Assembly: GCA_021204085.1 (NCBI GenBank)
Contig: JAJPZY010000135.1
Span: 4,851 to 68,850 of the forward strand
DNA: 64,000 nt
DNA from: Clostridiales bacterium
Lineage (GTDB): Bacteria > Bacillota > Clostridia > Lachnospirales > Lachnospiraceae
Direction of reading: 5' to 3'
This document shows, piece after piece, positions 1-64,000 of the stretch (position 1 is the stretch's first letter; the number at the start of each line of letters is the position of its first letter). A program made the translations under genes and the position numbers. The notes beneath the pieces were generated by a model. It had not been told where the DNA came from. It made no database searches and saw only the letters and a list, made by a program, of their open reading frames with translations.

Positions 1-2342
1 TCTCCAAGGCTGTCCACATTGTTCCGGATATTCTCCGGATAGGAGATGACCATGGGGCAGTTGAAGCTGTTCTGCTGGGCTTCACGCTCTTTCCGCTCAT
101 AATAAACACACGGATAAAAAATAGTGTCAACGTCATGGCGGGCCAGCCACTCGATATGCCCATGGGCCAGTTTTGCCGGGTAGCATTCGGACTCACTCGG
201 TATGGAGTCCATGCCCATGCGGAACACTGCCCGGTCTGAGTAAGGGGACAGAATTGTCCGGAAACCCAGCTGCTTAAAAAACACCGCCCAGAAAGGGTAG
301 TCTTCATACAGGTTTAAAACGCGGGGGATGCCGATTGTCCCCCGGTATGCTTCTTCTTTTGTCAGTGTATCATAGGAAAACAGACGCCTGCGCTTGTACT
401 CGAACAAATTCGGCGCGTGGTTTACAGTCTCTTTGTTCTGCAGACCCTTTTCACAGCGGTTGCCGGAGATATAACGCGCACTGTCCGGGAACACATTGAT
501 CGTCAGGCGGCATCTGTTTGAGCAGCCATGGCAGTGCATCGTCTGTGTCTCATAGGAAAACGCTGCGATTTCCGCTTCGGACAGTACGGAAGAAGGCTGT
601 CCCTGGTAACGTTCTTTTGCCAGAAGCGCTGCGCCGAATGCACCCATCAGCCCGGCGATATCCGGGCGGATGGCCTCATGTCCCGCGGTCAGTTCAAAGC
701 AGCGGAGTACCGCATCATTGTAAAATGTGCCTCCCTGAACGACAAATTTTTCGCCGAGGACGGATACATCTTTCAGTTTGATTACCTTAAACAGTGCGTT
801 TTTTATGACGGAGTAGGCCAGACCTGCAGCGATATCCTCTACCTTTGCGCCCTCCTTCTGCGCCTGTTTTACGTTGGAATTCATAAATACCGTGCAGCGG
901 GTGCCGAGGTCGACCGGGTCCGTTGCAGCCACTGCTTTCGCTGCAAATTCCTCCGCAGTGCAGCCCAGGGAATTGGCAAAATTTTCAATAAAAGACCCGC
1001 AGCCGGAGGAGCAGGCCTCATTCAGAATGATGGAGTCCACGCTGCCGTTTTTGATGGTGATGCATTTCATGTCCTGCCCGCCGATGTCAAGGATGCAATC
1101 CACATCCGGCTCAAAATACCGGGCTGCGCAGTAATGGGAGATGGTCTCCACTTCTCCCTCATCCAGGTGGAATGCATGTTTTAACAAATCCTCCCCGTAG
1201 CCGGTGGAACAGGAATACGCAATCTTCGCCTTTGGCCCCATATGGCCAAATAAATCCAGCAGGGCATCCTTCGCGACCATGAGCGGATTGCCCCGGTTGC
1301 TTCCGTAATAAGAATATAACAGCTTCCCATCCTCCGAGATCACTGCCAGTTTCATGGTGGTAGAACCCGCATCAATGCCAAGGTAACAGTTCCCCTCATA
1401 TCCATCAAGCGAACCTTTGGGAACCGTGTATTGGTTTTGGCGAGTCTTAAATTTCTCGTATTCCTCCTCTGAGGAAAACAGCGGCTCCAGATGGTTCATT
1501 TCCGATTTTACTGTACCTTCGGCCTGCAGCATCCCGACAAGATCCGCCAACAGGACCGGCTTGCCCTTTGCGCCCGCGGCAGCGGCGCCCATTGCAGCAA
1601 AAAGGTGGGCAGACTCCGGTAGGACTGCATTTTCCTCCGTCAGTGACAATGTACGGATAAATGCATTCCGAAGCTCCGGAAGGAAATGGAGCGGCCCGCC
1701 CAGGAACACAACTTTTCCCTCGATTTTACGGCCGCAGGCAAGCCCGCTGATTGTCTGGTTTACAACTGCCTGAAAAATACTGGCTGCAAGGTTTTCCCTG
1801 GAAACACCGTCGTTGATCAGCGGCTGGATGTCACTTTTGGCAAAAACGCCGCACCGCGCCGCAATCGGATAGATCTCCGTGTAAGAAGCAGCGTATGTAT
1901 TCAGGCCGGCTGCGTCCGTCTGCAGGAGGGAGGCCATCTGGTCGATAAATGCTCCCGTGCCGCCCGCGCAAATACCGTTCATCCTCTGGTCGACACCATT
2001 TCTCAGGAAAATGATCTTGGCGTCCTCGCCGCCCAGTTCGATGACTACATCAGCATCAGGAACGGTTGCCTGCACGGCCGAGGTTACGGCAATGACTTCC
2101 TGAGTGAATTCCACATTCATATACTTTGCAAGGGCGAGCCCTCCGCTGCCGGTGACCGCGATGGTACAGCGCCGGTCACCGATCTGCGCATATACTTCTT
2201 CCAGCATACTTTTTACTGTATTTTTAATATCTGCAAAGTGACGCTGGTACTTTCCGTAGACGATGGTTCCTTCTTTGTTTACCGCTACCACTTTCGCGGT
2301 GGTAGAGCCGATGTCAATGCCGATAGAATAACTGCTTTCCAT
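1..2342 (-). CDS. 2-hydroxyacyl-CoA dehydratase activase-like protein (tandem BadF/BadG/BcrA/BcrD ATPase domains plus DUF2229-type region); runs off the left edge
   Basis: Manual minus-strand translation from ATG at 2342: [21 protein letters not shown]..., later [11 protein letters not shown] and [17 protein letters not shown]. It is absent from the ORF track because its stop lies outside the window. Confidence 0.88.
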
Positions 2343-2396
2343 TTATATATTGAAATCTCCTTTGTGATTTATATCCGTTTTATCATATGATTCCTT

Positions 2397-3422
2397 TTAA
2401 TTAAAGGCAACGAATTTATGGCACAGCCTGTAGCAGAGGATCGCAAATCGCCGTCCTGCCTTCCCCGGGACATTGATAAATACCGCCAGGCTTCGGTAGT
2501 GCAGGCGGTTCGCAAGAGGACGGTTTCTTTTCTTAAGGTCTATCCACATATCCCGGATCATGCGGTCTGCCTCCGGCGTATCATTCAGGCGGGTAAATGC
2601 GGTAGCCAGAAGTACAAAGAAAACGAGCGCATGATAAAGATATTTTGCCAGGTGGGGTTCTTTTTTCCTCAGGGTTGACAGATCACAGGACTCAAACATC
2701 AGGGTAGTCACCAGAATCTGGTGTTGGCACCTTTTTTTCAGAATCTCTTCCGCCACGGACTGTCCTTCCCGGCCAATAAGATAATGGTAAAGATCCGCAT
2801 CCAGATAAGCCATGCGGCGAACCTTCCGGAGCGGAAGGAAGGCAAAAAGGTTATCTTCATAAAAAGTATGCTCCGGCAGCTCAATTCTACAGTCCCTTAA
2901 GAGCTGTGTCCGGTGCGTGGATGCGTGCATGCAAAGATACTGCCAAGGTTGGAAACGTTTCGTTTCGCTCCATCTCAGAATTTTCTCCTGCGTAAAAACA
3001 TTCCTGTAGCTGATCACATGGTTGAGTGAAGGGTTAATATTGTCATATACATAATTGGTTACCAGCAGATCCACGCCGCCCTCTGCCTCCAGTTGCTCCA
3101 GCAGCGCTAGCGTTTGCGCCAGTGCATCCTCATCCAGCCAGTCATCCGAATCCACAACTTTAAAATACAGTCCCCGTGCTTCCCTGAGCCCGTGGTTAAT
3201 TCCTGCACCGTGGCCGCCGTTCTCCTGGGTCAGGACACGGCAGATGCCCGGATACTGTGCCTCATATTGTGAAGCAATCTCCCCGGTACGGTCGGTGGAA
3301 CCGTCATTGACAATGAGTATCTCCGCCCGCTCCCCGGCGTTGAGCAGGCTGTCAATGCAGCGGCACATATATGCCTCAGAATTGTAGCATGGAACAGTAA
3401 ATGTAATTAATTTCCCGGTCAT
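2397..3422 (-). CDS. Glycosyltransferase family 2 protein
   Basis: N-terminal TVPCYNSEAY...VNDGSTD, GGHGAGIN and a VDSDD DxD motif. Confidence 0.9.
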   Translation of the reverse strand: MTGKLITFTVPCYNSEAYMCRCIDSLLNAGERAEILIVNDGSTDRTGEIASQYEAQYPGICRVLTQENGGHGAGINHGLREARGLYFKVVDSDDWLDEDALAQTLALLEQLEAEGGVDLLVTNYVYDNINPSLNHVISYRNVFTQEKILRWSETKRFQPWQYLCMHASTHRTQLLRDCRIELPEHTFYEDNLFAFLPLRKVRRMAYLDADLYHYLIGREGQSVAEEILKKRCQHQILVTTLMFESCDLSTLRKKEPHLAKYLYHALVFFVLLATAFTRLNDTPEADRMIRDMWIDLKKRNRPLANRLHYRSLAVFINVPGKAGRRFAILCYRLCHKFVAFN

Positions 3423-3744
3423 AATGATTTCTCCTGCGTATCATGACAGTACAGATTTCTTCTATTATCTACCCGATTTTTATCCTTTTCAAATAAAAGT
3501 TTCATAAAAATAATATAAAATAGGAAGGAAAAACTGATAAAACGGAAAGCGTTTGAAAAGTTCTTATATGAAAATATTGAAATATAGGCTTTTATGGACT
3601 TTTGAGTTTTGATATGGTAATATATATCTACTGTATTAAGGCTTTTTTTCCTTTAACGAGGGAGAACCCAAAAAGAGAGGAAGAAAAAAGTAGAAAGGTA
3701 AAAACCAAGGAAAATCAAGGGTTTGAGAAAGGTATTAAGAAAAA

Positions 3745-4845
3745 ATGAAATTAGGCATTGTTGGTCTTCCGAACGTCGGTAAGAGCACACTTTTTAATTC
3801 TTTAACGAAGGCCGGAGCGGAGTCGGCGAATTATCCGTTTTGCACGATTGACCCGAACATCGGTATTGTGGCGGTGCCGGACGAGCGGATTCGTCTGCTG
3901 GGGGAGATGTATCATTCCAAAAAGGTGACCCCGGCGGTGATCGAGTTTGTGGATATCGCAGGTCTGGTGAAGGGCGCCAGCAAGGGCGAGGGCCTCGGCA
4001 ACCAGTTTCTGGCAAATATCCGTGAGGTGGATGCAATCGTTCATGTGGTGCGTTGTTTTGAGGATCCGAACGTTGTTCATGTGGATGGCAGCGTGAATCC
4101 GGCGAGGGATATAGAGACGATTAATTTTGAATTGATTTTCTCCGATCTGGAGATTCTGGAGCGGCGGCTTGCGAAAGTCGGCCGGACGGCCCGGATGGAT
4201 AAAAAAGCGGCTCGCGAGGAGGATCTTATTAAGCGTCTGAAAGAGCATCTGGAGGGTGGAAAGCCCGCGAAGACATTTGAGATTGGCGAAGATGAGGATG
4301 ATATGGCATGGTTTGCCTCTTACAATCTCCTTACGGCAAAGCCGGTAATCTATGCGGCCAATGTGTCTGAGGATGACCTGGCGGATGACGGCGCTTCCAA
4401 TGCTTTCGTGCAGTCCGTTCGCGAGATGGCGGCAGAGGAAGGCAGTGAGGTGTTTGCGCTTTGCGCAAGCATTGAGGCGGAGATGGCGGAGCTGGATGAT
4501 GAGGAGCGCGAGATGTTCCTGGAAGAGCTGGAAATCGCCCGATCCGGTCTGGATAAGCTGATTGAGGCCAGCTACAGCCTGCTGGGATTGATGAGTTTCC
4601 TTACTGCGGGTGAGGATGAGACCCGTGCCTGGACGATTAAAAAGGGTACGAAGGCTCCTCAGGCGGCCGGAAAGATTCACACCGATTTTGAGAGAGGATT
4701 TATCCGTGCGGAAGTGGTCAACTATAAGAACCTTCTGGAATGCGGGTCACTGGCGGCAGCGCGGGAGAAGGGGCTTGTCGGTCTCGAGGGAAAGGATTAT
4801 GTTGTGCAGGATGGGGATGTGATTCTGTTCCGATTTAACGTATAG
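3745..4845 (+). CDS. ychF: Obg-family ATPase YchF
   Basis: [45 protein letters not shown] and a C-terminal TGS domain ending FRFNV. Confidence 0.97.
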
Positions 4846-4949
4846 TGACATCAAAGTATGGAAAAATCAGGGCAGCACATGGCGATCAGTGAATCCTTCA
4901 CATTTCCCGGAGAAACGCATACAATAAGAAAAACGGCAGAAGGTTTTTT

Positions 4950-5204
4950 ATGCGGATATCTGAATTTATGCAGAAGGAAGTTGTCAATATTTCGGATGGC
5001 AAGTGTCTGGGCTGTATCAATGACCTGATTTTTGATGAGTGTCAGGGACGGATAAAGGCATTGGCTATTCGCGGGCCGGCGAAGTTTTTTCATTGTATCG
5101 GATACGATAGCGAGTATGTGGTGGACTGGGAGCAGATTGTCCGAATCGGTCCGGATGTGATACTTGTGGAAGTATGTGCCGACAGGATTTTGCGGAAACT
5201 TTAG
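4950..5204 (+). CDS. YlmC/YmxH-family sporulation protein (PRC-barrel)
   Basis: MRISEFMQKEVVNISDGKCLG...W..IVRIGPDVILVE pattern, 84 aa, directly upstream of nrdR. Confidence 0.85.
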   Translation: MRISEFMQKEVVNISDGKCLGCINDLIFDECQGRIKALAIRGPAKFFHCIGYDSEYVVDWEQIVRIGPDVILVEVCADRILRKL

Positions 5205-5259
5205 CAATGGAATTCTGGTAACTTTTGAGTGAGTTTCAAGTAACAGGAGGCGTGACATC

Positions 5260-5721
5260 ATGAAATGTCCATATTGCAGCAGTGACAATACGCGGGTGAT
5301 CGATTCCAGACCGGCGGATGACAACACGGCGATTCGCCGCAGAAGGCACTGTGATGATTGCGGAAAGCGGTTTACGACGTTTGAAAAAGTAGAGACGATT
5401 CCGCTGATGATCATCAAAAAAGATAATACCAGAGAGCAGTATGACCGTTCGAAAATCGAGGCGGGTGTGCTTCGGGCCTGTTATAAGCGCCCGATCTCAG
5501 CAGATCAGATTAACCATCTGGTGGATGAAGTCGAGACGGAAATCTACAGCCGTGCGGATAAGGAAATCCCCAGCAGTATCATCGGAGAACTGGTCATGGA
5601 CAAGCTGAAGGATCTCGAAGCAGTTGCCTATGTCCGTTTTGCTTCGGTATATCGGGAGTTCAAGGATGTGAACACCTTTGTCAATGAACTCAAAAAGATG
5701 TTGGATAACGAGGATAAGTAG
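5260..5721 (+). CDS. nrdR: Transcriptional repressor NrdR
   Basis: MKCPYC...IRRRRHCDDCGKRFTTFE zinc ribbon, ATP-cone and VAYVRFASVY. Confidence 0.97.
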   Translation: MKCPYCSSDNTRVIDSRPADDNTAIRRRRHCDDCGKRFTTFEKVETIPLMIIKKDNTREQYDRSKIEAGVLRACYKRPISADQINHLVDEVETEIYSRADKEIPSSIIGELVMDKLKDLEAVAYVRFASVYREFKDVNTFVNELKKMLDNEDK

Positions 5722-5724
5722 GAG

Positions 5725-6276
5725 ATGTTTCAGAAATTTTATCCTGATATTTATGTGGATTCCGCATATACGATTGATTATGAAGGACTTTACGCGGATG
5801 GTTACCGCGGTCTGATCTTCGACATTGACAATACTCTGGTAACCCACGGTGCTCCGGCGGACGAGCGGGCAATTGCATTGTTTGCGCATTTGAAAGAGCT
5901 GGGTTTCCGATGCTGTTTTTTATCAAATAATAAAGAACCGCGCGTGAAAATGTTCAATGATGCCGTTCATATGCAGTATATCTTCGATGCGCATAAGCCC
6001 TCGGTTTCCGGATATGAGCAGGCGATGGAGCTCATGGGCACCGACAAAGATACGACCATTTTCATCGGGGATCAGATTTTTACAGATGTATTTGGTGCAA
6101 ATCGAACAGGTATACCATCCATCATGGTAAAGTACATATACTGGAAAGAGGAAATCCAGATTGTGTTAAAGCGCAGGCTTGAGGCCATCATTATGCTGGG
6201 GTATCGGCGATATCGGCGAAAACATCGCACGACAGCCCGCGGAGCGTACTTTCACAGTAAGGATTTCAAAACATAA
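5725..6276 (+). CDS. YqeG-family HAD IIIA phosphatase
   Basis: IFDIDNTL, SNN, AHKP and IGDQIFTDV motifs. Confidence 0.88.
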   Translation: MFQKFYPDIYVDSAYTIDYEGLYADGYRGLIFDIDNTLVTHGAPADERAIALFAHLKELGFRCCFLSNNKEPRVKMFNDAVHMQYIFDAHKPSVSGYEQAMELMGTDKDTTIFIGDQIFTDVFGANRTGIPSIMVKYIYWKEEIQIVLKRRLEAIIMLGYRRYRRKHRTTARGAYFHSKDFKT

Positions 6277-6326
6277 AAAGGATATCGAAACGTAAATGGG
6301 AGCATACATACAAGAAAGGAGAGCGT

Positions 6327-6758
6327 ATGCGAATCGTAATTTCTAATGATCATGCAGCCGTAGATATGAAGTTTGAAATCAAAGATTATCTGGAAAGTCT
6401 CGGACATGAGGTGATTGATGTCGGCGCGCAGGACAAAGCCAGCTGTCATTATCCGGAATACGGCGCGAAGGCCGGGCGGATGGTAGCCAGCGGAGAAGTC
6501 GACTGCGGCGTCCTGATCTGCGGCACCGGAGTGGGAATTTCCATTGCTGCAAATAAGATCAAAGGCGTTCGGGCGGCAGCCTGTTCCGATCCGGTCACTG
6601 CACGGCTGGTGAAAGAGCATAATCATGCGAATATGATTGCCTTTGGTGAGCGGATCGTAGGCATAGAGACGGCAAAAGCGATTATTGATGCCTGGCTGAA
6701 TGCAGAGTGCATGGGCGGAAGACATCAGATTCGGGTAGATATGCTGGATGCAATGTAA
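6327..6758 (+). CDS. rpiB: Ribose-5-phosphate isomerase B
   Basis: NDH, ICGTGVGISIAANKIKGVRA, HNHAN and GGRH motifs. Confidence 0.93.
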   Translation: MRIVISNDHAAVDMKFEIKDYLESLGHEVIDVGAQDKASCHYPEYGAKAGRMVASGEVDCGVLICGTGVGISIAANKIKGVRAAACSDPVTARLVKEHNHANMIAFGERIVGIETAKAIIDAWLNAECMGGRHQIRVDMLDAM

Positions 6759-6765
6759 AAATAAC

Positions 6766-6794
6766 TTGAAATCTATATCAGTTTCATATAGAAT
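6766..6794 (+). promoter_or_regulatory. sigmaA-type promoter of efp
   Basis: TTGAAA-17 bp-TAGAAT. Confidence 0.55.
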
Positions 6795-6940
6795 ATACAG
6801 AAGCAGGGCTGTTTGCAGAACGAGAGATGTAACGGACAGGAATCCGATGAGTGATAGAATTATCGGAATTGAGTCGTCGGCAGGATGACAAAAATGGTTA
6901 TACTGTAGTTGACAGCCGAAGATACAAGGAGGATTATGAG

Positions 6941-7501
6941 ATGGCAGATGCAGGAAGTGTTATTAAAAAAGGAGTTACCATTGAGCTGGAGGGTAAAGTA
7001 TACCGTGTAGAAGATTTCCAGCATGTAAAGCCGGGTAAGGGCGCTGCGTTTATCCGCACAAAGTTAAAAGACGTGATCAACGGCGGTGTGGTGGAGAAGT
7101 CTTTCCGCCCCGCAGAGAATGTAGATACCGCTCATGTGGAGAGAACAGTGAAGCAGTATCTGTATAATGATGATGATTTTTATTATTTCATGGATTCCGA
7201 GACTTATGAGCAGGTGGATCTTCCCCGCGACAGCGTGAGCGATGAGATGAAGTTTGTCAAGGAAAATGAGAATGTCAACATGCTTGCTCACAACGGGAAT
7301 ATTTTCGCAGTAGAGCCGCCGCTGTTTGTTGAGCTTGAGATCACCGAGACAGAGCCCGGATTCAAGGGCAACACCGCTACAGGCACCTATAAGCCCGCTA
7401 CCGTCGAGACCGGCGCGCAGGTGATGGTTCCGTTGTTTGTAAATCTCGGCGATAAGATCAAGATTGATACCAGAACCGGGGAGTATTTATCCAGAGTGTA
7501 A
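6941..7501 (+). CDS. efp: Elongation factor P (start moved to the ATG after the AGGAGG RBS)
   Basis: [23 protein letters not shown] and [13 protein letters not shown]. Confidence 0.96.
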
Positions 7502-7624
7502 GTTGAGAGACCGGAACATATTTGTGCAGGATTTGAGAGGAGATTGATTGCAAATGCATCGTCTCCTCTTTTTCGTGTTGTCAGAGTCGGGTGGAATCAG
7601 AGCGGCATCAGCGTATTGGCGACA

Positions 7625-9124
7625 TTATATCTGGCTTTCCTGTGTGCCGTCCTCCTTATGTGTAGTCCTCCAAATGCACAGCAGCGACACCAGAGCAGCA
7701 AAAATCTGGCTTGTCAGCATTCCCCACAGATAAGCTTTCAGTCCAATGACAGGAATACCTGCCCAGATAAAGAAAATACGGATCAGCGAGGCTGCAAGAT
7801 TGATGATCAGTGTGGCGGTCGCACGGCCCATTCCGTGAAGAATGCTTCCCAGCGTGCTTCCGAGAAAAACAAACGGACAGATCCAGCAGAGTGTTTTTAA
7901 ATAAACCCCGGCAAGTGCATTGTGAAAGAGATGAACACCAATCCATTCGCCGGTGATAAGAAACGCGAAAGTGCAGGTAAATCCGAAAATGATACAGATT
8001 TCCACTGTCTGATGAACGACCCGGTTTATCTGATCTGTCTTTCCCTGCGTGCATGCTTTCGATATAGCGGGAAGCAGCATAACGGAGAGCGAGTTGCTGA
8101 TAACTGCCGGAAACATGATTGTGGAAAAGACCATGCCGGTGAGTATGCCGTAGACGCTTAGGGCATCCGATGCAGTGTAGCCGAAGACCCGCAGGGAGAA
8201 AGGGATCAGCAGTGCTTCAACACTGGAAAAAATGCTGCCGGCCAGACGGTTTGCAGTCAGGGGAAGCGCAACGGTACATAGGTTATGATAGATTTTGTAT
8301 ATGGATTTCAGGTGTGGAAGAAGAGTGCTTCGTCCGCAGGAAATCATGAAAGATCTCGTATGTTTCCTGCCGGATATAGGTTGGCTCGGAAAATTGATGT
8401 GTTGGCCGGATAATAAGATGTTATGATGCAGTCGTGATCGGCTGCTCCCTGATGTCAGCAGGAGCGCAGTCACACTGTACAAAACTGCGCCGGCTTCCCC
8501 AATCAGAATTCCCCAGACTGCGTCCGCAGCGGAGGGAAGTCTTCCCTGCTCCAGAGCAATCTGCATGAGCAGCCAGACGCCGAGAACCCGGATTCCCTGT
8601 TCGAAGAGTTGAGAAAATGCGGGAATCATGGTTTTCTTTTTCCCGTAATAGTAACCGTTGATGCAGGAGTGAATGCTTGCCAGAGGAATCGCCCAGGCCA
8701 TGATGAACAGAAAATCTTTTGCATTCATTCCTTCCATCATAATCTGACAAAACCAGTCTGCCTTCGTTCGGATAAGAGTTATGCTAAATAAGGAAAGCAG
8801 GATGGACATGGACAGACCGGCAAACAGATAGCCTCTTGCCTGACGGTCTGTTTTGCAGGTGGCGCAAAAACGCGAGACTGCCGTCTGGATGCCGGCGGAG
8901 GAGACGGAAAGAAACAGTGCAAAAACAGGGAAAATCAACTGATACATTCCCAGTCCCTCTGCACCAATCGTGCGCGACAGGAATATTTTATAGTAAAACC
9001 CGATAAATCTGCTGATGATTCCTGCAACAGTTAAAATCAGGGTACCAGAGACGAGACTGTTTTTGAAAAATTTATTTTTCTTCAATATGGGTTCCGTTTT
9101 TTGTTTTTCTGTTCCTGCTATCAT
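7625..9124 (-). CDS. SpoVB-like MOP/polysaccharide-biosynthesis flippase (start uncertain: ATG 9124 or TTG 9085)
   Basis: GTLILTVAGIISRFIGFYYKIFLSRTIGAEGLGMYQL N-terminus and many transmembrane segments. Confidence 0.85.
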   Translation of the reverse strand: MIAGTEKQKTEPILKKNKFFKNSLVSGTLILTVAGIISRFIGFYYKIFLSRTIGAEGLGMYQLIFPVFALFLSVSSAGIQTAVSRFCATCKTDRQARGYLFAGLSMSILLSLFSITLIRTKADWFCQIMMEGMNAKDFLFIMAWAIPLASIHSCINGYYYGKKKTMIPAFSQLFEQGIRVLGVWLLMQIALEQGRLPSAADAVWGILIGEAGAVLYSVTALLLTSGSSRSRLHHNILLSGQHINFPSQPISGRKHTRSFMISCGRSTLLPHLKSIYKIYHNLCTVALPLTANRLAGSIFSSVEALLIPFSLRVFGYTASDALSVYGILTGMVFSTIMFPAVISNSLSVMLLPAISKACTQGKTDQINRVVHQTVEICIIFGFTCTFAFLITGEWIGVHLFHNALAGVYLKTLCWICPFVFLGSTLGSILHGMGRATATLIINLAASLIRIFFIWAGIPVIGLKAYLWGMLTSQIFAALVSLLCIWRTTHKEDGTQESQI

Positions 9125-9168
9125 ATGCGCAGTTTTATCGGAAAATGAAAGCTGTAAAGGAAATTTTA

Positions 9169-10443
9169 ATGAATCGGACAATATATCTGGACAATGCGGC
9201 AACTACGCAGCCGTTTCCGGAAGTGCTGGATGCAATGCTTCCGTACTATGGCGCGAACTATGGAAATCCATCCTCTGCCTATGAACTGGGGGAGGAGAGT
9301 AAGCGGGCGGTGGAGGAGGCCAGAGGCATAATAGCGGATACGCTTCATGCTGAGCCGGAGACGATATATTTCACTTCGGGAGGAACGGAGTCTGATAACT
9401 GGGCGCTGCGGTATGCCGCAAGTATTGCGATGGCAGATAAATCAGGGGAGGATGTTTTTAAACAGGAAAAATATTTTATTGAGAAAACGTATGAGTACGG
9501 AACCGGGAAAAAAGAGGGCGTCGATGGAAGATACAGGTATGACACGAAAAGAGAAATGAGTCCGCATATTATCACAAGTTCTGTGGAACATCATGCAATT
9601 CTTCGCGCCTGTGAAGCTTTGGAAAAAGAAGGTCTGAGGGTAGCATATCTGCCTGTAAATAGTGACGGAATCGTCGACCTGTCCCTACTTGAGCAGTGGA
9701 TCGGTTCAAGTACGGTGCTGGTTTCCGTTATGTTTGCAAATAATGAGATCGGAACTCTTCAGCCCGTTCGTCAGGCCGCAGAGATTGCGCACCGGCACGG
9801 TGCATTGTTTCATACGGATGCGGTGCAGGCATACGGTCAGGTTCCCATTGATCCGCAGCAGCTTGGCATAGATTTGCTGTCTGCCAGTGGACATAAGCTG
9901 AACGGGCCGAAAGGAATCGGTTTTCTGTATGCGGGAAAAGGATTGGAAATCAGTTCGATGATCCGCGGAGGTATGCAGGAAAAAGGAAAACGAGCCGGTA
10001 CAGAGAACGTGCCAGGTATTGTCGGTCTGGGATGTGCCGCCCGGATGTCCCATCAGATGATGAAGCAGAAAGTATACAGGGAAACATCTCTCAGAAATTA
10101 TTTTATCCGCAGATTGCTGACGGAAATCAGAGACGTAAAGATAAATGGCAGTATGCAGATGCGCCTGCCGAATAACATCAACTGCTGTATCCGCGGTGTG
10201 GACGGCAGCGCTCTGGTAGCCCTGCTTGATCTGGAAGGAATCTGTATTTCCGCTGCCTCCGCCTGTCAGACGGGCAGCGGCGAATCTTCCCATGTACAGC
10301 TGGCCATCGGCAACACATCCGCAGAAGCGCGGTCTGCCATCCGTATTACACTCGGACCTCAGACCACACGGGACGAGCTCGACATCACGGTCGACACGCT
10401 TAAACAAATTGTTGCGAGACTTCGCGATACAGAGATTGAATAA
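9169..10443 (+). CDS. iscS: Cysteine desulfurase, IscS/NifS family
   Basis: YLDNAATT, FTSGGTESDN, HTDAVQ, SGHK (PLP lysine) and SAASAC (catalytic Cys). Confidence 0.9.
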   Translation: MNRTIYLDNAATTQPFPEVLDAMLPYYGANYGNPSSAYELGEESKRAVEEARGIIADTLHAEPETIYFTSGGTESDNWALRYAASIAMADKSGEDVFKQEKYFIEKTYEYGTGKKEGVDGRYRYDTKREMSPHIITSSVEHHAILRACEALEKEGLRVAYLPVNSDGIVDLSLLEQWIGSSTVLVSVMFANNEIGTLQPVRQAAEIAHRHGALFHTDAVQAYGQVPIDPQQLGIDLLSASGHKLNGPKGIGFLYAGKGLEISSMIRGGMQEKGKRAGTENVPGIVGLGCAARMSHQMMKQKVYRETSLRNYFIRRLLTEIRDVKINGSMQMRLPNNINCCIRGVDGSALVALLDLEGICISAASACQTGSGESSHVQLAIGNTSAEARSAIRITLGPQTTRDELDITVDTLKQIVARLRDTEIE

Positions 10444-10454
10444 ATGTTCGGGTA

Positions 10455-10496
10455 GGATGCAGAAGAGGGAGATATATATCTCCCTCTTCTGCATCC
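10455..10496. terminator. Perfect 42-bp palindrome between convergent iscS and pyrI; probable bidirectional terminator
   Basis: ggatgcagaagagggagatat|atatctccctcttctgcatcc. Confidence 0.7.
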
Positions 10497-10512
10497 GTCC
10501 AACAAATTAAAT

Positions 10513-10941
10513 TTAGTTCTTCTTATACTTCGTTTCGCAGTATTTACACCGGTAGATCTCTTTCTCCGGATCCGTCAGATAGAATATCTGATCCAGCTCC
10601 TGCTCAATCGAAGAAATGCACCGCGGGTTCTTGCAACGGATGATATTCTTGATCTTCAGCGGCAGCTGCAGATCCTTCTTTTCCACAATTTTCTCATCTT
10701 TGATAATATTGACTGTGATATTGTGATCGATAAACCCGACAAAGTCGATATCGATCAGCGCCGGATCACACTCGATTTTCAAAATATCTTTTTTGCCCAT
10801 CTTGTTGCTGCGGGCGTTCATGATCATGGCAACCTGGCAGTCCAGATCTGCCAGTTTTAAGTAATCGTAGATGGCGAGGCTGGTGCCGGCTTTGATATGG
10901 TCCAGAACATAACCCTCTTTAATTGCGCCTACATTTAACAT
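10513..10941 (-). CDS. pyrI: Aspartate carbamoyltransferase regulatory chain
   Basis: GYVLDHI, KKDILKIE and zinc motif CKNPRC...CKYC; adjacent to pyrB. Confidence 0.93.
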   Translation of the reverse strand: MLNVGAIKEGYVLDHIKAGTSLAIYDYLKLADLDCQVAMIMNARSNKMGKKDILKIECDPALIDIDFVGFIDHNITVNIIKDEKIVEKKDLQLPLKIKNIIRCKNPRCISSIEQELDQIFYLTDPEKEIYRCKYCETKYKKN

Positions 10942-10942
10942 C

Positions 10943-11860
10943 TTATACCTCCACTTCCAGCAATGTGAGGATCAGCGCCATACGTACATAAACGCCGTAC
11001 CTTGCCTGCTTAAAATAAACGGCTCTCGGGTCATCGTCCACCTCAACGGAAATCTCATTGACACGGGGAAGGGGATGCAGTACCAGCATATCCTTCGGAG
11101 CCAGTTCCATTTTTTCTTTGTTCAGGATGTAGAAATCCTTCATGCGGATATAATCTTCTTCATTGAAGAAGCGCTCGCGCTGTACGCGGGTCATGTAAAG
11201 AATGTCGAGTTCAGGGAGCGCGTCCTCCAGGCGGACAACCTCTTTAAACGGAATGTTTCCCCGTACCAGGACCTCATCATGGAGGTTGCTGGGAATCCGC
11301 AGTTCTTCCGGGGAAATCAGATCAAACTTGATGCCCGGATACCGAATCAGAGCGTGAATCAGGGAGTGGACGGTACGTCCGAACTTCAGGTCGCCGCACA
11401 GACCGATGGTCAGGTGGTCCAGACGGCCTTTTAAGCTGTAGATAGTCAGTAAATCTGTCAGCGTCTGAGTGGGGTGCTGATGCCCGCCGTCTCCGGCATT
11501 GATAACCGGGATGGTGGCTTTTTCCGATGCTACGAGCGGAGCGCCCTCCTTGGGATGACGCATTGCGCAGATGTCTGCATATTCGGAGATTACGCGAATT
11601 GTGTCGGAAACGCTCTCACCCTTTGAAGCGGAAGAATTTGCTGCGTCTGAAAAACCGAGCACCTGGCCGCCGAGATGAAGCATGGCGGATTCAAAGCTTA
11701 ATCGCGTGCGGGTGCTGGGCTCATAAAAGCAGGTGGCCAGAATTTTCCCGTCACAGGCATGCGCATATTTTTCCGGATGTTTTTCGATGTCGTTGGCCAG
11801 CCGAAGAAGCTCGTCCAGCTCTTCCACCGAAAAATCAAGCGGGCTGATCAGATGTCTCAT
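10943..11860 (-). CDS. pyrB: Aspartate carbamoyltransferase catalytic chain
   Basis: [20 protein letters not shown] and HPLPRVNEI. Confidence 0.97.
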
Positions 11861-12150
11861 AAATACCCTCCTTGAATTGTAATTTCCATGTTTTTGTCTT
11901 ATCCATAATATCGTAACGATGTTAAAAATACAATAGCAATTTTTTTAAATATTTTCCCCGGAACGGGAGCATAATCGTTTCTGATAGTTTATCATATGAA
12001 ACGGGCATTTTCGACCGTGATGTTTGCGTTTGAAATCTTTCTTCTTTTTGTATCTTGTATTCGTTTTTTGGTACAGGTATGATAAGAAATAATAATAGAA
12101 TTAAGGGCAATTTCGATTTTCAGATATATGTATGAAGGAGGAAGTTAGTT

Positions 12151-15100
12151 ATGATCATTCCGAAGTATTATGAGGACATTCACACATTGAATGTGAATTC
12201 CGAGCCGATCCGCGCGTATTACATTCCGACGTCTCCTGCGCAGGAGCAGACCTGGAAGAGCCGCCGGCAGACGGATCGGTTTTTCCTGTTGAACGGAGAC
12301 TGGAAGTTTCTGTATTTTGACAGTATTTATGACTGTCTGGAGGTGTTTTATGAGGAGGGGTACCGCACGGATGAGTTTGATTCAATCCCTGTTCCGTCCA
12401 ACTGGCAGGATCATGCATACGGGCTTCATCAGTATACGAACACTCGTTATCCGTTCCCGTTTGATCCGCCCTATGTGCCTCATGAAAATCCCTGCGGCGC
12501 ATATGTCCGGAATTTTACTTATCACAAAGCGGAGGGGACCGCTACCTATCACCTGAATTTTGAGGGCGTGGATTCCTGCTATTACGTTTGGGTGAACGGA
12601 GAGTTTATCGGATACCATCAGGTATCCCATTCGACCGGTGAATTTGATATTACTGAGCAGCTGCGCGAGGGGGAGAACACGCTCGCCGTCCTTGTGCTGC
12701 AGTGGTGTGACGGAAGCTACCTGGAGGATCAGGATAAGTTCCGCAGCTCCGGTATTTTCCGTGACGTTTATATCCTGGCCAGACCGAAGAACTATGTGAG
12801 TGATTATTTCACGACGACGGTTTTGAAGGATGATTATAAAAATGCGGATGTAAAGATTGCCCTCACATTTGCGGGGGAGGAGATTCCGGTTTCCTATCGT
12901 TTGATGACTCCCTGCGGCTGCACGGTTGCGGAGGGTACTTCGGCCGGCGCTGAGATTTCCTTTTCCGTGTCTGATGTAACTCTGTGGAATGCAGAGGCAC
13001 CGTATCTGTATACGCTGTTTCTCGCGACGGAGGATGAGGTGATCCGGGATCGGATAGGTTTCCGTGAGATTAAGATTGTTGACAGTGTTGTCTATCTGAA
13101 TGGGAAGAAAGTTCGTTTCCGCGGTACGAACCGTCACGACAGCGATCCGTATGTAGGCTCTGCTGTGACGCTTGAAAGTATCCGGTACGATATGTCGCTG
13201 ATGAAACAGCACAATTTTAACGCGATCCGTTCCAGTCATTATCCGAACATGCCGGAGTTTTATGAGCTCTGTGATGAGTATGGTTTTTATGTCATCGATG
13301 AGACTGACCTGGAGGTTCACGGTGTTGTTGACCTTTACAATGTGAATATTTACCGGGAGAAGGGAGAGCACCCGTTCCCGCCGTTTATCTGCGACAATCC
13401 GGAGTGGAAAGAAGCAATCTTAGACCGTGTGCAGAAGTGTGTGCTCCGTGATAAGAACCGTCCCTCTGTCCTTGTATGGTCGATGGGAAATGAGTCCGGT
13501 TACGGCTGTACTTTTGAAAATGCACTGGCATGGACGAAGAGCTATGACAAGACCAGACTGACGCATTATGAGGGTTCACTGCATCGTCCGCGCAACCCGA
13601 TCGGCGGAAAAAATGATTATTCCAATATTGACTTAAGAAGCCGGATGTATGCCTCCATTCCTGAGATGCATGCATATCTGCAGAACAATCCGGATAAACC
13701 ATTTGTTCAGTGTGAGTACATCCACGCGATGGGGAACGGCCCCGGAGACATCGAAGACTATTATGAGCTGGAGGAGATGTATGATTCCTATGTCGGCGGC
13801 TTCGTATGGGAGTGGTGTGATCACGGCATTTACATGGGTAAGACCAACAGCCGCCATAAAAAGTTCTATTACGGCGGCGACTTCGGCGAGTATCCGCATG
13901 ACGGGAATTTCTGCATGGACGGACTGGTATATCCTGACCGCACGCTGTCGGTGGGCATTAAGGAGTATAAAAACGTACATCGTCCGGTGCGCGTAAAGCT
14001 TATCGATGCCGCGGCGGGAACATATATTTTACAGAACAATCTGGATTTTACAAATTTAAAAGATGCTCTTTATCTGACCTGGGCTGTCTGGTGCGACGGA
14101 GATAAGATTTCCGCCGGTGAGATTCGGGATACCGGGCTCCTGGATGTTGCGCCCAGATCAAAGAAGGAAGTGGTGCTTCCGATTGAAGTGCCGCAGATGG
14201 AGGGAAAATCATATGTGATGATCACCTCCCATAAGCTGACGGCGGATTGTTTCCGTGAGGAAGGATTTGAGCTCGGATTTGACCAGCTGTTCTTAAACGA
14301 TGCACCGACAAAGAAGCTGACGAATCTTCTGGCGACTGAGAGTACGGCTCAGAAAGCGGTGACCTACAGCCAGGATGAGCGTTATGTTTATATTGAAGGA
14401 GAGGATTTTTCTTATACTTTCAACCTGCTGACCGGCGTGATCGGCAGAATCGTATATAAGAACCACAGCTTTATGGATGAGCCGATGGAACTGAATATCT
14501 GGCGTGCGCCGACGGATAATGACCGTGTGGTGAAAAAGCTCTGGTATGAGGCGGGATATGACTGCATGCAGACCAGGACGTACAGCAATACTTTCGAGAC
14601 GCTGGCAGACGGCAGCCTGAAGATTACGACGGTTTCCGCGATGGCTCCGGTGTATCGTCAGAAGTTTTTGGATTTTGTTATCGACTGGGTGATTAAGCCG
14701 GACGGCACCATCAACGTTCATCTGGAAGTAGAGCGCGATGCTGTGATGCGTGGTACCTATGCGCCTTATTTCAACATGCCGGAGAAGCGGCTGGATATGC
14801 ACGGAATCGAGGATTGCTTTGAGGTCCACGAAGCATACCTTCCCCGTTTAGGTATCCGTATGCATCTGCCGAAAAATATGTGCAAAGTAGAATATTACGG
14901 ATACGGTCCGTATGAGAGTTATATCGACAAGCGGCGGGCCAGCTGGTTCGGAAAGTTTGACGCGCATGTAGCAGCCATGCATGAGGATTACATCCGCCCG
15001 CAGGAAAACGGCAGCCATTACGGCTGTGAGTACGTCACCGTGGCAGACCGCACCCACAGGCTTTCAGTTTATAACGAGACGCCGTTTTCCTTTAACCTGT

Positions 15101-15300
15101 CTCAGTACACGGCGGAGGAGCTGACAAAGAAAGCGCACAACTTTGAGTTGGAAAAGTCCGGACATACTATTTTCTGCATCGACTATCGTCAGAGCGGAAT
15201 CGGCTCCGGAAGCTGCGGCCCTCAGCTGGCAGATAAATATCGGCTGAACGACACGCATTACAGCTTCGGGTTCCATATCCGCCCGGAGGAGCTTGCGTAG
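12151..15300 (+). CDS. lacZ: GH2 beta-galactosidase (LacZ/EbgA type)
   Basis: GTNRHD, WSMGNESG (acid/base Glu), CEYIHAMGN (nucleophile Glu) and GGFVWEWCD; 1049 aa. Confidence 0.9.
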   Translation: MIIPKYYEDIHTLNVNSEPIRAYYIPTSPAQEQTWKSRRQTDRFFLLNGDWKFLYFDSIYDCLEVFYEEGYRTDEFDSIPVPSNWQDHAYGLHQYTNTRYPFPFDPPYVPHENPCGAYVRNFTYHKAEGTATYHLNFEGVDSCYYVWVNGEFIGYHQVSHSTGEFDITEQLREGENTLAVLVLQWCDGSYLEDQDKFRSSGIFRDVYILARPKNYVSDYFTTTVLKDDYKNADVKIALTFAGEEIPVSYRLMTPCGCTVAEGTSAGAEISFSVSDVTLWNAEAPYLYTLFLATEDEVIRDRIGFREIKIVDSVVYLNGKKVRFRGTNRHDSDPYVGSAVTLESIRYDMSLMKQHNFNAIRSSHYPNMPEFYELCDEYGFYVIDETDLEVHGVVDLYNVNIYREKGEHPFPPFICDNPEWKEAILDRVQKCVLRDKNRPSVLVWSMGNESGYGCTFENALAWTKSYDKTRLTHYEGSLHRPRNPIGGKNDYSNIDLRSRMYASIPEMHAYLQNNPDKPFVQCEYIHAMGNGPGDIEDYYELEEMYDSYVGGFVWEWCDHGIYMGKTNSRHKKFYYGGDFGEYPHDGNFCMDGLVYPDRTLSVGIKEYKNVHRPVRVKLIDAAAGTYILQNNLDFTNLKDALYLTWAVWCDGDKISAGEIRDTGLLDVAPRSKKEVVLPIEVPQMEGKSYVMITSHKLTADCFREEGFELGFDQLFLNDAPTKKLTNLLATESTAQKAVTYSQDERYVYIEGEDFSYTFNLLTGVIGRIVYKNHSFMDEPMELNIWRAPTDNDRVVKKLWYEAGYDCMQTRTYSNTFETLADGSLKITTVSAMAPVYRQKFLDFVIDWVIKPDGTINVHLEVERDAVMRGTYAPYFNMPEKRLDMHGIEDCFEVHEAYLPRLGIRMHLPKNMCKVEYYGYGPYESYIDKRRASWFGKFDAHVAAMHEDYIRPQENGSHYGCEYVTVADRTHRLSVYNETPFSFNLSQYTAEELTKKAHNFELEKSGHTIFCIDYRQSGIGSGSCGPQLADKYRLNDTHYSFGFHIRPEELA

Positions 15301-15305
15301 GAAGC

Positions 15306-15517
15306 TTTTTTGTATCATAGGAAAGACCTTGCTTTTGTAAATTGGTAAAGTGCGTGATTTCCTATGATATAAAAACACTCTGTGAGGATGCGCAGCAGCT
15401 GTGCACGCTTGTTCACTAAGCTCACGATGTTCGCTAAGTGAGCCAATGCGTCGCGGATAGGAAGTTTTTGCTGCGCAACCGCTCGCGCGCGAAGTGTCGC
15501 AGGGCGACACTTTATTT
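15306..15517 (+). repeat. Palindromic intergenic repeat family A, copy 1
   Basis: Core 15371-15512 is 141/142 identical to the reverse complement of the 36.3-36.5 kb copy. Hairpins: tatcataggaaa/tttcctatgata and aagtgtcgc-agg-gcgacactt. Confidence 0.93.
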
Positions 15518-15604
15518 AAAAACATTGAATGACGGATGAGGAAGCTGTCGGTATCATATTTTAAGGCAACCGGGGCAACGCTTCGACGAACTAATCGCTA
15601 ACTG

Positions 15605-15668
15605 CGACTACGGAACTGTCACGATTTTTCTGTGTAGACAGACATGGTATTGGCGTGACAGTTCCTAT
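15605..15668 (+). repeat. Variant REP-like hairpin unit related to family B
   Basis: gactac-GGAACTGTCACG...CGTGACAGTTCC-ta, a 12-bp stem (15612-15623/15654-15665) in the same gactacGGAA...TTCCta frame as family B. Confidence 0.6.
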
Positions 15669-15804
15669 AGACACTCAGAATAGTTTTCGCGTCTAAAGTC
15701 TTAGTATACGACTTTGCTAAGCTCAATGTTCGCCGATGGCTCCATTTCGCTAAGTGCCGCATGTATAACATGAAAGCAGCCAATCAGCGTTCGTCAGTGA
15801 CAGC

Positions 15805-15912
15805 TTTGCATAAGTTCGACTACGGAAATCAGAGATTTCCTACGTTGTATAAGTTCGATCACGCAAATTTGAAATTTGCTATCTCACTTATGTCTCACTT
15901 ATCCGTTTCTTG
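15805..15912 (+). repeat. REP-like repeat family B, copy 1
   Basis: 15815-15905 is identical over 91 bp to the reverse complement of 18550-18640. It holds two tandem units, each TAAGTTCGAYYACG plus a hairpin. Confidence 0.93.
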
Positions 15913-16090
15913 GGCTTTCATGGTAACCGCTGGATTTTGTCTCAGCTAAAAGCGCCCCTATAAAGTTGCCTGAAAATAGGATACCGGCAACTTCCCATCC
16001 TGTGCCGATGGTTATGATAAACAATAAGAATAGTGCTTTGTTAAATCAATGGTTTCTTTTGTTTGAAAAAATACGTTTGGAAAATTTAAG

Positions 16091-16120
16091 TTGACAGGTT
16101 ACGTGAATACACATTATACT
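16091..16120 (+). promoter_or_regulatory. sigmaA-type promoter upstream of the hydF/nif-like/hyp cluster
   Basis: TTGACA-18 bp-TATACT. Confidence 0.7.
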
Positions 16121-16223
16121 TTGAGTAGTTAAGACATTTGCGAGAATCATTCATCTGACCATAAGGTACGGCCTGAAAGGAAAGACAAGTGATTGCAGCG
16201 ACAGGAAAGAGTTATTTATGCTG

Positions 16224-16257
16224 CCCTTGTACCCATTTTCAGGTACAAGGGTTTTTT
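16224..16257 (+). terminator. Intrinsic terminator inside the 5' leader of the hydF cluster (probable attenuator)
   Basis: cccttgtacc-cattttca-ggtacaaggg followed by TTTTTT, about 100 nt after the promoter and 300 nt before hydF. Confidence 0.8.
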
Positions 16258-16562
16258 GTAGTATATATACTTTGAATGTGGGTGGTGTGAGTGAGGAATA
16301 CAAACATGGAGACATTAAAAAGGCAGGGGATAGAATTGTTAATGTTGAGAATAATTTCTGGTTAATCGTCAGATTTTTATAAGCCGAGATTAACTAATGG
16401 ATGAACAACGAAAAAGGCAAAATGTGCCTCCCTGATCCTTGGGGATGACCTGAAAAATAAAGAAAAGTTTCCCAAAACGGGTTGCCGAAGGCAGGAACGA
16501 CCCGAGAAATGAAGAAAATTCGAAGAGAAGTAGTACAGCGCGGATAAAAGGAGGAATGAAAG

Positions 16563-17762
16563 ATGAGCCTGAACAGTACGCCTTCCGCGAACCGGATCCA
16601 CATCGGTTTTTTCGGAAGAAGAAATGCAGGAAAATCAAGTATCGTTAATGCAGTGACCGGGCAGGATCTGGCTGTGGTATCCGAGATCAGAGGGACGACC
16701 ACGGATCCGGTTTACAAGTCGATGGAACTCCTGCCCATGGGACCGGTGGTGATCATTGATACCCCGGGTTTTGACGATGAGGGAAGCCTCGGTGATCTAC
16801 GTGTAAAAAAGACCCGCCAGGTTTTAAATAAGACGGATGTAGCGGTGCTGATTGTTGACGCCTCGGAGGGAAAGCAGCCCTGCGATGAGGAATTGATCGC
16901 TTTGTTTCAGGAGAAGGAGATTCCCTATGTTGTGGCTTATAACAAGTCAGACCTTGTCACAGAGCAGCGAGAACTTTCTGAAAATGAGATCTCCGTTAGC
17001 GCGCTTTATAAGCAGGGAATTTATGAACTGAAGGAAATGATCGGGCGCTCTGTGGTGATGGAGGATGAACGGCTGAAAATTGTCGGAGATCTGATTCAGC
17101 CGGACGATTTTGTGGTACTGGTGGTGCCGATTGACTCGGCGGCTCCGAAAGGGCGGCTGATTCTTCCGCAGCAGCAGACCATCCGGGACGTCTTGGAGGC
17201 GGACGCCACGGCTCTTGTTGTGAAAGAGAACGGTCTGGCTGAGACTCTGAAAAACATGGGACAAAAGCCGGCGATGGTGATCACGGACAGTCAGGCTTTT
17301 GAGCAGGTGGCGACTACGGTGCCGGAGGATATTCTTCTGACCTCTTTCTCTATTCTGATGGCGAGATATAAAGGCTTTCTGGATGCGGCGGTAGAAGGCG
17401 TCCGGGCGCTGGACACACTGGAGGATGGCGATACGGTGCTGATTTCCGAGGGATGCACGCATCACAGGCAGTGCGACGATATCGGTACGGTGAAGCTTCC
17501 ACGTTGGATCAGGCAGTATACGGGCAAAGATATTCGCTTTGCGACGAGCTCCGGTACGGGGTTTCCGGATGATTTGTCCGGATATAAGATGGTGATTCAT
17601 TGCGGCGGGTGCATGCTCAATGAGCGGGAAGTAAAATACCGCATGAAATGTTCTCTGGATCAGGGCGTGCCGTTTACCAATTACGGGGTGACGATCGCGT
17701 ATCTGAAGGGAATATTGAAGCGGAGCGTGCAGGTGTTTCCTTATTTATATGAGAGATTATGA
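16563..17762 (+). CDS. hydF: [FeFe]-hydrogenase H-cluster maturation GTPase HydF
   Basis: [13 protein letters not shown] and NKSD GTPase motifs; GRLILPQ; Fe-S motif EGCTHH...HCGGCM; TNYG. Confidence 0.93.
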
Positions 17763-18505
17763 AGAAAATAGCAGTTTACGGAAAAGGCGGAATCGGAAAA
17801 TCTACGATTGTATCGAATATGGCGGCTGCACTGGCGCAGCAGGGATATCGTGTCATGCAGATCGGCTGTGACCCGAAAGCAGATTCTACAATTGCCCTGC
17901 GTCACGGGACGCCGCTTCCCACAGTGTTGGATACGTTTCGTCAGAAAAAAGATACTTTTACGTCGGAGGATATTGTAAGAATCGGATTTGCAGGCGTTGT
18001 CTGTATCGAAGCAGGCGGACCGGTACCCGGTGTTGGCTGCGCGGGACGGGGAATTATCACGGCGCTGGAGAAGGTTGAAGCGAAGGGAATTTATGATATT
18101 TATCAGCCGGATATCGTTTTCTACGATGTTCTGGGTGATGTGGTCTGCGGCGGATTTTCCATGCCGATGCGCAGCGGTTATGCGGACGAAGTCTATATCG
18201 TTTCCTCCGGTGAGAATATGTCCATTTATGCTGCGGCAAATATTGCGGCGGCGATCCGGAATTTTAAGGGGCGCGGCTATGCGAAGCTCGGCGGCGTGAT
18301 CTTAAACCGACGGAATGTAAAGCGGGAGAAGGAAAAGGTCGAGGAGCTTTGCCGGGATTTTGAGACCGGGATTGTCGGTGACATTGCGTTCTCGGAGCTG
18401 GTACAGGAGGCAGAGGAGCGGAAAGTAACTTTGCTGGAAGCATATCCGGAGAGTGACATCTCACTACAATTTCAACGTCTGGCCAGAACAATTGCGGATG
18501 CGTGA
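17759..18505 (+). CDS. Nitrogenase iron protein (NifH/BchL/CfbC family)-like ATPase 1
   Basis: [19 protein letters not shown], and cluster Cys in GCAGRG and DVVCGGF. At 248 aa it is shorter than canonical NifH. ATGA overlap with hydF. Confidence 0.92.
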
Positions 18506-18541
18506 AGGGAGCAAGCCTATATTTTTACTTATTTTGAGAAT

Positions 18542-18650
18542 CCAAGCAGCGGATAAGTGAGACATAAGTGAGATAGCAAATTTCAAATTTGCGTGATCGA
18601 ACTTATACAACGTAGGAAATCTCTGATTTCCGTAGTCGAATTTATGTAAA
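18542..18650 (-). repeat. REP-like repeat family B, copy 2 (inverted relative to copy 1)
   Basis: 91-bp identity to the reverse complement of 15815-15905. Confidence 0.93.
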
Positions 18651-18850
18651 ACTTCCACAGGTGAACGTCGAGCTTAGCAGAGTTGTTTCGTGTTTATATC
18701 GTTTGATATGAGAATGAAAACCCGAATCTGCGGTTTGGAAAAATCGGTGAACATGTATGGATATGAAATGTCTGAATGAAAGGATATGTCAGACTGACAT
18801 GTGAAGTAAATAAAGTAAAATATGGAAGTGTATAATAAGGCAGATATTGA

Positions 18851-20188
18851 ATGTTGCAGCGTTTAGAACATGATCAAAAGATAAATAATTTGAATACTGA
18901 AAATGTCTGTGTCCCGATTTCCGACGCGCACTTTCCTGCGCCGTTTCACGCGGGGCTGGAATACAGTTCTCCGGCGCGCGGCACCTGGAATATCGTCCAC
19001 ACGGGGATAATGATTCCGGAGTCGCACCAGATCTTTGTCTGTGCGCTGGGCTGCCTGCGGGGCGTGGTTCTGACAGCGGCGGAGATGAACGCGCTGGGCC
19101 GTTATTCTTCGATTCAGATTCGGGAGGAGAATGTTCTGGACGGCGGGATGGAAGATCTGATGATTGAGGGCGTCACGGACATCATTCAAAAGCTGGATGT
19201 CCGGCCGAAAGCGATTTTGCTTTTTATCAGCTGTCAGCATTTTTTCCTGGCGTATGATCAGAAAATTGTCTTTTCCGTCCTCCGCGAGCGCTTTCCGGAT
19301 ATTTATTTTACTGACTGTTACATGATTCCGACGCTTCGCAAGAGCGGCCTGACACCGGATCAGAAGATGCGGATTCAGATGTACAGCATGTTGGAACAAC
19401 GCCCGAAAAACAGAAAAAAGGTGAATCTGATCGGCAGCAATCTGGAGACGGCACATACTTCAGAACTGCGGCGGATGGTGGAAAACGCCGGGTATGAATT
19501 CTGGGATTTATACCGATGTCAGGACTTTAAGGACTACTTATCTATGGCAGAGGCGTCCTTAAACCTTGTCTATGAGCCGATCGCGTTGATGGCGGCGGAG
19601 GATTTGAAAAAGCGGCTGGGGCAGGAGTATCTTTATCTCACTTTCACCTATGATTTTGAAGAATTAGAGGAAAATTATCGGAAGCTGGCGGATGCGCTCG
19701 GGATTGAGAAGCCTGATTTTTCAACAGAGAAACACCGGGCGGAATTTGCGATTGCTCATGCAAAAGAGCTGATTGGGGACATGCCCATCGCGGTTGATTA
19801 TACGTTTACTTTCCGTATCTTAAGTTTTGCAAGGATGCTTTTAGAACAGGGCTTTCATATAACTGAGATTTACGCGGATTCGTTTTTGCCGGAGGATGAA
19901 GAAAATTTCAGGTGGATACAGGAGCAGTATCCTGATGTTCTGATCTCGGCTACGAATCAGCCGGTGATGCGGTTCGTGCATGGGGAGCATAGAATCCTCG
20001 CGATCGGCCAGAAAGCGGCATATTTTTCAGGAACGGATCATTTTGTAAATGTGGCGGAGAGCGGCGGCTTTTACGGATACGACGGGATTGTTCAGATTAT
20101 GAATCTGATGGAGGATGCGTTTTTCCGTAAAAAAGACAGAAAAACCATCATCCAGCGGAAAGGGTACGGGTGCGAGAGCTGCTTATGA
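18851..20188 (+). CDS. Nitrogenase component-1-like oxidoreductase, alpha-type subunit of pair 1
   Basis: Follows the nifH-like gene; VCALGC and FISC Cys sites; C-terminal GFYGYDG similar to NifD/NifE; terminal CESC. Confidence 0.8.
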   Translation: MLQRLEHDQKINNLNTENVCVPISDAHFPAPFHAGLEYSSPARGTWNIVHTGIMIPESHQIFVCALGCLRGVVLTAAEMNALGRYSSIQIREENVLDGGMEDLMIEGVTDIIQKLDVRPKAILLFISCQHFFLAYDQKIVFSVLRERFPDIYFTDCYMIPTLRKSGLTPDQKMRIQMYSMLEQRPKNRKKVNLIGSNLETAHTSELRRMVENAGYEFWDLYRCQDFKDYLSMAEASLNLVYEPIALMAAEDLKKRLGQEYLYLTFTYDFEELEENYRKLADALGIEKPDFSTEKHRAEFAIAHAKELIGDMPIAVDYTFTFRILSFARMLLEQGFHITEIYADSFLPEDEENFRWIQEQYPDVLISATNQPVMRFVHGEHRILAIGQKAAYFSGTDHFVNVAESGGFYGYDGIVQIMNLMEDAFFRKKDRKTIIQRKGYGCESCL

Positions 20189-21633
20189 GACAGGTGACGG
20201 GACTGACTTCTACATATTCATCGGATGAATTCGGCATCTGTTCCGCACTTTATGAGCTGGGCGGAATGGTCGTCATGCATGACGCTTCCGGATGTAATTC
20301 GACCTACACGACGCATGACGAACCGCGGTGGTATGACATGGACAGCATGATTTTCATTTCCGCAATCTCAGAGATGGAAGCCATCATGGGCGACGATGAC
20401 AAGTTTATCGAAGATCTGGTGGAGACGGCCGAAGAGCTGCAGCCGAAGTTTATCGCTCTTGTAGGGGCGCCGATTCCCTATATGATCGGTACGGATTTGG
20501 AGGCGATCGCGGCGATTGTCAGCGAGCGGGTGCAGATTCCCTGCTTTGCGTTTGCGGCGAATGGGATGCACGATTATACGCGCGGCGTGTCCATGGCGCT
20601 GGAGCGGATTGTAAGGGAATACGCTACTGAAGCTGTTTATTCAGGAAGACAGAAAGGTTCATTGGAGACAGAGAACCATGCCGGAAAGCTTGACAGAACG
20701 GAAACAAACATATATCCGGGAAAGAGTGAAACGGGAACGCCGGTATTCCGGGATGAACAGCAGCGGGTGCAGAGTTCTCCTGCATCGAACCGAGAGGATG
20801 TCCGGAAACAGTGTATGGCAGCTCCGATAACCGTCAACATCCTTGGCGCGACGCCCCTGGATTTTTCTTTAAACGGCAGTGTCGATTCCATACAAAAGTG
20901 GATTTCCAACCAGAAAATGCGAATGGGCTCCTGCCTTTCCATAGGATGTACGCTGGATAATATTCGGGAAATGGGAAATGCCGATGTCAATCTTGTGATC
21001 TCAGCCGGAGGTCTTGCAGCTGCAGAAATTTTGCGGGAGCGCTTCGGAACGCCTTATGTAGTGGGAGTTCCGTTTGGCGAGAAATTTTCGGAATATCTGG
21101 CGGAGATTGTACGGGAAGCGGCGAGTTCACAGAAAAACCGTATTTCCTATATGTTAAAAATATCGTGTAAAAACAGAGCAATGTCGCAATCCGATAAAAA
21201 AGCAGAAATATATTCTTGTGATGTCGGTGGAAATAAAACGCAGTTAAAACCTGCAGATGCAATCGGGAACAGCAATGTGTCTTCGAATTCTGATGTGGCA
21301 GGGGAGAGCGGGAAACGCATGCGTTGCGTTATCATCGGCGAGAGTGTATTTTCCGCATCTTTGGCCGCCGCGATTGAGATGGAGCGCAGGGTAAATGTGA
21401 AAGTACTTTGCCCACTGGAAAATGGAGCTGATTTGCTTCGTCCGGGTGATCTTGCCACGCCGGAGGAAGATGATCTGATTCGGGAGATAAAATCAGCAGA
21501 CGCGGTCATTGCGGATCCTCTGTATCAATCACTGGCTCGAGCGAAGCAGTTTTATCCGCTGCCTCATGAGGCATTTTCCGGGAGAATCTATGACAGTGTG
21601 AATCCGAATCTCATTGCGGTTCCGCTAAAGTGA
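20185..21633 (+). CDS. Nitrogenase component-1-like oxidoreductase, beta-type subunit of pair 1
   Basis: SDEFG, HDASGC, DEPRW, VNILGATPLD and IADPLY; ATGA overlap with the upstream gene; paralog of 23859-25016. Confidence 0.8.
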   Translation: MRQVTGLTSTYSSDEFGICSALYELGGMVVMHDASGCNSTYTTHDEPRWYDMDSMIFISAISEMEAIMGDDDKFIEDLVETAEELQPKFIALVGAPIPYMIGTDLEAIAAIVSERVQIPCFAFAANGMHDYTRGVSMALERIVREYATEAVYSGRQKGSLETENHAGKLDRTETNIYPGKSETGTPVFRDEQQRVQSSPASNREDVRKQCMAAPITVNILGATPLDFSLNGSVDSIQKWISNQKMRMGSCLSIGCTLDNIREMGNADVNLVISAGGLAAAEILRERFGTPYVVGVPFGEKFSEYLAEIVREAASSQKNRISYMLKISCKNRAMSQSDKKAEIYSCDVGGNKTQLKPADAIGNSNVSSNSDVAGESGKRMRCVIIGESVFSASLAAAIEMERRVNVKVLCPLENGADLLRPGDLATPEEDDLIREIKSADAVIADPLYQSLARAKQFYPLPHEAFSGRIYDSVNPNLIAVPLK

Positions 21634-21788
21634 GGGGCGTCATATTTAGTGATTTGAGATAAAGCCTTGCTGGGATGGGAAATAACCCACCAAAACAGAA
21701 GAATTGTGAAAATAGTGGGCAGCCGGGACAAAAAGCACCCCACCTAACCAGCAGAATTGTAATGTAGAGGGAAAGGAAATATAAATTT

Positions 21789-22547
21789 ATGTTAAAGCTT
21801 GCAATATATGGAAAAGGCGGGATCGGAAAGTCTACGACTACCGCGAATCTGGCAGCGGCCTTTGCCCTGCTTGGGAAAAAGGTCATTCAGATCGGCTGTG
21901 ATCCGAAAGCGGATTCGACCATCAATCTGCTGGGCGGGCATCCGATGCTGCCGGTGATGAATTATATCCGTGATCACGATGAGGAGCCGGAGCAGCTGGC
22001 GGAGATCGCGAAAGAGGGTTACGGCGGAGTCCTTTGCATTGAGACCGGAGGTCCGACACCGGGGTTGGGCTGTGCCGGCCGCGGCATTATTACGACATTC
22101 AGCCTGCTTGAAGATCTGGAACTTTTTGAGACCTATCAGCCGGATGTGGTTCTCTATGATGTGCTGGGAGATGTGGTCTGCGGAGGATTTGCCGCTCCGA
22201 TTCGCGAGGGTTACGCGGAGCATATACTGATCGTGACGTCCGGGGAAAAAATGGCGCTCTATGCAGCCAATAATATTCAGACGGCAGTTAAAAATTTTGA
22301 GGACAGAGGGTATGCCTCGGTAAAAGGGATTATTCTGAACCGGAGAAATGTGGAAAACGAATATGAAAAGGTATCCGCTTTTGCCGTAGAACATGGGTTG
22401 GACATCATTGCGGATATTCCCAGGAGCGCAGATATCATTCGCTATGAGGACATGGGAATGACGGTAATTGAGGGCGACCCGGATCTTCCAATCAGCCGGA
22501 TTTATCTGGAACTGGCGAAAAAACTGCTTTCGGAAGACCTTATATAA
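21789..22547 (+). CDS. Nitrogenase iron protein (NifH family)-like ATPase 2
   Basis: [25 protein letters not shown] and DVVCGGF; 252 aa. Confidence 0.92.
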
Positions 22548-22566
22548 ATATAAAAGGAATAAAAAC

Positions 22567-23850
22567 ATGCAGCAGAATGCGTACTATATTACAGCGGCAG
22601 AGTTGGCCGCAAAAGGAAAAGAAAATATTCCGGATGAACTGCAGTCTTCAAAACACCTGATCTACAGTTCGCCGGCTACACTGGCATTTCATTCGCCCGG
22701 AGCGCAGGGATTCGGTGTGAAACGAGCGGGTCTGGCTATCCCCGGTTCCGTGATGCTTCTGGTCTCCCCGGCCTGCTGCGGGAGAAATACGATGATGCTG
22801 GATCAGATTGGCGGATACGGGGATCGTTTTTTCTATCTGCTTCAGGATGACACGGATATCGTGACCGGACGCCATCTGAACCGGATTTCAAAGGCGGTGA
22901 AAGAAGTTGCGGATTCTCTGGATGAGAAACCCACAGCGGTGATGATCTGTATCACCTGCGTGGATGCGCTGCTGGGCACGGATATGGAGCGGGTCTGCCG
23001 GAAAGCGTCGGAGTACGCGGGCGTTCCGGTTTTGCCCTGTTATATGTATGCGCTGACCCGGGAGGGGCGTGTGCCGCCGATGACATCTGTGAGAAAGACG
23101 GTATATGCGCTTCTTGAAAAACGGGAGAGGAAAAAAACAGCGGTAAATCTTCTGGGCGAATTTGCTCCCTATGACGACGGCTGTGAGATTTATGAGATTT
23201 TAAATAATCTGGGGTTAAAGACGATTCGTGAAATTTCCCGGTGCCGGGACTTTGAAGAATACCTTTCCATGTCGGAGGCGAATTTTAATATTATTCTGAA
23301 CCCGGAGAGCCGCCTGGCTGCAGAGGATTTCCACAAGCGGTTGGGAATCCCCTCGCTTGAAATGACGCGGGTGTACCAGATTGACAAGATTCAAAAACAG
23401 TATGAACTTCTTGGAACCGCCCTCGGTGTAAAAATCGATGACTCCGCATACTATGAGGAAGCTATGCGGACGGTGGAAGAGTTTTCACAGGCTCATCCGC
23501 AGACTGTATTTGCCGTGGGAGAGTGGATGAACGGAGACCCCTTTGAACTGTCTCTGGCATTGCTACGATACGGACATCAGGTTGCGGAGATATACGGCAC
23601 AGTGACGAACCTGAACTTTATCTACATAAAAAAAATTGCTGCGCTCAGCCCGGAAACCAGAATATATACGAATCTCTCGCCGACTATGATGAACTACAAC
23701 TGCGGGGAAGGCGCGCCTGATATTACCATCGGGCAGGATGCCGCCTACTATCATCCCGATTGCCCGAACGTGCCCTGGAATGCGGAGAATAAACCGTTTG
23801 GATACGCGGGTCTACGGAATTTGGTTCATAGTATTTGTAGTATAATATAG
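22567..23850 (+). CDS. Nitrogenase component-1-like oxidoreductase, alpha-type subunit of pair 2
   Basis: SPACCGR, CITCVDALLGTD, VNLLG and PFGYAG; start moved to the ATG after the AAGGA RBS. Confidence 0.8.
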   Translation: MQQNAYYITAAELAAKGKENIPDELQSSKHLIYSSPATLAFHSPGAQGFGVKRAGLAIPGSVMLLVSPACCGRNTMMLDQIGGYGDRFFYLLQDDTDIVTGRHLNRISKAVKEVADSLDEKPTAVMICITCVDALLGTDMERVCRKASEYAGVPVLPCYMYALTREGRVPPMTSVRKTVYALLEKRERKKTAVNLLGEFAPYDDGCEIYEILNNLGLKTIREISRCRDFEEYLSMSEANFNIILNPESRLAAEDFHKRLGIPSLEMTRVYQIDKIQKQYELLGTALGVKIDDSAYYEEAMRTVEEFSQAHPQTVFAVGEWMNGDPFELSLALLRYGHQVAEIYGTVTNLNFIYIKKIAALSPETRIYTNLSPTMMNYNCGEGAPDITIGQDAAYYHPDCPNVPWNAENKPFGYAGLRNLVHSICSII

Positions 23851-23858
23851 GAGAAATT

Positions 23859-25016
23859 ATGAAAGGCCTTTTAAAATATCTGTCCCCCTTTGCCCCGGAT
23901 CAGTCGGGCGCAGTTTCCGTTTTATATGATCTGGGCGGCATGATCGTCATCTGCGACGCCGGCGGCTGCACCGGTAATTTCTGCGGATTTGACGAGCCGC
24001 GGTGGTTTGAAAAAAAGAGCGCGATTTTTTCCGCGGGCCTGCGGGATATGGACGCCATTCTGGGAAGGGATGACCGTCTGGTAGAAAAGCTGAAGGACGC
24101 GGCTGATCATCTGGATGCGAAATTTATTGCGCTTATCGGCACGCCGGTTCCGGCTGTAATTGCGACGGATTTTAAAGCATTGAAGCGAATGACAGAGAAG
24201 AAAACCGGATTGCCGGTGATTGTCAGCGAGTGCACCGGAACCCGCCTCTATGACAAAGGTGCGGAGGATGCGTACCTGTCACTTTTTCAGACTTTTGCAA
24301 AGCGGGATGTCAGAAAAAATGAACAGACTGTCGGTGTCATTGGAGTGAATCCGCTGGACACCAGTTATTCGGATGCAGCGCAGATTTTGGAGAGCGTGTT
24401 TCTGGACGAAGGATATGAGAATATCCTCTGTTACGGCGCAGAACATAAGCTTGAAAGCAGTGAAACGAATTTCAGCATGAAGAAGTCGGGAAATTGTATG
24501 CAGTTCAGCGATTCTTCGCCTGACGGGAAGAAACCTGCGGATAGCCTTGCAGTGATCGAACAGGCAGGAACCGCCGCAAAAAACATTGTTCTTGCACCAT
24601 CCGGAATCCGGGCGGCAAAATATCTGCAGGAAACTTTCGGCACTCCCTATGAAACGGCATATCCGCTGTTATCTGTAAAATTAAAAGAACGGCTGCACGG
24701 GCTCGCGGGAAAACGTGTGCTTGTCGTCCATCAACAGGTTGCGGCGAATGAGATTCGAAAAGAAATTGCAGGCGATGATGACCTGAATTTTTCAAAGATT
24801 GTCTGCGGCACATGGTTTATGCAGGTTCCGGAGCAGACCGCACAGCAGGATGTGCATTTTGAAAGGGAAGAAACATTTATTTCATACGTGGAACAAGGAA
24901 ATTTTGATGCGATTGTCGCGGACGGAAGGTTTCGCAGGGCGCTGCGCGGTTACAGGGGTGAGTTTGTGGAGTGCCCGCATTTTGCGGTTTCCGGGACGAT
25001 GGATTGTGAGTTATAG
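23859..25016 (+). CDS. Nitrogenase component-1-like oxidoreductase, beta-type subunit of pair 2
   Basis: PDQSG, CDAGGCTGNFC, DEPRW, GTPVPAVIATD and PHFAVSG. Confidence 0.8.
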   Translation: MKGLLKYLSPFAPDQSGAVSVLYDLGGMIVICDAGGCTGNFCGFDEPRWFEKKSAIFSAGLRDMDAILGRDDRLVEKLKDAADHLDAKFIALIGTPVPAVIATDFKALKRMTEKKTGLPVIVSECTGTRLYDKGAEDAYLSLFQTFAKRDVRKNEQTVGVIGVNPLDTSYSDAAQILESVFLDEGYENILCYGAEHKLESSETNFSMKKSGNCMQFSDSSPDGKKPADSLAVIEQAGTAAKNIVLAPSGIRAAKYLQETFGTPYETAYPLLSVKLKERLHGLAGKRVLVVHQQVAANEIRKEIAGDDDLNFSKIVCGTWFMQVPEQTAQQDVHFEREETFISYVEQGNFDAIVADGRFRRALRGYRGEFVECPHFAVSGTMDCEL

Positions 25017-25019
25017 AAG

Positions 25020-25178
25020 TTTTTTTTATATCATAGGAAAGACCTTGTTGTTGTAAAGTATTAAAGTATGCGATTTCCTATGATATAAAAACACTCCGTG
25101 AGGATGCGCAGCTCGCGGATAGGAGGTTTTGCTGCGCAACCGCTCGCGCGCGAAGTGTCGCAGAGCGACACTTTATTT
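25020..25178 (+). repeat. Palindromic repeat family A, copy 2 (lacks a 54-bp internal module)
   Basis: Same left hairpin, aaaaacactc..gaggatgcgcagc core and aagtgtcgc hairpin as copy 1; lacks the equivalent of 15397-15450. Confidence 0.9.
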
Positions 25179-25212
25179 TATGAGTAAGCCGAGATTGTAT
25201 AGGGACAGCAGT

Positions 25213-27690
25213 ATGAATACAGGAGAGAATCAGAAAAATAATTGCATAACGAAGCATATTCGTGTCTATGGTATCGTTCAGGGCGTTGGTTTTCGCCCGT
25301 TTGTGAGCCGGATTGCGGATCGGATCGGTGTGAGAGGGAGCGTAGCGAACAAAGGCTCCTATGTGGAAATATTTTCTGCCGGCACAGGAGAGCAGCAGGA
25401 GGAATTTTTACAGGCGTTGGAGCGGGAAGCTCCGGAGCGCTCTGCCATTTTAAAGGTGGATGTTTCTGATATTGAGAATCTTGCTTTTGATACCTTTGAT
25501 ATCATAGAGAGTGAGCGGGAAGAGGGAGATATCTTTGTCTCGCCGGATATCGCTACCTGTCCGAAATGCAGGCAGGAACTTTATGATCCGACGAACCGCC
25601 GGTATATGCACCCTTTTATTAATTGTACGGCCTGCGGGCCGCGGCTGACGATCTTGGACGCCATGCCCTATGACCGTGAACGGACCAGTATGAAGGACTT
25701 CCCCATGTGTCTGGAGTGTGAGTTTGAGTACACGCACGCGGAGACCAGGCGCTACGACGCCCAGCCTGTCTGTTGTAATGATTGCGGGCCGCAGGTGTAC
25801 CTGCTGGAACGAACTTCTCAGGCAGAGGAAAAAAATGTATGTTGCGGGAGGGAAGCCATCAGCAAGGCGCGAAAAGCAATCGCGGACGGAAAGATCGTAG
25901 CCATTAAAGGCATCGGCGGCTTTCATCTTTGCTGCGACGCCGCCAATGAATCAGCAGTGCGCCGCCTGCGGGAATTAAAGCATCGCCCCGCAAAGCCGTT
26001 TGCGGTGATGATGAAGGATTTGGAGACCGTATATGCGCAGTGTGAAGTGTCAGAAGTACAGAAGGAGATCCTGGACGGTCACGCGAAGCCGATCATTCTT
26101 TTAAAAAAGAAAGTTGGAAACCATCTGGCGGACGCGGTGGCGCCGGATAATCCGAATGTCGGAGTGATGCTGCCGTACGCCCCGGTACAAATGCTGTTGT
26201 TTGACTACAATGATGGTTTCGAGATGCCCACAGATACCTTTGTTATGACCAGCGGCAATGTGTCAGGCGCGCCGATTTGCCGGACAGATGAGGATGCGCT
26301 GCGGGAAATCAGCGGCTTCTGTGATCTGATTTTATCCCACGACCGAAAAATTCGCCTGCGTGCCGATGATTCGGTGATGAATTTTTATAAAGACGAGCCG
26401 TATATGATCCGGCGCTCCAGAGGATACGCGCCGCTCCCGGTCATGATGGATTTCCCGTGGCGCGGGCAGGTGCTGGCCGTCGGCGGCGAATTGAAGAATA
26501 CATTCTGCATCGCCAAAAATCAGCTGTTTTATTCCTCTCCCTATGTGGGGGATATGGCGGATGTCCGTACCGTTCAGGCGCTGACGGAATCGATTACGCG
26601 GATGGAGGAACTGCTGGAGGCAAAGCCGCAGCTGGCAGTCTGTGACCTGCATCCGAAATATAATACAACGGTTGTTGCCGAGAATACAGGACTCCCGTTG
26701 TTGAAAATCCAGCATCACTACGCGCACATTCTTTCCTGTATGGCGGAAAACAATCTGCCGCCTGATACAAAAGTGATCGGAGTTTCCTTTGACGGTACCG
26801 GCTATGGCACCGACGGAACGATCTGGGGCGGGGAATTTCTTGTGGCGGATTACTTCGGTTTTGAGCGGGCCGGCAGCATTCGGCCGTTTCTCCAGATCGG
26901 CGGCGATTCTTCCGCACGTGAGGGTTGGAGGATTGCGGTTTCTATGGTAAATTCGTTGTATCCGGACCGCGCAGCTGAGGTTGCGGAAGCGCTCGGTTTG
27001 TGCGATGAAAAGACACGGAAGCTCTATCAGCAGATGGCAGCGCGGCGAATCAATGCCGTGGAGTCGACCAGCGCAGGCCGCCTGTTCGATGCAGTCAGTG
27101 CAATCCTCGGCATCCGATTGGAATCCTCTTTTGAGGGAGAAGCGTCAACTACGCTGCAGTTCAGGGCGGAGGAGTATCTTGAGAGGAGAGGAAAGGTAAA
27201 AGAGGACATATGTGTTGCAGACGAATGTGACACGGAGAATTGTACCGGGAAGGAAGAAGTAGTTTTAAAAGAAGAAAAAGAATCTGGAAATGTCAGAAAC
27301 ACCTGCGGACTTCAACTAACAGGAGTAGCAGAAAGCACTTCGGACCGCCGGCTTCTTCTTCCAACTGATGAACTGGTGCGGTTTATCATTAATGAGAGAC
27401 TGGCCGGGCAGGATGCCTGCAAACTGGCGTATATTTTCCATCAGACTCTCGCGGAACAGATTATCGCCGGATGCAGAGTGATTTCGGAGGAGACCGGTAT
27501 TACATTCTGCGCCTTAAGCGGCGGCGTGTTTCAGAACCAGCTTTTGCTGGAACTTTGTGAAAAGGGCTTGACTGAAGCCGGATTTACCGTTTATCGTCAC
27601 CGCATGATACCGCCGAATGACGGCGGGCTGGCACTCGGCCAGGCGGCGGCCGGCATGGCATACCTGAATAATACGCTACAAGAAATATAA
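25213..27690 (+). CDS. hypF: Carbamoyltransferase HypF
   Basis: Acylphosphatase domain GIVQGVGFRPF, two CxxC-x18-CxxC zinc fingers, HHYAH, DGTGYGTDG and PPNDGG. The longer N-terminus in the ORF track comes from repeat A. Confidence 0.96.
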   Translation: MNTGENQKNNCITKHIRVYGIVQGVGFRPFVSRIADRIGVRGSVANKGSYVEIFSAGTGEQQEEFLQALEREAPERSAILKVDVSDIENLAFDTFDIIESEREEGDIFVSPDIATCPKCRQELYDPTNRRYMHPFINCTACGPRLTILDAMPYDRERTSMKDFPMCLECEFEYTHAETRRYDAQPVCCNDCGPQVYLLERTSQAEEKNVCCGREAISKARKAIADGKIVAIKGIGGFHLCCDAANESAVRRLRELKHRPAKPFAVMMKDLETVYAQCEVSEVQKEILDGHAKPIILLKKKVGNHLADAVAPDNPNVGVMLPYAPVQMLLFDYNDGFEMPTDTFVMTSGNVSGAPICRTDEDALREISGFCDLILSHDRKIRLRADDSVMNFYKDEPYMIRRSRGYAPLPVMMDFPWRGQVLAVGGELKNTFCIAKNQLFYSSPYVGDMADVRTVQALTESITRMEELLEAKPQLAVCDLHPKYNTTVVAENTGLPLLKIQHHYAHILSCMAENNLPPDTKVIGVSFDGTGYGTDGTIWGGEFLVADYFGFERAGSIRPFLQIGGDSSAREGWRIAVSMVNSLYPDRAAEVAEALGLCDEKTRKLYQQMAARRINAVESTSAGRLFDAVSAILGIRLESSFEGEASTTLQFRAEEYLERRGKVKEDICVADECDTENCTGKEEVVLKEEKESGNVRNTCGLQLTGVAESTSDRRLLLPTDELVRFIINERLAGQDACKLAYIFHQTLAEQIIAGCRVISEETGITFCALSGGVFQNQLLLELCEKGLTEAGFTVYRHRMIPPNDGGLALGQAAAGMAYLNNTLQEI

Positions 27691-27709
27691 AGCAGAGGAG
27701 GATATATAC

Positions 27710-27916
27710 ATGTGTGTAGGATTATCAGCAAAAGTAGTAGGAATTAAAGACGGCATGGCTTTGGTGGACGCGATGGGTGCGAAGCGTGAGGTTTCCGCAG
27801 AACTTTTGGATGAGCTGGAGCCGGGAGATTATGTCATGGTACATGCGGGTGTCGCGATCGCGAAGATCAATGGCGATGATGATGCCGAGGCAGATGACGT
27901 CATCGGTTTGCTGTAA
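27710..27916 (+). CDS. hypC: HypC/HupF chaperone
   Basis: Cys2 in MCVGLSAKV and GDYVMVHAGVA; 68 aa. Confidence 0.93.
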   Translation: MCVGLSAKVVGIKDGMALVDAMGAKREVSAELLDELEPGDYVMVHAGVAIAKINGDDDAEADDVIGLL

Positions 27917-27931
27917 AGAAGGAGAATTAAA

Positions 27932-28978
27932 ATGGACGACGCAATCAAAAAAGCGCGTGGGATTATTGAAAATTATGACGGGCCGAAGCTTCGGATCATG
28001 GAAGTCTGCGGCACGCATACACATGAAATTTTCCGTCTTGGAATACGGAATATCCTGCCGGATAATATTGAACTGATTTCCGGGCCGGGATGTCCGGTCT
28101 GCGTGACGCCGGTCGGTTATATCGACGAGGCGGTGATGCTGGCTTTGGAAAAAGGCTGCACAGTCTGTACATTCGGAGATCTGATCCGTGTGCCGGGAAC
28201 GAAGATGAGTCTGGCGGGAGCCCGCGCGGAAGGCGCGGATGTTAAGATCGTATATGCGCCGCAGGATGCGGTAACTGTTGCAAAAGAAAATCCGGACAAA
28301 CAGGTGGTGTTTCTGGCAGTAGGTTTTGAGACGACTACGCCGTCCGCCTGTCTTGCCGTAAAAAAAGCAAGGGAGCAGGGACTTGATAATTTTTCAATCC
28401 TGACAGCGAACAAGACCATGCCGAATGCGTATCAGGCGCTGAAAGGAAGTGCGGATGCATTCCTTTATCCGGGGCATGTCAATGCCATTACGGGCGAGGC
28501 AGACTGCCGGAAGCTGAAGGATGAGGGGGTTTCCGGAGTGATTGCCGGATTTACGGCAAAAGAGCTTTTGACGGCGCTGGCAGTTATTATAGAGAAATCA
28601 AAAACAGGAGAGCCGTTTTTTGTAAACTGTTATCCCAGAGTGGTCCGTCCTGAGGGAAATTCTGCCGGGAGGGCAATCATTGAGGAAGTGATGGAGCCCT
28701 GTGATTCTGAATGGCGGGGCTTAGGTGTGATTCCTGATTCGGGGCTTAAACTGCGGGAAGATTATCGTGAATTTGATGCGCGGTTAAAGTATAATCTTCC
28801 GGAAATCCACGGGAAGCCGAACCCGGCCTGCCGCTGCGGGGAGGTGCTTCAGGGGAAATGCCGCCCGGTGGATTGCAGTCTTTTCGGAAAAGTGTGTACG
28901 CCGCAGCATCCGGTGGGCGCATGTATGGTTTCCAATGAGGGAAGCTGCTCCGCATATTTTTCTTACGGAATCGGATGA
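27932..28978 (+). CDS. hypD: Hydrogenase maturation Fe-S scaffold HypD
   Basis: MEVCGTHT, GPGCPVC, GFETT, PGHV and the C-terminal Cys cluster ending GACMVSNEGSC. Confidence 0.96.
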   Translation: MDDAIKKARGIIENYDGPKLRIMEVCGTHTHEIFRLGIRNILPDNIELISGPGCPVCVTPVGYIDEAVMLALEKGCTVCTFGDLIRVPGTKMSLAGARAEGADVKIVYAPQDAVTVAKENPDKQVVFLAVGFETTTPSACLAVKKAREQGLDNFSILTANKTMPNAYQALKGSADAFLYPGHVNAITGEADCRKLKDEGVSGVIAGFTAKELLTALAVIIEKSKTGEPFFVNCYPRVVRPEGNSAGRAIIEEVMEPCDSEWRGLGVIPDSGLKLREDYREFDARLKYNLPEIHGKPNPACRCGEVLQGKCRPVDCSLFGKVCTPQHPVGACMVSNEGSCSAYFSYGIG

Positions 28979-29123
28979 TTGGATTATATTGAAGATACAA
29001 TTAAATGGATGAGTCAGGCCTGTTTTTTCGAAAATATGACTGCAGGTTTATATTTACGGATGGAGGACTTTCTATTGATAGATTTGGTAATCGGCAAATA
29101 GATGAATCGGGAAGGAAGAAAAA

Positions 29124-30134
29124 ATGAGTGATAGTAAAAAAGTAACCCTCGCCCACGGCGCGGGAGGAAAGCAGACGGCGGAATTGATCCGGGAGGTGTT
29201 CGCGGCGCATTTTTCAAATCCGCAATTTACGGCGGATGACGCGGCGGTGCTGGATGTGGGAAGTGGAAAAATTGCCATGTCTACAGACGGATTTATCGTG
29301 TCTCCCTATAAATTTAACGGAGGAAATATCGGAAAACTTTCCATTTGCGGGACAGTAAATGATTTGTCCTGCATGGGGGCGCGGCCGCTGTATCTGACCT
29401 GCTCCTTTATCATAGAGGAAGGATTTCCGCTTGATGAGCTGGAGCAGATCGCGGCATCCATGGAAAAAACAGCAATGGAGGCCGGTGTAAAGATCGTAGC
29501 CGGAGATACAAAAGTAGCCGGAGCCGGACAGGTGGATCATATTTTTATTACAACGACCGGAATCGGCGCATTGACGGAAGGTGTTTCAACCTCCGGAGCT
29601 TATGCGAGACCGGGGGATGCAATCCTTGTGACAGGCGATATCGGCCGGCACGGCTGCACCATTTTGCTTGCAAGAGAAGATCTGGGAATTGAAGCGGATA
29701 TTAAAAGCGATTGTGCCCCGCTCTGGGGAACCGTAGAGTTGATGATTGATGAAACAAAGGATATTCATGTGATTCGCGACGCAACGAGGGGCGGTGTGGG
29801 GACGGTTCTCTACGAAATTGCGGCGGAGAGCAATGTCGGCGTTCGGCTCGATGGCGCGGCAATCCCGGTTGATCCGGCAGTTCGCGGTGTCTGCGGAATG
29901 CTGGGACTTGATCCGCTCTATCTCGCGAATGAAGGAACCCTGGTCGTGATCGCACCCAGACCGGAGGCAGAGCGGTTGCTCACGGTTTTAAAGGATGGAA
30001 AATATTCGGCAAATGCTGCGATCATCGGTGAGATTACCGACAAGCTGCCGGGAAAAGTGGTTATGACTACGGAGATCGGGGCTGAAACTATGCTGCCGCA
30101 GCCGGGCGGGGAACTGTTGCCGAGGATATGTTAA
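29124..30134 (+). CDS. hypE: Carbamoyl dehydratase HypE
   Basis: LAHGAGGK, GTVNDL, DATRGG and the C-terminal PRIC. Confidence 0.96.
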   Translation: MSDSKKVTLAHGAGGKQTAELIREVFAAHFSNPQFTADDAAVLDVGSGKIAMSTDGFIVSPYKFNGGNIGKLSICGTVNDLSCMGARPLYLTCSFIIEEGFPLDELEQIAASMEKTAMEAGVKIVAGDTKVAGAGQVDHIFITTTGIGALTEGVSTSGAYARPGDAILVTGDIGRHGCTILLAREDLGIEADIKSDCAPLWGTVELMIDETKDIHVIRDATRGGVGTVLYEIAAESNVGVRLDGAAIPVDPAVRGVCGMLGLDPLYLANEGTLVVIAPRPEAERLLTVLKDGKYSANAAIIGEITDKLPGKVVMTTEIGAETMLPQPGGELLPRIC

Positions 30135-30258
30135 TTCAGATACAGATGAATCCTGTGGAGGACTGTGAATCGTAACATTCTGAATTTCTGTAAAATTCCC
30201 TATTTTCTTTTCCGTAAAACCTGTATATAATAATGCTCAGACAGGAGGTAGAAATCAT

Positions 30259-30618
30259 ATGAAAGGACAGATACAAAACGCGTTGGGTACAGTCAGCATA
30301 GATTCGCAGGTAGTTGCTTCCTGTGCCGGTTCCGCAGCGGTGGAGTGTTTCGGCATCGTGGGCATGGCAGCAGTAAATATGAAAGACGGACTTGTGAAGC
30401 TGCTGAAAAAAGATTATCTGCATCATGGGATTACGGTGCAGATTGAGGAGGATGACAAGATCACACTGGATTTTCATGTAATTGTCTCCTACGGCGTGAG
30501 CATTGCTGCCGTTTCAGATAACCTGATGAATACGGTGAAGTATAAAGTGGAAGAGTTTACCGGGCTCACAGTCGATAAAATCAACATCTTTGTGGAAGGT
30601 GTCAGAGTAATTGACTAA
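30259..30618 (+). CDS. Asp23/Gls24-family protein (YloU-like)
   Basis: AVECFGIVGMA and VDKINIFVEGVRV; upstream of the DAK2 gene. Confidence 0.88.
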   Translation: MKGQIQNALGTVSIDSQVVASCAGSAAVECFGIVGMAAVNMKDGLVKLLKKDYLHHGITVQIEEDDKITLDFHVIVSYGVSIAAVSDNLMNTVKYKVEEFTGLTVDKINIFVEGVRVID

Positions 30619-30631
30619 GGAGGACAGACCG

Positions 30632-32368
30632 TTGGACAGACAGACGATTGACGCGCAGCTATTTGCAAAAATGTTTCTGGCGGGCGCAAAGAATCTGGAA
30701 GTAAAAAAAGAATGGATTAATGAGCTGAATGTGTTTCCGGTTCCGGATGGAGATACCGGAACGAATATGTGCATGACGATTATGTCTGCGGCGAAGGAGA
30801 TCAGCGCCGCGGAGACGCCGACGCTTCATGATATGGCAAAAGTCATTTCTTCCGGTTCGCTGCGCGGGGCGCGGGGAAACTCCGGCGTGATTTTATCCCA
30901 GCTTTTCCGCGGATTTACAAATGTGATTCGTGGGCACGAAGAGCTGGATAAGATGGTGCTTTGCGAGGCTTTTCAGAAAGCGTGCGAGACTGCGTATAAG
31001 GCAGTTATGAAGCCGAAGGAGGGCACGATACTAACGGTTGCACGCGGTGCGGCAGACAAGGCGCTGGAGCTGGTTTGCGAGGACGAATGTCCGATGGAGG
31101 ATTATCTTACGGCCATTCTTGCAGAGGCAGAGCGGGTATTGGCATTGACGCCGGATATGCTGCCGGTATTGAAGCAGGCCGGTGTGGTTGACGCCGGCGG
31201 ACAGGGACTGGTAGAAGTACTGCGGGGTGCGTTGGACGTTTACCTGGGAAAAGCGGCAGATTACAGTGTGGAGCCGGTGAAGGCATCTCCCGGAATTGTA
31301 AAGATTTCCGCCGAGACGGAGGAAGCCATCCGGTTTGGATATTGCACAGAGTTTATTATTGTTCTGAACCGGCCGATGACGGAGGAGGATGAGGACGGAT
31401 ACCGTGCCTTTTTAAATTCTCTCGGCGATTCGATTGTCCTGGTGGCAGACGATGAAATTGTGAAGACTCATGTCCATACTAATGATCCCGGACTGGTTCT
31501 GCAGAAGGCGCTGACTTTCGGTTCCTTAAGCCGAATCAAGATTGATAATATGCGTGAGGAGCATCAGGAAAAGCTGATCAAGGATGCCGAGAGGCTTGCA
31601 AAGGAGCAGGCGGAGGAAAGAAAGGCAAACGCTGACGGAAGTGAGCCGGAGCTCTCCATCCAGGAGAGGACAGGCGTCGGCGGATTTGCGGATTCCGGCG
31701 CACCGACCAAGGACATCGGCTTTATCGCTGTTTCCATCGGCGACGGGATTAATGAAGTATTTCGCGGGTTGGGCGTGGACTGCATTATTGAAGGCGGCCA
31801 GACGATGAATCCCAGTACAGAGGATATTTTAAATGCCATTGATAGCCTGAATTACGATACGATTTTTATTTTCCCGAATAATAAAAACATTATTCTCGCG
31901 GCCAATCAGGCGGCATCTATGGCGGATGATAAAGAGATTATCGTGATACCGACACGGACCGTACCGCAGGGGATCACCGCAATGATCAACTTTGTGCCAG
32001 AGGCCGGTGCGAAGAACAATGCGCAGACGATGCTGGAAGTGATTGATACGGTAAAGACGGGTCAGGTCACATATGCTATCCGTGATACTTTCCTGGACGG
32101 CAAGGATATCAAAGAAGGCGATTATATGGGAATCGGCGATTCAGCGATCCTTTCCTCCGGCAGGGAAATGCTTCCTGTAGTCCGGGAGATGGCAGCGCAG
32201 ATGATAGATGAAGAATCATCTTTTATCTGTATTTATTACGGAGAGGATATTGCCGAAGAAGACGCACAGGCTCTCGGAGAGGAACTCGGGAGTGCATATC
32301 CGGAGTGCGAAATTGAAGTGCAAAACGGAGGCCAGCCAATCTACTATTATCTGATTTCAGTAGAGTGA
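30632..32368 (+). CDS. fakA: DAK2-domain fatty acid kinase subunit (FakA/YloV-like); TTG start
   Basis: LNVFPVPDGDTGTNM, GARGNSGVILSQ, GGQTMNPS and GGQPIY. Confidence 0.88.
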   Translation: MDRQTIDAQLFAKMFLAGAKNLEVKKEWINELNVFPVPDGDTGTNMCMTIMSAAKEISAAETPTLHDMAKVISSGSLRGARGNSGVILSQLFRGFTNVIRGHEELDKMVLCEAFQKACETAYKAVMKPKEGTILTVARGAADKALELVCEDECPMEDYLTAILAEAERVLALTPDMLPVLKQAGVVDAGGQGLVEVLRGALDVYLGKAADYSVEPVKASPGIVKISAETEEAIRFGYCTEFIIVLNRPMTEEDEDGYRAFLNSLGDSIVLVADDEIVKTHVHTNDPGLVLQKALTFGSLSRIKIDNMREEHQEKLIKDAERLAKEQAEERKANADGSEPELSIQERTGVGGFADSGAPTKDIGFIAVSIGDGINEVFRGLGVDCIIEGGQTMNPSTEDILNAIDSLNYDTIFIFPNNKNIILAANQAASMADDKEIIVIPTRTVPQGITAMINFVPEAGAKNNAQTMLEVIDTVKTGQVTYAIRDTFLDGKDIKEGDYMGIGDSAILSSGREMLPVVREMAAQMIDEESSFICIYYGEDIAEEDAQALGEELGSAYPECEIEVQNGGQPIYYYLISVE

Positions 32369-32378
32369 GGAGCAGATT

Positions 32379-34511
32379 ATGACCCTGGATTCCCCAATCA
32401 GCACCCTGAAAGGGATCGGACCGAAAACAGAAGAATTATTTCATGCGACAGGAGTATACACCGTTGGTGATATACTTCTGTATTTTCCGCGGGATTATGA
32501 GCGTTTCCCGGAGATTACCGGCCTTGATGAACTGATTCCCGATCGGAAATCCGCGGTATATATCCGGGTCTCAAAAGCTCCGGCTCTTAACATGCATTCC
32601 AGACTGAAGACCGCTGTCCTGGATGTGGCAGAGAATGGGCACTTCTTAAAAATCATGTGGTTTCGCACCCCTTATATCCGTTCTCTGATACGAGCCGGCG
32701 GATCTTATGTTTTTTACGGCCGTGTAACATCCAGGAATGATCAGCTTCTCATGGAACAGCCGGAGATTTTTTCTCTGGATGATTATCAGGCGGCAAGGAA
32801 GACACTACGCCCGATTTACAGTCTCACAAAAGGTCTTTCAAATAAGCAGGTCGCAAAAACCGTGCAGCTGGCGCTTGCGGATATTCCGCTGGAGCTCGAA
32901 TATCTGCCGGAGGATGTCCGTGTTCGCAATCGGCTTTCAGAATATAACTATGCCCTGCGCAATATGCATATGCCAGCGGATGAACAGAGCTGTATTACGG
33001 CCAGAAACCGCTTCGTTTTTGATGAGTTTTTCTTTTTCTTTCTCTGTATGCAGCTGACAAAGGACAGTTCGGCGGCACTGAAAAATGAATTTACTTTTAT
33101 TCAACCCGGGATGGAGGATGTTAAGCGAAAGGCTGCGAACCGGCCGTCCTGTGAAAGAAAGCCCGATAAGAATTCGGAGACGAATTATGTCAGTTCGCTG
33201 ATTGACAGCCTTCCTTACCGTCTTACCGGTGCCCAGCTCCGCACGGTCGCGCAGATTCAGACGGACATGCGTTCCGGGAAAATCATGCAGCGGCTGATTC
33301 AGGGTGATGTCGGCTCCGGCAAAACAATCATCGCTTTTCTGGCTATGCTGGATTGTGCGAACAGCGGGTATCAGTCGGCAATCATGGCTCCGACGGACGT
33401 CCTCGCCCGGCAGCATTATCAGAAGCTGACGCAGCTGTGCGAGAGTTTTGATTTACATTATCCGCTTGTGCTTCTGACCGGCTCACTGACTGCAAAGCAG
33501 CGGCGGGAAGCCTATGCGGTTCTGGATCAGGAGCCGACGGCTCTCATTGTCGGCACACATGCGCTGATTCAGGAAAAAGTCACGTATAACGGTCTGGCTC
33601 TGGTCATCACAGACGAGCAGCACCGTTTCGGCGTAAAGCAGCGGGAGACATTTTCCTTTAAGGGAGCGCATCCCCATATTATGGTAATGAGCGCCACGCC
33701 GATTCCTCGGACGCTGGCGATCATACTCTACGGTGATCTGGATATTTCAGTTATCGATGAAGTACCGGCGAAAAGAAAGCCCATCAAAAACTGTGTGGTA
33801 GACACGACATTTCGCGGCAAAGCTTATCGCTTCATGGAAAAGGAGATTCGCGAAGGACATCAGGTTTATATTATCTGTCCTCTGGTGGAAGCTTCGGAAA
33901 ATTCTGAAGGTGAGAACGTGCTGGATTATACGGAGCAGCTGAAAAAAAGATTCCCGCCTGAAATCCGGATTTCCTGCCTGCATGGCAGAATGAAGGCGGA
34001 AGAGAAAAACCGGATCATGGAAGCATTTCTGGAAAATCAGATTCAGATTCTGGTTTCCACTACCGTGATCGAGGTCGGCGTAGATGTGCCGAACGCCACT
34101 GTGATGATGATTGAAAACGCCGAACGATTCGGCCTGGCACAGCTTCATCAGCTCCGGGGGCGTGTCGGACGGGGCGATGCCCAGTCCTATTGCATCTTCA
34201 TGCAGGGAGAAAATACGGAACGGGAAAATAAGCGTCTGTCCGTCTTAAATAAATCCAACGACGGATTTTACATTGCCGGAGAAGACTTAAAACTCCGGGG
34301 TCCGGGAGACTTCTTTGGTATCCGCCAGAGCGGCGACTTCCGATTTCAGCTGGCAGACATCTATCAGGACGCCGACCTCATGGGGCAGGCCTCTTACGAA
34401 GTGTCACTGATTCTCAAAGATGATCCCGGGCTCACCGACCCGTCTCACCGGGCGCTCCGCAACCGCCTGCGGCAATACGCTGGAGAGGAGTTTTCTTTAC
34501 TTAATTTATAA
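32379..34511 (+). CDS. recG: ATP-dependent DNA helicase RecG
   Basis: QGDVGSGKT, DEQHRFG, MSATPIPRT and QLHQLRGRVGRG. Confidence 0.97.
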   Translation: MTLDSPISTLKGIGPKTEELFHATGVYTVGDILLYFPRDYERFPEITGLDELIPDRKSAVYIRVSKAPALNMHSRLKTAVLDVAENGHFLKIMWFRTPYIRSLIRAGGSYVFYGRVTSRNDQLLMEQPEIFSLDDYQAARKTLRPIYSLTKGLSNKQVAKTVQLALADIPLELEYLPEDVRVRNRLSEYNYALRNMHMPADEQSCITARNRFVFDEFFFFFLCMQLTKDSSAALKNEFTFIQPGMEDVKRKAANRPSCERKPDKNSETNYVSSLIDSLPYRLTGAQLRTVAQIQTDMRSGKIMQRLIQGDVGSGKTIIAFLAMLDCANSGYQSAIMAPTDVLARQHYQKLTQLCESFDLHYPLVLLTGSLTAKQRREAYAVLDQEPTALIVGTHALIQEKVTYNGLALVITDEQHRFGVKQRETFSFKGAHPHIMVMSATPIPRTLAIILYGDLDISVIDEVPAKRKPIKNCVVDTTFRGKAYRFMEKEIREGHQVYIICPLVEASENSEGENVLDYTEQLKKRFPPEIRISCLHGRMKAEEKNRIMEAFLENQIQILVSTTVIEVGVDVPNATVMMIENAERFGLAQLHQLRGRVGRGDAQSYCIFMQGENTERENKRLSVLNKSNDGFYIAGEDLKLRGPGDFFGIRQSGDFRFQLADIYQDADLMGQASYEVSLILKDDPGLTDPSHRALRNRLRQYAGEEFSLLNL

Positions 34512-36251
34512 CTCACTCACAAGTTCAATCCCCGTGATATCCGGCGTACTCACCATCGAGTAATTGGTATAGTACACCACGAACCCCGGCTTACTCCGGT
34601 TCGGTTTTTTCACATTCTTCTTCTGCAGATAATCAATTTCCACTTTTTGGGCGCCCCGTCCCTTTGAATAAAAGGCGGCGAGGCGGGCCGCTTCCTCAAA
34701 CGTCTGATCCGGCAGATCGCCGGTTTTTGTCTTAACCAGCACATGGGAACCCGGCATCTGCTTCGCATGAAACCACCAGTCATTCCCCTCAGAAAACCGG
34801 AATGTCAGTTCATCATTCTGAAAATTATTCTTTCCGACATAAATATCAAATCCGTCACTGCTGCGATAATGCCAGGGGCGGCTTTTTACCTGCTGCTTTT
34901 TCCCTTTGGCGGACTTTCGGCGGATATAACCGCTCTGAACAAGCTCCTCGCGAATCTGTGCCAGATCTGCTTCTGACTGGGCAATGTCAAGGGCGGTCGC
35001 GATGGAATCCAGATGCTCGATTTCCATACGGGTCTCTTCAATCAGTTCGGTCAGCGCCTCACAGGTGCGCTTGAGCTTTCCGTAGCGGTCAAAATATTTT
35101 TTCGCGTTTTCTCCCGGAGTAAGGGTGGGATCTAAAGGAATCTGTATCATTTCATTGGTATAGTAATTCAGCGCTTCAAAGCTCCCGGCACCTTCCGGTA
35201 CCTGATAACCGTAGGTGTGGATGAGTTCGCCATATACCTTATACTTATCCCGTTTCTCCGTGTCTTTCAGCTGTTTGGCCTGCAGGTCATATTTTTTTCG
35301 GTTTCGTTCCAGGTGCGTGCTGACTACATGGCGGAGATCAACGGATTTCTGCCGGATACGGGTATATGCGTTTTTTTCCGCGTAAAAATCCTCAAGCACC
35401 TGAGAGATAGAGCCGCGGGTCTCAGTCTCGCAGTCCGCAAATGAGTACAGCAAAACGGAGGCAAACTCTGCGGGCGCTCCTTTTTTCCGCAGAATGTTCG
35501 GACAAAACTGCCCTTCCCGCATCTGAGACATGAGAGCCGAAAAATGGTTTGCCAGGCAAAGCCATTCCTGTTCCGAAACGGAAGCACAGGGGGCGGCGCC
35601 GTCAATTTTCGCCCGGTAGCAGAGTTCGTTGGCGATGAGCGGGCTGATACCGGTATATGAAGTGTAGATTGCTTTGGCGGCGGTAGTGGGTTTTCCGGTT
35701 ACAGTCTTAAGAAAACCGTCTTCGGATTCGGTCAGCGGGTTCATCTTTCCCTGCTGAGCGGGGATAAAATATTCCCGCCCCGGCAGAACTTCCCGGACAG
35801 AACTGATCTGGGCGGAAATATGCTTGATGCTGTCAAGAATTTTCCCGGTATCGTCGGTGAAGATGATATTGCTGTGTTTTCCCATAAGTTCGACGATCAG
35901 CTTTTTCGTGCGCAAATCTCCCAGATCGTCTAAATGTTCTATTGAAAATATAAGAACGCGCTCCATGGATGGCTGTGTTACAGAGAGAATCCGTCCGTTC
36001 GCGATGTGTTTCCGCAGAAGCATGCAGAAATTCGGCGCGGTCATGGGACTGGGTTTATTCTGCTCTGTCAGATAGACCAGCGGGAGAGATGCGTTTGCCG
36101 AGAGCAGCAGGCGTTTTGTCCCATTGTTTCCTTTTACAGTCAGCAGCAGTTCGTCTGTTTCAGGCTGCGCGATTTTGCTGATGCGCGCGCCGGTGAGTTC
36201 TTTATTTAAATCGTAAGCCAGGTTAGCTACGACAATTCCGTCAAGAGCCAT
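34506..36251 (-). CDS. rqcH: NFACT-family ribosome quality-control protein (RqcH/FbpA/PavA-like)
   Basis: MALDG start after the GGAG RBS, ELMGKHSNII, VGKNNFQND, WWFHAK and GFVVY. The upstream extension in the ORF track comes from repeat A. Confidence 0.88.
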   Translation of the reverse strand: MALDGIVVANLAYDLNKELTGARISKIAQPETDELLLTVKGNNGTKRLLLSANASLPLVYLTEQNKPSPMTAPNFCMLLRKHIANGRILSVTQPSMERVLIFSIEHLDDLGDLRTKKLIVELMGKHSNIIFTDDTGKILDSIKHISAQISSVREVLPGREYFIPAQQGKMNPLTESEDGFLKTVTGKPTTAAKAIYTSYTGISPLIANELCYRAKIDGAAPCASVSEQEWLCLANHFSALMSQMREGQFCPNILRKKGAPAEFASVLLYSFADCETETRGSISQVLEDFYAEKNAYTRIRQKSVDLRHVVSTHLERNRKKYDLQAKQLKDTEKRDKYKVYGELIHTYGYQVPEGAGSFEALNYYTNEMIQIPLDPTLTPGENAKKYFDRYGKLKRTCEALTELIEETRMEIEHLDSIATALDIAQSEADLAQIREELVQSGYIRRKSAKGKKQQVKSRPWHYRSSDGFDIYVGKNNFQNDELTFRFSEGNDWWFHAKQMPGSHVLVKTKTGDLPDQTFEEAARLAAFYSKGRGAQKVEIDYLQKKNVKKPNRSKPGFVVYYTNYSMVSTPDITGIELVSEL

Positions 36252-36330
36252 AGGTCTCCTCCGTTTTAATGATATATCGTTTTTCCCGGTATGTATGCAG
36301 GAAATGATGAGCTGGTAAAGATATGAATAT

Positions 36331-36515
36331 AAATTAAGTGTCGCCCTGCGACACTTCGCGCGCGAGCGGTTGCGCAGCAAAAACTTCCTATCCGCGACGC
36401 ATTGGCTCACTTAGCGAACATCGTGAGCTTAGTGAACAAGCGTGCACAGCTGCTGCGCATCCTCACGGAGTGTTTTTTATTTCATAGGACGAACTTTCCT
36501 ATGAAATAAAAAAGC
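36331..36515 (-). repeat. Palindromic repeat family A, copy 3
   Basis: Reverse complement of the copy 1 core; its left hairpin has a short loop and compensatory changes. Confidence 0.93.
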
Positions 36516-36619
36516 AGCAGTGATACCTGTTTTTCGCTTATGGTTAAGATAGCACAGGTATTTGATGATGTAAAGAATGTTTTCTTTGTAAAATTTTCTT
36601 TTGACTGAACGGAAAAGAT

Positions 36620-36648
36620 TTGACTTCAAAGACAAAAAATCATATAAT
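36620..36648 (+). promoter_or_regulatory. sigmaA-type promoter of the yloC-remA-gmk-rpoZ-rimO operon
   Basis: TTGACT-17 bp-TATAAT. Confidence 0.75.
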
Positions 36649-36689
36649 AGATTGACTTTTACAGTAAATTAATCGTCTGGGGGAATACA

Positions 36690-37568
36690 ATGATCAAGAG
36701 CATGACGGGATTTGGACGCTGCGAAAGTTCTGACGCATATCGCAGGATCACGGCGGAGATCAAATCCGTAAATCACAGATATTTTGACGTCAGCATCAAG
36801 ATTCCGAAGAAGCTGAATTATTTTGATTCCGCGATTCGTTCTCTTTTGAAAGAGTACGTAGAGCGCGGCAAGGTGGATGTTTTTATTACATATGAAGATT
36901 TGTCCGAGCATGATGTGGCGGTCAGATATAATCGAAAGCTGGCCGGTGAGTATCTGACGCATCTGAAGTCCATGGCACAGGAGTTTGGTCTGGATGACGA
37001 TATCCGCGTCAGTACGTTATCTCGTTATCCGGATGTTTTTACCATGGAAGAGCAGCCGATGGATGAGGAAGAGCTCTGGTCGCTTTTAGAGCATGCGCTT
37101 CGCGGAGCACTGGAGCAGTTTGTCTCGGTGCGGACCAGGGAGGGTGAACGGCTGAAAAGTGATCTGGTGGAGAAGCTTCAGCACATGCTCCTTAATGTGG
37201 AAAAGATAGAGGCGCGTGCACCGGAGATTCTGTCGGAATACCGGGCAAAGATTGAGGGAAAGGTGAAGGATCTGCTTGGTGATGTTCAGATTGATGAATC
37301 CCGCCTTGCGTCCGAACTGGTGATCTTTGCGGATAAGATCTGCACCGATGAGGAGACGGTTCGGTTAAAAGCCCATATTCATTCCATGCTGGATACCTTA
37401 GAGAGCGATGGCGGCATTGGCCGTAAGCTGGATTTCATCGCACAGGAGATGAATCGGGAGTCGAATACGATTCTTTCCAAGGCCAACGATCTTACGACCT
37501 CGAACCTGGCCATTGATCTGAAGACTGAGATTGAGAAAATTCGCGAGCAGATTCAAAACATTGAATGA
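36690..37568 (+). CDS. YicC/YloC-family endoribonuclease
   Basis: MIKSMTGFGR, KSVNHRY, GRKLDFIAQEMNRESNTI and EKIREQIQNIE. Confidence 0.93.
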   Translation: MIKSMTGFGRCESSDAYRRITAEIKSVNHRYFDVSIKIPKKLNYFDSAIRSLLKEYVERGKVDVFITYEDLSEHDVAVRYNRKLAGEYLTHLKSMAQEFGLDDDIRVSTLSRYPDVFTMEEQPMDEEELWSLLEHALRGALEQFVSVRTREGERLKSDLVEKLQHMLLNVEKIEARAPEILSEYRAKIEGKVKDLLGDVQIDESRLASELVIFADKICTDEETVRLKAHIHSMLDTLESDGGIGRKLDFIAQEMNRESNTILSKANDLTTSNLAIDLKTEIEKIREQIQNIE

Positions 37569-37586
37569 TATAAGGGGATAAGGGTT

Positions 37587-37850
37587 ATGTCATCTTTTAT
37601 TAACATTGGTTTTGGTAATGTGATCAATACAGATAAAATTGTCTCTATTATTAATCCGGATTCCGCTCCGGCCAAGCGGCTGATTCAGCGTGCGAAGGAG
37701 CAGGAAATCCTGATTGACGCTACCCAGGGGCGGAGGACGAAGAGTGTGATCGCGACGGATACACAGTATGTCATTCTTTCCGCACTGCAGCCGGAGACGC
37801 TGGCGGGACGGTGTGCGAGCAAAGAGACAGGAAGAGAGGCAGAGATATGA
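37587..37850 (+). CDS. DUF370 / RemA (YlzA)-family protein
   Basis: [26 protein letters not shown] and LSALQPETL; conserved position before gmk. Confidence 0.9.
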
Positions 37851-38488
37851 GTGATACCGGCTTTCTGATTGTACTTTCCGGTTTTGCAGGCTCAGGGAAG
37901 GGAACAATCATGAAGGAATTGCTGACCCGTTACCCTGAAGAATATGCTCTGTCCGTTTCCGCAACGACCCGGAATCCCCGTCCGGGCGAAATGGAAGGAA
38001 GAGAGTACTTTTTTAAAACAAAAGAGGAATTTGAACAGATGATAGCGGATGACGCCTTGCTGGAGCATGCTTCCTATGTCGGCAACTATTACGGGACGCC
38101 GAGGGCATATGTAGAGGAGCAGCTGAAAAGCAGCCGTTCCGTGATCCTGGAGATTGAGATTCAGGGTGCTCTTCTGATCAAAGAAAAGTTCCCGGATACG
38201 CTGCTTCTGTTTGTTACACCGCCGTCCGCAGCCATTCTTCGCGATAGGCTGATCGGCCGGGGGACAGAGACACCGGATGTCGTGCATTCCCGCATGGTCC
38301 GTGCCATTGAGGAGGCGGACGGATGTGAAGCTTATGATTATCTGATCATCAATGATGATCTGGACACCTGTGTGGAAGAGGTACATCATATCATCCGCAG
38401 TGAAAGAAGCCGCATGCGGCACAGATTAAGTGAAATTGAAACTATCAGAAATGATTTAAAAAAGTATGTGAAGGGAGAACCGATATGA
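37847..38488 (+). CDS. gmk: Guanylate kinase
   Basis: [27 protein letters not shown] and LEIEIQGA. Confidence 0.95.
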
Positions 38489-38739
38489 TACATCCATCTT
38501 ATGTGGAACTGATGAAAGTTGTAAACAAAGATTCTGACAACATCGGCGAGATGCCGGTAGTAAACAGCCGTTACTCCATTGTGATCGCATCGGCAAAGCG
38601 TGCCCGTCAGATTATTGCGGGAGCAGAGCCCCTCGTAGACGACGCCGAAGGCAAAAAACCGCTTTCAATTGCTGTTGAGGAGCTCTACAATCAGAAGGTG
38701 AAGATACTTGGGGAGGACGACATCGAGGGAGAGGTGTAG
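38485..38739 (+). CDS. rpoZ: RNA polymerase omega subunit
   Basis: SRYSIVIASAKRARQI and KPLSIAVEEL; follows gmk. Confidence 0.93.
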   Translation: MIHPSYVELMKVVNKDSDNIGEMPVVNSRYSIVIASAKRARQIIAGAEPLVDDAEGKKPLSIAVEELYNQKVKILGEDDIEGEV

Positions 38740-38747
38740 CGTTTTAA

Positions 38748-40076
38748 GTGAGCATAAAAGTTTTATTTGTCTCTCTCGGGTGTGATAAGAACCGGGTAGA
38801 TTCCGAGTATATGGTAGGGAAGCTGGCTGAGCATCAGTTTGTGATAACAGATGATGAGGCGGAAGCGGATGTGATCGTGATCAATACCTGCTGCTTTATT
38901 CAGGACGCCAAAGAAGAGAGTATTCAGACTATTCTTGAGATGGCAGCCCTGCGAACCGCGGGTTCCTGCATGGCTCTTATCGTCTGCGGGTGTCTGGCGG
39001 AGCGTTACCGCGAGGAAATCTTTGCGGAGATTCCTGAGGTTGATGCAGTGCTGGGGACGAACTCGACGGAACATATTCTGTTGGCTGTCGAGAAAGTGCT
39101 GACCGGAAAAAAATATGAGGCCTTTGAACCTCTGACCAGATCAGAGAAGCATCTGTCTCCCCGAAGCATATCGACGGGAGGCCATTTTGCGCATCTGAAG
39201 ATTGCGGAGGGCTGTGACAAGCACTGCACGTATTGTATTATACCCGCGATTCGCGGACCGTACCGCAGCGTTCCGATGGAAGATCTGATCGCCGAAGCAA
39301 AGTCTCTTGCCGAACAGGGCGTAAAAGAACTGATCCTGGTCGCGCAGGAGACGACACTCTACGGGGTGGATCTGTATGGAAAAAAATCCCTGCATTTGCT
39401 GCTGCATGAGCTGAATCAGATACCGGGGATATACTGGATTCGCCTGATGTACTGTTATCCGGAAGAGATTTACGATGAACTCATAGAAGCAATCCGTGAC
39501 AATGAGAAGGTCTGTCATTATATTGATATGCCGATTCAGCACATCAATACTTCTATTTTAAAGAGAATGGGGAGACGGACGAACCGCGAGACTCTGGAAG
39601 AGCGAATTTCTGCGATTCGCACAGCAATCCCGGATATCGCGCTTCGAACGACACTGATCTGCGGCTTCCCCGGAGAGACTTTAGAGCAGCATGAGGAGCT
39701 GATGGAGTTTATCAATGAGACGGAGTTTGACCGTCTCGGTGCGTTTGCTTATTCCGCGGAGGAGAATACGCCGGCTGCCGAATATCCGGATCAGATTGAT
39801 GAGGAACAGAAGGAAGAGTGGCAGGCGGAAGTGATGGAGCTTCAGGAAGAAGTGATCCTTGATAAGAACGAAGATATGATCGGCTATGAACTGGATATCA
39901 TCATCGAGGGCAAAATAGCGGATGAGGATGTCTATGTCGGCAGGAGTTATCGGGATGCACCGGATATTGACGGTTATGTGTTCGTTCATACGGATGAAGA
40001 ACTGCTTACCGGTGACTTTGCGAGAGTGAAGATTACCGGTGCTTATGAATATGATCTGATCGGGGAGCTCATCTGA
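38748..40076 (+). CDS. rimO: Ribosomal protein S12 methylthiotransferase RimO
   Basis: SLGCDKNRVD, NTCCFI, radical SAM CDKHCTYC and DAPDIDG. Confidence 0.93.
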   Translation: MSIKVLFVSLGCDKNRVDSEYMVGKLAEHQFVITDDEAEADVIVINTCCFIQDAKEESIQTILEMAALRTAGSCMALIVCGCLAERYREEIFAEIPEVDAVLGTNSTEHILLAVEKVLTGKKYEAFEPLTRSEKHLSPRSISTGGHFAHLKIAEGCDKHCTYCIIPAIRGPYRSVPMEDLIAEAKSLAEQGVKELILVAQETTLYGVDLYGKKSLHLLLHELNQIPGIYWIRLMYCYPEEIYDELIEAIRDNEKVCHYIDMPIQHINTSILKRMGRRTNRETLEERISAIRTAIPDIALRTTLICGFPGETLEQHEELMEFINETEFDRLGAFAYSAEENTPAAEYPDQIDEEQKEEWQAEVMELQEEVILDKNEDMIGYELDIIIEGKIADEDVYVGRSYRDAPDIDGYVFVHTDEELLTGDFARVKITGAYEYDLIGELI

Positions 40077-40089
40077 TGATGAGGATTGC

Positions 40090-40140
40090 GGGATAAGTGA
40101 GACAGGAAATCTCTGATCTCCGTGATCGAACTTATGTACA
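40090..40140 (-). repeat. REP-like repeat family B, truncated single-unit copy 3
   Basis: ggataagtgagaca fused to ggaaatctctgatctccgtgatcgaacttatgta. Confidence 0.75.
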
Positions 40141-40224
40141 GCTGCGGTTTTTTGTGGAGCAATCCGTAGGTATCATCATTTGTAAAGAGTTTAGAGAACA
40201 CTTAAGAAAGGACTGAAGAAAGCG

Positions 40225-40791
40225 ATGAATTTACCGAATAAGCTGACAATGTTTCGAGTAATATTGATTCCGTTTTTTGTTTTTTTCCTGTTGACGGATA
40301 TCGGACTCGGGAAAATCGCTCCAATACTGGCATTGATTATTTTTATTGTTGCGAGTCTTACGGATATGCTGGACGGAAAGATCGCCCGTAAGTACAATCT
40401 GGTTACTAATTTCGGAAAATTTATGGATCCGCTGGCGGACAAACTGCTGGTCTGTTCGGCGCTGATCTGTCTGATCGAGCTGGATAAGGCAGCGTCCTGG
40501 ATAGTGATCATTATCATCGCCCGGGAGTTTATCATCAGCGGATTCCGGCTGATCGCGACGGAGCATCAGATTGTTATCGCGGCCAGTATGTGGGGAAAGT
40601 TTAAGACCACTTTTCAGATGGCGGCGATCATTCTGCTGATCCTCAACTGTGCATGGTCGCTGACCATCGGCGGCGTGGATGTGATCTATGTGCTGGGGCA
40701 GATCGTCCTCTATGTAGCGCTGGCGCTGACGATCATCTCATTGGTAGATTATCTTATGAAAAATAAGGGAGTTCTCAGCGAGCAGGATTGA
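40225..40791 (+). CDS. pgsA: CDP-diacylglycerol--glycerol-3-phosphate 3-phosphatidyltransferase
   Basis: MNLPNKLT and TDMLDGKIARK...FGKFMDPLADK. Confidence 0.95.
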   Translation: MNLPNKLTMFRVILIPFFVFFLLTDIGLGKIAPILALIIFIVASLTDMLDGKIARKYNLVTNFGKFMDPLADKLLVCSALICLIELDKAASWIVIIIIAREFIISGFRLIATEHQIVIAASMWGKFKTTFQMAAIILLILNCAWSLTIGGVDVIYVLGQIVLYVALALTIISLVDYLMKNKGVLSEQD

Positions 40792-40848
40792 TTGAGCGAA
40801 TAATTACAAAACCTTTCGAGGCGGACAGAATTGACAGATAGACAAGGA

Positions 40849-40985
40849 GAATAATTGCAAAACTCCCCAAACCGAACATTGAGGATATACACGGAAACAT
40901 TTCAATAAAGGACACTTTCCCGTGTCCTGTTTGAAATCGTTGACGGGGATATCCTCAGCCATAATAAACAGTTTTGCAATTATTC
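40849..40985. mobile_element. MITE-like element with 16-bp perfect terminal inverted repeats and nested hairpins
   Basis: gaataattgcaaaact (40849-40864) / agttttgcaattattc (40970-40985); internal tgaggatat/atatcctca and aggacac/gtgtcct. Confidence 0.55.
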
Positions 40986-41006
40986 GGAGTAAAGGGTTGA
41001 AACGTT

Positions 41007-41615
41007 ATGAGAATAATCGCAGGCACAGCCCGCAGCATCCCTTTAAAGACGGTGAAAGGTCGTGATACACGGCCGACTACCGACCGGATCAAGGAGACGC
41101 TGTTTAATATGATACAGCCGGATATTCCGGGTGCAGTATTTCTGGATCTTTTTGCCGGCTGCGGCGGTATCGGACTTGAGGCTGTCAGCCGGGGAGCAGA
41201 TTATGCGGTTTTTGTGGATAACAGCCGTCAGGCTGTTTCCTGCATTGAGGAGAATATCGCTTCCGCAAAGTTTCAGTCCAGATGTGAAGTGAAACGGATG
41301 GATTTCCTTTCGGCCATAAAGAGTCTGGAAGGCAGATTTACCTTTGATCTTATTTTTATTGACCCTCCTTACGGGAAGGGACTTGCGGCTCAGGCGCTTG
41401 ATGCGCTTGCCGCATCTTCGATTTGCGCTGAAGATGTTATGATTATTGTGGAGGAATCGCTTGATTTTTTACCGGAGGAGCTGACCGGCAGAGGTTTCGA
41501 GATTACAAGGATCAAGACATATAAGACAAATCAGCACATTTTTTTAAAAAAGGGGGTTCTGACTGTATCGTCAGAAAAAAACCATGAGAAAAGCAATTTA
41601 CCCGGGCAGCTTTGA
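41007..41615 (+). CDS. rsmD: 16S rRNA m2G966 methyltransferase RsmD
   Basis: [25 protein letters not shown] and FIDPPY. Confidence 0.93.
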
Positions 41616-42069
41616 CCCGCCTACATTCGGTCATCTGGATATCATTGAGCGTTCGGCCCGGATGGTAGATGAACTCAATGTTGCGGTTTTGAAAAACAAT
41701 GCAAAAAATCCGTTGTTTTCTGCCGAGGAACGTGTTAGTATGATTAAAGAATTGACCAGCCATCTGCTGAATGTGACGGTAAGCGCATTTGACGGTCTGA
41801 CTGCCGATTACGCAGCCGGTACAGGCGCGAATATCGTAGTGAGAGGCCTTCGGGCGGTTACGGATTTTGAATATGAGCTTCAGATTGCACAGACAAATCA
41901 TGCAATAAACGATAACATTGATACGATTTTTCTTACGACGAATCTGAAGTATTCATACTTAAGTTCAACGATTGTGAAGGAAGTGGCCTCTTACGGCGGT
42001 GACATTTCCAAATTTGTACCGGAACAGATTATAGAGAAAATATATGACAAGTACCATATTATAAGATGA
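41584..42069 (+). CDS. coaD: Pantetheine-phosphate adenylyltransferase
   Basis: [26 protein letters not shown] and LSST. Confidence 0.97.
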
Positions 42070-42701
42070 CAGAAGGAGAAGATTTCATGAACAGTCGTTT
42101 AGAGCAGATTTTAGCAGAGATTGAGGAATATATTGACAGCTGCAAAGCACAGCCCTTATCGAAGGGCAAGATAATTGTCGACAAGGAAGAAATCACAGAG
42201 CTTTTGACGGAGCTCCGTTTAAAGACGCCGGATGAGATTAAGCGTTATCAGAAGATTATTGCAAACAGGGACGCAATTCTGGCAGATGCGCAGGCACGGG
42301 CGGATGAAATCCTGGCACAGGCGCAGATTCAGACAAATGAACTGGTGAGTGAGCATCAGATTATGCAGCAGGCCTATGCGCAGGCGAATGAAGTTGTTTC
42401 CATCGCGACAAATCAGGCGCAGGAGATTCTTGATAAAGCGACGGAGGATGCCAATGCGATCCGTACTGCGTCTATTGAGTATACGGATAATCTTCTTGGA
42501 AATCTTGAAAACATTGTGGTACATACCCTCGATACTTCGAAGGCAAAGTATGACAGCCTTTTATCCTCTCTTCAGGAGTGTTACGATATTGTGAAGGCAA
42601 ACCGCGGAGAACTCACCGGTGCAGAGGATACAGAGAGTGAGGAGGAAGCATCTGACGATTCGGCTGAGGAAAGTAAGTCTGATGATATTAACCTTATCTG
42701 A
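42066..42701 (+). CDS. Conserved coiled-coil protein downstream of coaD (function unknown)
   Basis: Ala/Gln/Glu-rich heptads ([17 protein letters not shown]) and an acidic tail; RBS present. Confidence 0.7.
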
Positions 42702-42727
42702 TATTTTTGGAATACTCCTGCACAGGT

Positions 42728-43750
42728 CTATGGCATCCGAAGCATAATTATGGCATAGGTTAGGATTATTCCTGAGATACTGCAAAGCACTTTGAAGAGC
42801 AGATAGCGGTGCAGGCTGAACCCTGTTCCTTTCATCATGGAGTATGTCTGCAGCAGACCGCTGATTCCACCGAAGTTTACGATGCCGGCACTCAGCAATG
42901 TCTGTATGATAACGCTGCAGCTGGATCGCCCGGTTTGCCGGATGCCGTTTGTTACTTCAATGGCTCCGATGCAGAGAATTTTTACAATTGTGCTCTGAAA
43001 AGGGATATGCAGGATTACATCGGCCAGCAGAGCAGACAGGATGATATATCCGGCCAGTCGAATCATCGTAGAAAAACCGTTCATAATACCGGCGTCCAGG
43101 ATCTTTATGTTGAGAGGAGATTCGGATGCCGGTTTTCTGGTTGTGTTTTCAGGAGTTTCTGTTTTTCTTGATTTGCCGGAGCGGCTGCCCACTTTCACTC
43201 CACAGGAGAAAAAGTTTCTCTTCACATTTGTAATACGGCTTTTTTTATTCTGATATAGGAAGAAAACAGCGATTCTTCCAATTAACAGCGGCGGCAGATA
43301 ACACGCGGCAAATACTGCTGCGGGCGGAAGTATTTCACGAAAAATATTGCGGTAGAGATAATTATATAAAAAAGCCGGACCGAAATTGTTGCTGATACAA
43401 CTGATGGTTTCCGCTTCTTTTGATGATATTTTTCCGGCTCGATACAGTTCTGCACAGATCATGCTGCCCAGGGGAAATCCAAAGAGAAATCCGGCGATCA
43501 GCGGATAGATCAGCGGACTTCTTACAGGATATATTCGCTGAAACACAGGGGAGATCAGTTCGAAAAAACGGTCGTATACCCCGGACTGCACAATGATATT
43601 GGAAAAAATACAAAACGGCAGAAGCGTAGGCAGGATGGAGTTGTACCAGAGTGCCAGCCCGTCAAAAACAGCATTTGCCGTGCGCAGCGGAAACAGCAGG
43701 CAATACAGGATGAAAACTGCAAACAGCAGTGACAGGATTTTATTTTTCAT
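42728..43750 (-). CDS. YlbJ-like sporulation integral membrane protein (nucleoside-recognition/Gate domain)
   Basis: GLALWYNSILPTLLPF, GFLFGFPLG, EVTNG and NFGGISG. Confidence 0.8.
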   Translation of the reverse strand: MKNKILSLLFAVFILYCLLFPLRTANAVFDGLALWYNSILPTLLPFCIFSNIIVQSGVYDRFFELISPVFQRIYPVRSPLIYPLIAGFLFGFPLGSMICAELYRAGKISSKEAETISCISNNFGPAFLYNYLYRNIFREILPPAAVFAACYLPPLLIGRIAVFFLYQNKKSRITNVKRNFFSCGVKVGSRSGKSRKTETPENTTRKPASESPLNIKILDAGIMNGFSTMIRLAGYIILSALLADVILHIPFQSTIVKILCIGAIEVTNGIRQTGRSSCSVIIQTLLSAGIVNFGGISGLLQTYSMMKGTGFSLHRYLLFKVLCSISGIILTYAIIMLRMP

Positions 43751-43846
43751 ATCTTAAGGGTATTCGTGATCAGAGGAGAAAATACGTAGAATTTTTGAGC
43801 AGGATTCCGAATAATTATAACATGTTCCGAAAGAAAGAGGTACGTC

Positions 43847-44581
43847 ATGCAGCTTCGCGTAGATAAAGTTCTTTCCCAATTGCAGATTGCCGCCCGGTCG
43901 GAGTCAAAAAAGATGATTCGTGACGGCCGAGTCCGGATTGGCGCGCGTCAGGTGAAGAATGCTTCGGAGAAGTTTGATCCGGAGAAAGAACAGCTTTATA
44001 TCGACGAACAGCCGGTGCGGTACACACAGTATCAATATTTTATGTTGTATAAGCCGATGGGGTGCGTGACGGCTACAGCGGATGCCAGGGATAAAACGGT
44101 CATGGACTATCTCCCCGAGGAGCGCCGCCGCGGCCTGGCGCCTGTGGGGCGTCTGGATAAGGATACGGAGGGGCTTTTGCTCATCACAGACGACGGTGCA
44201 TTGAATCATAATCTGCTGGCGCCGGGGAAGCATGTAGAAAAGACTTATTATGCGAAGATCCTCGGAGAGGTCACTCCGGATATGGCGGAGCAGTTTTCAC
44301 GGGGAATTGATATCGGAGAGAAACAATGTACCATGCCCGCAAGGCTAGTGATTCTTTCCTCAGGTGAGATTTCTGAGATTGAGGTCACGATTACAGAGGG
44401 AAAATACCACCAGATCAAGCGGATGTTTCAGGCGGTCGGGACTGAAGTCCTGTATTTAAAACGCCTTTCTATGGGGAGTCTGGTTTTGGATGAGACGCTG
44501 CAGCCGGGAGAATATCGTGAGTTGACGCCGGAGGAAGCGGAACGGCTGTGGAAACCGGTATGTTACAATTGTGGTGTGTGA
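43847..44581 (+). CDS. rRNA pseudouridine synthase, RsuA family
   Basis: S4 domain, YKPMG, GRLDKDTEGLL and EGKYHQIKRM. Confidence 0.92.
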   Translation: MQLRVDKVLSQLQIAARSESKKMIRDGRVRIGARQVKNASEKFDPEKEQLYIDEQPVRYTQYQYFMLYKPMGCVTATADARDKTVMDYLPEERRRGLAPVGRLDKDTEGLLLITDDGALNHNLLAPGKHVEKTYYAKILGEVTPDMAEQFSRGIDIGEKQCTMPARLVILSSGEISEIEVTITEGKYHQIKRMFQAVGTEVLYLKRLSMGSLVLDETLQPGEYRELTPEEAERLWKPVCYNCGV

Positions 44582-44594
44582 TATGGAAATACAG

Positions 44595-45320
44595 ATGAAA
44601 AACAACAGGATGGAGCGGTTGCTGCAGGATGTAGATGCGGTACTGTTTGATCTGGACGGTACGCTTGCTGATTCTATGTGGGTCTGGTCAGAGATTGACC
44701 GTGATTTTTTCAGGGATCATGAGATTGATTTCCCGGATTATCTGAACAGGGAGATTGAGGGGCTGGGCTTTACAGAGACGGCGCAGTTTTTTGTTGACAA
44801 TTTTCCGCTGGAGGAATCGGTGGAAGAGATCAAGCAGCTCTGGAATGACATGGCGATTGAGAAGTACCGTACGAAGGTGCCGCTGAAACCGGGTGCCGGA
44901 GAGTTCCTTACAGCATTAAAGGAAAGAGGAATCAAGACGGGAATTGCTACCAGTAATTCCATGCTTCTCGTGGATACATTTCTGAATGCGGCAGGGATTG
45001 GCGGTCAGATTGATGCTGTTACAACGGCATGTGAGGTCAGTAGGGGGAAGCCTTCACCGGATGTATATCTGGTTACGGCAAAGAAGCTGAATGTATTGCC
45101 GGAGCGCTGCCTGGTGTTTGAGGATATCCCGATGGGGATCCGTGCGGGAAAGAATGCCGGCATGAGAGTCTGTGCGGTTGAGGATGAATATTCGGCACAT
45201 CAGAGGGAAGAAAAGCGGGCGCTGGCGGATGAATACATAGAGGATTTCAGGGAGATATATGAGAGAATTTACGATATCAGGCCGGGAGGCCGGGCAGCGG
45301 ATGGACAAGTATCTGTTTAA
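44595..45320 (+). CDS. HAD-family phosphatase (beta-PGM/CbbY-like); start uncertain
   Basis: FDLDGTL, ATS, GKPSPD and VFED. Confidence 0.85.
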   Translation: MKNNRMERLLQDVDAVLFDLDGTLADSMWVWSEIDRDFFRDHEIDFPDYLNREIEGLGFTETAQFFVDNFPLEESVEEIKQLWNDMAIEKYRTKVPLKPGAGEFLTALKERGIKTGIATSNSMLLVDTFLNAAGIGGQIDAVTTACEVSRGKPSPDVYLVTAKKLNVLPERCLVFEDIPMGIRAGKNAGMRVCAVEDEYSAHQREEKRALADEYIEDFREIYERIYDIRPGGRAADGQVSV

Positions 45321-46311
45321 GGTGCTGGATCGTGCGCCGGGCGGATTCATTTATAAGATGCTCCGGAAAAAGAATATTGTTCTGAACGGGAAGAAGGCTT
45401 CCGGGAAGGAGATTCTTAAAGTGCAGGATTCGGTGAAGTTTTTTCTGTCGGACGAGACGTTTGCAAAATTTGCGTCTGCGATTCCGGGAGACCGCGGCAG
45501 CGAGGGAGAATTTAAAACTTCGGGCAATAGCATTTTTCCGTCTGCTTTAAAGATTGTTTATGAGGACGAGGATATCCTGGTGATTAATAAGCCTGCCGGG
45601 CTGCTTTCGCAGAAGGCGGCTGCAGGAGATGATTCGGCGAACGACCGTATGATTGCGTATCTTTTGGCGAGCGGGCAGCTGAGCGAGGCGGAGCTGCGCA
45701 CATTTCATCCTTCCATCTGCAATCGCCTGGATCGTAATACTTCCGGCCTTTTAATCGCGGGAAAGACGATGCGCGGCCTGCAGGAGATGGCAAAGCAGCT
45801 GAAAGATCGCTCGGCGAAGAAGTTTTATCATACGCTTGTCTGGGGAAAGGTCACAAAACCGCAAAAGCTGTGCGGATATCTGGTGAAGGATCACAGAACG
45901 AATCAGGTGAAAGTATCTCTGAAAAATCCCGGAGAAAGTACGGATGCGGAGCCTGGAGATTCGGAGAGAATGCAGATTGAGACGGAATATGTGCCGCTGG
46001 CTTATTATGGCGGAGCAACCCTTCTGGAGGTACACCTGATTACCGGACGATCTCATCAGATTCGTGCGCATCTGGCCTCTGCCGGGTATCCGCTGCTGGG
46101 AGATGCGAAATACGGAAATGCTGACTTAAACCGGAGATTGTTTCATGCAACCGGGATCCGGTCACAGCTTCTTCATGCCTGCAGGATTGAACTGTCGGAC
46201 GGGAGAGTCATTGAGGCGGAGGATCCGGAGGAATTCAGAAGGGCGGAGAACTGGCTGCGACGACAAGTGAGAGAGAATAATCCTCAAGTCGGAAACCATC
46301 TGGATTTCTGA
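45259..46311 (+). CDS. RluA-family pseudouridine synthase (RluC/RluD-like)
   Basis: NKPAGL, NRLDRNTSG, TGRSHQIR and GDAKYG. Confidence 0.9.
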   Translation: MREFTISGREAGQRMDKYLFKVLDRAPGGFIYKMLRKKNIVLNGKKASGKEILKVQDSVKFFLSDETFAKFASAIPGDRGSEGEFKTSGNSIFPSALKIVYEDEDILVINKPAGLLSQKAAAGDDSANDRMIAYLLASGQLSEAELRTFHPSICNRLDRNTSGLLIAGKTMRGLQEMAKQLKDRSAKKFYHTLVWGKVTKPQKLCGYLVKDHRTNQVKVSLKNPGESTDAEPGDSERMQIETEYVPLAYYGGATLLEVHLITGRSHQIRAHLASAGYPLLGDAKYGNADLNRRLFHATGIRSQLLHACRIELSDGRVIEAEDPEEFRRAENWLRRQVRENNPQVGNHLDF

Positions 46312-46395
46312 TTGAAAGTCATTAAGTAAAAAACAAGCTGTTGAGAGAGAAATCAGTCATTGCATACATAAGAACAGTTATGGAGAATTTGATTT

Positions 46396-47064
46396 ATGTA
46401 TATTTACATTATGAGACATGGGGAGACTTATTGGAATAAGGAAGGAAGAATTCAGGGCTCTTCAGATATTGAACTGACGGATTTCGGTGTGGATCTGGCG
46501 GAGCTTTCCGCGGATGGTTTTCAGCGGGATGGCATTCGGTTTGACCGTATCTATACCAGTCCGTTGATCCGGGCAGTCAGGACTGCGGAAATTGTTGCGC
46601 ACAAAACATTGAACGGGGACATTCATGACAAACAGTTCTTTCGGATTGACGGCCGGCTGCGGGAGATGTGCTTCGGAAAGTATGAGGGTCTGAAGCTGAA
46701 GGAACTGAAAGGTTATGATGAGAATATTGTCAATTGTTTTTCACATCCTGCGCTGTACATAGCCGATGAGACCGGCGAAACATATGATGAGATTTATGCC
46801 CGGATTGACGATTTTATGCAGCGGGAACTGCTGCCGCTGCAGAAGGAGTCCGGAATTGAAAATGTATTGGTTCTCTGTTATGGCACCGTGATCCGGACAT
46901 TTTTAAGCCGTATTAATGAGATCGGCCTGGAGGATTTCTGGAATATCCGTCAGCCTAACTGCAGCATCAATAAAATTGCGCTGGAGGATAACCGGTTTTC
47001 ATCTGTGAGGGAGAATATTCTTTATTATGAGTCGGAAGAACTGATGCATCGGGGGATTTTATAG
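46396..47064 (+). CDS. Histidine phosphatase superfamily protein (second catalytic His replaced by Tyr)
   Basis: RHGET, SPLIRAVRTA and LREMCFG; CYG where the family has SHG/CHG. Confidence 0.85.
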   Translation: MYIYIMRHGETYWNKEGRIQGSSDIELTDFGVDLAELSADGFQRDGIRFDRIYTSPLIRAVRTAEIVAHKTLNGDIHDKQFFRIDGRLREMCFGKYEGLKLKELKGYDENIVNCFSHPALYIADETGETYDEIYARIDDFMQRELLPLQKESGIENVLVLCYGTVIRTFLSRINEIGLEDFWNIRQPNCSINKIALEDNRFSSVRENILYYESEELMHRGIL

Positions 47065-47066
47065 AT

Positions 47067-47600
47067 ATGGCGACATGGAATTCGCGGGGGCTGCGCGGCT
47101 CTACACTGGAAGAATTTATCAACCGGACGAACGAAAAATATCTGGAAAACGGCCTGGCGCTGATTCAGAAGATTCCGACGCCGATCACGCCGATTCAGAT
47201 CGATAAGGAGAGCCGCCATATTACATTGGCTTATTTTGACCAGAAAAGTACCGTTGATTATATTGGCGCGGTGCAGGGCATACCGGTCTGTTTCGACGCG
47301 AAAGAATGCCGGACAGATACATTTCCCCTGCAGAACGTTCATGAACATCAGGTAAAATTTATGAAAGAATTTGAGCGGCAGGGCGGTATTGCATTTCTTA
47401 TCGTTTTCTTTTCCCACCGGGATGAATTTTATTATCTGCGGTTTGAAGAACTGCAGAAATTCTGGGACAGAAGTACGGACGGCGGGAGAAAAAGCATCCG
47501 GCACGAGGAACTGGATCCGCGGTTCTTTTTCGAAATGCACGGCGGACTCATGGTTCCCTATCTTGAACCGATGCAGAAAGATCTGGAGATGAGAGAGTGA
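47067..47600 (+). CDS. recU: Holliday junction resolvase RecU
   Basis: RGSTLE, QKIPTP, STVDYIG, FDAKE and HQVKF. Confidence 0.9.
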   Translation: MATWNSRGLRGSTLEEFINRTNEKYLENGLALIQKIPTPITPIQIDKESRHITLAYFDQKSTVDYIGAVQGIPVCFDAKECRTDTFPLQNVHEHQVKFMKEFERQGGIAFLIVFFSHRDEFYYLRFEELQKFWDRSTDGGRKSIRHEELDPRFFFEMHGGLMVPYLEPMQKDLEMRE

Positions 47601-47621
47601 ATCGTGATATATAAAAATATA

Positions 47622-47650
47622 TTGACATCTTTCCGTATTTGAAATATAAT
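47622..47650 (+). promoter_or_regulatory. Consensus sigmaA promoter of the his operon
   Basis: TTGACA-17 bp-TATAAT. Confidence 0.85.
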
Positions 47651-47678
47651 AGCGGTGTTTCACCTGCTACCATAGTAG

Positions 47679-47698
47679 CACATTAGCACAGTAAAGTG
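47679..47698. promoter_or_regulatory. Probable HisR (YerC-type) operator
   Basis: CACATTAG-CACA-GTAAAGTG, an imperfect 20-bp palindrome just downstream of the his promoter. It resembles the Firmicute HisR box as I recall it (about CACTTTAG-N4-CTAAAGTG). Confidence 0.6.
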
Positions 47699-47756
47699 CT
47701 TCGGATGAAATGGAAGAACCGTAATATTGTTTATGAATGCTATTCAGGGAGGTTTT

Positions 47757-48944
47757 ATGGCAGAACAGTTATTGCATACGCCGGAAGGTGTTCGCGACAT
47801 TTATAGTGATGAATGTGAGAGAAAGTTTGTCCTGGAAAATAAAATTCATAAGGTTTTAAAGTCATACGGATATCATCCGATTCAGACGCCGACTTTTGAA
47901 TTTTTTGATATATTCGGGAAGGAGATCGGAACAACGCCGTCGAAAGACCTGTATAAGTTTTTTGATCGGGAGGGAAATACCCTGGTCCTCCGGCCGGATA
48001 TTACGCCGTCCATCGCACGCTGCGCGTCAAAATATTATATGGAGGATGAGATCCCGATTCGTTTTTGTTACACCGGCAATACTTTCATTAATAACAGCAG
48101 TTATCAGGGGCGGTTAAAGGAAACGACGCAGTCCGGCGCCGAATTTATCGGCGATGGTTCTGTAGAGGCGGACGCGGAGATGGTTGCTTTGACGGTACAG
48201 CTGCTCTTGAGCGCAGGTCTGAAGGAGTTTCAGGTCAGTGTGGGACATGTGGATTTTTTAAAAGGACTTTTTGAGGCTTCCAATCTGGGCGAAGAGACCG
48301 AGGATATGATTCGCGAACTGCTCTTAAACCGCAATTTTTATGGTGTGGAGGACATCATTTCCCATGCGGGATTGAATGAAAATCTCACATGGCTCTTTGG
48401 CTTGCTCAAGGACGTGATGCTGACAAAGGTAAAGCTGCAGGAGGCAAAAGAAAAAGCCCGGGATTATCCGAAGATCTACGGAGCGTTGGATCGCCTGGAG
48501 CAGCTGGAGGACCTTCTGCGGATTTATAAGGTCGAGCAGTATGTTTTTTATGAGATGGCTATGGTTTCAGGTCTGCATTACTATACGGGAATTATTTTTT
48601 CGGGTTATACCTTTGGCAGCGGGGAAGCGATTGTAAAAGGCGGACGTTATGATAATCTTCTGAAGTCTTTTGGAAAATCTGCTCCGGCCATCGGTTTTGC
48701 CGTGGTGATTGAACAGCTGATGAGCGCATTGCGTCGGCAGAAGATCCGCATCCCTTTTGAAAACCGGACAAAATGGTTTGTCTATGCGGAAAACCGTCAT
48801 ACTGATGCTATCCGTGACGCTATGGTGCTGCGGCGGCAGGGGGAGAATATCGAGATGATGCCGCTGAACGGGGATAATACGGAGGAATCCTATCAAAAAT
48901 ACGCTGAGAAGTTTCATGTGCAGGACGTGATATATTATAGATGA
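47757..48944 (+). CDS. hisZ: ATP phosphoribosyltransferase regulatory subunit
   Basis: TPEGVRD, LRPDITPSIAR, YYTGIIF and GGRYD; precedes short hisG. Confidence 0.93.
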   Translation: MAEQLLHTPEGVRDIYSDECERKFVLENKIHKVLKSYGYHPIQTPTFEFFDIFGKEIGTTPSKDLYKFFDREGNTLVLRPDITPSIARCASKYYMEDEIPIRFCYTGNTFINNSSYQGRLKETTQSGAEFIGDGSVEADAEMVALTVQLLLSAGLKEFQVSVGHVDFLKGLFEASNLGEETEDMIRELLLNRNFYGVEDIISHAGLNENLTWLFGLLKDVMLTKVKLQEAKEKARDYPKIYGALDRLEQLEDLLRIYKVEQYVFYEMAMVSGLHYYTGIIFSGYTFGSGEAIVKGGRYDNLLKSFGKSAPAIGFAVVIEQLMSALRRQKIRIPFENRTKWFVYAENRHTDAIRDAMVLRRQGENIEMMPLNGDNTEESYQKYAEKFHVQDVIYYR

Positions 48945-48965
48945 TGAAAAAGAAAGGAAAGAACC

Positions 48966-49610
48966 ATGCGATATATAACATTTGCTTTAGGAAAAGGTCG
49001 TCTTGCAAAAACCGCGTTGAAGATGTTTGAGGAGATCGGTATTACATGCGAGGAGATGAAAGATAAGGATACCCGCAAACTTGTCTTTGTCAATGAGGAG
49101 CTGAAGTTTCGTTTTTTCCTCGCAAAAGGGCCGGATGTGCCTACTTATGTTGAGTATGGTGCCGCCGATATCGGTATCGTCGGACGTGATACCATTCTGG
49201 AAGAGGGGCGGAACATTTATGAGGTGCTCGACCTGGGGTTTGGCGCATGCAGAATGTGTGTCTGCGGTCCCGAATCGGCGAAAGAACTGCTGCAGCATCA
49301 TGAGCAGATCCGGGTTGCGACGAAATATCCGAAAATCGCAAAGGATTATTTTTATAATAAAAAACATCAGACCGTAGAGATCATTAAGCTTAACGGATCA
49401 GTGGAACTGGGACCCATCGTCGGTCTTTCGGACGTCATCGTAGATATTGTTGAGACGGGATCGACTTTGAAGGAAAACGGACTCATGGTACTTGAGGAAG
49501 TTTGCCCGCTTACCGCTCGGATGGTTGTAAACCCGGTCAGTATGAAACTGGAACAGAAGCGGATTCAGGAGATAATCGCGAGGCTCCGGGATGTGATCGC
49601 GGAAGGGTGA
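48966..49610 (+). CDS. hisG: ATP phosphoribosyltransferase, short form
   Basis: ALGKGRL, DVPTYV, ATKYP and DIVETGSTL. Confidence 0.96.
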   Translation: MRYITFALGKGRLAKTALKMFEEIGITCEEMKDKDTRKLVFVNEELKFRFFLAKGPDVPTYVEYGAADIGIVGRDTILEEGRNIYEVLDLGFGACRMCVCGPESAKELLQHHEQIRVATKYPKIAKDYFYNKKHQTVEIIKLNGSVELGPIVGLSDVIVDIVETGSTLKENGLMVLEEVCPLTARMVVNPVSMKLEQKRIQEIIARLRDVIAEG

Positions 49611-49700
49611 GAAACATGTTGGACGGCAGCCGATGCATCCTGAGCGAAGGTTCTGATATTGTATTTTATTTTTGCTAAAAAGATAGAAAGAAGGAATTAT

Positions 49701-50993
49701 ATGAGAATATTAAATCTGACACGCGACACGATCAGCGGCATTCTGGCTGATCTTCTGAAAAGAAGTCCGAATAATTATACGGAATATGAGGAGAGTGTGA
49801 ACGCTATCATCGCGGATGTGCGCGAGCGGCGGGATGAAGCGGTTTTTGATTATACGAAGCGGTTTGACGGCGCGGATATTGACGCGGCGACAGTAGAAGT
49901 GGCGGACGCAGATATTGAGGAGGCGTATACGCTTGTGGAACCGGAGCTGCTCGATGTGATCCGCAAGGCGAAGGAAAATATCCGTATTTACCATGAAAAA
50001 CAGCGGCAGTACAGCTGGTTTGACAGCGAGATTCCGGGAACAATGCTTGGACAGAAGGTGACGCCCATCGCGAAGGCTGGTGTGTATGTGCCGGGCGGCA
50101 AAGCGGCTTATCCGTCGTCTGTCCTGATGAATATCATTCCCGCGAAGGTGGCCGGTGTGGAGGAGATTATTATGGCAACGCCCTGCAACCGAGAGGGAAA
50201 GGTAACGCCGGCGACGCTTGTTGCTGCGAATGAAGCCGGAGTAGACCGCATTTTCAAGGTGGGCGGTGCGCAGGCAATCGCGGCTATGGCTTTCGGGACA
50301 GAGAGTATCCCGAAGGTTGACAAGATCGTCGGGCCCGGTAATATATATGTGGCACTGGCGAAAAAGGCCGTGTTTGGTTATGTAAGTATTGATTCGATTG
50401 CCGGACCGAGTGAGATTCTGGTGTTGGCGGACGAAACAGCGAATCCCCGTTACGTTGCGGCGGATCTGCTGTCTCAGGCGGAGCACGATGAACTGGCATC
50501 AGCAATTCTGATTACTACCAGTGAAACGCTCGCAAAGCAGGTCTCAGCGGAGATAGACGCCTTTTTGCAGAAACTTTCCAGAAAGGCAATTATCGAAAAA
50601 TCACTGGAAAATTACGGATATATTCTGGTTGTCCCGGATTTGGATATGGCGATCGATGCTGTCAATGAGATTGCATCCGAGCATCTGGAGATTGTAACAG
50701 CGAACGCGTTTGAAGTAATGACGAAGGTGAAAAACGCAGGCGCCATTTTTATCGGAGAGTACAGCAGTGAACCGTTGGGGGACTATTTCGCAGGACCAAA
50801 CCACGTACTTCCGACGAATGGTACAGCCAAATTTTTCTCTCCGCTGTCTGTAGATGATTTTATTAAAAAATCCAGCATTATCTCCTATTCGAGAGAGGCG
50901 CTTGAAGGTGTATATCAGGATATTGCGCAGTTTGCCCGGTGCGAACAGCTGACTGCTCATGCAAATTCTGTGCTGGTGCGCTTCGAGAAGTAA
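49701..50993 (+). CDS. hisD: Histidinol dehydrogenase
   Basis: YVPGGKAAYPSS, AGPSE, SQAEHD and GPNHVLPT. Confidence 0.97.
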   Translation: MRILNLTRDTISGILADLLKRSPNNYTEYEESVNAIIADVRERRDEAVFDYTKRFDGADIDAATVEVADADIEEAYTLVEPELLDVIRKAKENIRIYHEKQRQYSWFDSEIPGTMLGQKVTPIAKAGVYVPGGKAAYPSSVLMNIIPAKVAGVEEIIMATPCNREGKVTPATLVAANEAGVDRIFKVGGAQAIAAMAFGTESIPKVDKIVGPGNIYVALAKKAVFGYVSIDSIAGPSEILVLADETANPRYVAADLLSQAEHDELASAILITTSETLAKQVSAEIDAFLQKLSRKAIIEKSLENYGYILVVPDLDMAIDAVNEIASEHLEIVTANAFEVMTKVKNAGAIFIGEYSSEPLGDYFAGPNHVLPTNGTAKFFSPLSVDDFIKKSSIISYSREALEGVYQDIAQFARCEQLTAHANSVLVRFEK

Positions 50994-51126
50994 AGGTATA
51001 TGAGTGGGACGGATGCCAGTGCCAGCCGGTGCATCCTGAGCAAACATTATTGATTATAAAAGCTATGATGTATTAAGCTATATATGATATTATAAAAATT
51101 ATTTTGGTGTGAAGGAGGCTGGTAAC

Positions 51127-51720
51127 ATGAAAAAAGAAAGAATTGTTGCCATAAACAGGACGACCGCCGAGACGGATATCGCGCTGACCCTGAATCTGGA
51201 TGGAAGCGGCGAGCGGAAGATTTCGACGGGCGTGGGGTTTTTTAATCATATGCTGGCAGGATTTGCCCGTCATGGTTTTTTTGACCTGGATGTGAAGGTG
51301 AAGGGCGACCTGGAGGTGGATTGTCATCATACGATTGAAGATACCGGCATTGTTCTCGGCACGGCAATTCGGGAGGCGGTCGGAGATAAAAAAGGAATTC
51401 GACGCTATGGGAGCATGATTCTTCCGATGGATGAGTCGCTGGTGCTTTGTGCGGTAGATCTGTGCGGACGCCCGTATTTTGTTATGGATGCAGAATTTCC
51501 TACGGAGCGGGTGGGAGATATGGACACGGAGATGGTTCGCGAGTTTTTTTACGCGATTTCCTATACCGCAGGGATGAATCTTCACCTGAAGGTTTTGTCC
51601 GGTTTTAACAGTCATCACATGATTGAGGCGATGTTCAAGGCCTTCGGGAAGGCTTTGGACGAGGCAACGTCTTATGACCCGCGTATCGCGGATGTATTAT
51701 CGACGAAAGGCAGTTTGTAA
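51127..51720 (+). CDS. hisB: Imidazoleglycerol-phosphate dehydratase
   Basis: [24 protein letters not shown] and STKGSL. Confidence 0.96.
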
Positions 51721-51721
51721 G

Positions 51722-53011
51722 ATGAACTACAGACAAAAGGATATTATCGTAACAGTATTTTTGAAATACGGTATGCTGGTGAAAGGGTTTTCGGATTATA
51801 CGCCTGCCGGCAGTACGGAGGAAACGATTCGTTCTTTTAATAACAGCGGCATCGACAAGATTTTTCTTTTTGATCTGTCGGATGGTGAGCGGGAGCATGA
51901 GCAGAATCTTGTTACTTTGAAAAAAATTACACAGTTTTCCGAACTTCCGGTCTGTGCGGGCGGTAATATCAATAATATTAACGACATTAAGAAGGTCCTT
52001 TATGCCGGATGTAATAAGGTTATTCTGAATTCATTGAAGAAACAGACGGAAGACCTGGCTGCAGAGGGGGCACGGCGTTTCGGAAAAGACCGCATGGCGT
52101 TGTCTGTTTTCAGTGCGGATGTTTTTTATAAAAAACGGGCAGCGATGCAGGAGTATATCAGTGAGGTTGTTGTCCTGGATCCGAAGCTGGCGGGTACGAT
52201 GCGCGATGTTACAGATATGCCGTATTCTGTATTGATCGATGATGTTTCGAATGAAAAAATCGCTGATATTCTAAAGCGGGATGAGAATATTAAAGGGATT
52301 TCCTGCAGTTTGTTTTCGGCAAATCCCTCCGGGGTGCCTGAACTGAAAACATATCTGAAAGAGCAGGGAATCGGAATAGATCATCTGACATCTACAAGGA
52401 AGTGGTCGTCTTTTAAGTTAAATGCAGACGGCCTGATTCCCGTGGTTGTTCAGGATTACCAGAATAATGAAGTGCTGATGCTCGCCTATATGAATGAGGA
52501 GGCATATGAGAAAACGCTTGAGACGGGGCGGATGACTTACTATAGCCGCAGCCGTCAGGAACTCTGGGTCAAGGGGCTGACGTCAGGCCATTTCCAGTAT
52601 GTCAAGTCGCTGGAGATCGACTGCGACAGCGATACGATTCTTGCGAAAGTATCACAGATTGGCGCCGCCTGCCACACTGGAAACCGGAGCTGCTTTTATA
52701 CAAACCTGGCAGAGGATGAGTATCAGCCGCGTAATATGCATGGTGCGTTGACAAAAACTTATGAAAACATCCGGGAAAGAAAACTGTATCCGAAGGAAGG
52801 CTCTTACACGTCATACCTTTTTGAAAACGGAATTGATACCATATTAAAGAAAATCGGAAAAGAGGCTACGGAGCTGATTATCGCTTCAAAGAATCCCGGA
52901 AAAGAGGGCAGCCGCTACCAGATGGCGGATTTGCTTTATTACGCAATGGTTTTGATGGTAGAAAAAGAAATCTCCATCGAAGATGTCCTGGAAGAAATGA
53001 TGATGCGCTAG
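51722..53011 (+). CDS. hisIE: Fusion of a degenerate HisA/HisF-like barrel, HisI cyclohydrolase and a HisE-like domain
   Basis: N-terminal [15 protein letters not shown]; [22 protein letters not shown] and [10 protein letters not shown]; EGSYTSYLF. Confidence 0.88.
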
Positions 53012-53222
53012 ACTGTACTAATGAAGACGTCCTGACATATTATGAACGTTTCGGCATATGGTTTATAAAGCATAGTCGGAGCGGCAGGATATAGATAAGC
53101 AGCGGTATTATGACCGAAAACAATATGCACAGCAGGCGAGAAGCTGTTTTGAAGAACATTCAGAAAAGAGGAAGCGCCCGGATTATGATTATGGACAGGA
53201 GCGCGAAGAAGCCGATCACCCG

Positions 53223-53423
53223 ATGAAAAGTTATTTTAAATGCAGGCTAGTACTTGCGGCGGTCCTCTTTGCGGGTTTTTGTCTGATTCGCTTCACCGGT
53301 TGGACATACGGGGATATCAGCGCGGAGGCGATTCAGAGCGAGATACAGAACGGCATCTCCCTGCCGGAATCTTTTCCGCAGTTGTCGGATCTGACTACAA
53401 TTTTGGAGAAACCGGAAGAGTAG
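53223..53423 (+). CDS. Small hypothetical protein with an N-terminal hydrophobic segment
   Basis: 66 aa; basic N-terminus, then a hydrophobic helix and an acidic tail; weak RBS. Confidence 0.4.
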   Translation: MKSYFKCRLVLAAVLFAGFCLIRFTGWTYGDISAEAIQSEIQNGISLPESFPQLSDLTTILEKPEE

Positions 53424-53529
53424 CGGCTCAGAGAGTGCGGTTTGATTCGGAGAAGAAATGCAGATGTGACGGAACGGTATCCCTAAAGGAGATATTTCGG
53501 ATTACCGGATTTTATATTGGAGGAAGAAT

Positions 53530-54225
53530 ATGCAGATGATATTGTTTGATCTGGATGGAACATTGCTTCCGATGGATCAGGACAAGTTCACAACAGGATA
53601 TTTTAAATTTCTGGCCCGAAAAATGGAGCCGCACGGTTATGAGCCGAAAAAGCTGATCGATTCCATCTGGGGCGGCACTGCAGCAATGGTCAGAAATGAC
53701 GGAAGCTGTACAAATGAAAAGGCTTTCTGGCAGTATTTTGCTTCTGTTTACGGAGAGGATTCCGTAAATGATATGGGAATTTTTGAGGAGTTTTACCGAG
53801 TAGAGTTTCAGCAGGCAAAAATGTTCTGCGGATATAATCCGAAAGCAGTAAAAACGGTAGGTCTTCTGAAAGAAAACGGTTACCGTGTGGTACTCGCCAC
53901 GAATCCGCTTTTCCCTGCTATCGCGACGGAAAGCCGTATTCGCTGGGCCGGACTTGCTCCGGAAGATTTCGAGTGGTACACTACCTACGAAAACATCAGT
54001 TATTGCAAGCCCAACCCGGAGTATTACCGCGAAATCCTGCGGCATTTCAATCTCAGACCTGAAGACTGTCTCATGGTCGGCAACGATGTGGATGAAGATA
54101 TGGTCGCCCGCGAAATCGGGATGGAGGTCTTCCTTTTGACGGATTGTCTGCTGAATCGGCATGAGAAGGATATATCCGGTTATCCGCAGGGCAATTTCGA
54201 TGACCTGGTAAATTATATATTATGA
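53530..54225 (+). CDS. HAD-family hydrolase
   Basis: FDLDGTLL, ATNP, CKPNP and MVGND; GGAGG RBS. Confidence 0.88.
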   Translation: MQMILFDLDGTLLPMDQDKFTTGYFKFLARKMEPHGYEPKKLIDSIWGGTAAMVRNDGSCTNEKAFWQYFASVYGEDSVNDMGIFEEFYRVEFQQAKMFCGYNPKAVKTVGLLKENGYRVVLATNPLFPAIATESRIRWAGLAPEDFEWYTTYENISYCKPNPEYYREILRHFNLRPEDCLMVGNDVDEDMVAREIGMEVFLLTDCLLNRHEKDISGYPQGNFDDLVNYIL

Positions 54226-54461
54226 TACAAGGGACAAAAGTATCATACCCTTGAATATCGTGGAAAGGAAGCGGTTATATGGAATATATCTTTCCTATTA
54301 CCACTTTTCTGAAAACAGAAGCCTGAACGTTCAATTTTGTGCACATCGTACATTGAAGTAAAAAGTCTGTTTTGATATACTAATTCAGTATTTTCAGACA
54401 TTTTTATGCCTTTCAAAGTATTTTGCGGGTTATTTTTACCTGCGGCAGGGGGTATTCAGTT

Positions 54462-55172
54462 TTGATCGATATACACAGTCATCTTTTATATGGCGTAGAT
54501 GATGGTCCGCGTACATTTGAGGAGTCCTGCCAGATGCTGAAGGAGGCAAAGCGGCAGGGCGTTCGTGCGATTATCTTGACGCCTCACTATCGGCACGGAA
54601 TGTTTCCGTATGATACAGAGACCGTGCGCCGGAATTTTCTGCAGATCCGGAAGTATGCCGGAGAGATTGGCATCCGTGTGTTTCTGGGATGTGAGTATCA
54701 TATGAACAGCCGATGCGTTTCTAATATGAACAGCCGGCGCTGTTATCCGCTGGCAGGTTCCGCTTACGTACTTTGCGAGTATTCCGGCCAAACGGAGTTT
54801 TCATACATACGTGATACGGCACAGGAACTGCTGGCAGCCGGGTATATTCCGGTGATTGCTCATGCAGAGCGATATGGATGTCTGCTGGACGATTATGAAC
54901 TGGTAAGTGAACTTAAGGATTCCGGGGCATTGATTCAGGTGAACGCGGATGCGGTCCTCGGGCTGGACGGGAGAGCAGCAAGGAAGTTTTGTAAAACTCT
55001 TTTAAAAAACGGTCTGGCTGATATTGTTGCCAGTGACAGTCATGATATGAAGCGCCGTCCGTGTCATATGGAGAAGTGCCGTGAATATGTTCAGAAGAAA
55101 TACGGAGAGGATACAGCCCGGCGGCTGTTTGTGACTGCGCCGAAAAAGATTTTAGAGAAATCTGGAGAATAA
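54462..55172 (+). CDS. PHP-family tyrosine-protein phosphatase (CpsB/CapC/YwqE-like); TTG start
   Basis: DIHSHLL, TPHY, IAHAERY and ASDSH. Confidence 0.88.
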   Translation: MIDIHSHLLYGVDDGPRTFEESCQMLKEAKRQGVRAIILTPHYRHGMFPYDTETVRRNFLQIRKYAGEIGIRVFLGCEYHMNSRCVSNMNSRRCYPLAGSAYVLCEYSGQTEFSYIRDTAQELLAAGYIPVIAHAERYGCLLDDYELVSELKDSGALIQVNADAVLGLDGRAARKFCKTLLKNGLADIVASDSHDMKRRPCHMEKCREYVQKKYGEDTARRLFVTAPKKILEKSGE

Positions 55173-55208
55173 ACGAGTTATAATTTTTGTAAGGGAGATT
55201 AACCGAAG

Positions 55209-56477
55209 ATGACCAAGCCTACTTTTGTCACGAAGGAACAGATTGAAGAGATTGTAAAGACATACCCGACACCGTTTCATCTGTATGATGAGCGGGGCAT
55301 TCGTGAGAATGCGCGTGCAGTTCAGGAAGCCTTTTCGTGGAATCCGGGATTCCGTGAATATTTTGCAGTAAAGGTGACACCGAATCCGTTTTTACTTAAG
55401 ATTTTAAAAGAGTACGGATGCGGTACGGACTGCTCTTCCATGACGGAGCTCATGATGTCGGATGCGGTTGGTTTTTCGGGCGAGGAGATCATGTTTTCGT
55501 CAAATGATACGCCGCCGGAGGAGTTTATTTATGCCAATGAGATTGGTGCGACGATCAATCTGGATGATTTTACCCATATCGCATATCTGGAGAATCTGAT
55601 CGGAGAATTTCCGAAAACAATGAGCCTCCGTTATAATCCGGGCGGAGTTTATACATTGAGCAACGGTATTATGGACAACCCGGGCGATGCAAAGTACGGT
55701 TTTACGAAAGAGCAGATTATCGAAGGATATCGTATTCTGAAGGAGAAGGGTGTCGAGCGCTTCGGCCTTCACGCATTTCTGGTGAGCAACACGGTGACGA
55801 ATGATTACTATCCGACGCTTGCGAAAACACTTTTTGAACTTTGCGTGGAGATTCGGGAGAAGACAGGCGTGCAAATGGACTTTATTAATCTTTCCGGCGG
55901 CGTGGGGATCGCTTATCGCCCGGAGGAGACTCCGAATGACATCCGGGCCATCGGCGCAGGTGTGGAAAAGGTGTACAATGAGGTTCTGGTTCCTGCGGGA
56001 ATGGGCGATGTGGATATTTACACAGAGATGGGACGGTTTATGATGGGACCTTACGGCTGTGTGGTAACACAGGCTATTCATGAGAAACATACCTATAAGG
56101 AATATATCGGAGTGGACGCCTGTGCGGCAAATCTGATGCGTCCGGCAATCTACGGCGCTTACCATCATATTACTGTTGCGGGGAAGGAAGAAGCGCCCTG
56201 TGACCATAAGTATGACGTTGTTGGTTCTCTCTGCGAGAACTGTGACAAATTTGCCATTGACCGGATGCTGCCAAAGATTGATATGGGTGATTACCTGATT
56301 ATCCATGACTCCGGTGCGCACGGTTTCTCCATGGGGTATAATTATAACGGGCGGCTTCGTTCCGCGGAGCTTCTTTTGAAGGAGGACGGCAGCGTACAGC
56401 TGATCCGACGGGCGGAGACACCAAAAGATTACTTTGCGACCTTTGACTGCTTCGATATTATCCGGGAGCTGGTGTAA
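55209..56477 (+). CDS. lysA: Diaminopimelate decarboxylase
   Basis: YFAVK (PLP Lys), INLSGG, EMGR, GSLCE and MGYNYN. Confidence 0.9.
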   Translation: MTKPTFVTKEQIEEIVKTYPTPFHLYDERGIRENARAVQEAFSWNPGFREYFAVKVTPNPFLLKILKEYGCGTDCSSMTELMMSDAVGFSGEEIMFSSNDTPPEEFIYANEIGATINLDDFTHIAYLENLIGEFPKTMSLRYNPGGVYTLSNGIMDNPGDAKYGFTKEQIIEGYRILKEKGVERFGLHAFLVSNTVTNDYYPTLAKTLFELCVEIREKTGVQMDFINLSGGVGIAYRPEETPNDIRAIGAGVEKVYNEVLVPAGMGDVDIYTEMGRFMMGPYGCVVTQAIHEKHTYKEYIGVDACAANLMRPAIYGAYHHITVAGKEEAPCDHKYDVVGSLCENCDKFAIDRMLPKIDMGDYLIIHDSGAHGFSMGYNYNGRLRSAELLLKEDGSVQLIRRAETPKDYFATFDCFDIIRELV

Positions 56478-56492
56478 TATTGGAAATATTGT

Positions 56493-56638
56493 TGTAACTA
56501 TTCAGAACCAGGCTCGAAAATGCTGCACATTTCCTCGCTGTCGCGTTCTCGCCAGATAAATTTGTACTTAAAACAGCTTACGGATGCAAGCATCCGACAC
56601 TGTTTTTCGACAAATTTGCCTGGTTCTGAATAATTACA
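56493..56638. mobile_element. MITE-like element with 21-bp terminal inverted repeats and a 6-7-bp flanking direct repeat
   Basis: tgtaactattcagaaccaggc / gcctggttctgaataattaca (20/21 match); TATTGT at 56487-56492 and 56639-56644; nested internal hairpins. Confidence 0.7.
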
Positions 56639-56660
56639 TATTGTATAAAAACGTGAGCCA

Positions 56661-56706
56661 AGGAAGGCTGATTGCAAATTTTGTGTCAATCAGTCTTTCC
56701 TTTTTT
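56661..56706 (+). terminator. Intrinsic terminator of lysA
   Basis: aggaaggctgattg...caatcagtctttcct followed by a T run. Confidence 0.7.
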
Positions 56707-56792
56707 GTAAATTACTGATATGATACTACGGTGAAGCGTTCGTAACATGTGGCGCATGGTTTCGGGAGATTAAATATTTATAAGGAGACAGT

Positions 56793-58322
56793 ATGGCAGA
56801 GCTTGTACTGGAAATGAGGGGGATCACAAAGACATTTGGTTCGGTGGTCGCCAACAAAGATGTGAATCTGAAGTTGTACGCCGGCGAGATTCACGCATTA
56901 TTGGGAGAAAATGGTGCCGGTAAGAGTACGTTGATGAATGTGCTTACCGGCATTTACAAACCGGATGGGGGAGAGATTTATTATAAGGGGAAAAAAGCAG
57001 TGATTCGCTCGCCGCGCCAGTCGGTTGCCATGGGCATCGGTATGGTGCACCAGCATTTTCGCCTGATTCCCACGCTGACGGTGGCGGAGAATGTGGCGCT
57101 TTATTCAGAAGAGCGGAATTTTTTCTTACATACGGCGAAGATGGAAGAGGAGATTGCGGAGTGTTCCCGTCAGTTTCAGATGGAAGTTGACCCGCATGCA
57201 AAGGTCTGGCAGCTTTCCGTTGGAGAACAGCAGAGGGTGGAGATTGTTAAGCTTCTTTACAGGGGCGCGGAGGTCCTGATTCTGGATGAGCCATCCGCGG
57301 TGCTGACTCCTCAGGAAGCCGATAAAATGTTTGTCACGCTGCGGCGGATGGCGGAGCAGGGCAAGACGGTTATCGTGATTTCGCATAAAATGAACGAGGT
57401 AATGAAAAATGCGGACCGCATAACGGTGTTAAAAGGCGGAATGGTGGAGGACACCATGGAGGCAAAGGACGCCACTTTGGAGCGTCTGACCCATGCCGTG
57501 GTCGGCGACCGGGAATATGTCGAGCATGTGCACAGACAGCGGGAGCTTAGCAGCAGAAGCGTGCTCAGGCTGAATGATGTAACGGTGAAGAACGATAAAG
57601 GGCTTCCCGCGGTACAGGATGTAACGCTGGACATTCGGGAAGGTGAGATTTTCGGTATCGCGGGTGTTGCAGGCAACGGACAGAGAGAGCTGGCGGAACT
57701 GATCGCCGGACTGCGGCCGACAACAGGCGGAACTGTCTGTCTGGGGGACCGGGATGTCACAAAGGCATCCATACGGGAACGAATTCGGGCGGGCATTTCC
57801 TTCATCCCGGAGGACCGTCTTCACACCGGTCTGGTTCCGGGTATGAACTTAAAGGAAAATATTATACTGAAGGAATTTGACACGGAGAAATACAGCAAAA
57901 GGGGAATTATCCGTTCGAAAGCCGTGGAAAGCGCTGCAGATCGCTTTACTGACATATATGATATAAAACATGGCGGAAAGGAGCTGCCGGTCGGACTCAT
58001 GAGCGGCGGCAACCAGCAGAAGCTTCTGGTCGGACGTGAGGTAGACGGACGGCCGAAGCTGATCGTGGCCTCTTATCCGGTCCGCGGTCTTGATATCGGC
58101 GCAGCAGAGGCTATCCGCCAGATTCTCATGGAGGAGAGCCGGCAGGGGACAGCGGTTCTTCTGATTTCCGAGGAGCTGGATGAGATTTTCCGTATGTGCG
58201 ACCGTGTCGGCGTACTTTGCGGCGGCATTTTGATGGGAATTCGCTCCGTAGATGAAACGAATTACAATGAGATCGGGTTGATGATGTCCGGCGAAAGAGT
58301 GGAGGTGGTTTCTCATGCGTAA
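56793..58322 (+). CDS. ABC transporter ATP-binding protein (two-domain, CUT2/nucleoside type)
   Basis: GENGAGKST, LSVGEQQRVEI, ILDEP and SGGNQQK. Confidence 0.93.
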   Translation: MAELVLEMRGITKTFGSVVANKDVNLKLYAGEIHALLGENGAGKSTLMNVLTGIYKPDGGEIYYKGKKAVIRSPRQSVAMGIGMVHQHFRLIPTLTVAENVALYSEERNFFLHTAKMEEEIAECSRQFQMEVDPHAKVWQLSVGEQQRVEIVKLLYRGAEVLILDEPSAVLTPQEADKMFVTLRRMAEQGKTVIVISHKMNEVMKNADRITVLKGGMVEDTMEAKDATLERLTHAVVGDREYVEHVHRQRELSSRSVLRLNDVTVKNDKGLPAVQDVTLDIREGEIFGIAGVAGNGQRELAELIAGLRPTTGGTVCLGDRDVTKASIRERIRAGISFIPEDRLHTGLVPGMNLKENIILKEFDTEKYSKRGIIRSKAVESAADRFTDIYDIKHGGKELPVGLMSGGNQQKLLVGREVDGRPKLIVASYPVRGLDIGAAEAIRQILMEESRQGTAVLLISEELDEIFRMCDRVGVLCGGILMGIRSVDETNYNEIGLMMSGERVEVVSHA

Positions 58323-59439
58323 TTTGCGTGTACAGAAAAGAACCGATCTGACGCCGGTAAAGAGGCTGATCAATGTTGTGATTTTTGTGCTGCTTGCACT
58401 GGTGTTCTGTGCGTTTTTTGTGGCCTATAACGGAAACAATCCCCTTGAGGTCTATGCAAAAATGTTGAAGACGATTGTCTCCGTGAAAGGTCTGCAGAAA
58501 AGTATTGTCGCAGGGTTGCCGTTGATTTTTACAGGCCTGGCAGTGGCTTTCGGATATCGGATGAATCTGAACAATATTGGAGCGGACGGACAGTATGCAT
58601 TTGGCGCGATTTTCTGTATCTGGTTTGCGCTTTACGGACCGGATATGCCGGCAGTGCCGAAGATTATTCTCATGTTTGTTTTCGCGTGCGCGGGCGGAGC
58701 CTTTGTCGCGCTGCTGGCTGCGATTCCCAAAGCACTCTGGGATGTGAATGAGACGATTATGACAATGATGTTAAATTACGTGGCGCTGTATGTTTTAAAT
58801 TATCTGACCTACGGTCCATGGAAAGAATCCGGTCAGATGGTTGCGCAGACTGCGGAGATTTCCGAGCGGTATTATCTGCCGGATATCGGAAATACGGGGA
58901 TTAATTCGATTCTGCTGATTGCCATAGCGATTGCAGTTGTCCTGTATTTTTTCCATTCGAAAACGACAAAGGGTTTTGAGATGGAGGTAGTCCGCAAAAG
59001 CCCGGGAGCGGCAAGATATGCCGGTATTCATGTAAAGAAAAATATTATCCTGGTGCTTGCTGTAAGCGGTGCGATCGCCGGCCTGGCCGGCTTTGCCCAG
59101 GTGGGCGGCATCATCCACCGGGTGCAGGCGGATATGCCGAATGGTGCCGGTTACACCGGCATCGTTATCGCTTACCTGGCGGGATTAAATCCGTTGGTTG
59201 TGGTGATTGTCGGCATCCTTTTCGGTGCATTGCAGATCAGTGCTGTTGCCGTGCAGGTTTCCGGAGTTCCCTCTCAGATCGCGACGATGATTCAGGGCAG
59301 TATTATGCTGTTTGTGATCGCGGGAGACTTTTTTACCAGATATAAAATCGTTCGGACGAAACCGGATCAGGCCAATGGCTCGGACATCTCCCGGGGAAAT
59401 GAATCGGACATCACACAGAAGGGAGGCGCAGAGGTATGA
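58315..59439 (+). CDS. ABC transporter permease 1 (BMP/nucleoside type)
   Basis: NIGADGQ, NETIMTMMLNY, SGAIAGLAG and GYTGI. Confidence 0.9.
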   Translation: MRNLRVQKRTDLTPVKRLINVVIFVLLALVFCAFFVAYNGNNPLEVYAKMLKTIVSVKGLQKSIVAGLPLIFTGLAVAFGYRMNLNNIGADGQYAFGAIFCIWFALYGPDMPAVPKIILMFVFACAGGAFVALLAAIPKALWDVNETIMTMMLNYVALYVLNYLTYGPWKESGQMVAQTAEISERYYLPDIGNTGINSILLIAIAIAVVLYFFHSKTTKGFEMEVVRKSPGAARYAGIHVKKNIILVLAVSGAIAGLAGFAQVGGIIHRVQADMPNGAGYTGIVIAYLAGLNPLVVVIVGILFGALQISAVAVQVSGVPSQIATMIQGSIMLFVIAGDFFTRYKIVRTKPDQANGSDISRGNESDITQKGGAEV

Positions 59440-60368
59440 CGACAGCATTGCTGGTATCTATTATTTCGACGGCGATTGTATATGCGGTTTCCGTTCTTTA
59501 TGCCGCGGTCGGTGAGATTTTCTCCCAGCGGGCCGGTGTGATGAATCTGGGTCTCGAGGGAATTATGCTGATGGGTGCGGTTTCCGGTTATCTGGTGGCG
59601 GTACACCGACAGAACCTGGCGTTGTCCATGCTTGCCGTTATTGCGGTAGGTGCGATTCTCGGGCTGGTTTTTGCGTTTGTGACAGTAACGCTTCAGGCAG
59701 ATCAGACGGTTGCAGGCATGGCCATGCTTACCTTCGGCACGGGTTTAAGCGGTTTTATCGGAAAGGAAGTCAGCGGCGTCAACGCGAATTTAAAGTTTGA
59801 GTCTTTTGATCTTCCGCTTTTATCAAAAATCCCGGTGATCGGCCAGAGTTTTTTCCACCAGGATATTCTGGTGTATGCCATGTATATCATTTTGCCCCTG
59901 TCCATGATTTACATTTATAAGACGAGGCCGGGGATGATTCTCCGCTCTCTTGGCGAGAACCCCGCAACATTGGACAGCGTAGGGTACAATGTGTTCGCAC
60001 TGCGATATGCATATGTTGTATTCGGCTGTATTATGACGTCGGTTAGCGGCGCATGTGTTTCGCTCTCTTACACAAACTTCTGGAGTGACGGAATGACAAG
60101 CGGAAAGGGATGGATTGCCGTGGCGCTGGTGGTGTTCGCCTCATGGAACCCTCTTGTGGCAGTGTTCGGCGCATTGCTGTTCGGCGCAGTCAGTATTATC
60201 GGGGTGGATATTCAGATGTATTTTACCGCGATTCCGTCCCAGTTTTTCTCGGCGCTTCCTTATGTAGCGACGATTATTGCGCTGATTTTCACTACGGGAA
60301 ATTTCCGGAAAAAGAGGTCGGCGGCGCCTGCCGCGCTTTGTATTCCCTATGACCGGGAGGAGCGATAG
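59436..60368 (+). CDS. ABC transporter permease 2 (BMP/nucleoside type)
   Basis: RAGVMNLGLEG, GENP, GKGWIAVALV and LPY. Confidence 0.9.
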   Translation: MTTALLVSIISTAIVYAVSVLYAAVGEIFSQRAGVMNLGLEGIMLMGAVSGYLVAVHRQNLALSMLAVIAVGAILGLVFAFVTVTLQADQTVAGMAMLTFGTGLSGFIGKEVSGVNANLKFESFDLPLLSKIPVIGQSFFHQDILVYAMYIILPLSMIYIYKTRPGMILRSLGENPATLDSVGYNVFALRYAYVVFGCIMTSVSGACVSLSYTNFWSDGMTSGKGWIAVALVVFASWNPLVAVFGALLFGAVSIIGVDIQMYFTAIPSQFFSALPYVATIIALIFTTGNFRKKRSAAPAALCIPYDREER

Positions 60369-60580
60369 TGACGGGAACGGGTGTAACCCGGGAAGATGTG
60401 TTATATCAATGATGAAAGTAACAGAAGATACATATTTTGAATTGCTTTGCAGGAAACGCAGCTATGCATCAGTTTGATCTTTTGTTCCTTGTATCATATA
60501 AATAAGCTCACGAAATCTTTGCGCCGGATTCAGCAGGCACAGCGAATTGTGAGCCAACGAAAAAACAGGAGGAAACGACA

Positions 60581-61807
60581 ATGAAAAAGAAAGTACTCAG
60601 TGTGTTGCTCATCGGAGCAATGGCGGCAACCCTGATGGCGGGCTGCGGCAGCACGGCAAGTGACAGCAGTGATGCAGATGGTTCTGCAGCGGCGGAGACG
60701 AGCGAAACTGCGGACGACGCGGCAGACGCGGCGGAGGATTCTGATACGGTCAACCTGATCTCGCAGGATCTTCTGGGAAGCGACCCGGAGGATGGTGCAG
60801 ATCTTTCCGGTATGATGATCGGTGAGATCGAATCTTACGTAATCAATGACGGCGGCTGGTGCCAGGCGACGCATGAAGGTATTGTTGCGGCGATGGAAGA
60901 GCTGGGAATTCCGGAGGATAACCTGATCGTTCTGGAGGAGATTGATGATACGGATCAGGCAACGGTGCAGGCAGCAGCGGAGCAGCTGATTGAAGAGGGA
61001 TGTACACTGATCATCGGTGCTTCTACCGGTTATGCTTCTTTCCTGCCGGAGATTGCGGCTGAGAATCCGGATGTTACCTTTGCACAGTGGGGCAATAAAG
61101 TAGACGGGCTGATCGGTTATGAAATCCGAAGCTATGAGGGCATGTTCCTGGCGGGTTACGCCTGCGAGCTGCTGAGCCAGGATGAGAATACACAGCTTGG
61201 TTATTCTGCTTCTTATGATGAGTTTTCCGTCCGTACAGCGATCAATGCGTATGCGCTCGGCGCAAAGTATGCGAACGAGGAAGCAACTGTAAAAGTTGCC
61301 TGCGCGAATTCCTGGTATGATATCGACGTGGAGACTCAGTGTGCACAGTCACTGATTGACGCCGGCATTAAATATATGGGCATGGAGGCTTCCTCCCCGG
61401 CAATTCCTGAGACCTGCGAGGAAAACGGCGTATATGTGGTTGGTTATCACAATGATATGTCTTATCTGGCTGAGGATGCGGTTCTGGTTTCCTTTACCTG
61501 GAATTTCGCTCCGATCTTTAAACAGATTATGATTTCCGTAAATGACGGTACGGCAACCGCAAATGACTTCTATTACTGGGGCGGCGAGTGCTCGAAGCTG
61601 ACAGATTTTGCTTCCTTTGTACCGGAGGATGTTGTCACGGCAGTGGAAGAGCTGAGCGCACAGATTGAGAGCGGAGAGGTTCAGGTATACGGCGGCGAAC
61701 TCAAAGACAGAGACGGAAATGTTCTGGTGGAAGAGGGCGAAGTGATGTCTGATGACGATATCATCCTCCAGGAGTTCTTTGTAGAGAACGTAGACTGCGC
61801 ATGGTAA
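60581..61807 (+). CDS. BMP-family ABC substrate-binding lipoprotein
   Basis: Lipobox LMAGC (Cys22), acidic linker, NDGGW and INAYALGAK..N. Confidence 0.88.
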   Translation: MKKKVLSVLLIGAMAATLMAGCGSTASDSSDADGSAAAETSETADDAADAAEDSDTVNLISQDLLGSDPEDGADLSGMMIGEIESYVINDGGWCQATHEGIVAAMEELGIPEDNLIVLEEIDDTDQATVQAAAEQLIEEGCTLIIGASTGYASFLPEIAAENPDVTFAQWGNKVDGLIGYEIRSYEGMFLAGYACELLSQDENTQLGYSASYDEFSVRTAINAYALGAKYANEEATVKVACANSWYDIDVETQCAQSLIDAGIKYMGMEASSPAIPETCEENGVYVVGYHNDMSYLAEDAVLVSFTWNFAPIFKQIMISVNDGTATANDFYYWGGECSKLTDFASFVPEDVVTAVEELSAQIESGEVQVYGGELKDRDGNVLVEEGEVMSDDDIILQEFFVENVDCAW

Positions 61808-61904
61808 ATGTGTGTAATTACAGGGGTCGGACTTTAAATCATTCAAATGGTTATAAAGCACTGGCTTCGAGTAGTTACAAAAAAGAGTAAGAAGGAGCAG
61901 TGAC

Positions 61905-63281
61905 ATGGACGCAAAAAGATATCTGGATCTTGTCGAGAGGAGCAACACCGGAGAGAAAGTCGGCAAAAATGATTGGGATATGGATTATATCATTGATAAC
62001 GTCATGGAACTGGTGGACGATTACGATTTTTCCTGGGATAAGCAGGTGCTGATCCCTGAGGATGACAAGCTGCTGGATGATATGATGGAGGCGGCAAAGA
62101 AGCTTCTTTTAAATACCGGCATTTATAATATGTCTACCGGGCGGATTATTGCCTTTTCCGAAGACGAAATCGATGAAGGAATCCGGAATATGAAAACGGA
62201 GCTGGTCATGGGCGAGGGTAAGGATGCGTATACGCTGGCTGCCCGCGGTATCGAGGATCGCAGGCCGCCGGCTGTCTGGGCCGGTAATCCCGGCTGTCCG
62301 ACACCGGAGCGGCTGTATCTGCCGATTATTCAGAGTGTAGCGAAGGAACCTGTGGTCGACCTGCTTACCTGCGGCTCTCTTGTAGATGTGGACGGTTATC
62401 GTGTAAAAAGCGGTGATGTAACTGAGCTTCTGGCTGTTCGCAGAGAGATGAAGTATCTGCATCAGGCACTTGAGGAAGTCGGACGCCCCGGCATGGGGCT
62501 TCTGGCTGCGGAGAGTGCGGTCACAGAGATGGGCGATCTGGCTGCGGTCGGGCAGCAATGGCTTCGGCCCTGCGATTCACATCTGGTGGCGCTGTTTAAT
62601 GAACTGATCATAGATAACGGGAACCTGGTTCGAGCGGCCAGTTCACTGGACTATGGAATGAAAAACGCTTCTCTGGCCTGCACGATGGTCGGCGGTCTGG
62701 GCGGAGACGCGCCCGGAAGCTGTATAATTATGATTGCTTCCATTTTCGCCGCGAATCTGATTGCGCTGGCAGATTATCACCTCTGCCATCCCATTCATAT
62801 CAAAGATGTGGCGACTACGGCGCGGGGATGCCTCTGGCTTCAGTCTGTTCTTTGCCAGACTTTTGCGAAAAACGCGCCGGCAATCATAGTCTGTGATCTC
62901 TGGCCGTCCAGCGGCAGCCTTACCAAAGAGCTGCTCTATGAGGTGGCGGCTAATACGATTGTTGTGACTGTTTCCGGCGGACATCTGGAAGGACTGGGAT
63001 CTGCAAACGGAAATGCTCCGAATGGTACCGGGCTGGAGGTTCGTCTCATGGGAGAGGTTGGAAAGGCAGTCGCCCGACAGGGGATGACAAGGTCTGAAGC
63101 GAATGCCATTGTCTTACAGCTGGTCGAAAAGTATGAGCATATCTTTCAGATGGAAGACGGCAACAAAGGAGAGCCGTTCGATGTGTCTTATAATATGGAG
63201 ACCATTGAGCCTGTTCCGGAGTGGCAGCAGATGTACGATGAAGTCAAAGAAGAACTGACACAGATGGGTATTCGATTTTGA
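61905..63281 (+). CDS. Monomethylamine:corrinoid methyltransferase (MtmB)-family protein without pyrrolysine
   Basis: 458 aa; TGEKV..DWD, DRRPP, GRPGMG, LFNELIID, TGLEVRLMGEV and GEPFDVSYNMETIEP; CTG (Leu200) where MtmB has the amber/Pyl codon. Confidence 0.85.
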   Translation: MDAKRYLDLVERSNTGEKVGKNDWDMDYIIDNVMELVDDYDFSWDKQVLIPEDDKLLDDMMEAAKKLLLNTGIYNMSTGRIIAFSEDEIDEGIRNMKTELVMGEGKDAYTLAARGIEDRRPPAVWAGNPGCPTPERLYLPIIQSVAKEPVVDLLTCGSLVDVDGYRVKSGDVTELLAVRREMKYLHQALEEVGRPGMGLLAAESAVTEMGDLAAVGQQWLRPCDSHLVALFNELIIDNGNLVRAASSLDYGMKNASLACTMVGGLGGDAPGSCIIMIASIFAANLIALADYHLCHPIHIKDVATTARGCLWLQSVLCQTFAKNAPAIIVCDLWPSSGSLTKELLYEVAANTIVVTVSGGHLEGLGSANGNAPNGTGLEVRLMGEVGKAVARQGMTRSEANAIVLQLVEKYEHIFQMEDGNKGEPFDVSYNMETIEPVPEWQQMYDEVKEELTQMGIRF

Positions 63282-63292
63282 AGAAATGAAAT

Positions 63293-63339
63293 GCGGTTGG
63301 TGCTTAACGGTTAAACATCGATAAGTGCCGGCCGCTTTT
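63293..63339 (+). terminator. Intrinsic terminator closing the ABC-mtmB-like operon
   Basis: 14-bp stem gcggttggtgctta/taagtgccggccgc with four G-U pairs (pairs only on the + strand RNA), followed by TTTT. Confidence 0.65.
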
Positions 63340-63376
63340 GCTATAATCGTGAAAATTGTGAAAAAATAAACATATA

Positions 63377-63405
63377 TTGACTGATGATTCCTCGGTTGTT
63401 ACAAT
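63377..63405 (+). promoter_or_regulatory. sigmaA-type promoter of the last gene
   Basis: TTGACT-17 bp-TACAAT. Confidence 0.65.
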
Positions 63406-63428
63406 AACTGTATATCAATTTCGGAAGA

Positions 63429-63477
63429 GGCAAAGGCGCCATGAGAGACGAGAGTTTTTCATGGTGCCTTTCTTTTT
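63429..63477 (+). promoter_or_regulatory. Leader terminator overlapped by an ANTAR-like hairpin
   Basis: GGC-AAAGGC-GCC (3-bp stem, hexaloop with A1 and G4) overlaps the 5' arm of terminator aaaggcgccatga/tcatggtgccttt-cttttt. Confidence 0.6.
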
Positions 63478-63571
63478 AGCCTCTTGTAATGTAAAAATGA
63501 GATTTTGCATTTTTGATAGTAAATGCACCGGCAGAAATAAGGAAGTTCTATCAGGAAAGGAGACACAGAAC

Positions 63572-64000
63572 ATGAGCGCATTTGAACCGATTTTATGCGG
63601 ACACCCGGGAGTAGACGAGGTCCTGGACAGCATTCGTCTGGGCGACAACGTGGTCTGGCAGGTGACGACTCTGGAGGAGTTTAAATGTTTTGCTGACCCG
63701 TTTGTAAAACAGGCAATTGCGGATGGAAGAAATCTGATCTACATGCGGTTCGGTAATCATGAGCCGCTCCTTTCACCTCAGCCGGGCTTAAAGATTTATG
63801 AGTTTGATCCGAATGAGGGATTCGAGACGTTTACCGTGAATATTCGCAGCCGAATTACGGAGGAAGGATTTGACGCGTTTTATGTCTTTGACAGCCTGTC
63901 TTCGTTACAGTCTGTCTGGTATACCGACCTGATGATGGGAAACTTTTTCCGTCTGACCTGTCCGTACCTTTTTATTCTCGACACGGTGGCTTATTTTCCG
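63572..64000 (+). CDS. Clostridial PEP/pyruvate-binding-domain (PPDK-like) protein, N-terminal part; runs off the right edge
   Basis: AAGGAG RBS; MSAFEPILCGHPGVDEVLDSIRLGDNVVWQV...SVWYTDLMMGNFFRLTCPYLF, open to the window end. Confidence 0.7.
   Translation, partial: MSAFEPILCGHPGVDEVLDSIRLGDNVVWQVTTLEEFKCFADPFVKQAIADGRNLIYMRFGNHEPLLSPQPGLKIYEFDPNEGFETFTVNIRSRITEEGFDAFYVFDSLSSLQSVWYTDLMMGNFFRLTCPYLFILDTVAYFP

Follow-up and report, generated by a model that had tools for sequence, protein, structure and literature searches.

The 64,000-nucleotide stretch of DNA analysed here (the window) carries, upstream of hydF, a local copy of a conserved cis-acting leader, which belongs to a family that has no entry in Rfam 15 and for which no descriptive paper was found. 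In the reading that we prefer, to which a probability of about 0.45 is given, this leader is bound by a TM1266-like protein. The leader shares its strand with the gene that follows it, a gene for maturation of the H-cluster; this gene is hydF in the window and a TM1266-like gene, hydG or aspartase elsewhere in the family. Since its relatives precede TM1266-like, hydE/G/F and aspartase genes, the leader points to [FeFe]-hydrogenase H-cluster maturation. It probably switches the nitrogenase-like/Hyp cluster that follows it and ties this cluster to hydrogenase maturation. What is new is that the leader stands before a hydF/nitrogenase-like/hypFCDE operon where HydG was not found in the genome. 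An earlier note on this DNA had expected the identity of the leader to inform the function of the cluster; this expectation is borne out for H-cluster maturation, through the genes of the relatives, and falls away for sulfur or nitrogen status in general.

The shared leader is independent regulatory evidence that places an uncharacterised nitrogenase-like cluster in [FeFe]-hydrogenase maturation. The 47-nt RNA also gives a direct handle on the control of HydE, HydF and HydG production and on the mechanism of the TM1266-like 'regulator'.

Architecture of the leader and the downstream operon

All of the features described in this section are on the forward strand. A sigma-70-type promoter occupies 16091-16120, with the -35 element at 16091-16096, an 18-nt spacer and the -10 element at 16115-16120. 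The sequence TTGACA/TATACT agrees with the consensus at 11 of 12 positions and is the top-scoring site within 15300-17000, in agreement with the near-consensus promoter claimed in the earlier note; transcription would start near 16127. The promoter of the relatives is placed equally far 5' of the hairpin that follows. This 47-nt sensor hairpin (16147-16193) was delineated from covariance-model matches, alignments A1-A4 and pair counts. From base to tip it consists of a closing helix (16147-16151 with 16188-16192), an invariant CU (16155-16156) opposite AG (16183-16184), a first 2x2 purine loop (GA at 16157-16158 opposite AA at 16181-16182), an inner helix of four positions (16159-16162 with 16177-16180), a second purine loop (16163-16164 opposite 16174-16176) and a variable tip hairpin (16165-16173).

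A linker helix spanning 16195-16224 (16195-16199 with 16220-16224), which was identified from folds and the full-leader alignment, sets the sensor beside the terminator; its length varies in the relatives, some of which have an extra hairpin inserted. The intrinsic terminator (16223-16257) is composed of a 5' arm (16223-16233), an 8-nt loop (16234-16241) and a 3' arm (16242-16252), forming a hairpin of 11 pairs, six of them G-C, and ends in a T6 tract that runs to 16257. It is conserved in the full-leader alignment, and the strong terminator that had been read from the window alone is thereby upheld. A spacer of 305 nt (16258-16562; 38.7% G+C), close to the 300 nt first estimated, leads to hydF and has a Shine-Dalgarno sequence (16547-16554) at its end. 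The fold of the leader at 16120-16265 has a z score of -2.6 relative to shuffles. Further upstream, an 8-bp hairpin is present at 15964-15995, inside the 790-nt gap between a GH2 beta-galactosidase gene and the promoter.

The operon presumed to be under the control of the leader (16563-30134) was annotated with Pfam and NCBIfam and has the gene order hydF, NifH-like, two NifD/K-like, NifH-like, two NifD/K-like, hypF, (hypC), hypD and hypE. Its first gene starts at 16563, and the product matches the HydF equivalog at 570 bits (NCBIfam cut-off 325.55). HydG was not found in four genomes in which the leader precedes the nitrogenase-like operon, the source genome included, although this absence is provisional because the genomes are MAGs. 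HydG is present above the NCBIfam cut-off in two genomes in which the leader precedes hydG operons. The HydF proteins of five genomes (G203, G206, G210, G212 and G220; loci L028-L032) match in two pieces, with roughly 20-55 extra residues inserted in frame near residue 138, all in a single open frame.

Conservation within the genus

Relatives of HydF with 60-89% identity were found in 23 of the 24 sampled genomes of the genus. The segment 16147-16257 is the sole conserved part of the DNA upstream of hydF and is repeated in the loci of 12 relatives, each time 3' of a promoter. The hairpin covariance model finds exactly one copy in the source genome and a single copy per genome in 17 of 31 genomes of the genus, located before hydF or, in one genome, directly before a NifH-like gene. 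The combination of hairpin and terminator is more than chance and is kept before hydF in relatives. The distance from the end of the terminator to hydF is 14-132 nt in the 12 relatives, compared with 304 nt in the window.

Members of the genus that lack the leader have another conserved region upstream of hydF (L019, L021-L025 and L030-L032), which hints that this operon is also controlled in another, unrelated way. This region contains an A-rich promoter-like stretch with a conserved block 5' of it.

Structure of the wider family

The leader had been described as unrecognised from its letters, and a scan with Rfam 15 agrees with that description: there is no match at gathering score across the whole window or in 20 related loci, matches at E <= 10 in 15900-16700 are at chance level and nothing is returned at E <= 1 in eight related leaders. 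A literature search likewise found no paper that describes control of hydE/F/G or TM1266 by a riboswitch or attenuator.

The family plan begins with CU, a 2x2 loop (GA opposite GA or AA) and a 4-bp helix that opens with a C-G pair, and continues with another purine loop, a tip that varies and an AG that closes the base; a terminator comes next. The part that the family shares is the 4-bp helix, which covaries and has a purine-rich 2x2 internal loop on either side. The window leader has this core plan and aligns column for column in alignment A3. Its hairpin scores 74.5 bits with covariance model R1, 65.7 bits with R2 and 46.9 bits with R3, the last of which derives from an alignment with the window leader in it. 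Model R2, which was built from window-type leaders only and serves as an independent check on family membership, picks up three typical leaders at the expected place before TM1266-like genes.

The comparison of homologous upstream regions for covariation, which had been suggested in the earlier note, recovered a conserved hairpin. In alignment A3 (29 sequences) pairing is 88.8% and covariation is 0.385, against 0.185 ± 0.018 in shuffles. For 44 model-aligned members the covariation is 0.470, against 0.194 ± 0.017 in shuffles (0/500), in an alignment that was fitted to the model and so somewhat favours the structure; slid-alignment controls of the same 44 members give 0.01-0.13. The second pair of the inner helix (columns 14-97) illustrates the exchange of bases, being CG in 20 members, GC in 13, AU in nine and UA in one, with no unpaired case. 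The longer closing helix that was assigned to all members in a first model is valid only in the genus of the window. Many leaders contain a tandem pair of modules, the upstream one with just one conserved loop. A second leader type, with CUGA and GA words around a short G-C hairpin, lies upstream of the TM1266-like genes of L190, L195, L200 and L204; its terminator resembles that of the window genus, and it may be a permuted variant of the leader.

Association with H-cluster maturation genes

TM1266-like genes were found in 244 of the 399 sampled Clostridia genomes. About half of the 30 most similar genes have a leader of the same plan upstream, and a further 40 upstream regions gave 14 matches at E < 0.5, all on the strand of the gene. 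A scan that was unbiased with respect to location was run over 150 Clostridia genomes with a threshold of 28 bits or more. It returned 19 matches, every one of them at H-cluster maturation genes: 11 directly before a TM1266-like gene, five before a verified HydG gene, two in the hydE-hydG position and one before an aspartate ammonia-lyase. Matches below this threshold resemble noise, one of them being within a transporter gene. When five complete or nearly complete genomes and the source genome were scanned in full, no leader copies turned up elsewhere, and the relatives of G250 gave no additional copies.

Individual loci show the range of operons involved. The window-type leaders L094 and L174 precede a canonical TM1266-like/hydE/hydG/hydF operon; in the Proteiniclasticum genome the TM1266-like, HydE, HydG and HydF proteins encoded after the leader are all above their NCBIfam cut-offs. 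Three MAGs from Lachnospirales/Clostridia have the leader before a TM1266-like gene that is followed by NifH-like and NifD-like genes, and one MAG has it before hydG. Copies of the module are adjacent to hydG at L183 (2776-2821), L205 (403-448, reverse strand), L185 (2868-2913), L201 (2824-2872), L299, L301 and L305. One complete genome has a leader copy and terminator (L307, G457:C1:3720526-3720572) before an aspartate ammonia-lyase gene about 3 Mb from the TM1266-like gene, and the regulon therefore includes an ammonia-lyase. A 2024 paper implicates ammonia-lyases in making the dithiomethylamine bridge (PMC11736057).

A proposed terminator/antiterminator switch

Across the family there is a lineage-specific complementarity between the 3' strand of the sensor and the terminator of the same leader, in its 5' arm and loop. 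The cognate duplexes have a mean energy of -11.7 kcal/mol, compared with -9.6 ± 0.39 kcal/mol for permuted partners (0/5000), a test that is somewhat inflated by relatedness. In typical members the antiterminator and terminator folds are within 0-4 kcal/mol of each other. The candidate antiterminator segment of the window is 16185-16189 (forward strand), which is able to pair with 16226-16230. Given the complementarity between the 3' strand of the sensor and the 5' arm of the terminator, a closed hairpin should give termination and turn the operon off, and we infer the direction of the switch (a hairpin held shut means off) on this basis. The attenuator leader envisaged in the earlier note, either a riboswitch or a protein-binding leader, is in keeping with an element that is conserved and structured and in which, to judge by its predicted pairing, sensor and terminator compete by way of an antiterminator.

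The proposed mechanism is as follows. The leader would be transcribed first and would fold into a small rod-like hairpin with CU opposite AG at its base, the 3' strand of which would have two alternatives, closure of the hairpin or pairing with the terminator's 5' arm. A bound factor would keep the hairpin shut, so that the terminator would form and transcription would end at 16257. With the hairpin free, the antiterminator would form and the polymerase would continue into hydF, the two nitrogenase-like sets and hypFCDE. The factor may be a small TM1266-like ACT-fold protein with its own ligand, encoded on another contig and acting in the manner of PyrR or TRAP.

The same sensor is found on two expression platforms, the terminator and the ribosome-binding site before hydG. 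Copies in the hydE-hydG spacer lie directly before the hydG start codon, with their 3' strand abutting the ribosome-binding site, and the hydG-proximal module fits a translational version of the switch with the same off logic.

This arrangement resembles the pyr operon of Bacillus subtilis, in which PyrR bound to a leader hairpin blocks the antiterminator and the terminator forms, as would happen here. Both systems have more than one site in an operon, located in the leader as well as between cistrons, and in most relatives the gene that comes first after the leader encodes the presumed regulator, whereas in the window the candidate is encoded elsewhere. The leader does not resemble the PyrR site in sequence or by Rfam; PyrR has a phosphoribosyltransferase fold, in contrast to the ACT/NikR-C-like fold of the candidate TM1266-like protein, a putative RNA binder. 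The proposed system would also be like the TRAP regulon, in which a small ligand-binding protein controls termination in a leader and translation initiation elsewhere in the pathway, although TRAP reads single-stranded triplet repeats and the leader described here is a base-paired rod with purine loops and a covarying helix.

Identity of the binder

We favour a protein binder, the TM1266-like protein, over direct sensing by the RNA. The protein (PF21699) has roughly 80 residues, is the usual product of the first gene after the leader and is related to PDB entry 2NZC and weakly to the C-terminal domain of NikR; it has no match to any Pfam DNA-binding domain. Its gene is present in 30 of the 31 genomes of the genus and in G247-G251. 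The small size of the element, its tandem modules, the copy at hydG and the TM1266-like first gene together favour a protein, as in the PyrR and TRAP regulons. Several observations count against this choice. The median pI of 65 TM1266-like sequences is 6.7, that is, the protein is not basic, and genome G417, which is 97% complete, has a good leader before hydG and no TM1266-like match even at E <= 0.1. The TM1266-like gene also has no such leader of its own in the genus of the window, which takes autoregulation out of consideration there. In the source genome this gene (L161 1492-1761, contig C28) is followed, within L161 1492-3012, by an aldo/keto-reductase gene with a 4Fe-4S dicluster domain rather than by hydE or hydG, and no leader module is nearby.

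The co-occurrence of leader and TM1266-like gene is expected whether the sensor is a protein or the RNA itself, because both belong to one pathway. The neutral pI, the leaderless TM1266-like gene of the genus and G417 therefore leave a direct riboswitch as a serious rival, which we regard as a tentative second reading. The hairpin itself would then be a new riboswitch class for a small molecule or metal linked to the H-cluster (Fe2+, the product of HydG or HypE, or a by-product, for example) that turns genes off through a terminator or a ribosome site. The strict conservation of the loop nucleotides, the covarying helices and the use of one sensor on two platforms are all consistent with this, as are the G417 leader in a genome where the TM1266-like gene was undetected and the position of the leader away from the TM1266-like gene in the window genus, G251, G414, G343 and G462. 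Tandem G-A loops are known metal-binding sites. In size, in having conserved internal loops between covarying helices and, if the direction of the switch is as proposed, in being an off-switch with a terminator or ribosome site, the leader is comparable to the xanthine/NMT1, THF-II and guanidine-II riboswitches; unlike them, it has no Rfam match, several copies per operon and only putative ligand binding. Against a riboswitch, there are only about 14 conserved nucleotides in a simple rod in which no junction or pseudoknot was detected, the upstream module of many leaders has a single conserved loop, several sites occur per operon, and it would make little physiological sense to shut the genes off in response to iron or another substrate of the pathway.

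A more specific version of the riboswitch reading, which we consider unlikely, is that the hairpin senses an organometallic H-cluster intermediate, a by-product or a metal, and that the operon makes a CO/CN-bearing iron species independently of HydG. If true, the place of such a riboswitch before a nitrogenase-like/HypFCDE operon would be a sign that the operon supplies the same iron species with CO and CN by a route without HydG.

It is improbable that the purine loops are bound by some other trans-acting factor, such as an L7Ae-type protein that recognises K-turns or G-A loops, HydF or another maturase. There is a likeness to box C/D or K-turn cores with tandem sheared G-A pairs (CUGA opposite RA-AG beside a C-G pair) in the CUGA and GA words and the C-G pair next to them, and no result here singles out the TM1266-like protein among the proteins of the regulon; the loops are, however, symmetric 2x2 loops, and binding by a general RNA chaperone would leave the confinement to a single regulon unexplained. 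A K-turn as such is not supported, since the 3-nt bulge is absent and column 103, the key A, is G in 20 of 44 members. A hammerhead-like reading of the CUGA and GAA words was also discarded: the element is not a three-way junction and matches no Rfam hammerhead model.

The window copy and its long spacer

The window copy has a weak antiterminator, which counts against the preferred reading. Its duplex comprises five pairs plus two (-5.9 kcal/mol) and is stronger in relatives. When the antiterminator is forced to form, the fold is 10 kcal/mol less stable than the minimum, and the terminator fold has an advantage of 10-14 kcal/mol. The 305-nt spacer is found only in the source genome. It is not a repeat, having no copy elsewhere in the genome, and it is not a decayed TM1266-like gene, as it contains no gene remnant. 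The spacer could hide a second promoter for hydF, with weak promoter-like sites at 16307-16336, and this too counts against the preferred reading.

These features might be taken to mean that the window leader is a decaying remnant, with transcripts that end at 16257 and hydF driven from within the spacer, an explanation that we find improbable: the confinement of the spacer to the source genome, the two G-to-A changes that weaken the antiterminator and the sites at 16307-16336 speak for it, but the sensor core is intact and scores on a par with relatives (46.9 bits), the spacer sites agree with the consensus at just nine of 12 positions compared with 11 of 12 for the main promoter, and strong terminators, favoured by 13-19 kcal/mol, occur in the other members of the genus that were examined.

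Pattern scans and weaker matches

A strict sequence pattern was run over one genome per GTDB species and over JGI metagenomes. It recovered the copies of the genus and a few diverged ones, the remainder being chance matches in coding DNA. The pattern undercounts the family because positions that were taken as invariant vary, two of them differing in the Proteiniclasticum relative L174. When one genome from each genus of the host family was searched by BLASTN with a 481-nt region, there was no match, as the leader element is too short and diverged for this method, and model R2 gave noise-level matches only over 150 genomes of the host family.

Two of these weak matches, in other genera of Lachnospiraceae, have a similar core and may be distant relatives or chance. 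One (L163 1501-1575) lies right after a promoter and before a gene with a PPDK_N domain; the other (L166 1501-1556, reverse strand) follows a promoter and precedes a gene of the F420-0:gamma-glutamyl-ligase family. Contigs from Erysipelotrichaceae/Allobaculum (L064, L077 and L141) have in common a conserved stretch that matches the pattern through its purine words and is otherwise unlike the leader. Contigs from sediment metagenomes (L109, L134, L144 and L157) share a stretch that fits the pattern and runs up to the start codon of a conserved open reading frame, and this stretch may be coding or a separate element.

Follow-up and report, generated by a model that had tools for sequence, protein, structure and literature searches.

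A conserved module of nitrogenase-like and Hyp genes as a probable substitute for HydG in [FeFe]-hydrogenase maturation

Organization of the operon and its leader

The window, that is, the whole stretch of 64,000 nucleotides that was analysed, holds an array of eleven co-directional genes on the forward strand (16563-30134), in the order hydF, H1, D1, K1, H2, D2, K2, hypF, hypC, hypD, and hypE. This order and orientation, already given by the original prediction, agree with the coordinates, the profile matches, and the strand of every gene. The ATGA overlaps it described are found at 17759-17762 (hydF/H1) and 20185-20188 (D1/K1), and a motif check of HydF, both NifH-like proteins, HypC, HypD, HypE, and HypF bears out its statement that the key motifs are intact.

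The first gene, hydF (16563-17762), encodes the [FeFe]-hydrogenase H-cluster maturation GTPase and scaffold. Its product matches TIGR03918 with 570 bits (cut-off 326), contains the HydF_dimer and HydF_tetramer domains, and keeps the P-loop, CxH, and HCxxC motifs. It is followed by two sets of nitrogenase-like genes, each comprising a NifH-like ATPase/reductase and a pair of component-1-like subunits of the PF00148 family. The reductase of set 1, H1 (17759-18505; PF00142, 293 bits), reaches the cut-offs of neither the NifH nor the CfbC model, and its cluster ligands Cys94 and Cys130 are invariant in 69/69 homologues. That of set 2, H2 (21789-22547; PF00142, 295 bits), has the full motif set in 91 of 92 homologues. 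Two sequence motifs, one of 13 and one of 11 letters, are intact in both proteins.

The alpha-type subunit D1 (18851-20188) has conserved residues at C64, C68, C128, C156, C223, C441, C444, H50, and H130, and its beta-type partner K1 (20185-21633) at C19, C37, C409, H32, H44, and H461; in three related loci (L082, L087, and L096) the two are fused into a single ORF. D2 (22567-23850), the alpha-type subunit of set 2, is a paralogue of D1 (hhalign probability 100%, identity 25%) with conserved cysteines at positions 73, 74, 131, 134, 147, 161, and 229, counted from base 22558, three residues ahead of the ATG at 22567. Its partner K2 (23859-25016) conserves C32, C37, C42, C191, and H374. The AlphaFold2 model of D1 (pLDDT 82) aligns to NifEN, NifDK, and Mar chains with TM scores of 0.6-0.69, and the model of D2 (pLDDT 85) likewise adopts a component-1 fold.

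The array ends with four hyp genes. The carbamoyltransferase gene hypF (about 25213-27690) may start at ATG 25213 or 25180, within an ORF open from 25129; the protein scores 751 bits with TIGR00143 (cut-off 466) and includes the acylphosphatase, two zinc-finger, YrdC, and Kae1-like domains, both zinc-finger motifs being recognizable. The Fe(CN)2CO scaffold chaperone HypC (27710-27916) exceeds the cut-offs of PF01455 and TIGR00074 (59.9 bits, cut-off 48), and its Cys2 and His45 are invariant among homologues. HypD (27932-28978), the [4Fe-4S] scaffold protein, matches TIGR00075 with 404 bits (cut-off 193) and has intact CGxHxH, GPGCPVC, and FETT motifs and C-terminal Cys cluster; the HypD motifs are intact in 76/77 homologues. 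HypE (29124-30134), the thiocyanate-forming dehydratase, matches TIGR02124 with 423.5 bits (cut-off 252) and ends in the PRIC motif, as do 72 of 73 homologues.

Upstream of the operon, the best candidate promoter is a sigma-70-like sequence on the forward strand (16091-16120; TTGACA-18-TATACT), identified by its match to 11 of 12 consensus positions. It precedes a conserved leader stem-loop (16137-16211, forward strand) with a core of ~62 nt, UCAU..AUCUGACCAUAAGG-loop-CCUGAAGGGGAAGACAAGUGA, which scores 74 bits here with a covariance model (R1), is near-invariant across 13 same-genus loci whose flanking sequence varies, and has no match in an Rfam search. Behind it, ~300 nt 5' of hydF, lies a forward-strand hairpin resembling an intrinsic terminator (16223-16262; 11-bp stem with 6 GC pairs, followed by a T-run), which is kept in most relatives and could possibly act as an attenuator. 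Two gaps of the operon are occupied by interspersed repeats. Much of the 345-nt gap between H1 and D1 consists of a 133-nt repeat (18535-18667), an inverted and 90% complementary copy of 15788-15920 with 43 BLAST matches genome-wide, and the gap between K2 and hypF is filled by a hairpin-containing copy of 15306-15517 (25022-25178) with 33 such matches.

Conservation of the module and hydrogenases of the genome

Relatives of D2 occur in at least 566 species genomes. Among the 80 best related loci, spread over Bacillota, Synergistota, Lentisphaeria, and Spirochaetota, hypFCDE accompanies both HDK sets in 80/80 wherever the contig is long enough, and such recurrence places the arrangement far beyond chance. 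Two gene orders exist, in both of which the block H2-D2-K2-hypFCDE is invariant, with set 2 directly upstream of hypF. The module is adjoined by hydF in several distinct layouts, hydF or hydE being often adjacent (hydE in 14 loci), and hydG was never seen next to it in the loci examined. The gene order is thus conserved beyond this genome, and the clustering supports the earlier idea that the three systems form one functional unit.

The original prediction described a locus with no hydrogenase, which holds for the window but not for the genome. The contig carrying the window (C77) has no match to HydA, HydE, HydG, or the [NiFe] large subunit. Elsewhere, the genome encodes HydE (579 bits) and five HydA-type [FeFe]-hydrogenase homologues, two of which are CpI-like M3 enzymes; one of these two (contig C1) contains L1-L3, taken here to be the three H-cluster motifs of HydA. 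This genome-wide verification of HydA and HydE covers the present genome only. None of the other proteins that had been proposed for a search was found in the assembly (94.7% complete, 151 contigs): HydG was not found by profile search, PF00374, the [NiFe] large subunit, has no match, and the motifs by which that subunit, HypA, and HypB are presumably recognized occur nowhere. The presence of HydE and five HydA homologues makes an ordinary H-cluster the likely client of the operon.

These data also bear on what the Hyp proteins may be doing. All four lie above curated equivalog or subfamily cut-offs and keep the catalytic motifs and every HypF domain of their [NiFe] counterparts, so that the formation of cyanide from carbamoyl phosphate is their expected chemistry. 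They might accordingly mature an unrecognized or very divergent [NiFe]-type enzyme, with the nitrogenase-like genes and hydF as unrelated neighbours, and 5 of 50 module genomes do have a weak, group-4-like match of ~360 aa to the large subunit. However, PF00374 is absent from 24/24 congeners and from 45 of those 50 genomes, hypFCDE, here in one operon with the nitrogenase-like genes, lies behind H2-D2-K2 at each locus, in both layouts and all four phyla, and position 6 of HypC, assumed here to be a canonically conserved proline, is Ser or Ala in 64/69 module homologues. With the large subunit missing here and in 69/74 other module genomes, the gene content indicates that the Hyp proteins cannot serve a [NiFe]-hydrogenase in this organism, and a divergent enzyme of this type is regarded as extremely improbable.

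Mutual exclusion of the module and HydG

HydG, a radical-SAM tyrosine lyase, is the maker of the Fe(CO)2(CN)Cys synthon of the H-cluster. No HydG above cut-off was detected in any of the 81 module genomes, comprising 25 of the same genus, 50 others that include isolates and complete chromosomes, and six more from an even class-level sample. In that sample, HydG is present in 238 of 251 HydF-positive genomes lacking the module (Fisher's exact p = 5.6e-9, not corrected for phylogeny). HydF, on the other hand, is encoded by 60 of the 61 module genomes tested (49/50, 4/4, and 7/7), compared with 65% of the class.

The swap can be observed inside a single genus, g91, in which two species (G430 and G248) have hydE-hydG-hydF and four others (G380, G160, G302, and G328) have H2-D2-K2-hypFCDE-D1-K1-hydF and lack HydG, hydE being the next gene in G328. 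In the HydF tree, a clade of 26 proteins (support 98/97) is free of sequences from HydG-bearing genomes. Module genomes of three phyla account for 25 of them, and the remaining one belongs to G455, a genome 84% complete that lacks HydG and in which no D2 was found. This clade takes in the g91 module species and leaves out their HydG-bearing congeners, so that hydF moves together with the module. In other module genomes HydF is typical of its lineage, and the module therefore plugs into the standard pathway.

Many of the surveyed genomes are MAGs, and the absence of HydG could conceivably be an artefact of incomplete assemblies, as the 151 contigs of the present one may illustrate, or of insensitive HMMs. 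It could also be offset by scavenged free CO and CN; in either case the gene cluster would be unrelated to H-cluster synthesis. HydF co-expressed with HydE alone gave ~1% activation in vitro (quoted in PMC9431212). In addition, 13 of the 20 HydF-positive, HydG-negative genomes of the class sample have no detected D2 orthologue, and thus the module is not the sole way of living without HydG. In one of these 13 (G446), only hydE-H1-D1-K1-ABC transporter-hydF is found, with no hyp genes nearby, so that Hyp may not be indispensable. Nevertheless, 0/81 is incompatible with random assembly loss when 95% of comparable genomes are HydG-positive, the set holds isolates and complete chromosomes (G434 in one contig, G062, G075, G071, G077, G082, and G085), and the HydG model gives 380-950 bits in relatives and control genomes. 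Artefact or scavenging is therefore considered very unlikely.

A proposed route to the H-cluster and its relation to known systems

The reading favoured here, with moderate confidence, is that the module replaces HydG and constitutes a HydG-independent branch of H-cluster maturation. From its occurrence in bacteria that have the [FeFe] system but lack HydG, the operon probably assembles the CO/CN-iron unit that goes into the [FeFe] active site, via an undescribed route. HypF and HypE would derive cyanide from carbamoyl phosphate and pass it on to iron held by HypC-HypD. A difficulty for this route is that the canonical Hyp product is Fe(CN)2(CO) and the substrate of HydE is Fe(CO)2(CN)(Cys), so that the ligand ratio must change at some further step. 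The two ATP-dependent nitrogenase-like systems, each formed by a NifH-like reductase and a D/K heterotetramer, could provide the very low-potential electrons, and probably the scaffold sites, on which the addition of CO and the conversion of the Hyp-type Fe-CN/CO unit would depend; the result would be what HydG otherwise produces, an Fe(CO)2(CN)-type synthon or an equivalent species. That these pairs would supply the reduction, the CO, or the scaffold is a guess. Set 2, always joined to hypFCDE, probably partners Hyp, and set 1, usually adjoining hydF or hydE, probably acts at the hand-over. The product would then pass to the retained HydE and HydF, which would complete the [2Fe] subcluster and install it in HydA enzymes whose genes lie elsewhere. 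The comparative data establish the gene content of the module, its motifs, its conservation, and its complementary distribution with HydG, and each chemical step is inferred.

Compared with canonical HydE/HydF/HydG systems, such as hydE-hydG-hydF, HydF and HydE are here bona fide equivalogs and the HydA clients are ordinary; in g91, the module sits beside hydF where the congeners have hydG. The difference lies in the ten genes of two other metallocofactor systems that stand in place of hydG. The earlier proposal that Hyp supplies a substitute for the HydG synthon, with HydF acting downstream, agrees with the finding that module genomes strictly lack HydG. Its second part, in which one nitrogenase-like pair receives a new cofactor and an unknown reduction is the output, appears less likely given the probable H-cluster client.

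Under that second possibility, a new CN/CO-ligated iron cofactor would go to one of the D/K proteins, itself a novel reductase or an enzyme akin to hydrogenases; the other pair would act as scaffold in the manner of NifEN, and HydF, alone or together with HydE, as carrier. HydG would then have been lost secondarily, for instance if one CO/CN pool also matured HydA. The two paralogous HDK sets recall NifEN and NifDK, D1, D2, K1, and K2 have many family-specific invariant Cys and His residues besides the interface-cluster ligands, the proteins are distant from all characterized nitrogenase-like families, and G446 retains set 1 with hydE and hydF in the absence of hyp. By itself, however, a new cofactor leaves unexplained both the missing HydG and the position of the module at the site of hydG in congeners, and a module without HydF is almost never found. 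D2 lacks the Cys/His ligands of FeMo-co and the L-cluster, with an Asn aligned to NifE C250 (equivalent to NifD C275), and no genes that would point to a substrate, such as those of transporters or of sulfur or carbon enzymes, accompany the module in the window. A cofactor destined for the module's own proteins is thus rather doubtful.

Among known systems, Nif offers a plausible logic of scaffolding and hand-over; the analogy of the two pairs to NifEN and NifDK, drawn in the original prediction, is pure inference. As in Nif, there are two paralogous heteromers with one NifH-like ATPase each, and the D2 family profile matches NifE best (E = 3e-14). In contrast, module proteins score far under the Nif equivalog cut-offs (NifE 69 bits, against 505), have two of the three alpha-side interface cysteines, and share 11-19% identity with solved structures. 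The combination of an ATP-dependent NifH-like reductase and a PF00148 component is also that of other nitrogenase-like (NFL) systems (CfbCD, DPOR/COR, Mar, Isr, Nfa, and group VI NflD), but no curated model of these families is passed, and the genetic context is one of hydrogenase maturases instead of tetrapyrrole or sulfur genes. Neither Hyp nor HydF nor the maturation of hydrogenases comes up in a 2026 review of NFL proteins (PMC13474568).

The only prior mention of the gene association is one speculative sentence of Dos Santos et al. in 2012, on NifHEN-like pairs encoded beside genes for hydrogenase maturation (PMC3464626), which makes no link to the absence of HydG and gives no distribution or mechanism. 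These pairs appear to be the same module: they involve two linked NifHEN-like copies with two conserved cysteines in the D/E-like subunit and maturation genes as neighbours. The cysteine set of the K/N-like subunit is reduced in both descriptions, to one in that report and to two (K1) and three (K2) conserved N-terminal cysteines here. In addition, several acetogenic Clostridium have been reported to encode HydE, HydF, and HypCDEF and to lack recognizable HydG or HypAB (PMC9431212), a gene content that, together with the 2012 observation, fits the replacement of HydG by the module.

Gene content and genomic setting

The eleven co-directional genes that the original prediction had placed in one cluster are recovered by ORF listing and HMM scans (16563-30134), with H1 and H2 encoding nifH-like ATPases and D1/K1 and D2/K2 encoding alpha/beta-type pairs resembling nitrogenase component 1. 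As had been noted, the ATGA overlaps at hydF/H1 and D1/K1 are both real and the catalytic motifs of the cluster proteins are intact. HydF scores 570 bits with TIGR03918 (cut-off 326) and holds GTPase, dimerisation and tetramerisation domains, together with the P-loop GRRNAGKS and the [4Fe-4S] motif CxH...HCxxC (C298-x-H300, H346-C-x-x-C350). H1 and H2 match PF00142 with about 294 bits each and fall under both the NifH and the CfbC equivalog cut-offs, while the proteins of the two operon pairs, D1/K1 and D2/K2, are all four over the Pfam cut-off for PF00148. HypF, HypC, HypD and HypE pass all their NCBIfam cut-offs and keep their catalytic motifs. The flanking genes are unrelated to the operon: a GH2 beta-galactosidase (lacZ) lies upstream, and fakA, recG and housekeeping genes lie downstream.

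Two gaps within the cluster, H1-D1 (345 nt) and K2-hypF (196 nt), measure 9-100 nt in relatives. They were considered as operon breaks, a reading ruled out by the genome-wide interspersed repeats inside them; the gaps are therefore regarded as insertions and not as ancestral operon breaks. One repeat of about 160-210 nt (15306-15517, 25022-25178, and 36331-36357 on the minus strand; 33 BLAST matches across the contigs of the genome) terminates in the hairpin GAAGTGTCGCAGRGCGACACTT, and one of its copies occupies the K2-hypF gap. One copy of a second repeat, of 133 nt (15788-15920 and, inverted, 18535-18667; 90% complementary, 43 BLAST matches genome-wide), takes up a good part of the H1-D1 gap.

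In the maturation of [FeFe]-hydrogenases, HydG converts tyrosine into the Fe(CO)2(CN)Cys synthon, from which HydE and HydF produce the [2Fe] subcluster, and HydG is regarded as one of the three indispensable maturases. HypE and HypF make cyanide from carbamoyl phosphate and HypC and HypD assemble Fe(CN)2CO. Systems composed of NifH-like and DK components, in turn, deliver ATP-coupled low-potential electrons.

The original prediction had pointed to the rest of the genome (2.93-Mb assembly, 94.7% complete, with the window on contig C77) as the place to look for a [NiFe] large subunit, hypAB, hydA, hydE and hydG. Both hydA and hydE are present, and none of the others was found. The description of the cluster as lacking a hydrogenase holds for the window, but not for the genome, which encodes five homologues of the [FeFe]-hydrogenase HydA. 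Two of them belong to the CpI-like M3 type, one has no domains but ferredoxin-type ones ahead of the H-domain, and one carries a PAS domain, as in sensory hydrogenases; the HydA on contig C1 contains all three motifs expected for the H-cluster. HydE is encoded on contig C132 (579 bits).

The [NiFe] large subunit gave no match to PF00374 in this genome, where the RxCGxC motif is also absent, and a six-frame search of the same genome found neither HypB nor HypA with the motifs presumed for them (ENVGNLVCP-type and MHE...CxxC...CxxC, respectively). No protein of this genome exceeds the HydG cut-off of TIGR03955 (312 bits). The best match, a candidate on contig C45 with 182.6 bits, is ThiH and sits inside a thiF-thiG-thiH-thiE operon. 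The genome thus differs from the canonical HydEFG system in having HydE and HydF without HydG, and from the Hyp system of [NiFe]-hydrogenases in having no large-subunit client and no HypA/HypB recognisable by motif.

Distribution of the module and of HydG

The module, which comprises the two nitrogenase-like sets and hypFCDE, is a constant feature of the genus: D1 and D2 are found in 25 of 25 genomes, and in none of 16 other families of the order. Two layouts occur within the genus, one with the order hydF-H1-D1-K1-H2-D2-K2-hypFCDE, as in the window, and the other with H2-D2-K2-hypFCDE-H1-D1-K1 and hydF elsewhere in the genome. Beyond the genus, a pattern and tblastn scan with one genome per species detected relatives of D2 in at least 566 genomes, many of them from H2-producing gut and rumen anaerobes. 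The best 80 of these loci (at least 60% identity) come from Lachnospiraceae, Oscillospiraceae, Dorea, Anaerostipes and Clostridium lapidicellarium, and further from Synergistaceae, Lentisphaeria/Victivallales and Spirochaetaceae. Among these 80, both HDK sets and hypFCDE occur together in every locus with a long enough contig, and H2-D2-K2 is, contig permitting, always immediately upstream of hypF; the synteny expected for a functional unit is therefore conserved across genomes for the HDK sets and hypFCDE.

Around this core, hydF adjoins the module in at least four different arrangements, and hydE adjoins 14 module loci, whereas hydG adjoins none. Some loci lack H1 and keep D1-K1 (L055, L050, L057, L118, L130, L136 and L146-L149), and there the single NifH-like protein H2 may serve both D/K pairs. 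In three lineages, a single ORF of about 840 aa encodes both D1 and K1 (L082 6730-9255, L087 6671-9226 and L096 6735-9257), a fusion which supports the formation of one complex by the two proteins.

The distribution of HydG is the reverse of that of the module. HydG exceeds its cut-off in 0 of 25 genomes of the genus, versus 9 of 16 other families of the order, and in none of 50 further module genomes (0 of 56 when all other module genomes are counted). HydF is over the cut-off in 49 of those 50 and in the four congeners tested. Among 16 out-group genomes, HydF is present in eight, and all eight carry a full-length HydG. A [NiFe] large subunit (PF00374) is likewise missing from 24 of 24 congeners, and 45 of the 50 other module genomes have no match to the model. 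The remaining five show a weak match (L141-L144, from G088, G055, G090 and G051, and genome G059), in ORFs of about 360-450 aa that cover only the first 70, N-terminal, model positions; these may be group-4 (Ech-like) enzymes. The module, then, occurs where HydA, HydE and HydF exist (HydA and HydE being surveyed genome-wide in the genome of the window) and where HydG and a [NiFe] client do not.

The same relation emerges from even sampling of the class (399 scored genomes). HydF is found in 258 and HydG in 242, with 238 carrying both and 20 being positive for HydF and negative for HydG. All seven genomes with a D2 orthologue, from four genera in four families, fall among these 20 (Fisher's exact p = 5.6e-9, uncorrected for phylogeny). 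The other 13 have no D2 orthologue, and several of them are incomplete.

A natural experiment of module versus hydG is provided by a single genus, g91. Two of its species have hydE-hydG-hydF (G430, G248), and four others have H2-D2-K2-hypFCDE-D1-K1-hydF and no HydG (G380, G160, G302, G328), followed by hydE in G328; in these congeners the module occupies the place of hydG. The HydF tree (75 rows) contains a clade with 98/97 support that holds 26 HydFs, none of which is from a HydG-carrying genome. Of these, 25 belong to module genomes, namely those of the genus of the window, Spirochaetaceae, C. lapidicellarium, other Lachnospiraceae and the module species of g91, and the last is from G455, a HydG-less genome (84% complete) in which D2 was not detected. 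Those g91 congeners that carry HydG have their HydFs outside the clade, and this separation indicates that hydF often travelled with the module. Elsewhere among the module genomes (G434, Lentisphaeria, Synergistaceae), the HydF is the one typical of the lineage, from which it appears that a special HydF is not required by the module.

Two HydG-less genomes show different arrangements. In G446, which has no D2 orthologue, a shorter variant (L154 2453-11126) with set 1 only and no nearby hyp reads hydE-H1-D1-K1, a periplasmic binding protein, a FecCD permease and an ABC ATPase, that is, an iron-complex-type transporter, and then hydF. In G401, which is likewise HydF-positive and HydG-negative and belongs to the same taxonomic order, hydE-hydF has directly behind it a gene for a B12-binding radical-SAM protein containing a DUF4080 domain (L153 9300-13297); this may be an alternative substitute for HydG or a chance neighbour.

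Nitrogenase-like proteins, HypC and the proposed function

D1 is a paralogue of D2: hhalign aligns the two with 100% probability and 25% identity. Both AlphaFold2 models (pLDDT 82 for D1 and 85 for D2) adopt the component-1 fold with three Rossmann domains, and match chains of NifEN, NifDK, Mar and BchB with probability 1.0 and TM 0.6-0.69, at 11-19% identity. The best match of the D2 profile among solved structures is NifE (E = 3e-14). Both proteins conserve the Cys residues equivalent to NifE C62 and C124, the third alpha-side ligand is missing, and the position of NifE C250 (NifD C275) is Asn in D2, which is numbered here from base 22558, three codons ahead of its ATG at 22567. Two N-terminal Cys are conserved in K1 and three in K2. 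Invariant Cys common to D1 and D2 lie in a CYM motif (D1 C156, D2 C161) and an RCxDF motif (D1 C223, D2 C229), and D1 ends in an invariant CxxC. The Coprococcus/Dorea clade of Dos Santos et al. 2012 (PMC3464626) has the Cys pattern seen here, except for a single conserved K/N-like Cys.

None of the nitrogenase-like systems compared accommodates these proteins. True nitrogenase is distant in score (NifH 322 and 305 bits versus 394, NifD 27-32 versus 654) and has three alpha-Cys P-cluster ligands as well as the cofactor ligands alpha-Cys275 and alpha-His442, whereas only two alpha-type Cys align here and the C275 equivalent in D2 is the Asn. The NifEN scaffold has C37/C62/C124 as [4Fe-4S] ligands and C250 as L-cluster ligand, but D2 has Cys only at C62 and C124, and scores with NifE TIGR01283 are 52-69 bits versus 505. 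CfbCD is likewise excluded, with 316 and 296 bits versus 402 for CfbC (NF033200) and 25-39 versus 268 for CfbD (TIGR03282), the latter on the K proteins only; CfbD is, in addition, homomeric, unlike the heteromeric D/K system described here. Every score for DPOR/COR (BchL/X, BchN/B/Y/Z) is far under the cut-off. As for Mar/Isr, chain A of R. rubrum Mar is the sole solved-structure match of the D1 profile, at just E = 2.7e-5, and the sulfur-metabolism context of those systems is not seen, the neighbours being hydF, hyp, lacZ, fakA and recG.

The HypC proteins of the module (window 27710-27916 and 68 homologues) keep Cys2 and His45 and have an N-terminus of the form MCVGL(S/A)AKV. Position 6 is Ser or Ala in 64 of 69 and Pro, presumably the canonical residue in [NiFe]-linked HypC, HybG and HupF, in 5 of 69. 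The loss of Pro6 may mark a different client.

From gene content and distribution, the most economical reading, and a reasonably probable one, is that the module delivers the contribution otherwise made by HydG, with the pathways merging at HydE/HydF. The locus belongs to a widespread, uncharacterised module, which most likely replaces HydG in H-cluster biosynthesis. The original prediction had proposed that Hyp stands in for the HydG synthon, which fits the absence of HydG; the new cofactor for one nitrogenase-like pair that it also proposed, with an unknown reduction as output, is less likely, since HydA clients exist. The main rival, in which the nitrogenase-like protein would itself use a new CN/CO cofactor, is distinctly unlikely; it leaves the complementarity with HydG unexplained unless the cofactor route also feeds HydA. 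As for the division of labour in HydG replacement, the genes that stay adjacent suggest that D2K2 would work with Hyp, perhaps generating CO, and that D1K1 would act at the hand-over to HydE/HydF. A more detailed version, rather doubtful as a whole, takes both nitrogenase-like systems as ATP-driven machines of hydrogenase cofactor assembly: one, with HypCDEF, would reduce CO2 or a bound carboxylate to CO ligands on iron, and the other would prepare the Fe-CN/CO unit for HydE/HydF by reductive conversion or dimerisation, so that the H-cluster would derive from carbamoyl phosphate and CO2 and not from tyrosine.

A HydG-free route of this kind, if true, would be a third biological way to Fe-CO/CN centres, the first role of nitrogenase-like enzymes in hydrogenase maturation, and the first Hyp client besides [NiFe]-hydrogenases. 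It would give a handle on the anaerobic origin of the CO ligand, and the reduction of CO2 or carboxylate with HypCDEF, if correct, would uncover the anaerobic source of CO that has long been sought for Hyp-type chemistry. The HydG-free route would also bear on how H2 metabolism in microbiomes is predicted from genomes and on heterologous hydrogenase production. A 2022 study of acetogenic Clostridium (PMC9431212) reported HydE, HydF and HypCDEF but recognised neither HydG nor HypAB, and offered no explanation; the proposed route would account for this. A 2026 review of nitrogenase-like systems (PMC13474568) makes no mention of Hyp, HydF or hydrogenase maturation, and full-text literature searches returned no described HydG-independent or nitrogenase-like/Hyp maturation pathway.

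Transcription and the leader of hydF

Among sequencing runs, the operon of the window appears in only four low-share ones, of unclear type and in contig form. An oligo-dT RNA-seq run (X5) contains contigs 95-99% identical to a Dorea-type module (L120 7500-21284), with near-even depth from about 0.4-0.8 kb upstream of H2 through K1 and no depth in the 0.9 kb further upstream. This weakly suggests co-transcription of the Dorea-type cluster, the values being contig depths open to DNA carry-over and strain divergence.

Upstream of hydF, a strong promoter-like site (16091-16120) is followed by a stem-loop of about 62 nt and a terminator-like hairpin (16137-16262 together, with the hairpin at 16223-16252). 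An Rfam scan of 15000-31000 at E <= 1 gave no match. R1, a narrow covariance model of the stem-loop, matched only the window over 85 sources (1.5 Mb), and did not find the leader at other module layouts, at canonical hydEGF operons or at the genome's own HydA and HydE loci. By regex and BLAST, the leader is confined to hydF-first loci of the same genus. The stem-loop is near-invariant in 13 same-genus loci and, together with the strong terminator-like hairpin, resembles an attenuator or a riboswitch-like regulatory element.

Follow-up and report, generated by a model that had tools for sequence, protein, structure and literature searches.

The P-cluster of the nitrogenase NifDK is bound by 3+3 Cys residues. 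In the maturation of [FeFe] hydrogenases, the radical-SAM tyrosine lyase HydG generates CO and CN on a dangler iron, with tyrosine as their source. The closest described relatives of our locus are the NifHEN-like pairs of gut Firmicutes in the 'red' clades of Fig. 4 of Dos Santos et al. 2012 (PMC3464626), from Coprococcus catus GD/7 as well as Dorea longicatena, for which that study already gave the ligand arrangement, the duplicated NifHEN-like sets and the link to hydrogenase maturation genes, and suggested a non-Cys, Asp-like ligand. As in our locus, these pairs keep Cys at aC88 and aC154 in the NifD/E-like subunit and at bC95 in the NifK/N-like subunit, have no FeMo-co ligands and come as two linked H-E-N-like copies beside hydrogenase maturation genes. 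There is no structural difference, and our locus is a further member of this group; one of the related loci (L016) also comes from a Dorea species. The ligand pattern, which a first-pass annotation of this DNA had presented as new, was thus known for the clade. What is added here is the invariant candidate ligands Asp14 and Asp33, the pairing of the subunits by gene fusions, the absence of NifB, the split between a D1 core and a Hyp-linked D2 module, and a distribution complementary to that of HydG.

The window is a 64,000-nt stretch from a Clostridiales bacterium (Lachnospiraceae; GCA_021204085.1, contig JAJPZY010000135.1, positions 4,851-68,850 of the forward strand), with the gene order hydF-H1-D1-K1-H2-D2-K2-hypFCDE, all on the + strand. 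The [FeFe]-hydrogenase H-cluster maturation GTPase gene hydF (16563..17762; TIGR03918, 570 bits with the cut-off at 325) is the genome's sole copy above this value and extends over the start of H1 (17759..18505; PF00142, 2.9e-87). H1, the NifH-like ATPase/[4Fe-4S] reductase partner of D1K1, carries the P-loop, Cys94 and GDVVCGGF with Cys130, and fell below all NifH, CfbC and BchL cut-offs in the NCBIfam equivalog search. D1 (18851..20188; 445 aa; PF00148, 72.9 bits) is an alpha-type component-1-like subunit, whose stop codon overlaps as ATGA with the ATG (20185) of the beta-type K1 (20185..21633; PF00148, 93.8 bits); K1 contains two variable low-complexity inserts. The second set consists of H2 (21789..22547; PF00142, 6.5e-88), the NifH-like ATPase/[4Fe-4S] reductase partner of D2K2, whose best solved relative is NifH of C. 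pasteurianum (1cp2, 258 bits; MarH, 227; BchL, ~170), the alpha-type D2 (22567..23850, from ATG 22567; 427 aa; PF00148, 103 bits) and the beta-type K2 (23859..25016; 385 aa; PF00148, 64.7 bits). D1, K1, D2 and K2 are the only PF00148 genes in the genome. They are followed by the carbamoyltransferase gene hypF (25129..27690, with a probable start at ATG 25213; TIGR00143, 750 bits against 466), hypC (27710..27916; 68 aa, identified from its translation with N-terminal Met-Cys and from orthologs that related loci carry between hypF and hypD), hypD (27932..28978; TIGR00075, 403 bits against 193) and hypE (29124..30134; ending in PRIC; TIGR02124, 423 bits against 252).

All residues quoted by the first-pass annotation were found in the sequence at the numbering given, and profile alignments confirmed its register against nitrogenase. 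In D1, the three P-cluster sites are occupied by R43, C68 (with C64 nearby) and C128, with further Cys at C156, C223 and in a disordered C-terminal tail, GC441xxC444L; in D2 they are A46, C71 (next to C70) and C131 (close to C128), with further Cys at C144, C158 and C226. D2 C71 pairs with the Cys of NifE 'HGPIAC' (NifD C88), D2 C131 with NifE C124 (NifD C154), and D1 C128 with the site-3 Cys of MarD (9d9u_A). Direct comparison of D1 with D2 (hhalign probability 99.9) pairs C68/C71, C128/C131, C156/C158 and C223/C226, and by these alignments D1 C64, D2 C70 and D2 C128 are extra, non-canonical Cys. The beta subunits, which align at an hhalign probability of 100, have D14, C19, H32, D33, C37 and A95/P96 in K1 (numbered from ATG 20185), and D14, C32, D33, C37, C42 and T95/P96 in K2. 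C37 (codon 20293..20295 in K1, 23967-23969 in K2) is at site 2, pairing with the Cys of 'HGSQGC' in NifK and NifN, and is the sole canonical P-cluster Cys remaining in the beta subunits; P96 pairs with alpha C128, leaving site 3 without a Cys. The invariant D14 (codon 20224..20226 in K1, 23898-23900 in K2) adjoins the first P-cluster site. It aligns one residue past the NifK C70 position, where it pairs with NifN Q19, or two residues past if the 25-residue spacing of IsrK is used, which places it near the first site, off its exact position. The second invariant Asp, D33, takes the place of D1 C64 and precedes the site-2 Cys by four residues. The NifD C275 position is not conserved (E242 in D1, N245 in D2), and that of H442 is an invariant Asn (D1 N400, D2 N405), as in NifE (N418), in agreement with the earlier statement that no obvious Cys275/His442 FeMoco pair is present.

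Among 150 alpha cluster representatives at 50% identity, counted where the columns were covered, all have the site-2 and site-3 Cys and none has Cys at site 1. D14, D33, C37 and P96 occur in 25/25 diverse alignable beta sequences. Conservation across both sets of relatives indicates that the ligand pattern is no chance effect. The best reading of these sequences is a single [4Fe-4S]-type cluster at each alpha/beta interface, most likely in place of an 8Fe P-cluster, for which the alpha subunit would provide its Cys at sites 2 and 3, and the beta subunit its site-2 Cys; as the fourth, non-canonical ligand, either Asp of the beta subunit (Asp14 or Asp33) or an extra Cys specific to the pair may serve. 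The previously proposed non-standard interface cluster of [4Fe-4S] type, perhaps with an Asp ligand, is thus still the best inference, now with three conserved Cys and two conserved Asp behind it. An alternative in which the extra Cys help to bind a larger, P-like or double cluster, and which would be compatible with any of the functions considered below, seems improbable to us. Such a cluster could draw on extra invariant Cys close to the interface, next to the canonical residues (D1 C64 with tail C441 and C444; K1 C19; D2 C70 and C128, which form CC and CxxC motifs; K2 C32 and C42), and on a natural 862-aa D1-K1 fusion (L011) in which the D1 tail is directly N-terminal of the K1 start. However, these additional Cys differ between the two pairs and also across the wider family, in which C32, C42, C70 and C128 all vary; three Cys and two Asp are all that every member shares.

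The same fusion, together with D2-K2 fusions of 770-1000 aa that are common in relatives and the ATGA overlap of the D1 and K1 genes, pairs D1 with K1 and D2 with K2. The AF2 models matched NifE/N/D/K and Mar in Foldseek at TM 0.5-0.68 and 12-19% identity. The D1 model (pLDDT 69, pTM 0.73; tail 430-445 below 50) matched NifN, NifE, AnfK and Mar at TM 0.5-0.6, and for the D2 model (pLDDT 75.8) the top match was NifE (9onk_A), which was also the best PDB match of the D2 profile (2.5e-12). All D and K proteins fell far short of each of the NCBIfam equivalog cut-offs (NifD/K/E/N, Vnf/Anf, BchN/B/Y/Z and CfbD), for instance 69 bits against 505 for NifE (TIGR01283) and at most 39 bits against 268 for CfbD (TIGR03282), and NifB was above cut-off in 0/33 carrier genomes. 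D1K1 and D2K2 would carry neither FeMo-co nor L-cluster, since the Cys275/His442 pair and NifB are both missing. A true or alternative N2-fixing nitrogenase is therefore a negligible prospect: H1 and H2 do resemble NifH more than BchL, but only 3/6 P-cluster Cys and no Cys275/His442 pair remain, NifB, NifE and NifN are absent, and every equivalog cut-off is missed. The first-pass interpretation was borne out on this point and only in part overall; its term 'group-IV-like' fits loosely, as the H proteins score near NifH and CfbC, clearly above BchL and BchX, while the D and K proteins belong to none of the subgroups characterised so far. Its further suggestion is that the pocket of the active site may be free to take some other cofactor or substrate. 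By sequence comparison, D1K1 and D2K2 are two alpha/beta pairs of a divergent, uncharacterised NifEN-like lineage, predicted to be unable to hold the metal clusters of nitrogenase.

The genes of the system adjoin hydE, hydF and hydA; for example, one genome (G257) has hydA-hydB...hypEDCF-D2K2-H2 and H1-D1-K1-hydE, and in another (G256) hydA adjoins H2. We sampled 301 genomes of the family, about one per genus. HydG is above cut-off in 129/301, yet in 0/22 of the D2-bearing genomes, and in G135 it is left only as a frame with four stops. HydE is present in 22/22 D2-bearing genomes, and HydA in 21/21 of the others and in five copies in our own genome. D1 orthologs occur in 11 further genomes, without H2D2K2 and Hyp. 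Among the 162 HydE-bearing genomes, HydG is absent in 31/32 with the system and present in 126/130 without it (Fisher p = 9e-28, a value that takes no account of common descent; a few losses of HydG may be all that occurred). The exceptions are one genome with both HydG and a D1 operon (G284) and four with neither. We found no published report of this distribution relative to HydG in the literature. Comparative genomics thus suggests that the system stands in for HydG, and we lean, by a modest measure, towards a role in [FeFe]-hydrogenase H-cluster biogenesis that replaces HydG and uses one interface [4Fe-4S]-type cluster.

In such a role, the heteromeric nitrogenase-like components D1K1 and D2K2, with H1 and H2 as their respective NifH-like ATP-driven reductases, would work with HydE and HydF in hosts lacking the radical-SAM enzyme HydG. 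H1D1K1, present in every operon variant, would be the core module, and H2D2K2 in the window would act with HypFCDE, which makes cyanide and an Fe(CN)2CO unit. Together they would furnish, or act on, the iron-carbonyl-cyanide building block for which HydG is responsible elsewhere, with electrons presumably passing from H through the interface cluster to the bound iron unit. The link to Hyp is close: hypD is found in 22/22 D2-bearing genomes, mostly within ~5 kb of D2, and the [NiFe] large subunit is missing in 20/22, our own genome included, the remaining 2/22 having a second hypD beside it; in comparison, 25/26 genomes with hypD and no D2 have a [NiFe] large subunit. Set against a replacement of HydG, the D1-only genomes have no Hyp, so that Hyp is no general HydG substitute and the CO/CN source there is unexplained; Hyp's Fe(CN)2CO and the Fe(CO)2(CN) synthon of HydG differ in CO:CN ratio; and the five HydA paralogs would in any case require the lone hydF.

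The tight linkage of hyp in genomes without [NiFe] hydrogenase could also fit a self-contained new metalloenzyme, in which HypFCDE gives Fe(CN)2CO for a novel cofactor, one pair serves as scaffold and the other as catalyst, as in NifEN/NifDK, and the ATP-driven reduction is unrelated to [FeFe] hydrogenase. Two paralogous H-D-K sets in tandem, the NifE-like D2 (Asn at the His442 position, NifE as top PDB match) and the flexible Cys tail of D1 would agree with this reading, which we still regard as rather unlikely: it leaves the near-perfect HydG complementarity, the embedding between hydE and hydF and the adjoining hydA without explanation, and H1D1K1 without H2D2K2 and Hyp in 11 genomes argues against an obligate scaffold-enzyme couple. 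The D1-only operons bear on another proposal, a reductase that is coupled to transport and acts on a metal chelate or tetrapyrrole, comparable to CfbCD/DPOR, whose pocket would take an imported iron chelate or porphyrinoid and whose hydrogenase-maturase neighbours would be incidental. In 9/9 D1-only genomes the order is fecCD-abc-H1-D1-K1-lipoprotein SBP, and sister clades likewise always have a lipoprotein Peripla_BP_2/FecCD/ABC importer, sometimes with iron-related neighbours; the ABC-transporter link was remarked by Dos Santos et al. (PMC3464626), and in having Cys at sites 2 and 3 only, the alpha subunits match NflD/CfbD. We nevertheless consider such a reductase a doubtful candidate, as neither the window nor its closest relatives carry an importer of this kind, with Hyp and H2D2K2 in its place, the importer operons themselves have hydE inside (four of nine) or hydF directly adjoining (seven of nine), and the HydG complementarity again goes unexplained.

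Like NifEN with NifH, the D/K pairs have an alpha2beta2-type component-1 fold and a NifH-type ATPase partner, one predicted interface [4Fe-4S] cluster and no P-cluster, a beta subunit that gives the site-2 Cys only, Asn at the NifD His442 position, and NifE as top PDB match of D2. In contrast to NifE, which supplies three Cys (37, 62 and 124), the alpha subunits here lack the first, as well as Cys250, and neither NifB nor a supply of L-cluster is present. The alpha Cys positions are those that Dos Santos et al. (PMC3464626) give for NflD, and CfbD shares the simple [4Fe-4S] cluster predicted here at the subunit interface and the lack of FeMo-co ligands. However, CfbD is a homodimer with symmetric coordination by two Cys per subunit and no K partner, encoded among F430 genes, whereas the pairs here have a distinct beta subunit that contributes one Cys and probably Asp, an asymmetric CfbD-like arrangement, and lie among hydrogenase maturases. 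The NB-cluster of DPOR (BchNB/ChlNB), a [4Fe-4S] cluster held by three Cys plus one Asp, is a precedent for the proposed ligands, although its three Cys all come from the alpha-type BchN and its Asp (BchB D36) is at site 2; here beta site 2 is Cys, the candidate Asp lies elsewhere and the ligands would be split ~2+2, and H1 and H2 are far nearer NifH than BchL. Finally, HydG has no sequence or fold relationship to the D/K proteins, but fills the same genomic and phyletic slot, with HydE, HydF and HydA, in near mutual exclusion; in contrast to HydG, the system here would draw its cyanide, through HypEF, from carbamoyl phosphate and receive electrons from the ATP-driven NifH-like proteins.

The cluster lies on the plus strand and opens with hydF (16563-17762), which encodes a maturase of the [FeFe]-hydrogenase HydA, followed by the NifH-like reductase H1 (17759-18505), the alpha-type subunit D1 (18851-20188) and the beta-type subunit K1 (20185-21633). 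A second set consists of the NifH-like H2 (21789-22547), D2 (22567-23850) and K2 (23859-25016), and is followed by hypF, hypC, hypD and hypE (25129-30134), which encode the CN/CO ligand machinery of [NiFe] hydrogenases. The P-loop and the two cluster-binding Cys are retained in H1 and H2. The stop codon of D1 overlaps the start codon of K1 (ATGA), a natural D1-K1 fusion of 862 aa is encoded in a related locus (L011), and many relatives encode D2-K2 fusions. The genome holds no PF00148 gene other than D1, K1, D2 and K2. For comparison we used 37 related loci from gut Clostridia, with Roseburia faecis, Eubacterium ramulus, Dorea, Anaerostipes and Blautia among the sources, from which four family alignments (A1-A4) were built. 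The relatives show two gene orders, each keeping H2-D2-K2-hypFCDE and H1-D1-K1 together.

The 345 nt between H1 and D1 (18506-18850) contain no ORF and matched no Rfam family; in relatives D1 directly follows H1, which is often longer there (253-305 aa). The hydF leader (16091-16562) likewise gave no Rfam family at E ≤ 1. K1 (20185-21633) carries two long low-complexity insertions, at residues about 150-215 and 320-385. These are probably surface loops, since their length and sequence vary even between close relatives and they are missing in distant ones. On the minus strand (10943-11860), about 5 kb from the cluster on its upstream side, is an aspartate/ornithine carbamoyltransferase gene; the substrate of the encoded enzyme, carbamoyl phosphate, is also that of HypF. 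The flanks of the cluster consist of unrelated housekeeping genes and are not conserved in relatives, so this proximity is probably a coincidence.

All four component-1-like subunits were recognised by PF00148 (Oxidored_nitro) at 64.7-103 bits, against a gathering cut-off of 28.6. The AF2 models of D1 (pLDDT 69, pTM 0.73) and D2 (pLDDT 75.8, pTM 0.74) showed the three-domain component-1 fold, with TM of 0.5-0.68 to NifE/N/D/K and methylthio-alkane reductase (Mar) structures at an identity of only 12-19%. As a deep tree is unreliable at such identity, subgroup placement was based on equivalog HMM cut-offs and PDB profile scores. D1, K1, D2 and K2 approached none of the NCBIfam equivalog cut-offs for NifD/K/E/N, Vnf/Anf, BchN/B/Y/Z or CfbD. 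A phmmer search of the PDB with the D1 sequence alone returned no match, and therefore family profiles were required. Among the reductases, H2 scored 258 bits to NifH (1cp2) and about 170 bits to BchL.

The first-pass annotation had read the P-cluster positions (sites 1, 2 and 3 of NifD and NifK) as lacking Cys at site 1 of the alpha-type subunits and at sites 1 and 3 of the beta-type subunits. Alignment to solved structures confirmed this pattern, alpha (-,C,C) and beta (-,C,-), and profile matches to NifE, NifK, NifN and MarD showed that its register against nitrogenase was right. In D2, C71 aligns with the Cys of the NifE motif HGPIAC, which is the NifD C88 position, and C131 aligns with NifE C124, the NifD C154 position. 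D1 C128 pairs with the site-3 Cys of MarD, and the D1 and D2 profiles align with a probability of 99.9 at a constant N-terminal offset of 3, pairing C68 with C71 and C128 with C131. Site 1 is occupied by R43 in D1 (His in distant relatives) and by Ala46, which is invariant, in D2. The C37 of the beta subunits corresponds to the Cys of the motif HGSQGC in NifK and NifN, P96 pairs with alpha site 3, and D14 lies one residue past the NifK C70 position. A second invariant Asp, D33, is four residues upstream of the site-2 Cys, at the position of the extra Cys of D1, C64. The FeMo-co ligand positions are also changed: that of Cys275 is variable (E242 in D1, N245 in D2), and that of His442 is an invariant Asn in both proteins, as in NifE.

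These features extend across the wider family. A profile search of 1.84 billion representatives returned 308 members at E ≤ 1e-30; in the best 150 of these, both alpha Cys (sites 2 and 3) occur in every sequence that covers their columns, and none has Cys at site 1. D14, D33, C37, D45, R48 and P96 are shared by all 25 diverse alignable beta sequences, and E46 by all but one. Other Cys are pair-specific and vary (C64, C156 and C223 in D1; C70, C128, C158 and C226 in D2; C32 and C42 in K2). In the AF2 models, C156/C158 and C223/C226 sit at C-terminal strand ends or in the following loops, and they were considered as obligatory pocket ligands; this role was abandoned because many wider-family members have Ser, Ala, Thr or Met instead. 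C441, in a C-terminal tail of D1 predicted by AF2 to be disordered, is kept in all D1 orthologs examined. The pairing of the subunits, the presence of only four PF00148 genes and the absence of NifB over its cut-off from the carrier genomes (0/33) lead us to infer that each alpha/beta interface holds one [4Fe-4S]-type cluster, with three Cys as ligands and either Asp or an additional Cys as the fourth, and that D1K1 and D2K2 would carry no M- or L-type cluster.

To place the system in its genomic setting, we sampled the family at about one genome per genus (301 genomes). A D2 ortholog is found in 22 of them; each of the 22 also carries hypD, in most cases no more than about 5 kb away from D2. 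One explanation for hypFCDE is a hidden [NiFe] hydrogenase, and of the 26 genomes that carry hypD and lack D2, 25 do encode a [NiFe] large subunit. Only two of the 22 D2-bearing genomes have one, both with a second hypD beside it, and none was found in the window's own genome. We therefore reject this explanation: the large subunit is missing from the own genome and from 20 of the 22 D2-bearing genomes, and by genome distribution the D2-linked hyp genes serve the nitrogenase-like system.

The same genomes differ in their HydA maturases. HydG exceeds its cut-off in 129 of the 301 genomes and in none of the 22 with D2, which all have HydE and [FeFe]-hydrogenase genes. D1 orthologs accompany D2 in these genomes, with none detected in one that is incomplete (G220), and 11 further genomes carry D1 without D2 or Hyp. 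Among the 162 HydE-bearing genomes, those with the nitrogenase-like system comprise 31 without HydG and 1 with it, and those lacking the system comprise 4 without HydG and 126 with it. This complementarity gives a Fisher p of 9e-28, a statistic that ignores phylogeny and is inflated by shared ancestry. Apart from the one genome with both HydG and the system, the carrier genomes tested have [FeFe] hydrogenases, HydE and HydF, and lack HydG. In one genome carrying D1 and D2, a HydG-like frame with four stop codons, below the family cut-off, looks like a decaying hydG (G135:C12:10202-11329).

Gene neighbourhoods tie H1D1K1 to the same maturases. In nine genomes examined, the D1-only operon has the order fecCD-abc-H1-D1-K1-lipoprotein binding protein, with hydE inside the operon in 4/9 and hydF directly adjoining it in 7/9. 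That hydF adjoins the cluster by mere coincidence is a reading weakened by these operons, which are flanked by hydE and hydF. In one genome (G257) the whole Hyp/nitrogenase-like cluster is flanked by hydA-hydB and hydE, and in another (G256) hydA adjoins H2. A group of loci (L058-L065, e.g. L059 4512-12965) has the highly conserved order fecCD-abc-(hydE)-H1-D1-K1-binding lipoprotein-hydF, in genomes without HydG, Hyp and D2. A large sister clade of NifH-D-K sets (L051 9205-14577, L053 5876-12053) is found with a Peripla_BP_2/FecCD/ABC importer and with FeoA, FTR1 and an iron-dependent repressor nearby; within the region covered, there is no hydrogenase maturase near these sets.

HydG is regarded as essential for supplying the H-cluster with its CO and CN ligands. 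One paper reports about 1% HydA activation by HydE and HydF alone, from stray diatomics. We give an even chance to the proposal that H1D1K1 provides a HydG-independent pathway, not recognised before, to the iron-carbonyl-cyanide H-cluster precursor. The module would be fed by HypFCDE and H2D2K2 in the window or by an iron-chelate-type ABC importer elsewhere, and the ligand set would mark an organometallic-iron scaffold or reductase, as opposed to an enzyme that reduces a substrate. In the best-supported model, H1D1K1 would be the core module alongside HydE and HydF where HydG is absent; H2D2K2 and HypFCDE would accompany it in the window, and the importer would take their place elsewhere. The H proteins would deliver ATP-driven low-potential electrons to the interface cluster, and the D/K proteins would hold or process an iron-CO/CN unit. 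Counting against the proposal, the CO:CN ratio of the Hyp product differs from that of the HydG synthon, and in the D1-only genomes no source of CO or cyanide is evident. Our literature search found no paper proposing a HydG-independent H-cluster route via a nitrogenase-like module. The carriers are butyrate- and hydrogen-producing bacteria that form a common group in the human gut, with relatives in Roseburia, Dorea, Blautia, Anaerostipes and Eubacterium ramulus. If the system does replace HydG, an organometallic cofactor would have two ways of being made, the nitrogenase fold would take on a new function, and the Hyp proteins would for the first time be at work beyond [NiFe] hydrogenases. 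The system merits attention because this hypothesis is testable; the wider picture weighs more than the ligand pattern itself, which places D1, K1, D2 and K2 among nitrogenase relatives with simple clusters.

Finally, we compared the window with the named nitrogenase-like systems. In NifDK, VnfDK and AnfDK the P-cluster is bound by six Cys (alpha 62, 88 and 154; beta 70, 95 and 153) and FeMo-co by alpha Cys275 and His442. Here only the equivalents of alpha 88, alpha 154 and beta 95 are Cys, the FeMo-co ligand pair is absent from D1 and D2, and the window's proteins score at most 32 bits with TIGR01282 and TIGR01286 (cut-offs 654 and 427). NifEN is characterised by NifE Cys37/62/124, NifN Cys44 and NifE Cys250; the alpha site-2 and site-3 Cys and the beta site-2 Cys are shared, whereas there is no Cys at site 1 and no counterpart of Cys250, and neither TIGR01283 (best score 69 bits, cut-off 505) nor TIGR01285 was reached. 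DPOR and COR (BchNB and BchYZ, group V) have three Cys in the N/Y subunit, an Asp at beta site 2 and a BchL/X-type reductase. In contrast, the window has two alpha Cys, a Cys at beta site 2 and an H2 nearer NifH than BchL, and the TIGR01278/01279 cut-offs were missed. In CfbCD (group IV-B) the D subunit forms a homodimer and has no K partner, whereas here the beta genes are separate, or fused to alpha in relatives, and the best TIGR03282 (CfbD) score was 39 bits (cut-off 268). Mar (group IV-C) has the P-cluster Cys set, and both Mar and Isr have a NifB-like or radical-SAM 'B' partner. In Isr (group IV-F), IsrD has a single Cys and IsrK has three (PMC11423573). The MarBHDK and IsrBHDK patterns differ from those found here, the Mar structures 9d9u and 9fmg gave only weak profile matches (1e-3 to 6e-3), and the window's cluster lacks a B-type radical-SAM gene. 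Group VI systems (Elusimicrobia type) have a NifH sister to group V and radical-SAM-rich neighbourhoods; here the neighbours are Hyp/Hyd maturases, without radical-SAM arrays, and in score comparisons H1 and H2 lie closer to NifH and CfbC than to BchL.

The first-pass annotation's interpretation thus stands in part. That this is not an N2-fixing nitrogenase is borne out by the retention of three of six P-cluster Cys, the loss of the Cys275/His442 pair, the missed cut-offs and the absence of NifB. Its term 'group-IV-like' fits the H1 and H2 scores only loosely, and the D and K proteins lie outside the characterised groups, IV-B (CfbCD), IV-C (Mar) and IV-F (Isr) among them. The ligand pattern is a rediscovery, as it was published by Dos Santos et al. 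2012 (PMC3464626). A 2026 review of nitrogenase-like systems makes no mention of Hyp- or HydF-linked members. Dos Santos et al. described clades with two alpha Cys (aC88, aC154) and one beta Cys (bC95), including gut Firmicutes such as Coprococcus catus and Dorea longicatena, which have two linked NifHEN-like copies with hydrogenase maturation proteins, and suggested that a non-Cys ligand may serve, like the Asp of DPOR (PMC3464626). The window matches these NifHEN-like pairs in its Cys pattern, the absence of FeMo-co ligands, the two linked copies and the hydrogenase-maturase neighbours. Assigned by these shared features and by the Dorea relative among our loci, it is a further member of the Dos Santos et al. 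clade, a known but uncharacterised kind.

Follow-up and report, generated by a model that had tools for sequence, protein, structure and literature searches.

The three maturases HydE, HydF and HydG are generally held to serve all [FeFe] hydrogenases and to suffice for their maturation. HydG, a radical-SAM tyrosine lyase with a C-terminal auxiliary cluster domain, produces Fe(CO)2(CN)(Cys), the complex used by HydE, and HypCD makes Fe(CN)2(CO). At present, hypCDEF in a genome is taken to indicate [NiFe] hydrogenases, and [FeFe] hydrogenases without hydG are taken to be inactive. Hyp-family genes also reportedly work outside [NiFe] hydrogenases, in the cluster of a putative nickel-dependent isoprene reductase of Acetobacterium wieringae. 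In the Clostridium ljungdahlii group, neither HydG nor HypAB could be found while HypCDEF was present, and the authors had no explanation for this pattern (PMC9431212). In addition, NifHEN-like proteins of Coprococcus catus GD/7 were associated with hydrogenase maturation proteins in one published sentence, with metallocluster assembly as the guessed role (PMC3464626). Here we analyzed a window of 64,000 nucleotides, the whole stretch of DNA under study, from a genome of the Lachnospiraceae, and we compared the hyp genes that it carries, together with their neighbours, to these systems.

Gene content of the operon

The hypFCDE genes are the tail of an operon of 11 genes, which begins with hydF, continues with two nifH/D/K-like sets (sets 1 and 2) and lies on the forward strand. 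On the same strand, a consensus scan predicted a promoter-like site at 16091-16120 (TTGACA, an 18-nt spacer and TATACT; 11 of 12 matches). It is followed by a leader (16128-16262) with a conserved 57-nt hairpin (16144-16200) and then an intrinsic terminator (16223-16252 and a T run). This leader is conserved ahead of the cluster in 13 close loci; it had no match in Rfam, and the regions preceding 20 canonical hyd operons gave no hit with its covariance model (R1). The first gene, hydF (16563-17762), encodes the maturation GTPase and scaffold and is the sole copy in the genome (TIGR03918, 570 bits for a cut-off of 326). The P-loop of HydF and its CxHx44HCxxC cluster site (298-349) are intact, and the end of hydF and the beginning of the following gene share 4 nt.

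Set 1 starts with a nifH-like ATPase/reductase, H1 (17759-18505; PF00142, 293 bits), which has a GKGGIGKS P-loop, fell short of the equivalog cut-offs for nifH and CfbC and keeps its cluster cysteines Cys94 and Cys130 in 60 of 60 sequences. A dispersed intergenic repeat (18535-18667) is inserted between H1 and D1, with an inverted copy at 15788-15920 and 28 blastn matches in the genome, mostly partial. D1 (18851-20188; PF00148) is a component-1-like alpha-type subunit whose nearest solved structure is NifE (E = 6e-5). Its conserved cysteines are C64, C68, C128, C156, C223, C441 and C444, and the protein ends in GCESCL; of 71 sequences compared, 61 to 66 keep this C-terminal CxxC. The beta-type partner K1 (20170-21633; PF00148) has C24, C42, H37 and H49 conserved.

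Set 2 has the same architecture. H2 (21789-22547; PF00142, 295 bits, GKGGIGKS P-loop) shares 50% identity with H1 and keeps Cys95 and Cys131 in 76 of 76 sequences. The alpha-type subunit D2 (22567-23850, with an open frame from TTG 22468; PF00148) is again closest to NifE among solved structures (E = 9e-15) and has 494 relatives among species genomes. Its invariant cysteines are C70, C71, C128, C131 and C144, of which C131 presumably aligns with NifE Cys124. By the alignment to NifE, D2 has Val instead of Cys at what we take to be the NifE Cys250/NifD Cys275 position, and Asn at what we take to be the NifE Asn418/NifD His442 position. The beta-type subunit K2 (23859-25016; PF00148) has C37, C42 and H374 conserved. 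A second dispersed repeat, with a hairpin (25022-25178; second copy at 15306-15517; matched by blastn at 42 places in the genome, often partially), is inserted between K2 and hypF. In relatives without this repeat K2 abuts hypF, for instance with a K2 end at 12445 and a hypF start at 12447 in locus L004. Overall, both sets belong to the nitrogenase superfamily by the P-loop and two cluster cysteines of H1 and H2 and by PF00148 in all four D and K proteins. A true nitrogenase (Nif, Vnf or Anf) was rejected, with D and K scores of 27 to 69 bits against cut-offs of 486 to 654 and NifH-like scores of 305 to 322 bits against 394. No further nif-like genes were found elsewhere in the genome.

The four hyp genes are intact at 25213-30134, keep every diagnostic motif and are single-copy in the genome. 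The carbamoyltransferase gene hypF (25213-27690) was recognized by domain and equivalog profiles; HypF has all five Pfam domains (acylphosphatase, two zf-HYPF, YrdC and Kae1-like), four CxxC motifs and a TIGR00143 score of 751 bits (cut-off 466). The Fe(CN)2CO chaperone HypC (27710-27916; PF01455; 68 aa) starts with MCVG and keeps Cys2 and His45, the latter presumably the counterpart of E. coli His51, in 67 of 67 homologues. The [4Fe-4S] scaffold HypD (27932-28978; TIGR00075, 404 bits, cut-off 193) has CGTHTH at 26, GPGCPVC at 51, GFETT at 131 and PGHVNAITG at 180, as well as the Cys-rich C-terminal tail with the cysteine cluster expected to bind its [4Fe-4S] cluster. HypE (29124-30134; TIGR02124, 424 bits, cut-off 252), which forms thiocyanate on its C-terminal cysteine, has the AIR-synthase-like domains and ends in PRIC. 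The motif checks and profile scores thus bear out a preliminary description of the locus, which had recognized exactly these four hyp genes with the HypC Cys2, the HypD motifs and the HypE terminus intact.

Searches for the [NiFe] partners and for HydG

We searched the whole genome (2.93 Mb in 151 contigs, 94.7% complete) for the partners that a [NiFe] system would have. No match was obtained for the large subunit by PF00374 (NiFeSe_Hases) or by PF00346 (group-4 type), nor for HypA (PF01155). The HypB model TIGR00073 gave sub-cut-off matches only, the best of which (84 bits for a cut-off of 121) is UreG, inside the urease accessory cluster ureE-F-G-D. The absence of hypA and hypB noticed earlier in the window thus holds genome-wide, and neither these genes nor a [NiFe] hydrogenase turned up outside the window, the outcome that would have refuted the preliminary description. 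A maturation endopeptidase (PF01750, HycI/HybD type), which that description also missed in the window, would matter little where there is no large subunit. Its premise of a requirement for all six Hyp proteins in [NiFe] maturation is largely correct, with the reservation that high nickel can partly bypass the loss of HypA/HypB.

The genome is a draft, about 5% incomplete, and among 50 other cluster-bearing genomes an Ech-type large subunit occurs in 4 and HypA in 15. On these grounds hypFCDE could belong to a normal [NiFe] maturation system, with the large subunit, hypA and hypB unassembled or too divergent to be recognized, or could be a decaying relic; we consider both most improbable. The large subunit was missing by both models in the remaining 46 of the 50 genomes, and HypA was distant from the cluster in all 8 genomes examined, of 11 such genomes fetched. 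In three of these, protein-family searches placed HypB and a large Fer4/Pyr_redox_2 oxidoreductase next to HypA, joined in one of the three by a CdhC-like protein. Moreover, the intact motifs, the 57-92% identity of the proteins across phyla and the fixed synteny argue against decay. In our reading, hypFCDE is no leftover of a [NiFe]-hydrogenase maturation system here.

The window's own genome, to which the genome-wide check of HydE and [FeFe] hydrogenases was confined, contains three [FeFe]-hydrogenase genes (PF02906) and HydE (C132:14233-15255; 579 bits, cut-off 255). No HydG over the cut-off was found in it. The best match reached 183 bits for a cut-off of 312 (TIGR03955), covers model positions 38-381 only and is ThiH, in thiG-thiH-thiE.

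Gene neighbourhood and distribution in relatives

We fetched 80 related loci from several phyla, spanning Lachnospiraceae, Anaerovoracaceae, Oscillospiraceae, Synergistaceae, Spirochaetaceae, Lentisphaeria and Victivallales. Set 2 (H2-D2-K2) was directly followed by hypF-C-D-E in every locus with enough flank, and set 1 lay immediately before or after this block, save in a few loci without a visible H1 match. Outside the operon, genes of [FeFe] maturation recurred most often as neighbours. A TM1266-type regulator occurred in 29 of the 80 loci, immediately ahead of H1 in those that were checked, hydF in at least 17 and hydE in 10; in most loci hydF was not adjacent to the cluster. We saw no conserved candidate substrate genes around the cluster, and no tetrapyrrole, sulfur-salvage or nif genes close to it. 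The invariant synteny of set 2 and hypFCDE, with the 4-nt overlap of hydF and H1, supports the earlier suggestion that the acceptor is independent of nickel and not a [NiFe] enzyme, with HydF or the nitrogenase-like proteins as plausible candidates.

HydG was over the cut-off in none of the 50 cluster-bearing genomes. For comparison, we used a sample of the same family with one genome per genus (n = 301), many of the genomes compared being MAGs, and HydG exceeded the cut-off in 129 of them. Among the 161 HydF-positive genomes of this sample, 127 had HydG only, 22 had a D2 orthologue only, none had both and 12 had neither (Fisher p = 8e-19 for the exclusion of HydG and D2). HydF was present in all 22 D2-positive genomes, two of which are closed genomes with the full cluster. 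On the HydF tree, the HydG or nif-like label needs 10 changes, at least 5 of them forced by well-supported branches. Among the carriers examined, the operon is confined to HydG-less bacteria. Taken together, the presence of [FeFe] hydrogenases, HydE and HydF without HydG and the mutual exclusion of cluster and HydG suggest that the final acceptor is likely the H-cluster of the [FeFe] hydrogenases, via HydE/HydF, and not a free-standing new enzyme.

The same genes might instead make and house a new organometallic cofactor of their own, one pair being a NifEN-like scaffold and the other a catalytic pair with an Fe-CN-CO-containing cluster; HydE and HydF would be co-opted helpers and the loss of HydG a side effect. 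With its two paralogous H/D/K sets, the operon resembles the combination of NifEN and NifDK, NifE is the best solved relative of both D1 and D2, and many extra cysteines are conserved, including the C-terminal CxxC of D1. The invariant contiguity of set 2 and hypFCDE also fits, and a role in metallocluster assembly was proposed by Dos Santos et al., 2012 (PMC3464626). We nevertheless hold this explanation to be unlikely, since it would not account for the CO and CN source of three [FeFe] hydrogenases in a HydG-less genome, for a cluster and HydG never found together (0/22 and 0/50), or for the retention of HydF in every D2-positive genome of the family sample. The lack of conserved candidate substrate genes around the cluster also speaks against it.

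The 12 genomes with neither HydG nor D2 revealed a shorter variant. At least 7 of them carry set 1. In six, set 1 adjoins hydF, and hydE, a TM1266-like gene or both accompany them; in genome G265 it lies on a separate contig. Five HydF-positive genomes had neither HydG nor a nif-like set near hydF. The shorter variant combines set 1 with an ABC importer, hydE and hydF; the importer is of the FecCD type with a lipoprotein binding protein and stands in place of set 2 and hypFCDE. As this variant seems to do without set 2 and nearby hyp genes, Hyp may not be strictly required for the HydG-less state. Such an importer would also suit a cluster that detoxifies or scavenges CO, cyanide or a ready-made iron complex, with HydG-less genomes taking their ligands from the environment, and HydF co-expressed with HydE alone can capture traces of diatomics in vitro, with an efficiency near 1% (summarised in PMC9431212). 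However, HypF and HypE are synthetic, forming cyanide from carbamoyl phosphate, and their catalytic motifs are all kept here; in addition, no importer gene was found in type I loci or in the cluster of this genome. Salvage is thus a quite improbable function for the operon.

Proposed route to the H-cluster and known systems

We propose, from comparative sequence evidence, that the operon replaces HydG by providing the Fe-CO-CN building block of the H-cluster and passing it to HydE/HydF, and we put the probability of this reading at roughly 0.6. HypF and HypE, as intact members of their families, would convert carbamoyl phosphate into a cyanide equivalent, and HypC and HypD, on the same basis, would build an Fe-CN-CO unit. 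Both nitrogenase-like systems could be ATP-driven low-potential reductases with NifEN-like scaffolds, which might adjust or reduce this unit, possibly add CO and hand it on. The addition of CO is considered since CO must outnumber CN in the H-cluster. HydE and HydF, judging from their presence and linkage, would then complete the [2Fe] subcluster and supply the genome's three [FeFe] hydrogenases with it. Several points speak against this reading: the ligand ratios of Fe(CN)2(CO) and Fe(CO)2(CN)(Cys) do not match, so that extra chemistry must be assumed, hydF is seldom next to the cluster, and five HydF-positive genomes show neither HydG nor a nif-like set near hydF. Nickel is not needed in the proposed route, which would explain the missing hypA and hypB. 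A more specific version, which we put forward tentatively as somewhat less probable than its negation, is that these nitrogenase-superfamily members are ATP-driven organometallic synthases. With HypFCDE, they would assemble an iron (or di-iron) precursor bearing CO and CN ligands, for which carbamoyl phosphate and a one-carbon source would be used; the CO might come from the reduction of CO2. This would constitute a tyrosine- and HydG-independent route to the H-cluster in at least four phyla, the sister variant importing the precursor.

HydG is unfindable in some industrial acetogens, as reported, and in hundreds of gut and rumen species, as found here; if the operon replaces HydG, this gap would be explained. 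The Nif, Hyp and Hyd lineages of metallocofactor assembly would then be joined in one pathway, and the nitrogenase superfamily would gain a new kind of function. A second route to active [FeFe] hydrogenases would become available in heterologous hosts, and the prediction of hydrogen metabolism from gut metagenomes would change.

With the HypABCDEF system of [NiFe] hydrogenases, the cluster shares HypF, HypC, HypD and HypE, all over the equivalog or gathering cut-offs. In contrast, it is without HypA, HypB, the large subunit and the nickel step, and its HypF abuts a nitrogenase-like beta-type subunit rather than hydrogenase genes. The isoprene reductase cluster of A. wieringae is said to use the nickel arm (HypA/HypB), whereas the cluster here has only the iron-ligand arm; the hypA-hypB groups with an oxidoreductase found in some carriers (one with a CdhC-like gene) resemble that cluster. 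NifH/NifEN, DPOR, COR, CfbCD and methylthio-alkane reductase share with sets 1 and 2 the P-loop with two cluster cysteines and the PF00148 pairs, but the scores here are far under every equivalog cut-off and the conserved cysteine sets differ. The association noted in C. catus GD/7 is probably the same cluster; that report drew no link to the absence of HydG, to HydE/HydF or to [FeFe] hydrogenases, and held no distribution analysis (PMC3464626). We found no description of the operon as a HydG replacement in the literature searched. The canonical system of TM1266-like protein, HydE, HydG and HydF, which same-family relatives have as a TM1266-hydE-hydG-hydF operon, shares with the cluster the same HydE, HydF and TM1266-like regulator, often adjacent, and presumably the same end product, the H-cluster. 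The canonical system has HydG, whereas every carrier examined is without it and has ten other genes in its place, and the operon is probably an undescribed route to CO- and cyanide-bearing iron for [FeFe] hydrogenases.

The hypFCDE genes and the search for a [NiFe] partner

The preliminary description had reported four intact hyp genes at 25213-30134 (hypF, hypC, hypD and hypE), and this observation is real. HypF possesses all five domains and scored 751 bits, compared to an equivalog cut-off of 466. HypC (68 aa) carries Cys2 and His45, HypD contains the CGTHTH, GPGCPVC, GFETT and PGHVNAITG motifs together with the C-terminal Cys cluster, and HypE ends in PRIC. Each of the four genes is single-copy in the genome. 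As hypA and hypB had been described as missing from the window, we analyzed the whole genome that holds it (2.93 Mb, 151 contigs, 94.7% complete). HypA gave no match, and HypB gave only matches below the cut-off, the best of which was UreG, located in a ureE-ureF-ureG-ureD row. Profile searches for a [NiFe] large subunit were also negative genome-wide, both with NiFeSe_Hases and with Complex1_49kDa, a model that catches group-4 large subunits. The absence of hypA and hypB was therefore confirmed across the genome, and the [NiFe]-hydrogenase that might have accompanied them elsewhere was looked for and not found.

The same searches were extended to 50 other genomes having the cluster, i.e., hypFCDE and two nitrogenase-like gene sets (hereafter carriers). 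No [NiFe] large subunit was detected by either model in 46/50 carriers, the remaining four possessing an Ech-type large subunit. HypA was present in 15/50, including 11 carriers devoid of a large subunit; the HypA regions of all eleven were fetched and none contained cluster genes (0/11). Eight of these regions were examined; in them, hypA is located apart from the cluster, is followed in most cases by a cobW/HypB-sized gene and is flanked in five by a gene encoding about 950 aa. Family searches in three regions identified HypB (3/3), an Fer4/Pyr_redox_2 oxidoreductase (2/3) and a CdhC-like protein (1/3). HypA was thus rejected as a part of the cluster system, and a hidden [NiFe] partner was ruled out by the large-subunit, HypA and HypB searches in the genome itself and in the 50 carriers. 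The earlier proposal of a nickel-independent acceptor outside the [NiFe] enzymes points in the right direction.

As a separate observation, the Dorea ammoniilytica genome combines hypA with hypB, the oxidoreductase of about 950 aa and the CdhC-like protein (L088:6065-10958), and parts of this layout recur at five other loci (L091, L093, L094, L095 and L097), again in genomes devoid of a [NiFe] large subunit. This arrangement resembles a putative nickel-dependent isoprene reductase cluster reportedly described for Acetobacterium wieringae in a preprint.

Operon organization and the nitrogenase-like proteins

The hyp genes end a same-strand row headed by hydF (16563-17762). A nifH-like gene, H1 (17759-18505), overlaps hydF by 4 nt and is followed by D1 and K1 (18851-21633), encoding alpha- and beta-type proteins resembling nitrogenase component 1; these three genes form set 1. 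The second set consists of H2 (21789-22547), D2 and K2 (22567-25016, both genes). The H1-D1 and K2-hypF spacers are unusually long, each being filled by one copy of a dispersed intergenic repeat, from one family (15788-15920 and 18535-18667; 28 blastn matches in the genome) and from another (15306-15517 and 25022-25178; 42 matches), respectively, many matches of both families being partial. K2 and hypF abut in relatives without the repeat insert. A terminator-like hairpin is present in one repeat (25152-25174). Housekeeping genes (asp23, fakA and recG) lie 3' of the operon.

Upstream of the operon, we observed a predicted promoter-like site and a leader (16128-16262) composed of a conserved 57-nt hairpin (ATCTGACCATAAGG...CCTGAAGGGGAAGACAAGTGAT) and a terminator. 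The hairpin is single-copy in the genome and precedes the cluster in 13 close relatives. When the upstream regions of 20 canonical TM1266-hydE-hydG-hydF operons were searched with an nhmmer profile and a covariance model of the hairpin (R1), neither recovered it; one match was weak (L027, E = 0.036). The hairpin is thus a genuine feature, limited to close relatives. Rfam gave no match at E <= 1 across 15200-30400, and a riboswitch was rejected. A search for RNA runs containing the stretch found none.

Both NifH-like proteins retain the P-loop and the two cluster cysteines. The D and K proteins score over the Pfam PF00148 cut-off and far under every NCBIfam equivalog cut-off, and the nearest solved relative is NifE for both D2 (E = 9e-15) and D1 (E = 6e-5). 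In the D2-NifE alignment, D2 lacks a Cys at the position that we take to be NifE-Cys250/NifD-Cys275 and has an Asn at what is presumably NifE Asn418. Taken together, the family match, the scores, the proximity to NifE and the differences at the ligand sites classify these proteins, by sequence, as nitrogenase-like and closest to the scaffold NifEN, not as nitrogenase. D1 bears a C-terminal CxxC (GCESCL, 20167-20188) kept in 61 to 66 of 71 homologues, and D2 is devoid of this tail. The database names of the homologues are limited to 'nitrogenase component 1', 'oxidoreductase' or 'NifE'. In some lineages, D1-like and K1-like sequences share a single open frame of about 840-860 aa (L032:6730-9258, L038:6671-9229 and L053:6662-9256), which reads as a natural alpha-beta fusion.

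A scan with one genome per species identified 494 D2 relatives. Distant D2 matches in three genomes (G055, G133 and G280) belong to single H-D-K trios without hyp genes and were therefore set aside as other nitrogenase-like families. Across the 80 loci fetched, hypF-C-D-E directly follows H2-D2-K2 wherever the flank is present, and the H1-D1-K1 block immediately adjoins the set 2-hyp block on its upstream or its downstream side, a few loci having no H1 match seen. These loci span Lachnospiraceae, Anaerovoracaceae, Oscillospiraceae, Synergistaceae, Spirochaetaceae, Lentisphaeria and Victivallales, with protein identities of 57-92%, and include cultured strains (Eubacterium ramulus ATCC 29099, Anaerostipes and Dorea). 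We clustered all flanking ORFs, the eleven operon genes being set aside. The most recurrent neighbor, seen in 29 loci, encodes an 'iron-only hydrogenase system regulator' of the TM1266 type and immediately precedes H1 in the example checked, and hydF and hydE were found in at least 17 and in 10 loci, respectively. The recurrent neighbors are thus [FeFe]-hydrogenase maturation genes, with no [NiFe] genes among them.

Mutual exclusion with HydG

The genome encodes three [FeFe] hydrogenases (two belong to the group-A type and the third is group-B-like), as well as HydE, a TM1266-like gene and exactly one HydF, encoded by the first gene of the operon. One group-A-type hydrogenase (C51:6451-8241, minus strand) displays TSCSPGW for TSCCPGW, a Ser replacing the second Cys of the first H-cluster motif. 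HydG, the radical-SAM maturase of canonical [FeFe] maturation, was not detected in this genome, the best match to the HydG model TIGR03955 reaching 183 bits vs. a cut-off of 312. This candidate lacks the C-terminal domain and lies within thiG-thiH-thiE, and is therefore ThiH. No match in the 50 carriers exceeded the HydG cut-off; in 32 carriers the only matches were ThiH-like (166-204 bits), which indicates that the search was sensitive enough.

We then analyzed 301 genomes of the same family, one per genus, in which HydG was found in 129, a D2 orthologue in 22 and HydF in 161. Among the 161 HydF-positive genomes, 127 had HydG only, 22 had the D2 orthologue only, none had both and 12 had neither (Fisher p = 8e-19 for the exclusion). 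HydF was present in 22/22 D2 carriers, two of which are closed genomes that contain the full cluster, hydF being located at another chromosomal site.

The hydF neighborhoods of 11 of the 12 genomes with neither gene were fetched. In six of them, set 1 and hydF form the basis of a shorter operon, accompanied by hydE, a TM1266-like gene or both (L132:1225-9965; also L131, L134, L135, L136 and L138); neither set 2 nor hyp genes occur in its vicinity. Its full order, seen in L132 and L134, is TM1266-like, FecCD permease, ABC ATPase, hydE, H1, D1, K1, Peripla_BP_2 lipoprotein and hydF. The Peripla_BP_2 binding protein has a lipobox, and the importer occupies the place of set 2 and hypFCDE. A seventh genome showed H1-D1 at a contig end. 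Counting these set-1 variants with the 22 D2 carriers, at least 29 HydF-positive genomes have a nitrogenase-like set, 127 have HydG, none has both and five have neither seen. Set 1 thus looks like a constant core tied to HydE/HydF, with set 2 plus hypFCDE as one interchangeable module and the importer as another. At a further locus (L139, G117:C1:173967-175964), a C-terminal piece of HydG covering model positions 317-470 is adjacent to a hydF truncated to positions 75-392, which looks like a decaying canonical operon.

We sampled carriers, variant carriers and genomes with HydG for a HydF tree of 68 sequences, on which the HydG/nitrogenase-like label requires 10 changes; well-supported branches impose at least five of these. 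A large clade of 29 is made up exclusively of genomes of the nitrogenase-like type and includes a Spirochaetaceae sequence. The exclusion thus recurs in different lineages, and part of it reflects joint inheritance or transfer; since HydF might move along with the cluster, its tree approximates a species tree only roughly.

Proposed role and relation to previous reports

Intact Hyp, HydE and HydF genes are linked to two intact nitrogenase-like sets, exclude HydG and coexist with [FeFe] hydrogenases that need CO/CN ligands. We propose, with a probability of roughly 60%, that the cluster provides a route to the H-cluster that does not depend on HydG. From established family roles, carbamoyl phosphate would be converted by HypF/HypE to a cyanide equivalent, HypC/HypD would assemble Fe(CN)2(CO), and HydE and HydF would build and deliver the [2Fe] subcluster. 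The HydG product has 2 CO and 1 CN per iron, the reverse of the HypCD product, so such a route requires some ligand adjustment and reduction. More speculatively, the two ATP-driven reductase/scaffold sets might perform these steps, to which low-potential ATP-coupled electron delivery could be suited. Nitrogenase proteins are known to reduce CO2 to CO. The main rival, in which the cluster is self-contained and makes a new cofactor or enzyme of its own, seems to us rather unlikely. Either the HydG-independent route or a cofactor or enzyme of its own would be new biology.

A full-text literature search returned nothing that relates a lack of HydG to Hyp and nitrogenase-like genes. The C. ljungdahlii group possesses HypCDEF (hypFCDE at CLJU_RS11345-11360), and HydG and HypA/HypB were both unfound in it, with no explanation joining the two absences (Di Leonardo et al., 2022; PMC9431212). 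For Coprococcus catus GD/7, a single sentence describes NifHEN-like proteins next to proteins of hydrogenase maturation (Dos Santos et al., 2012; PMC3464626).
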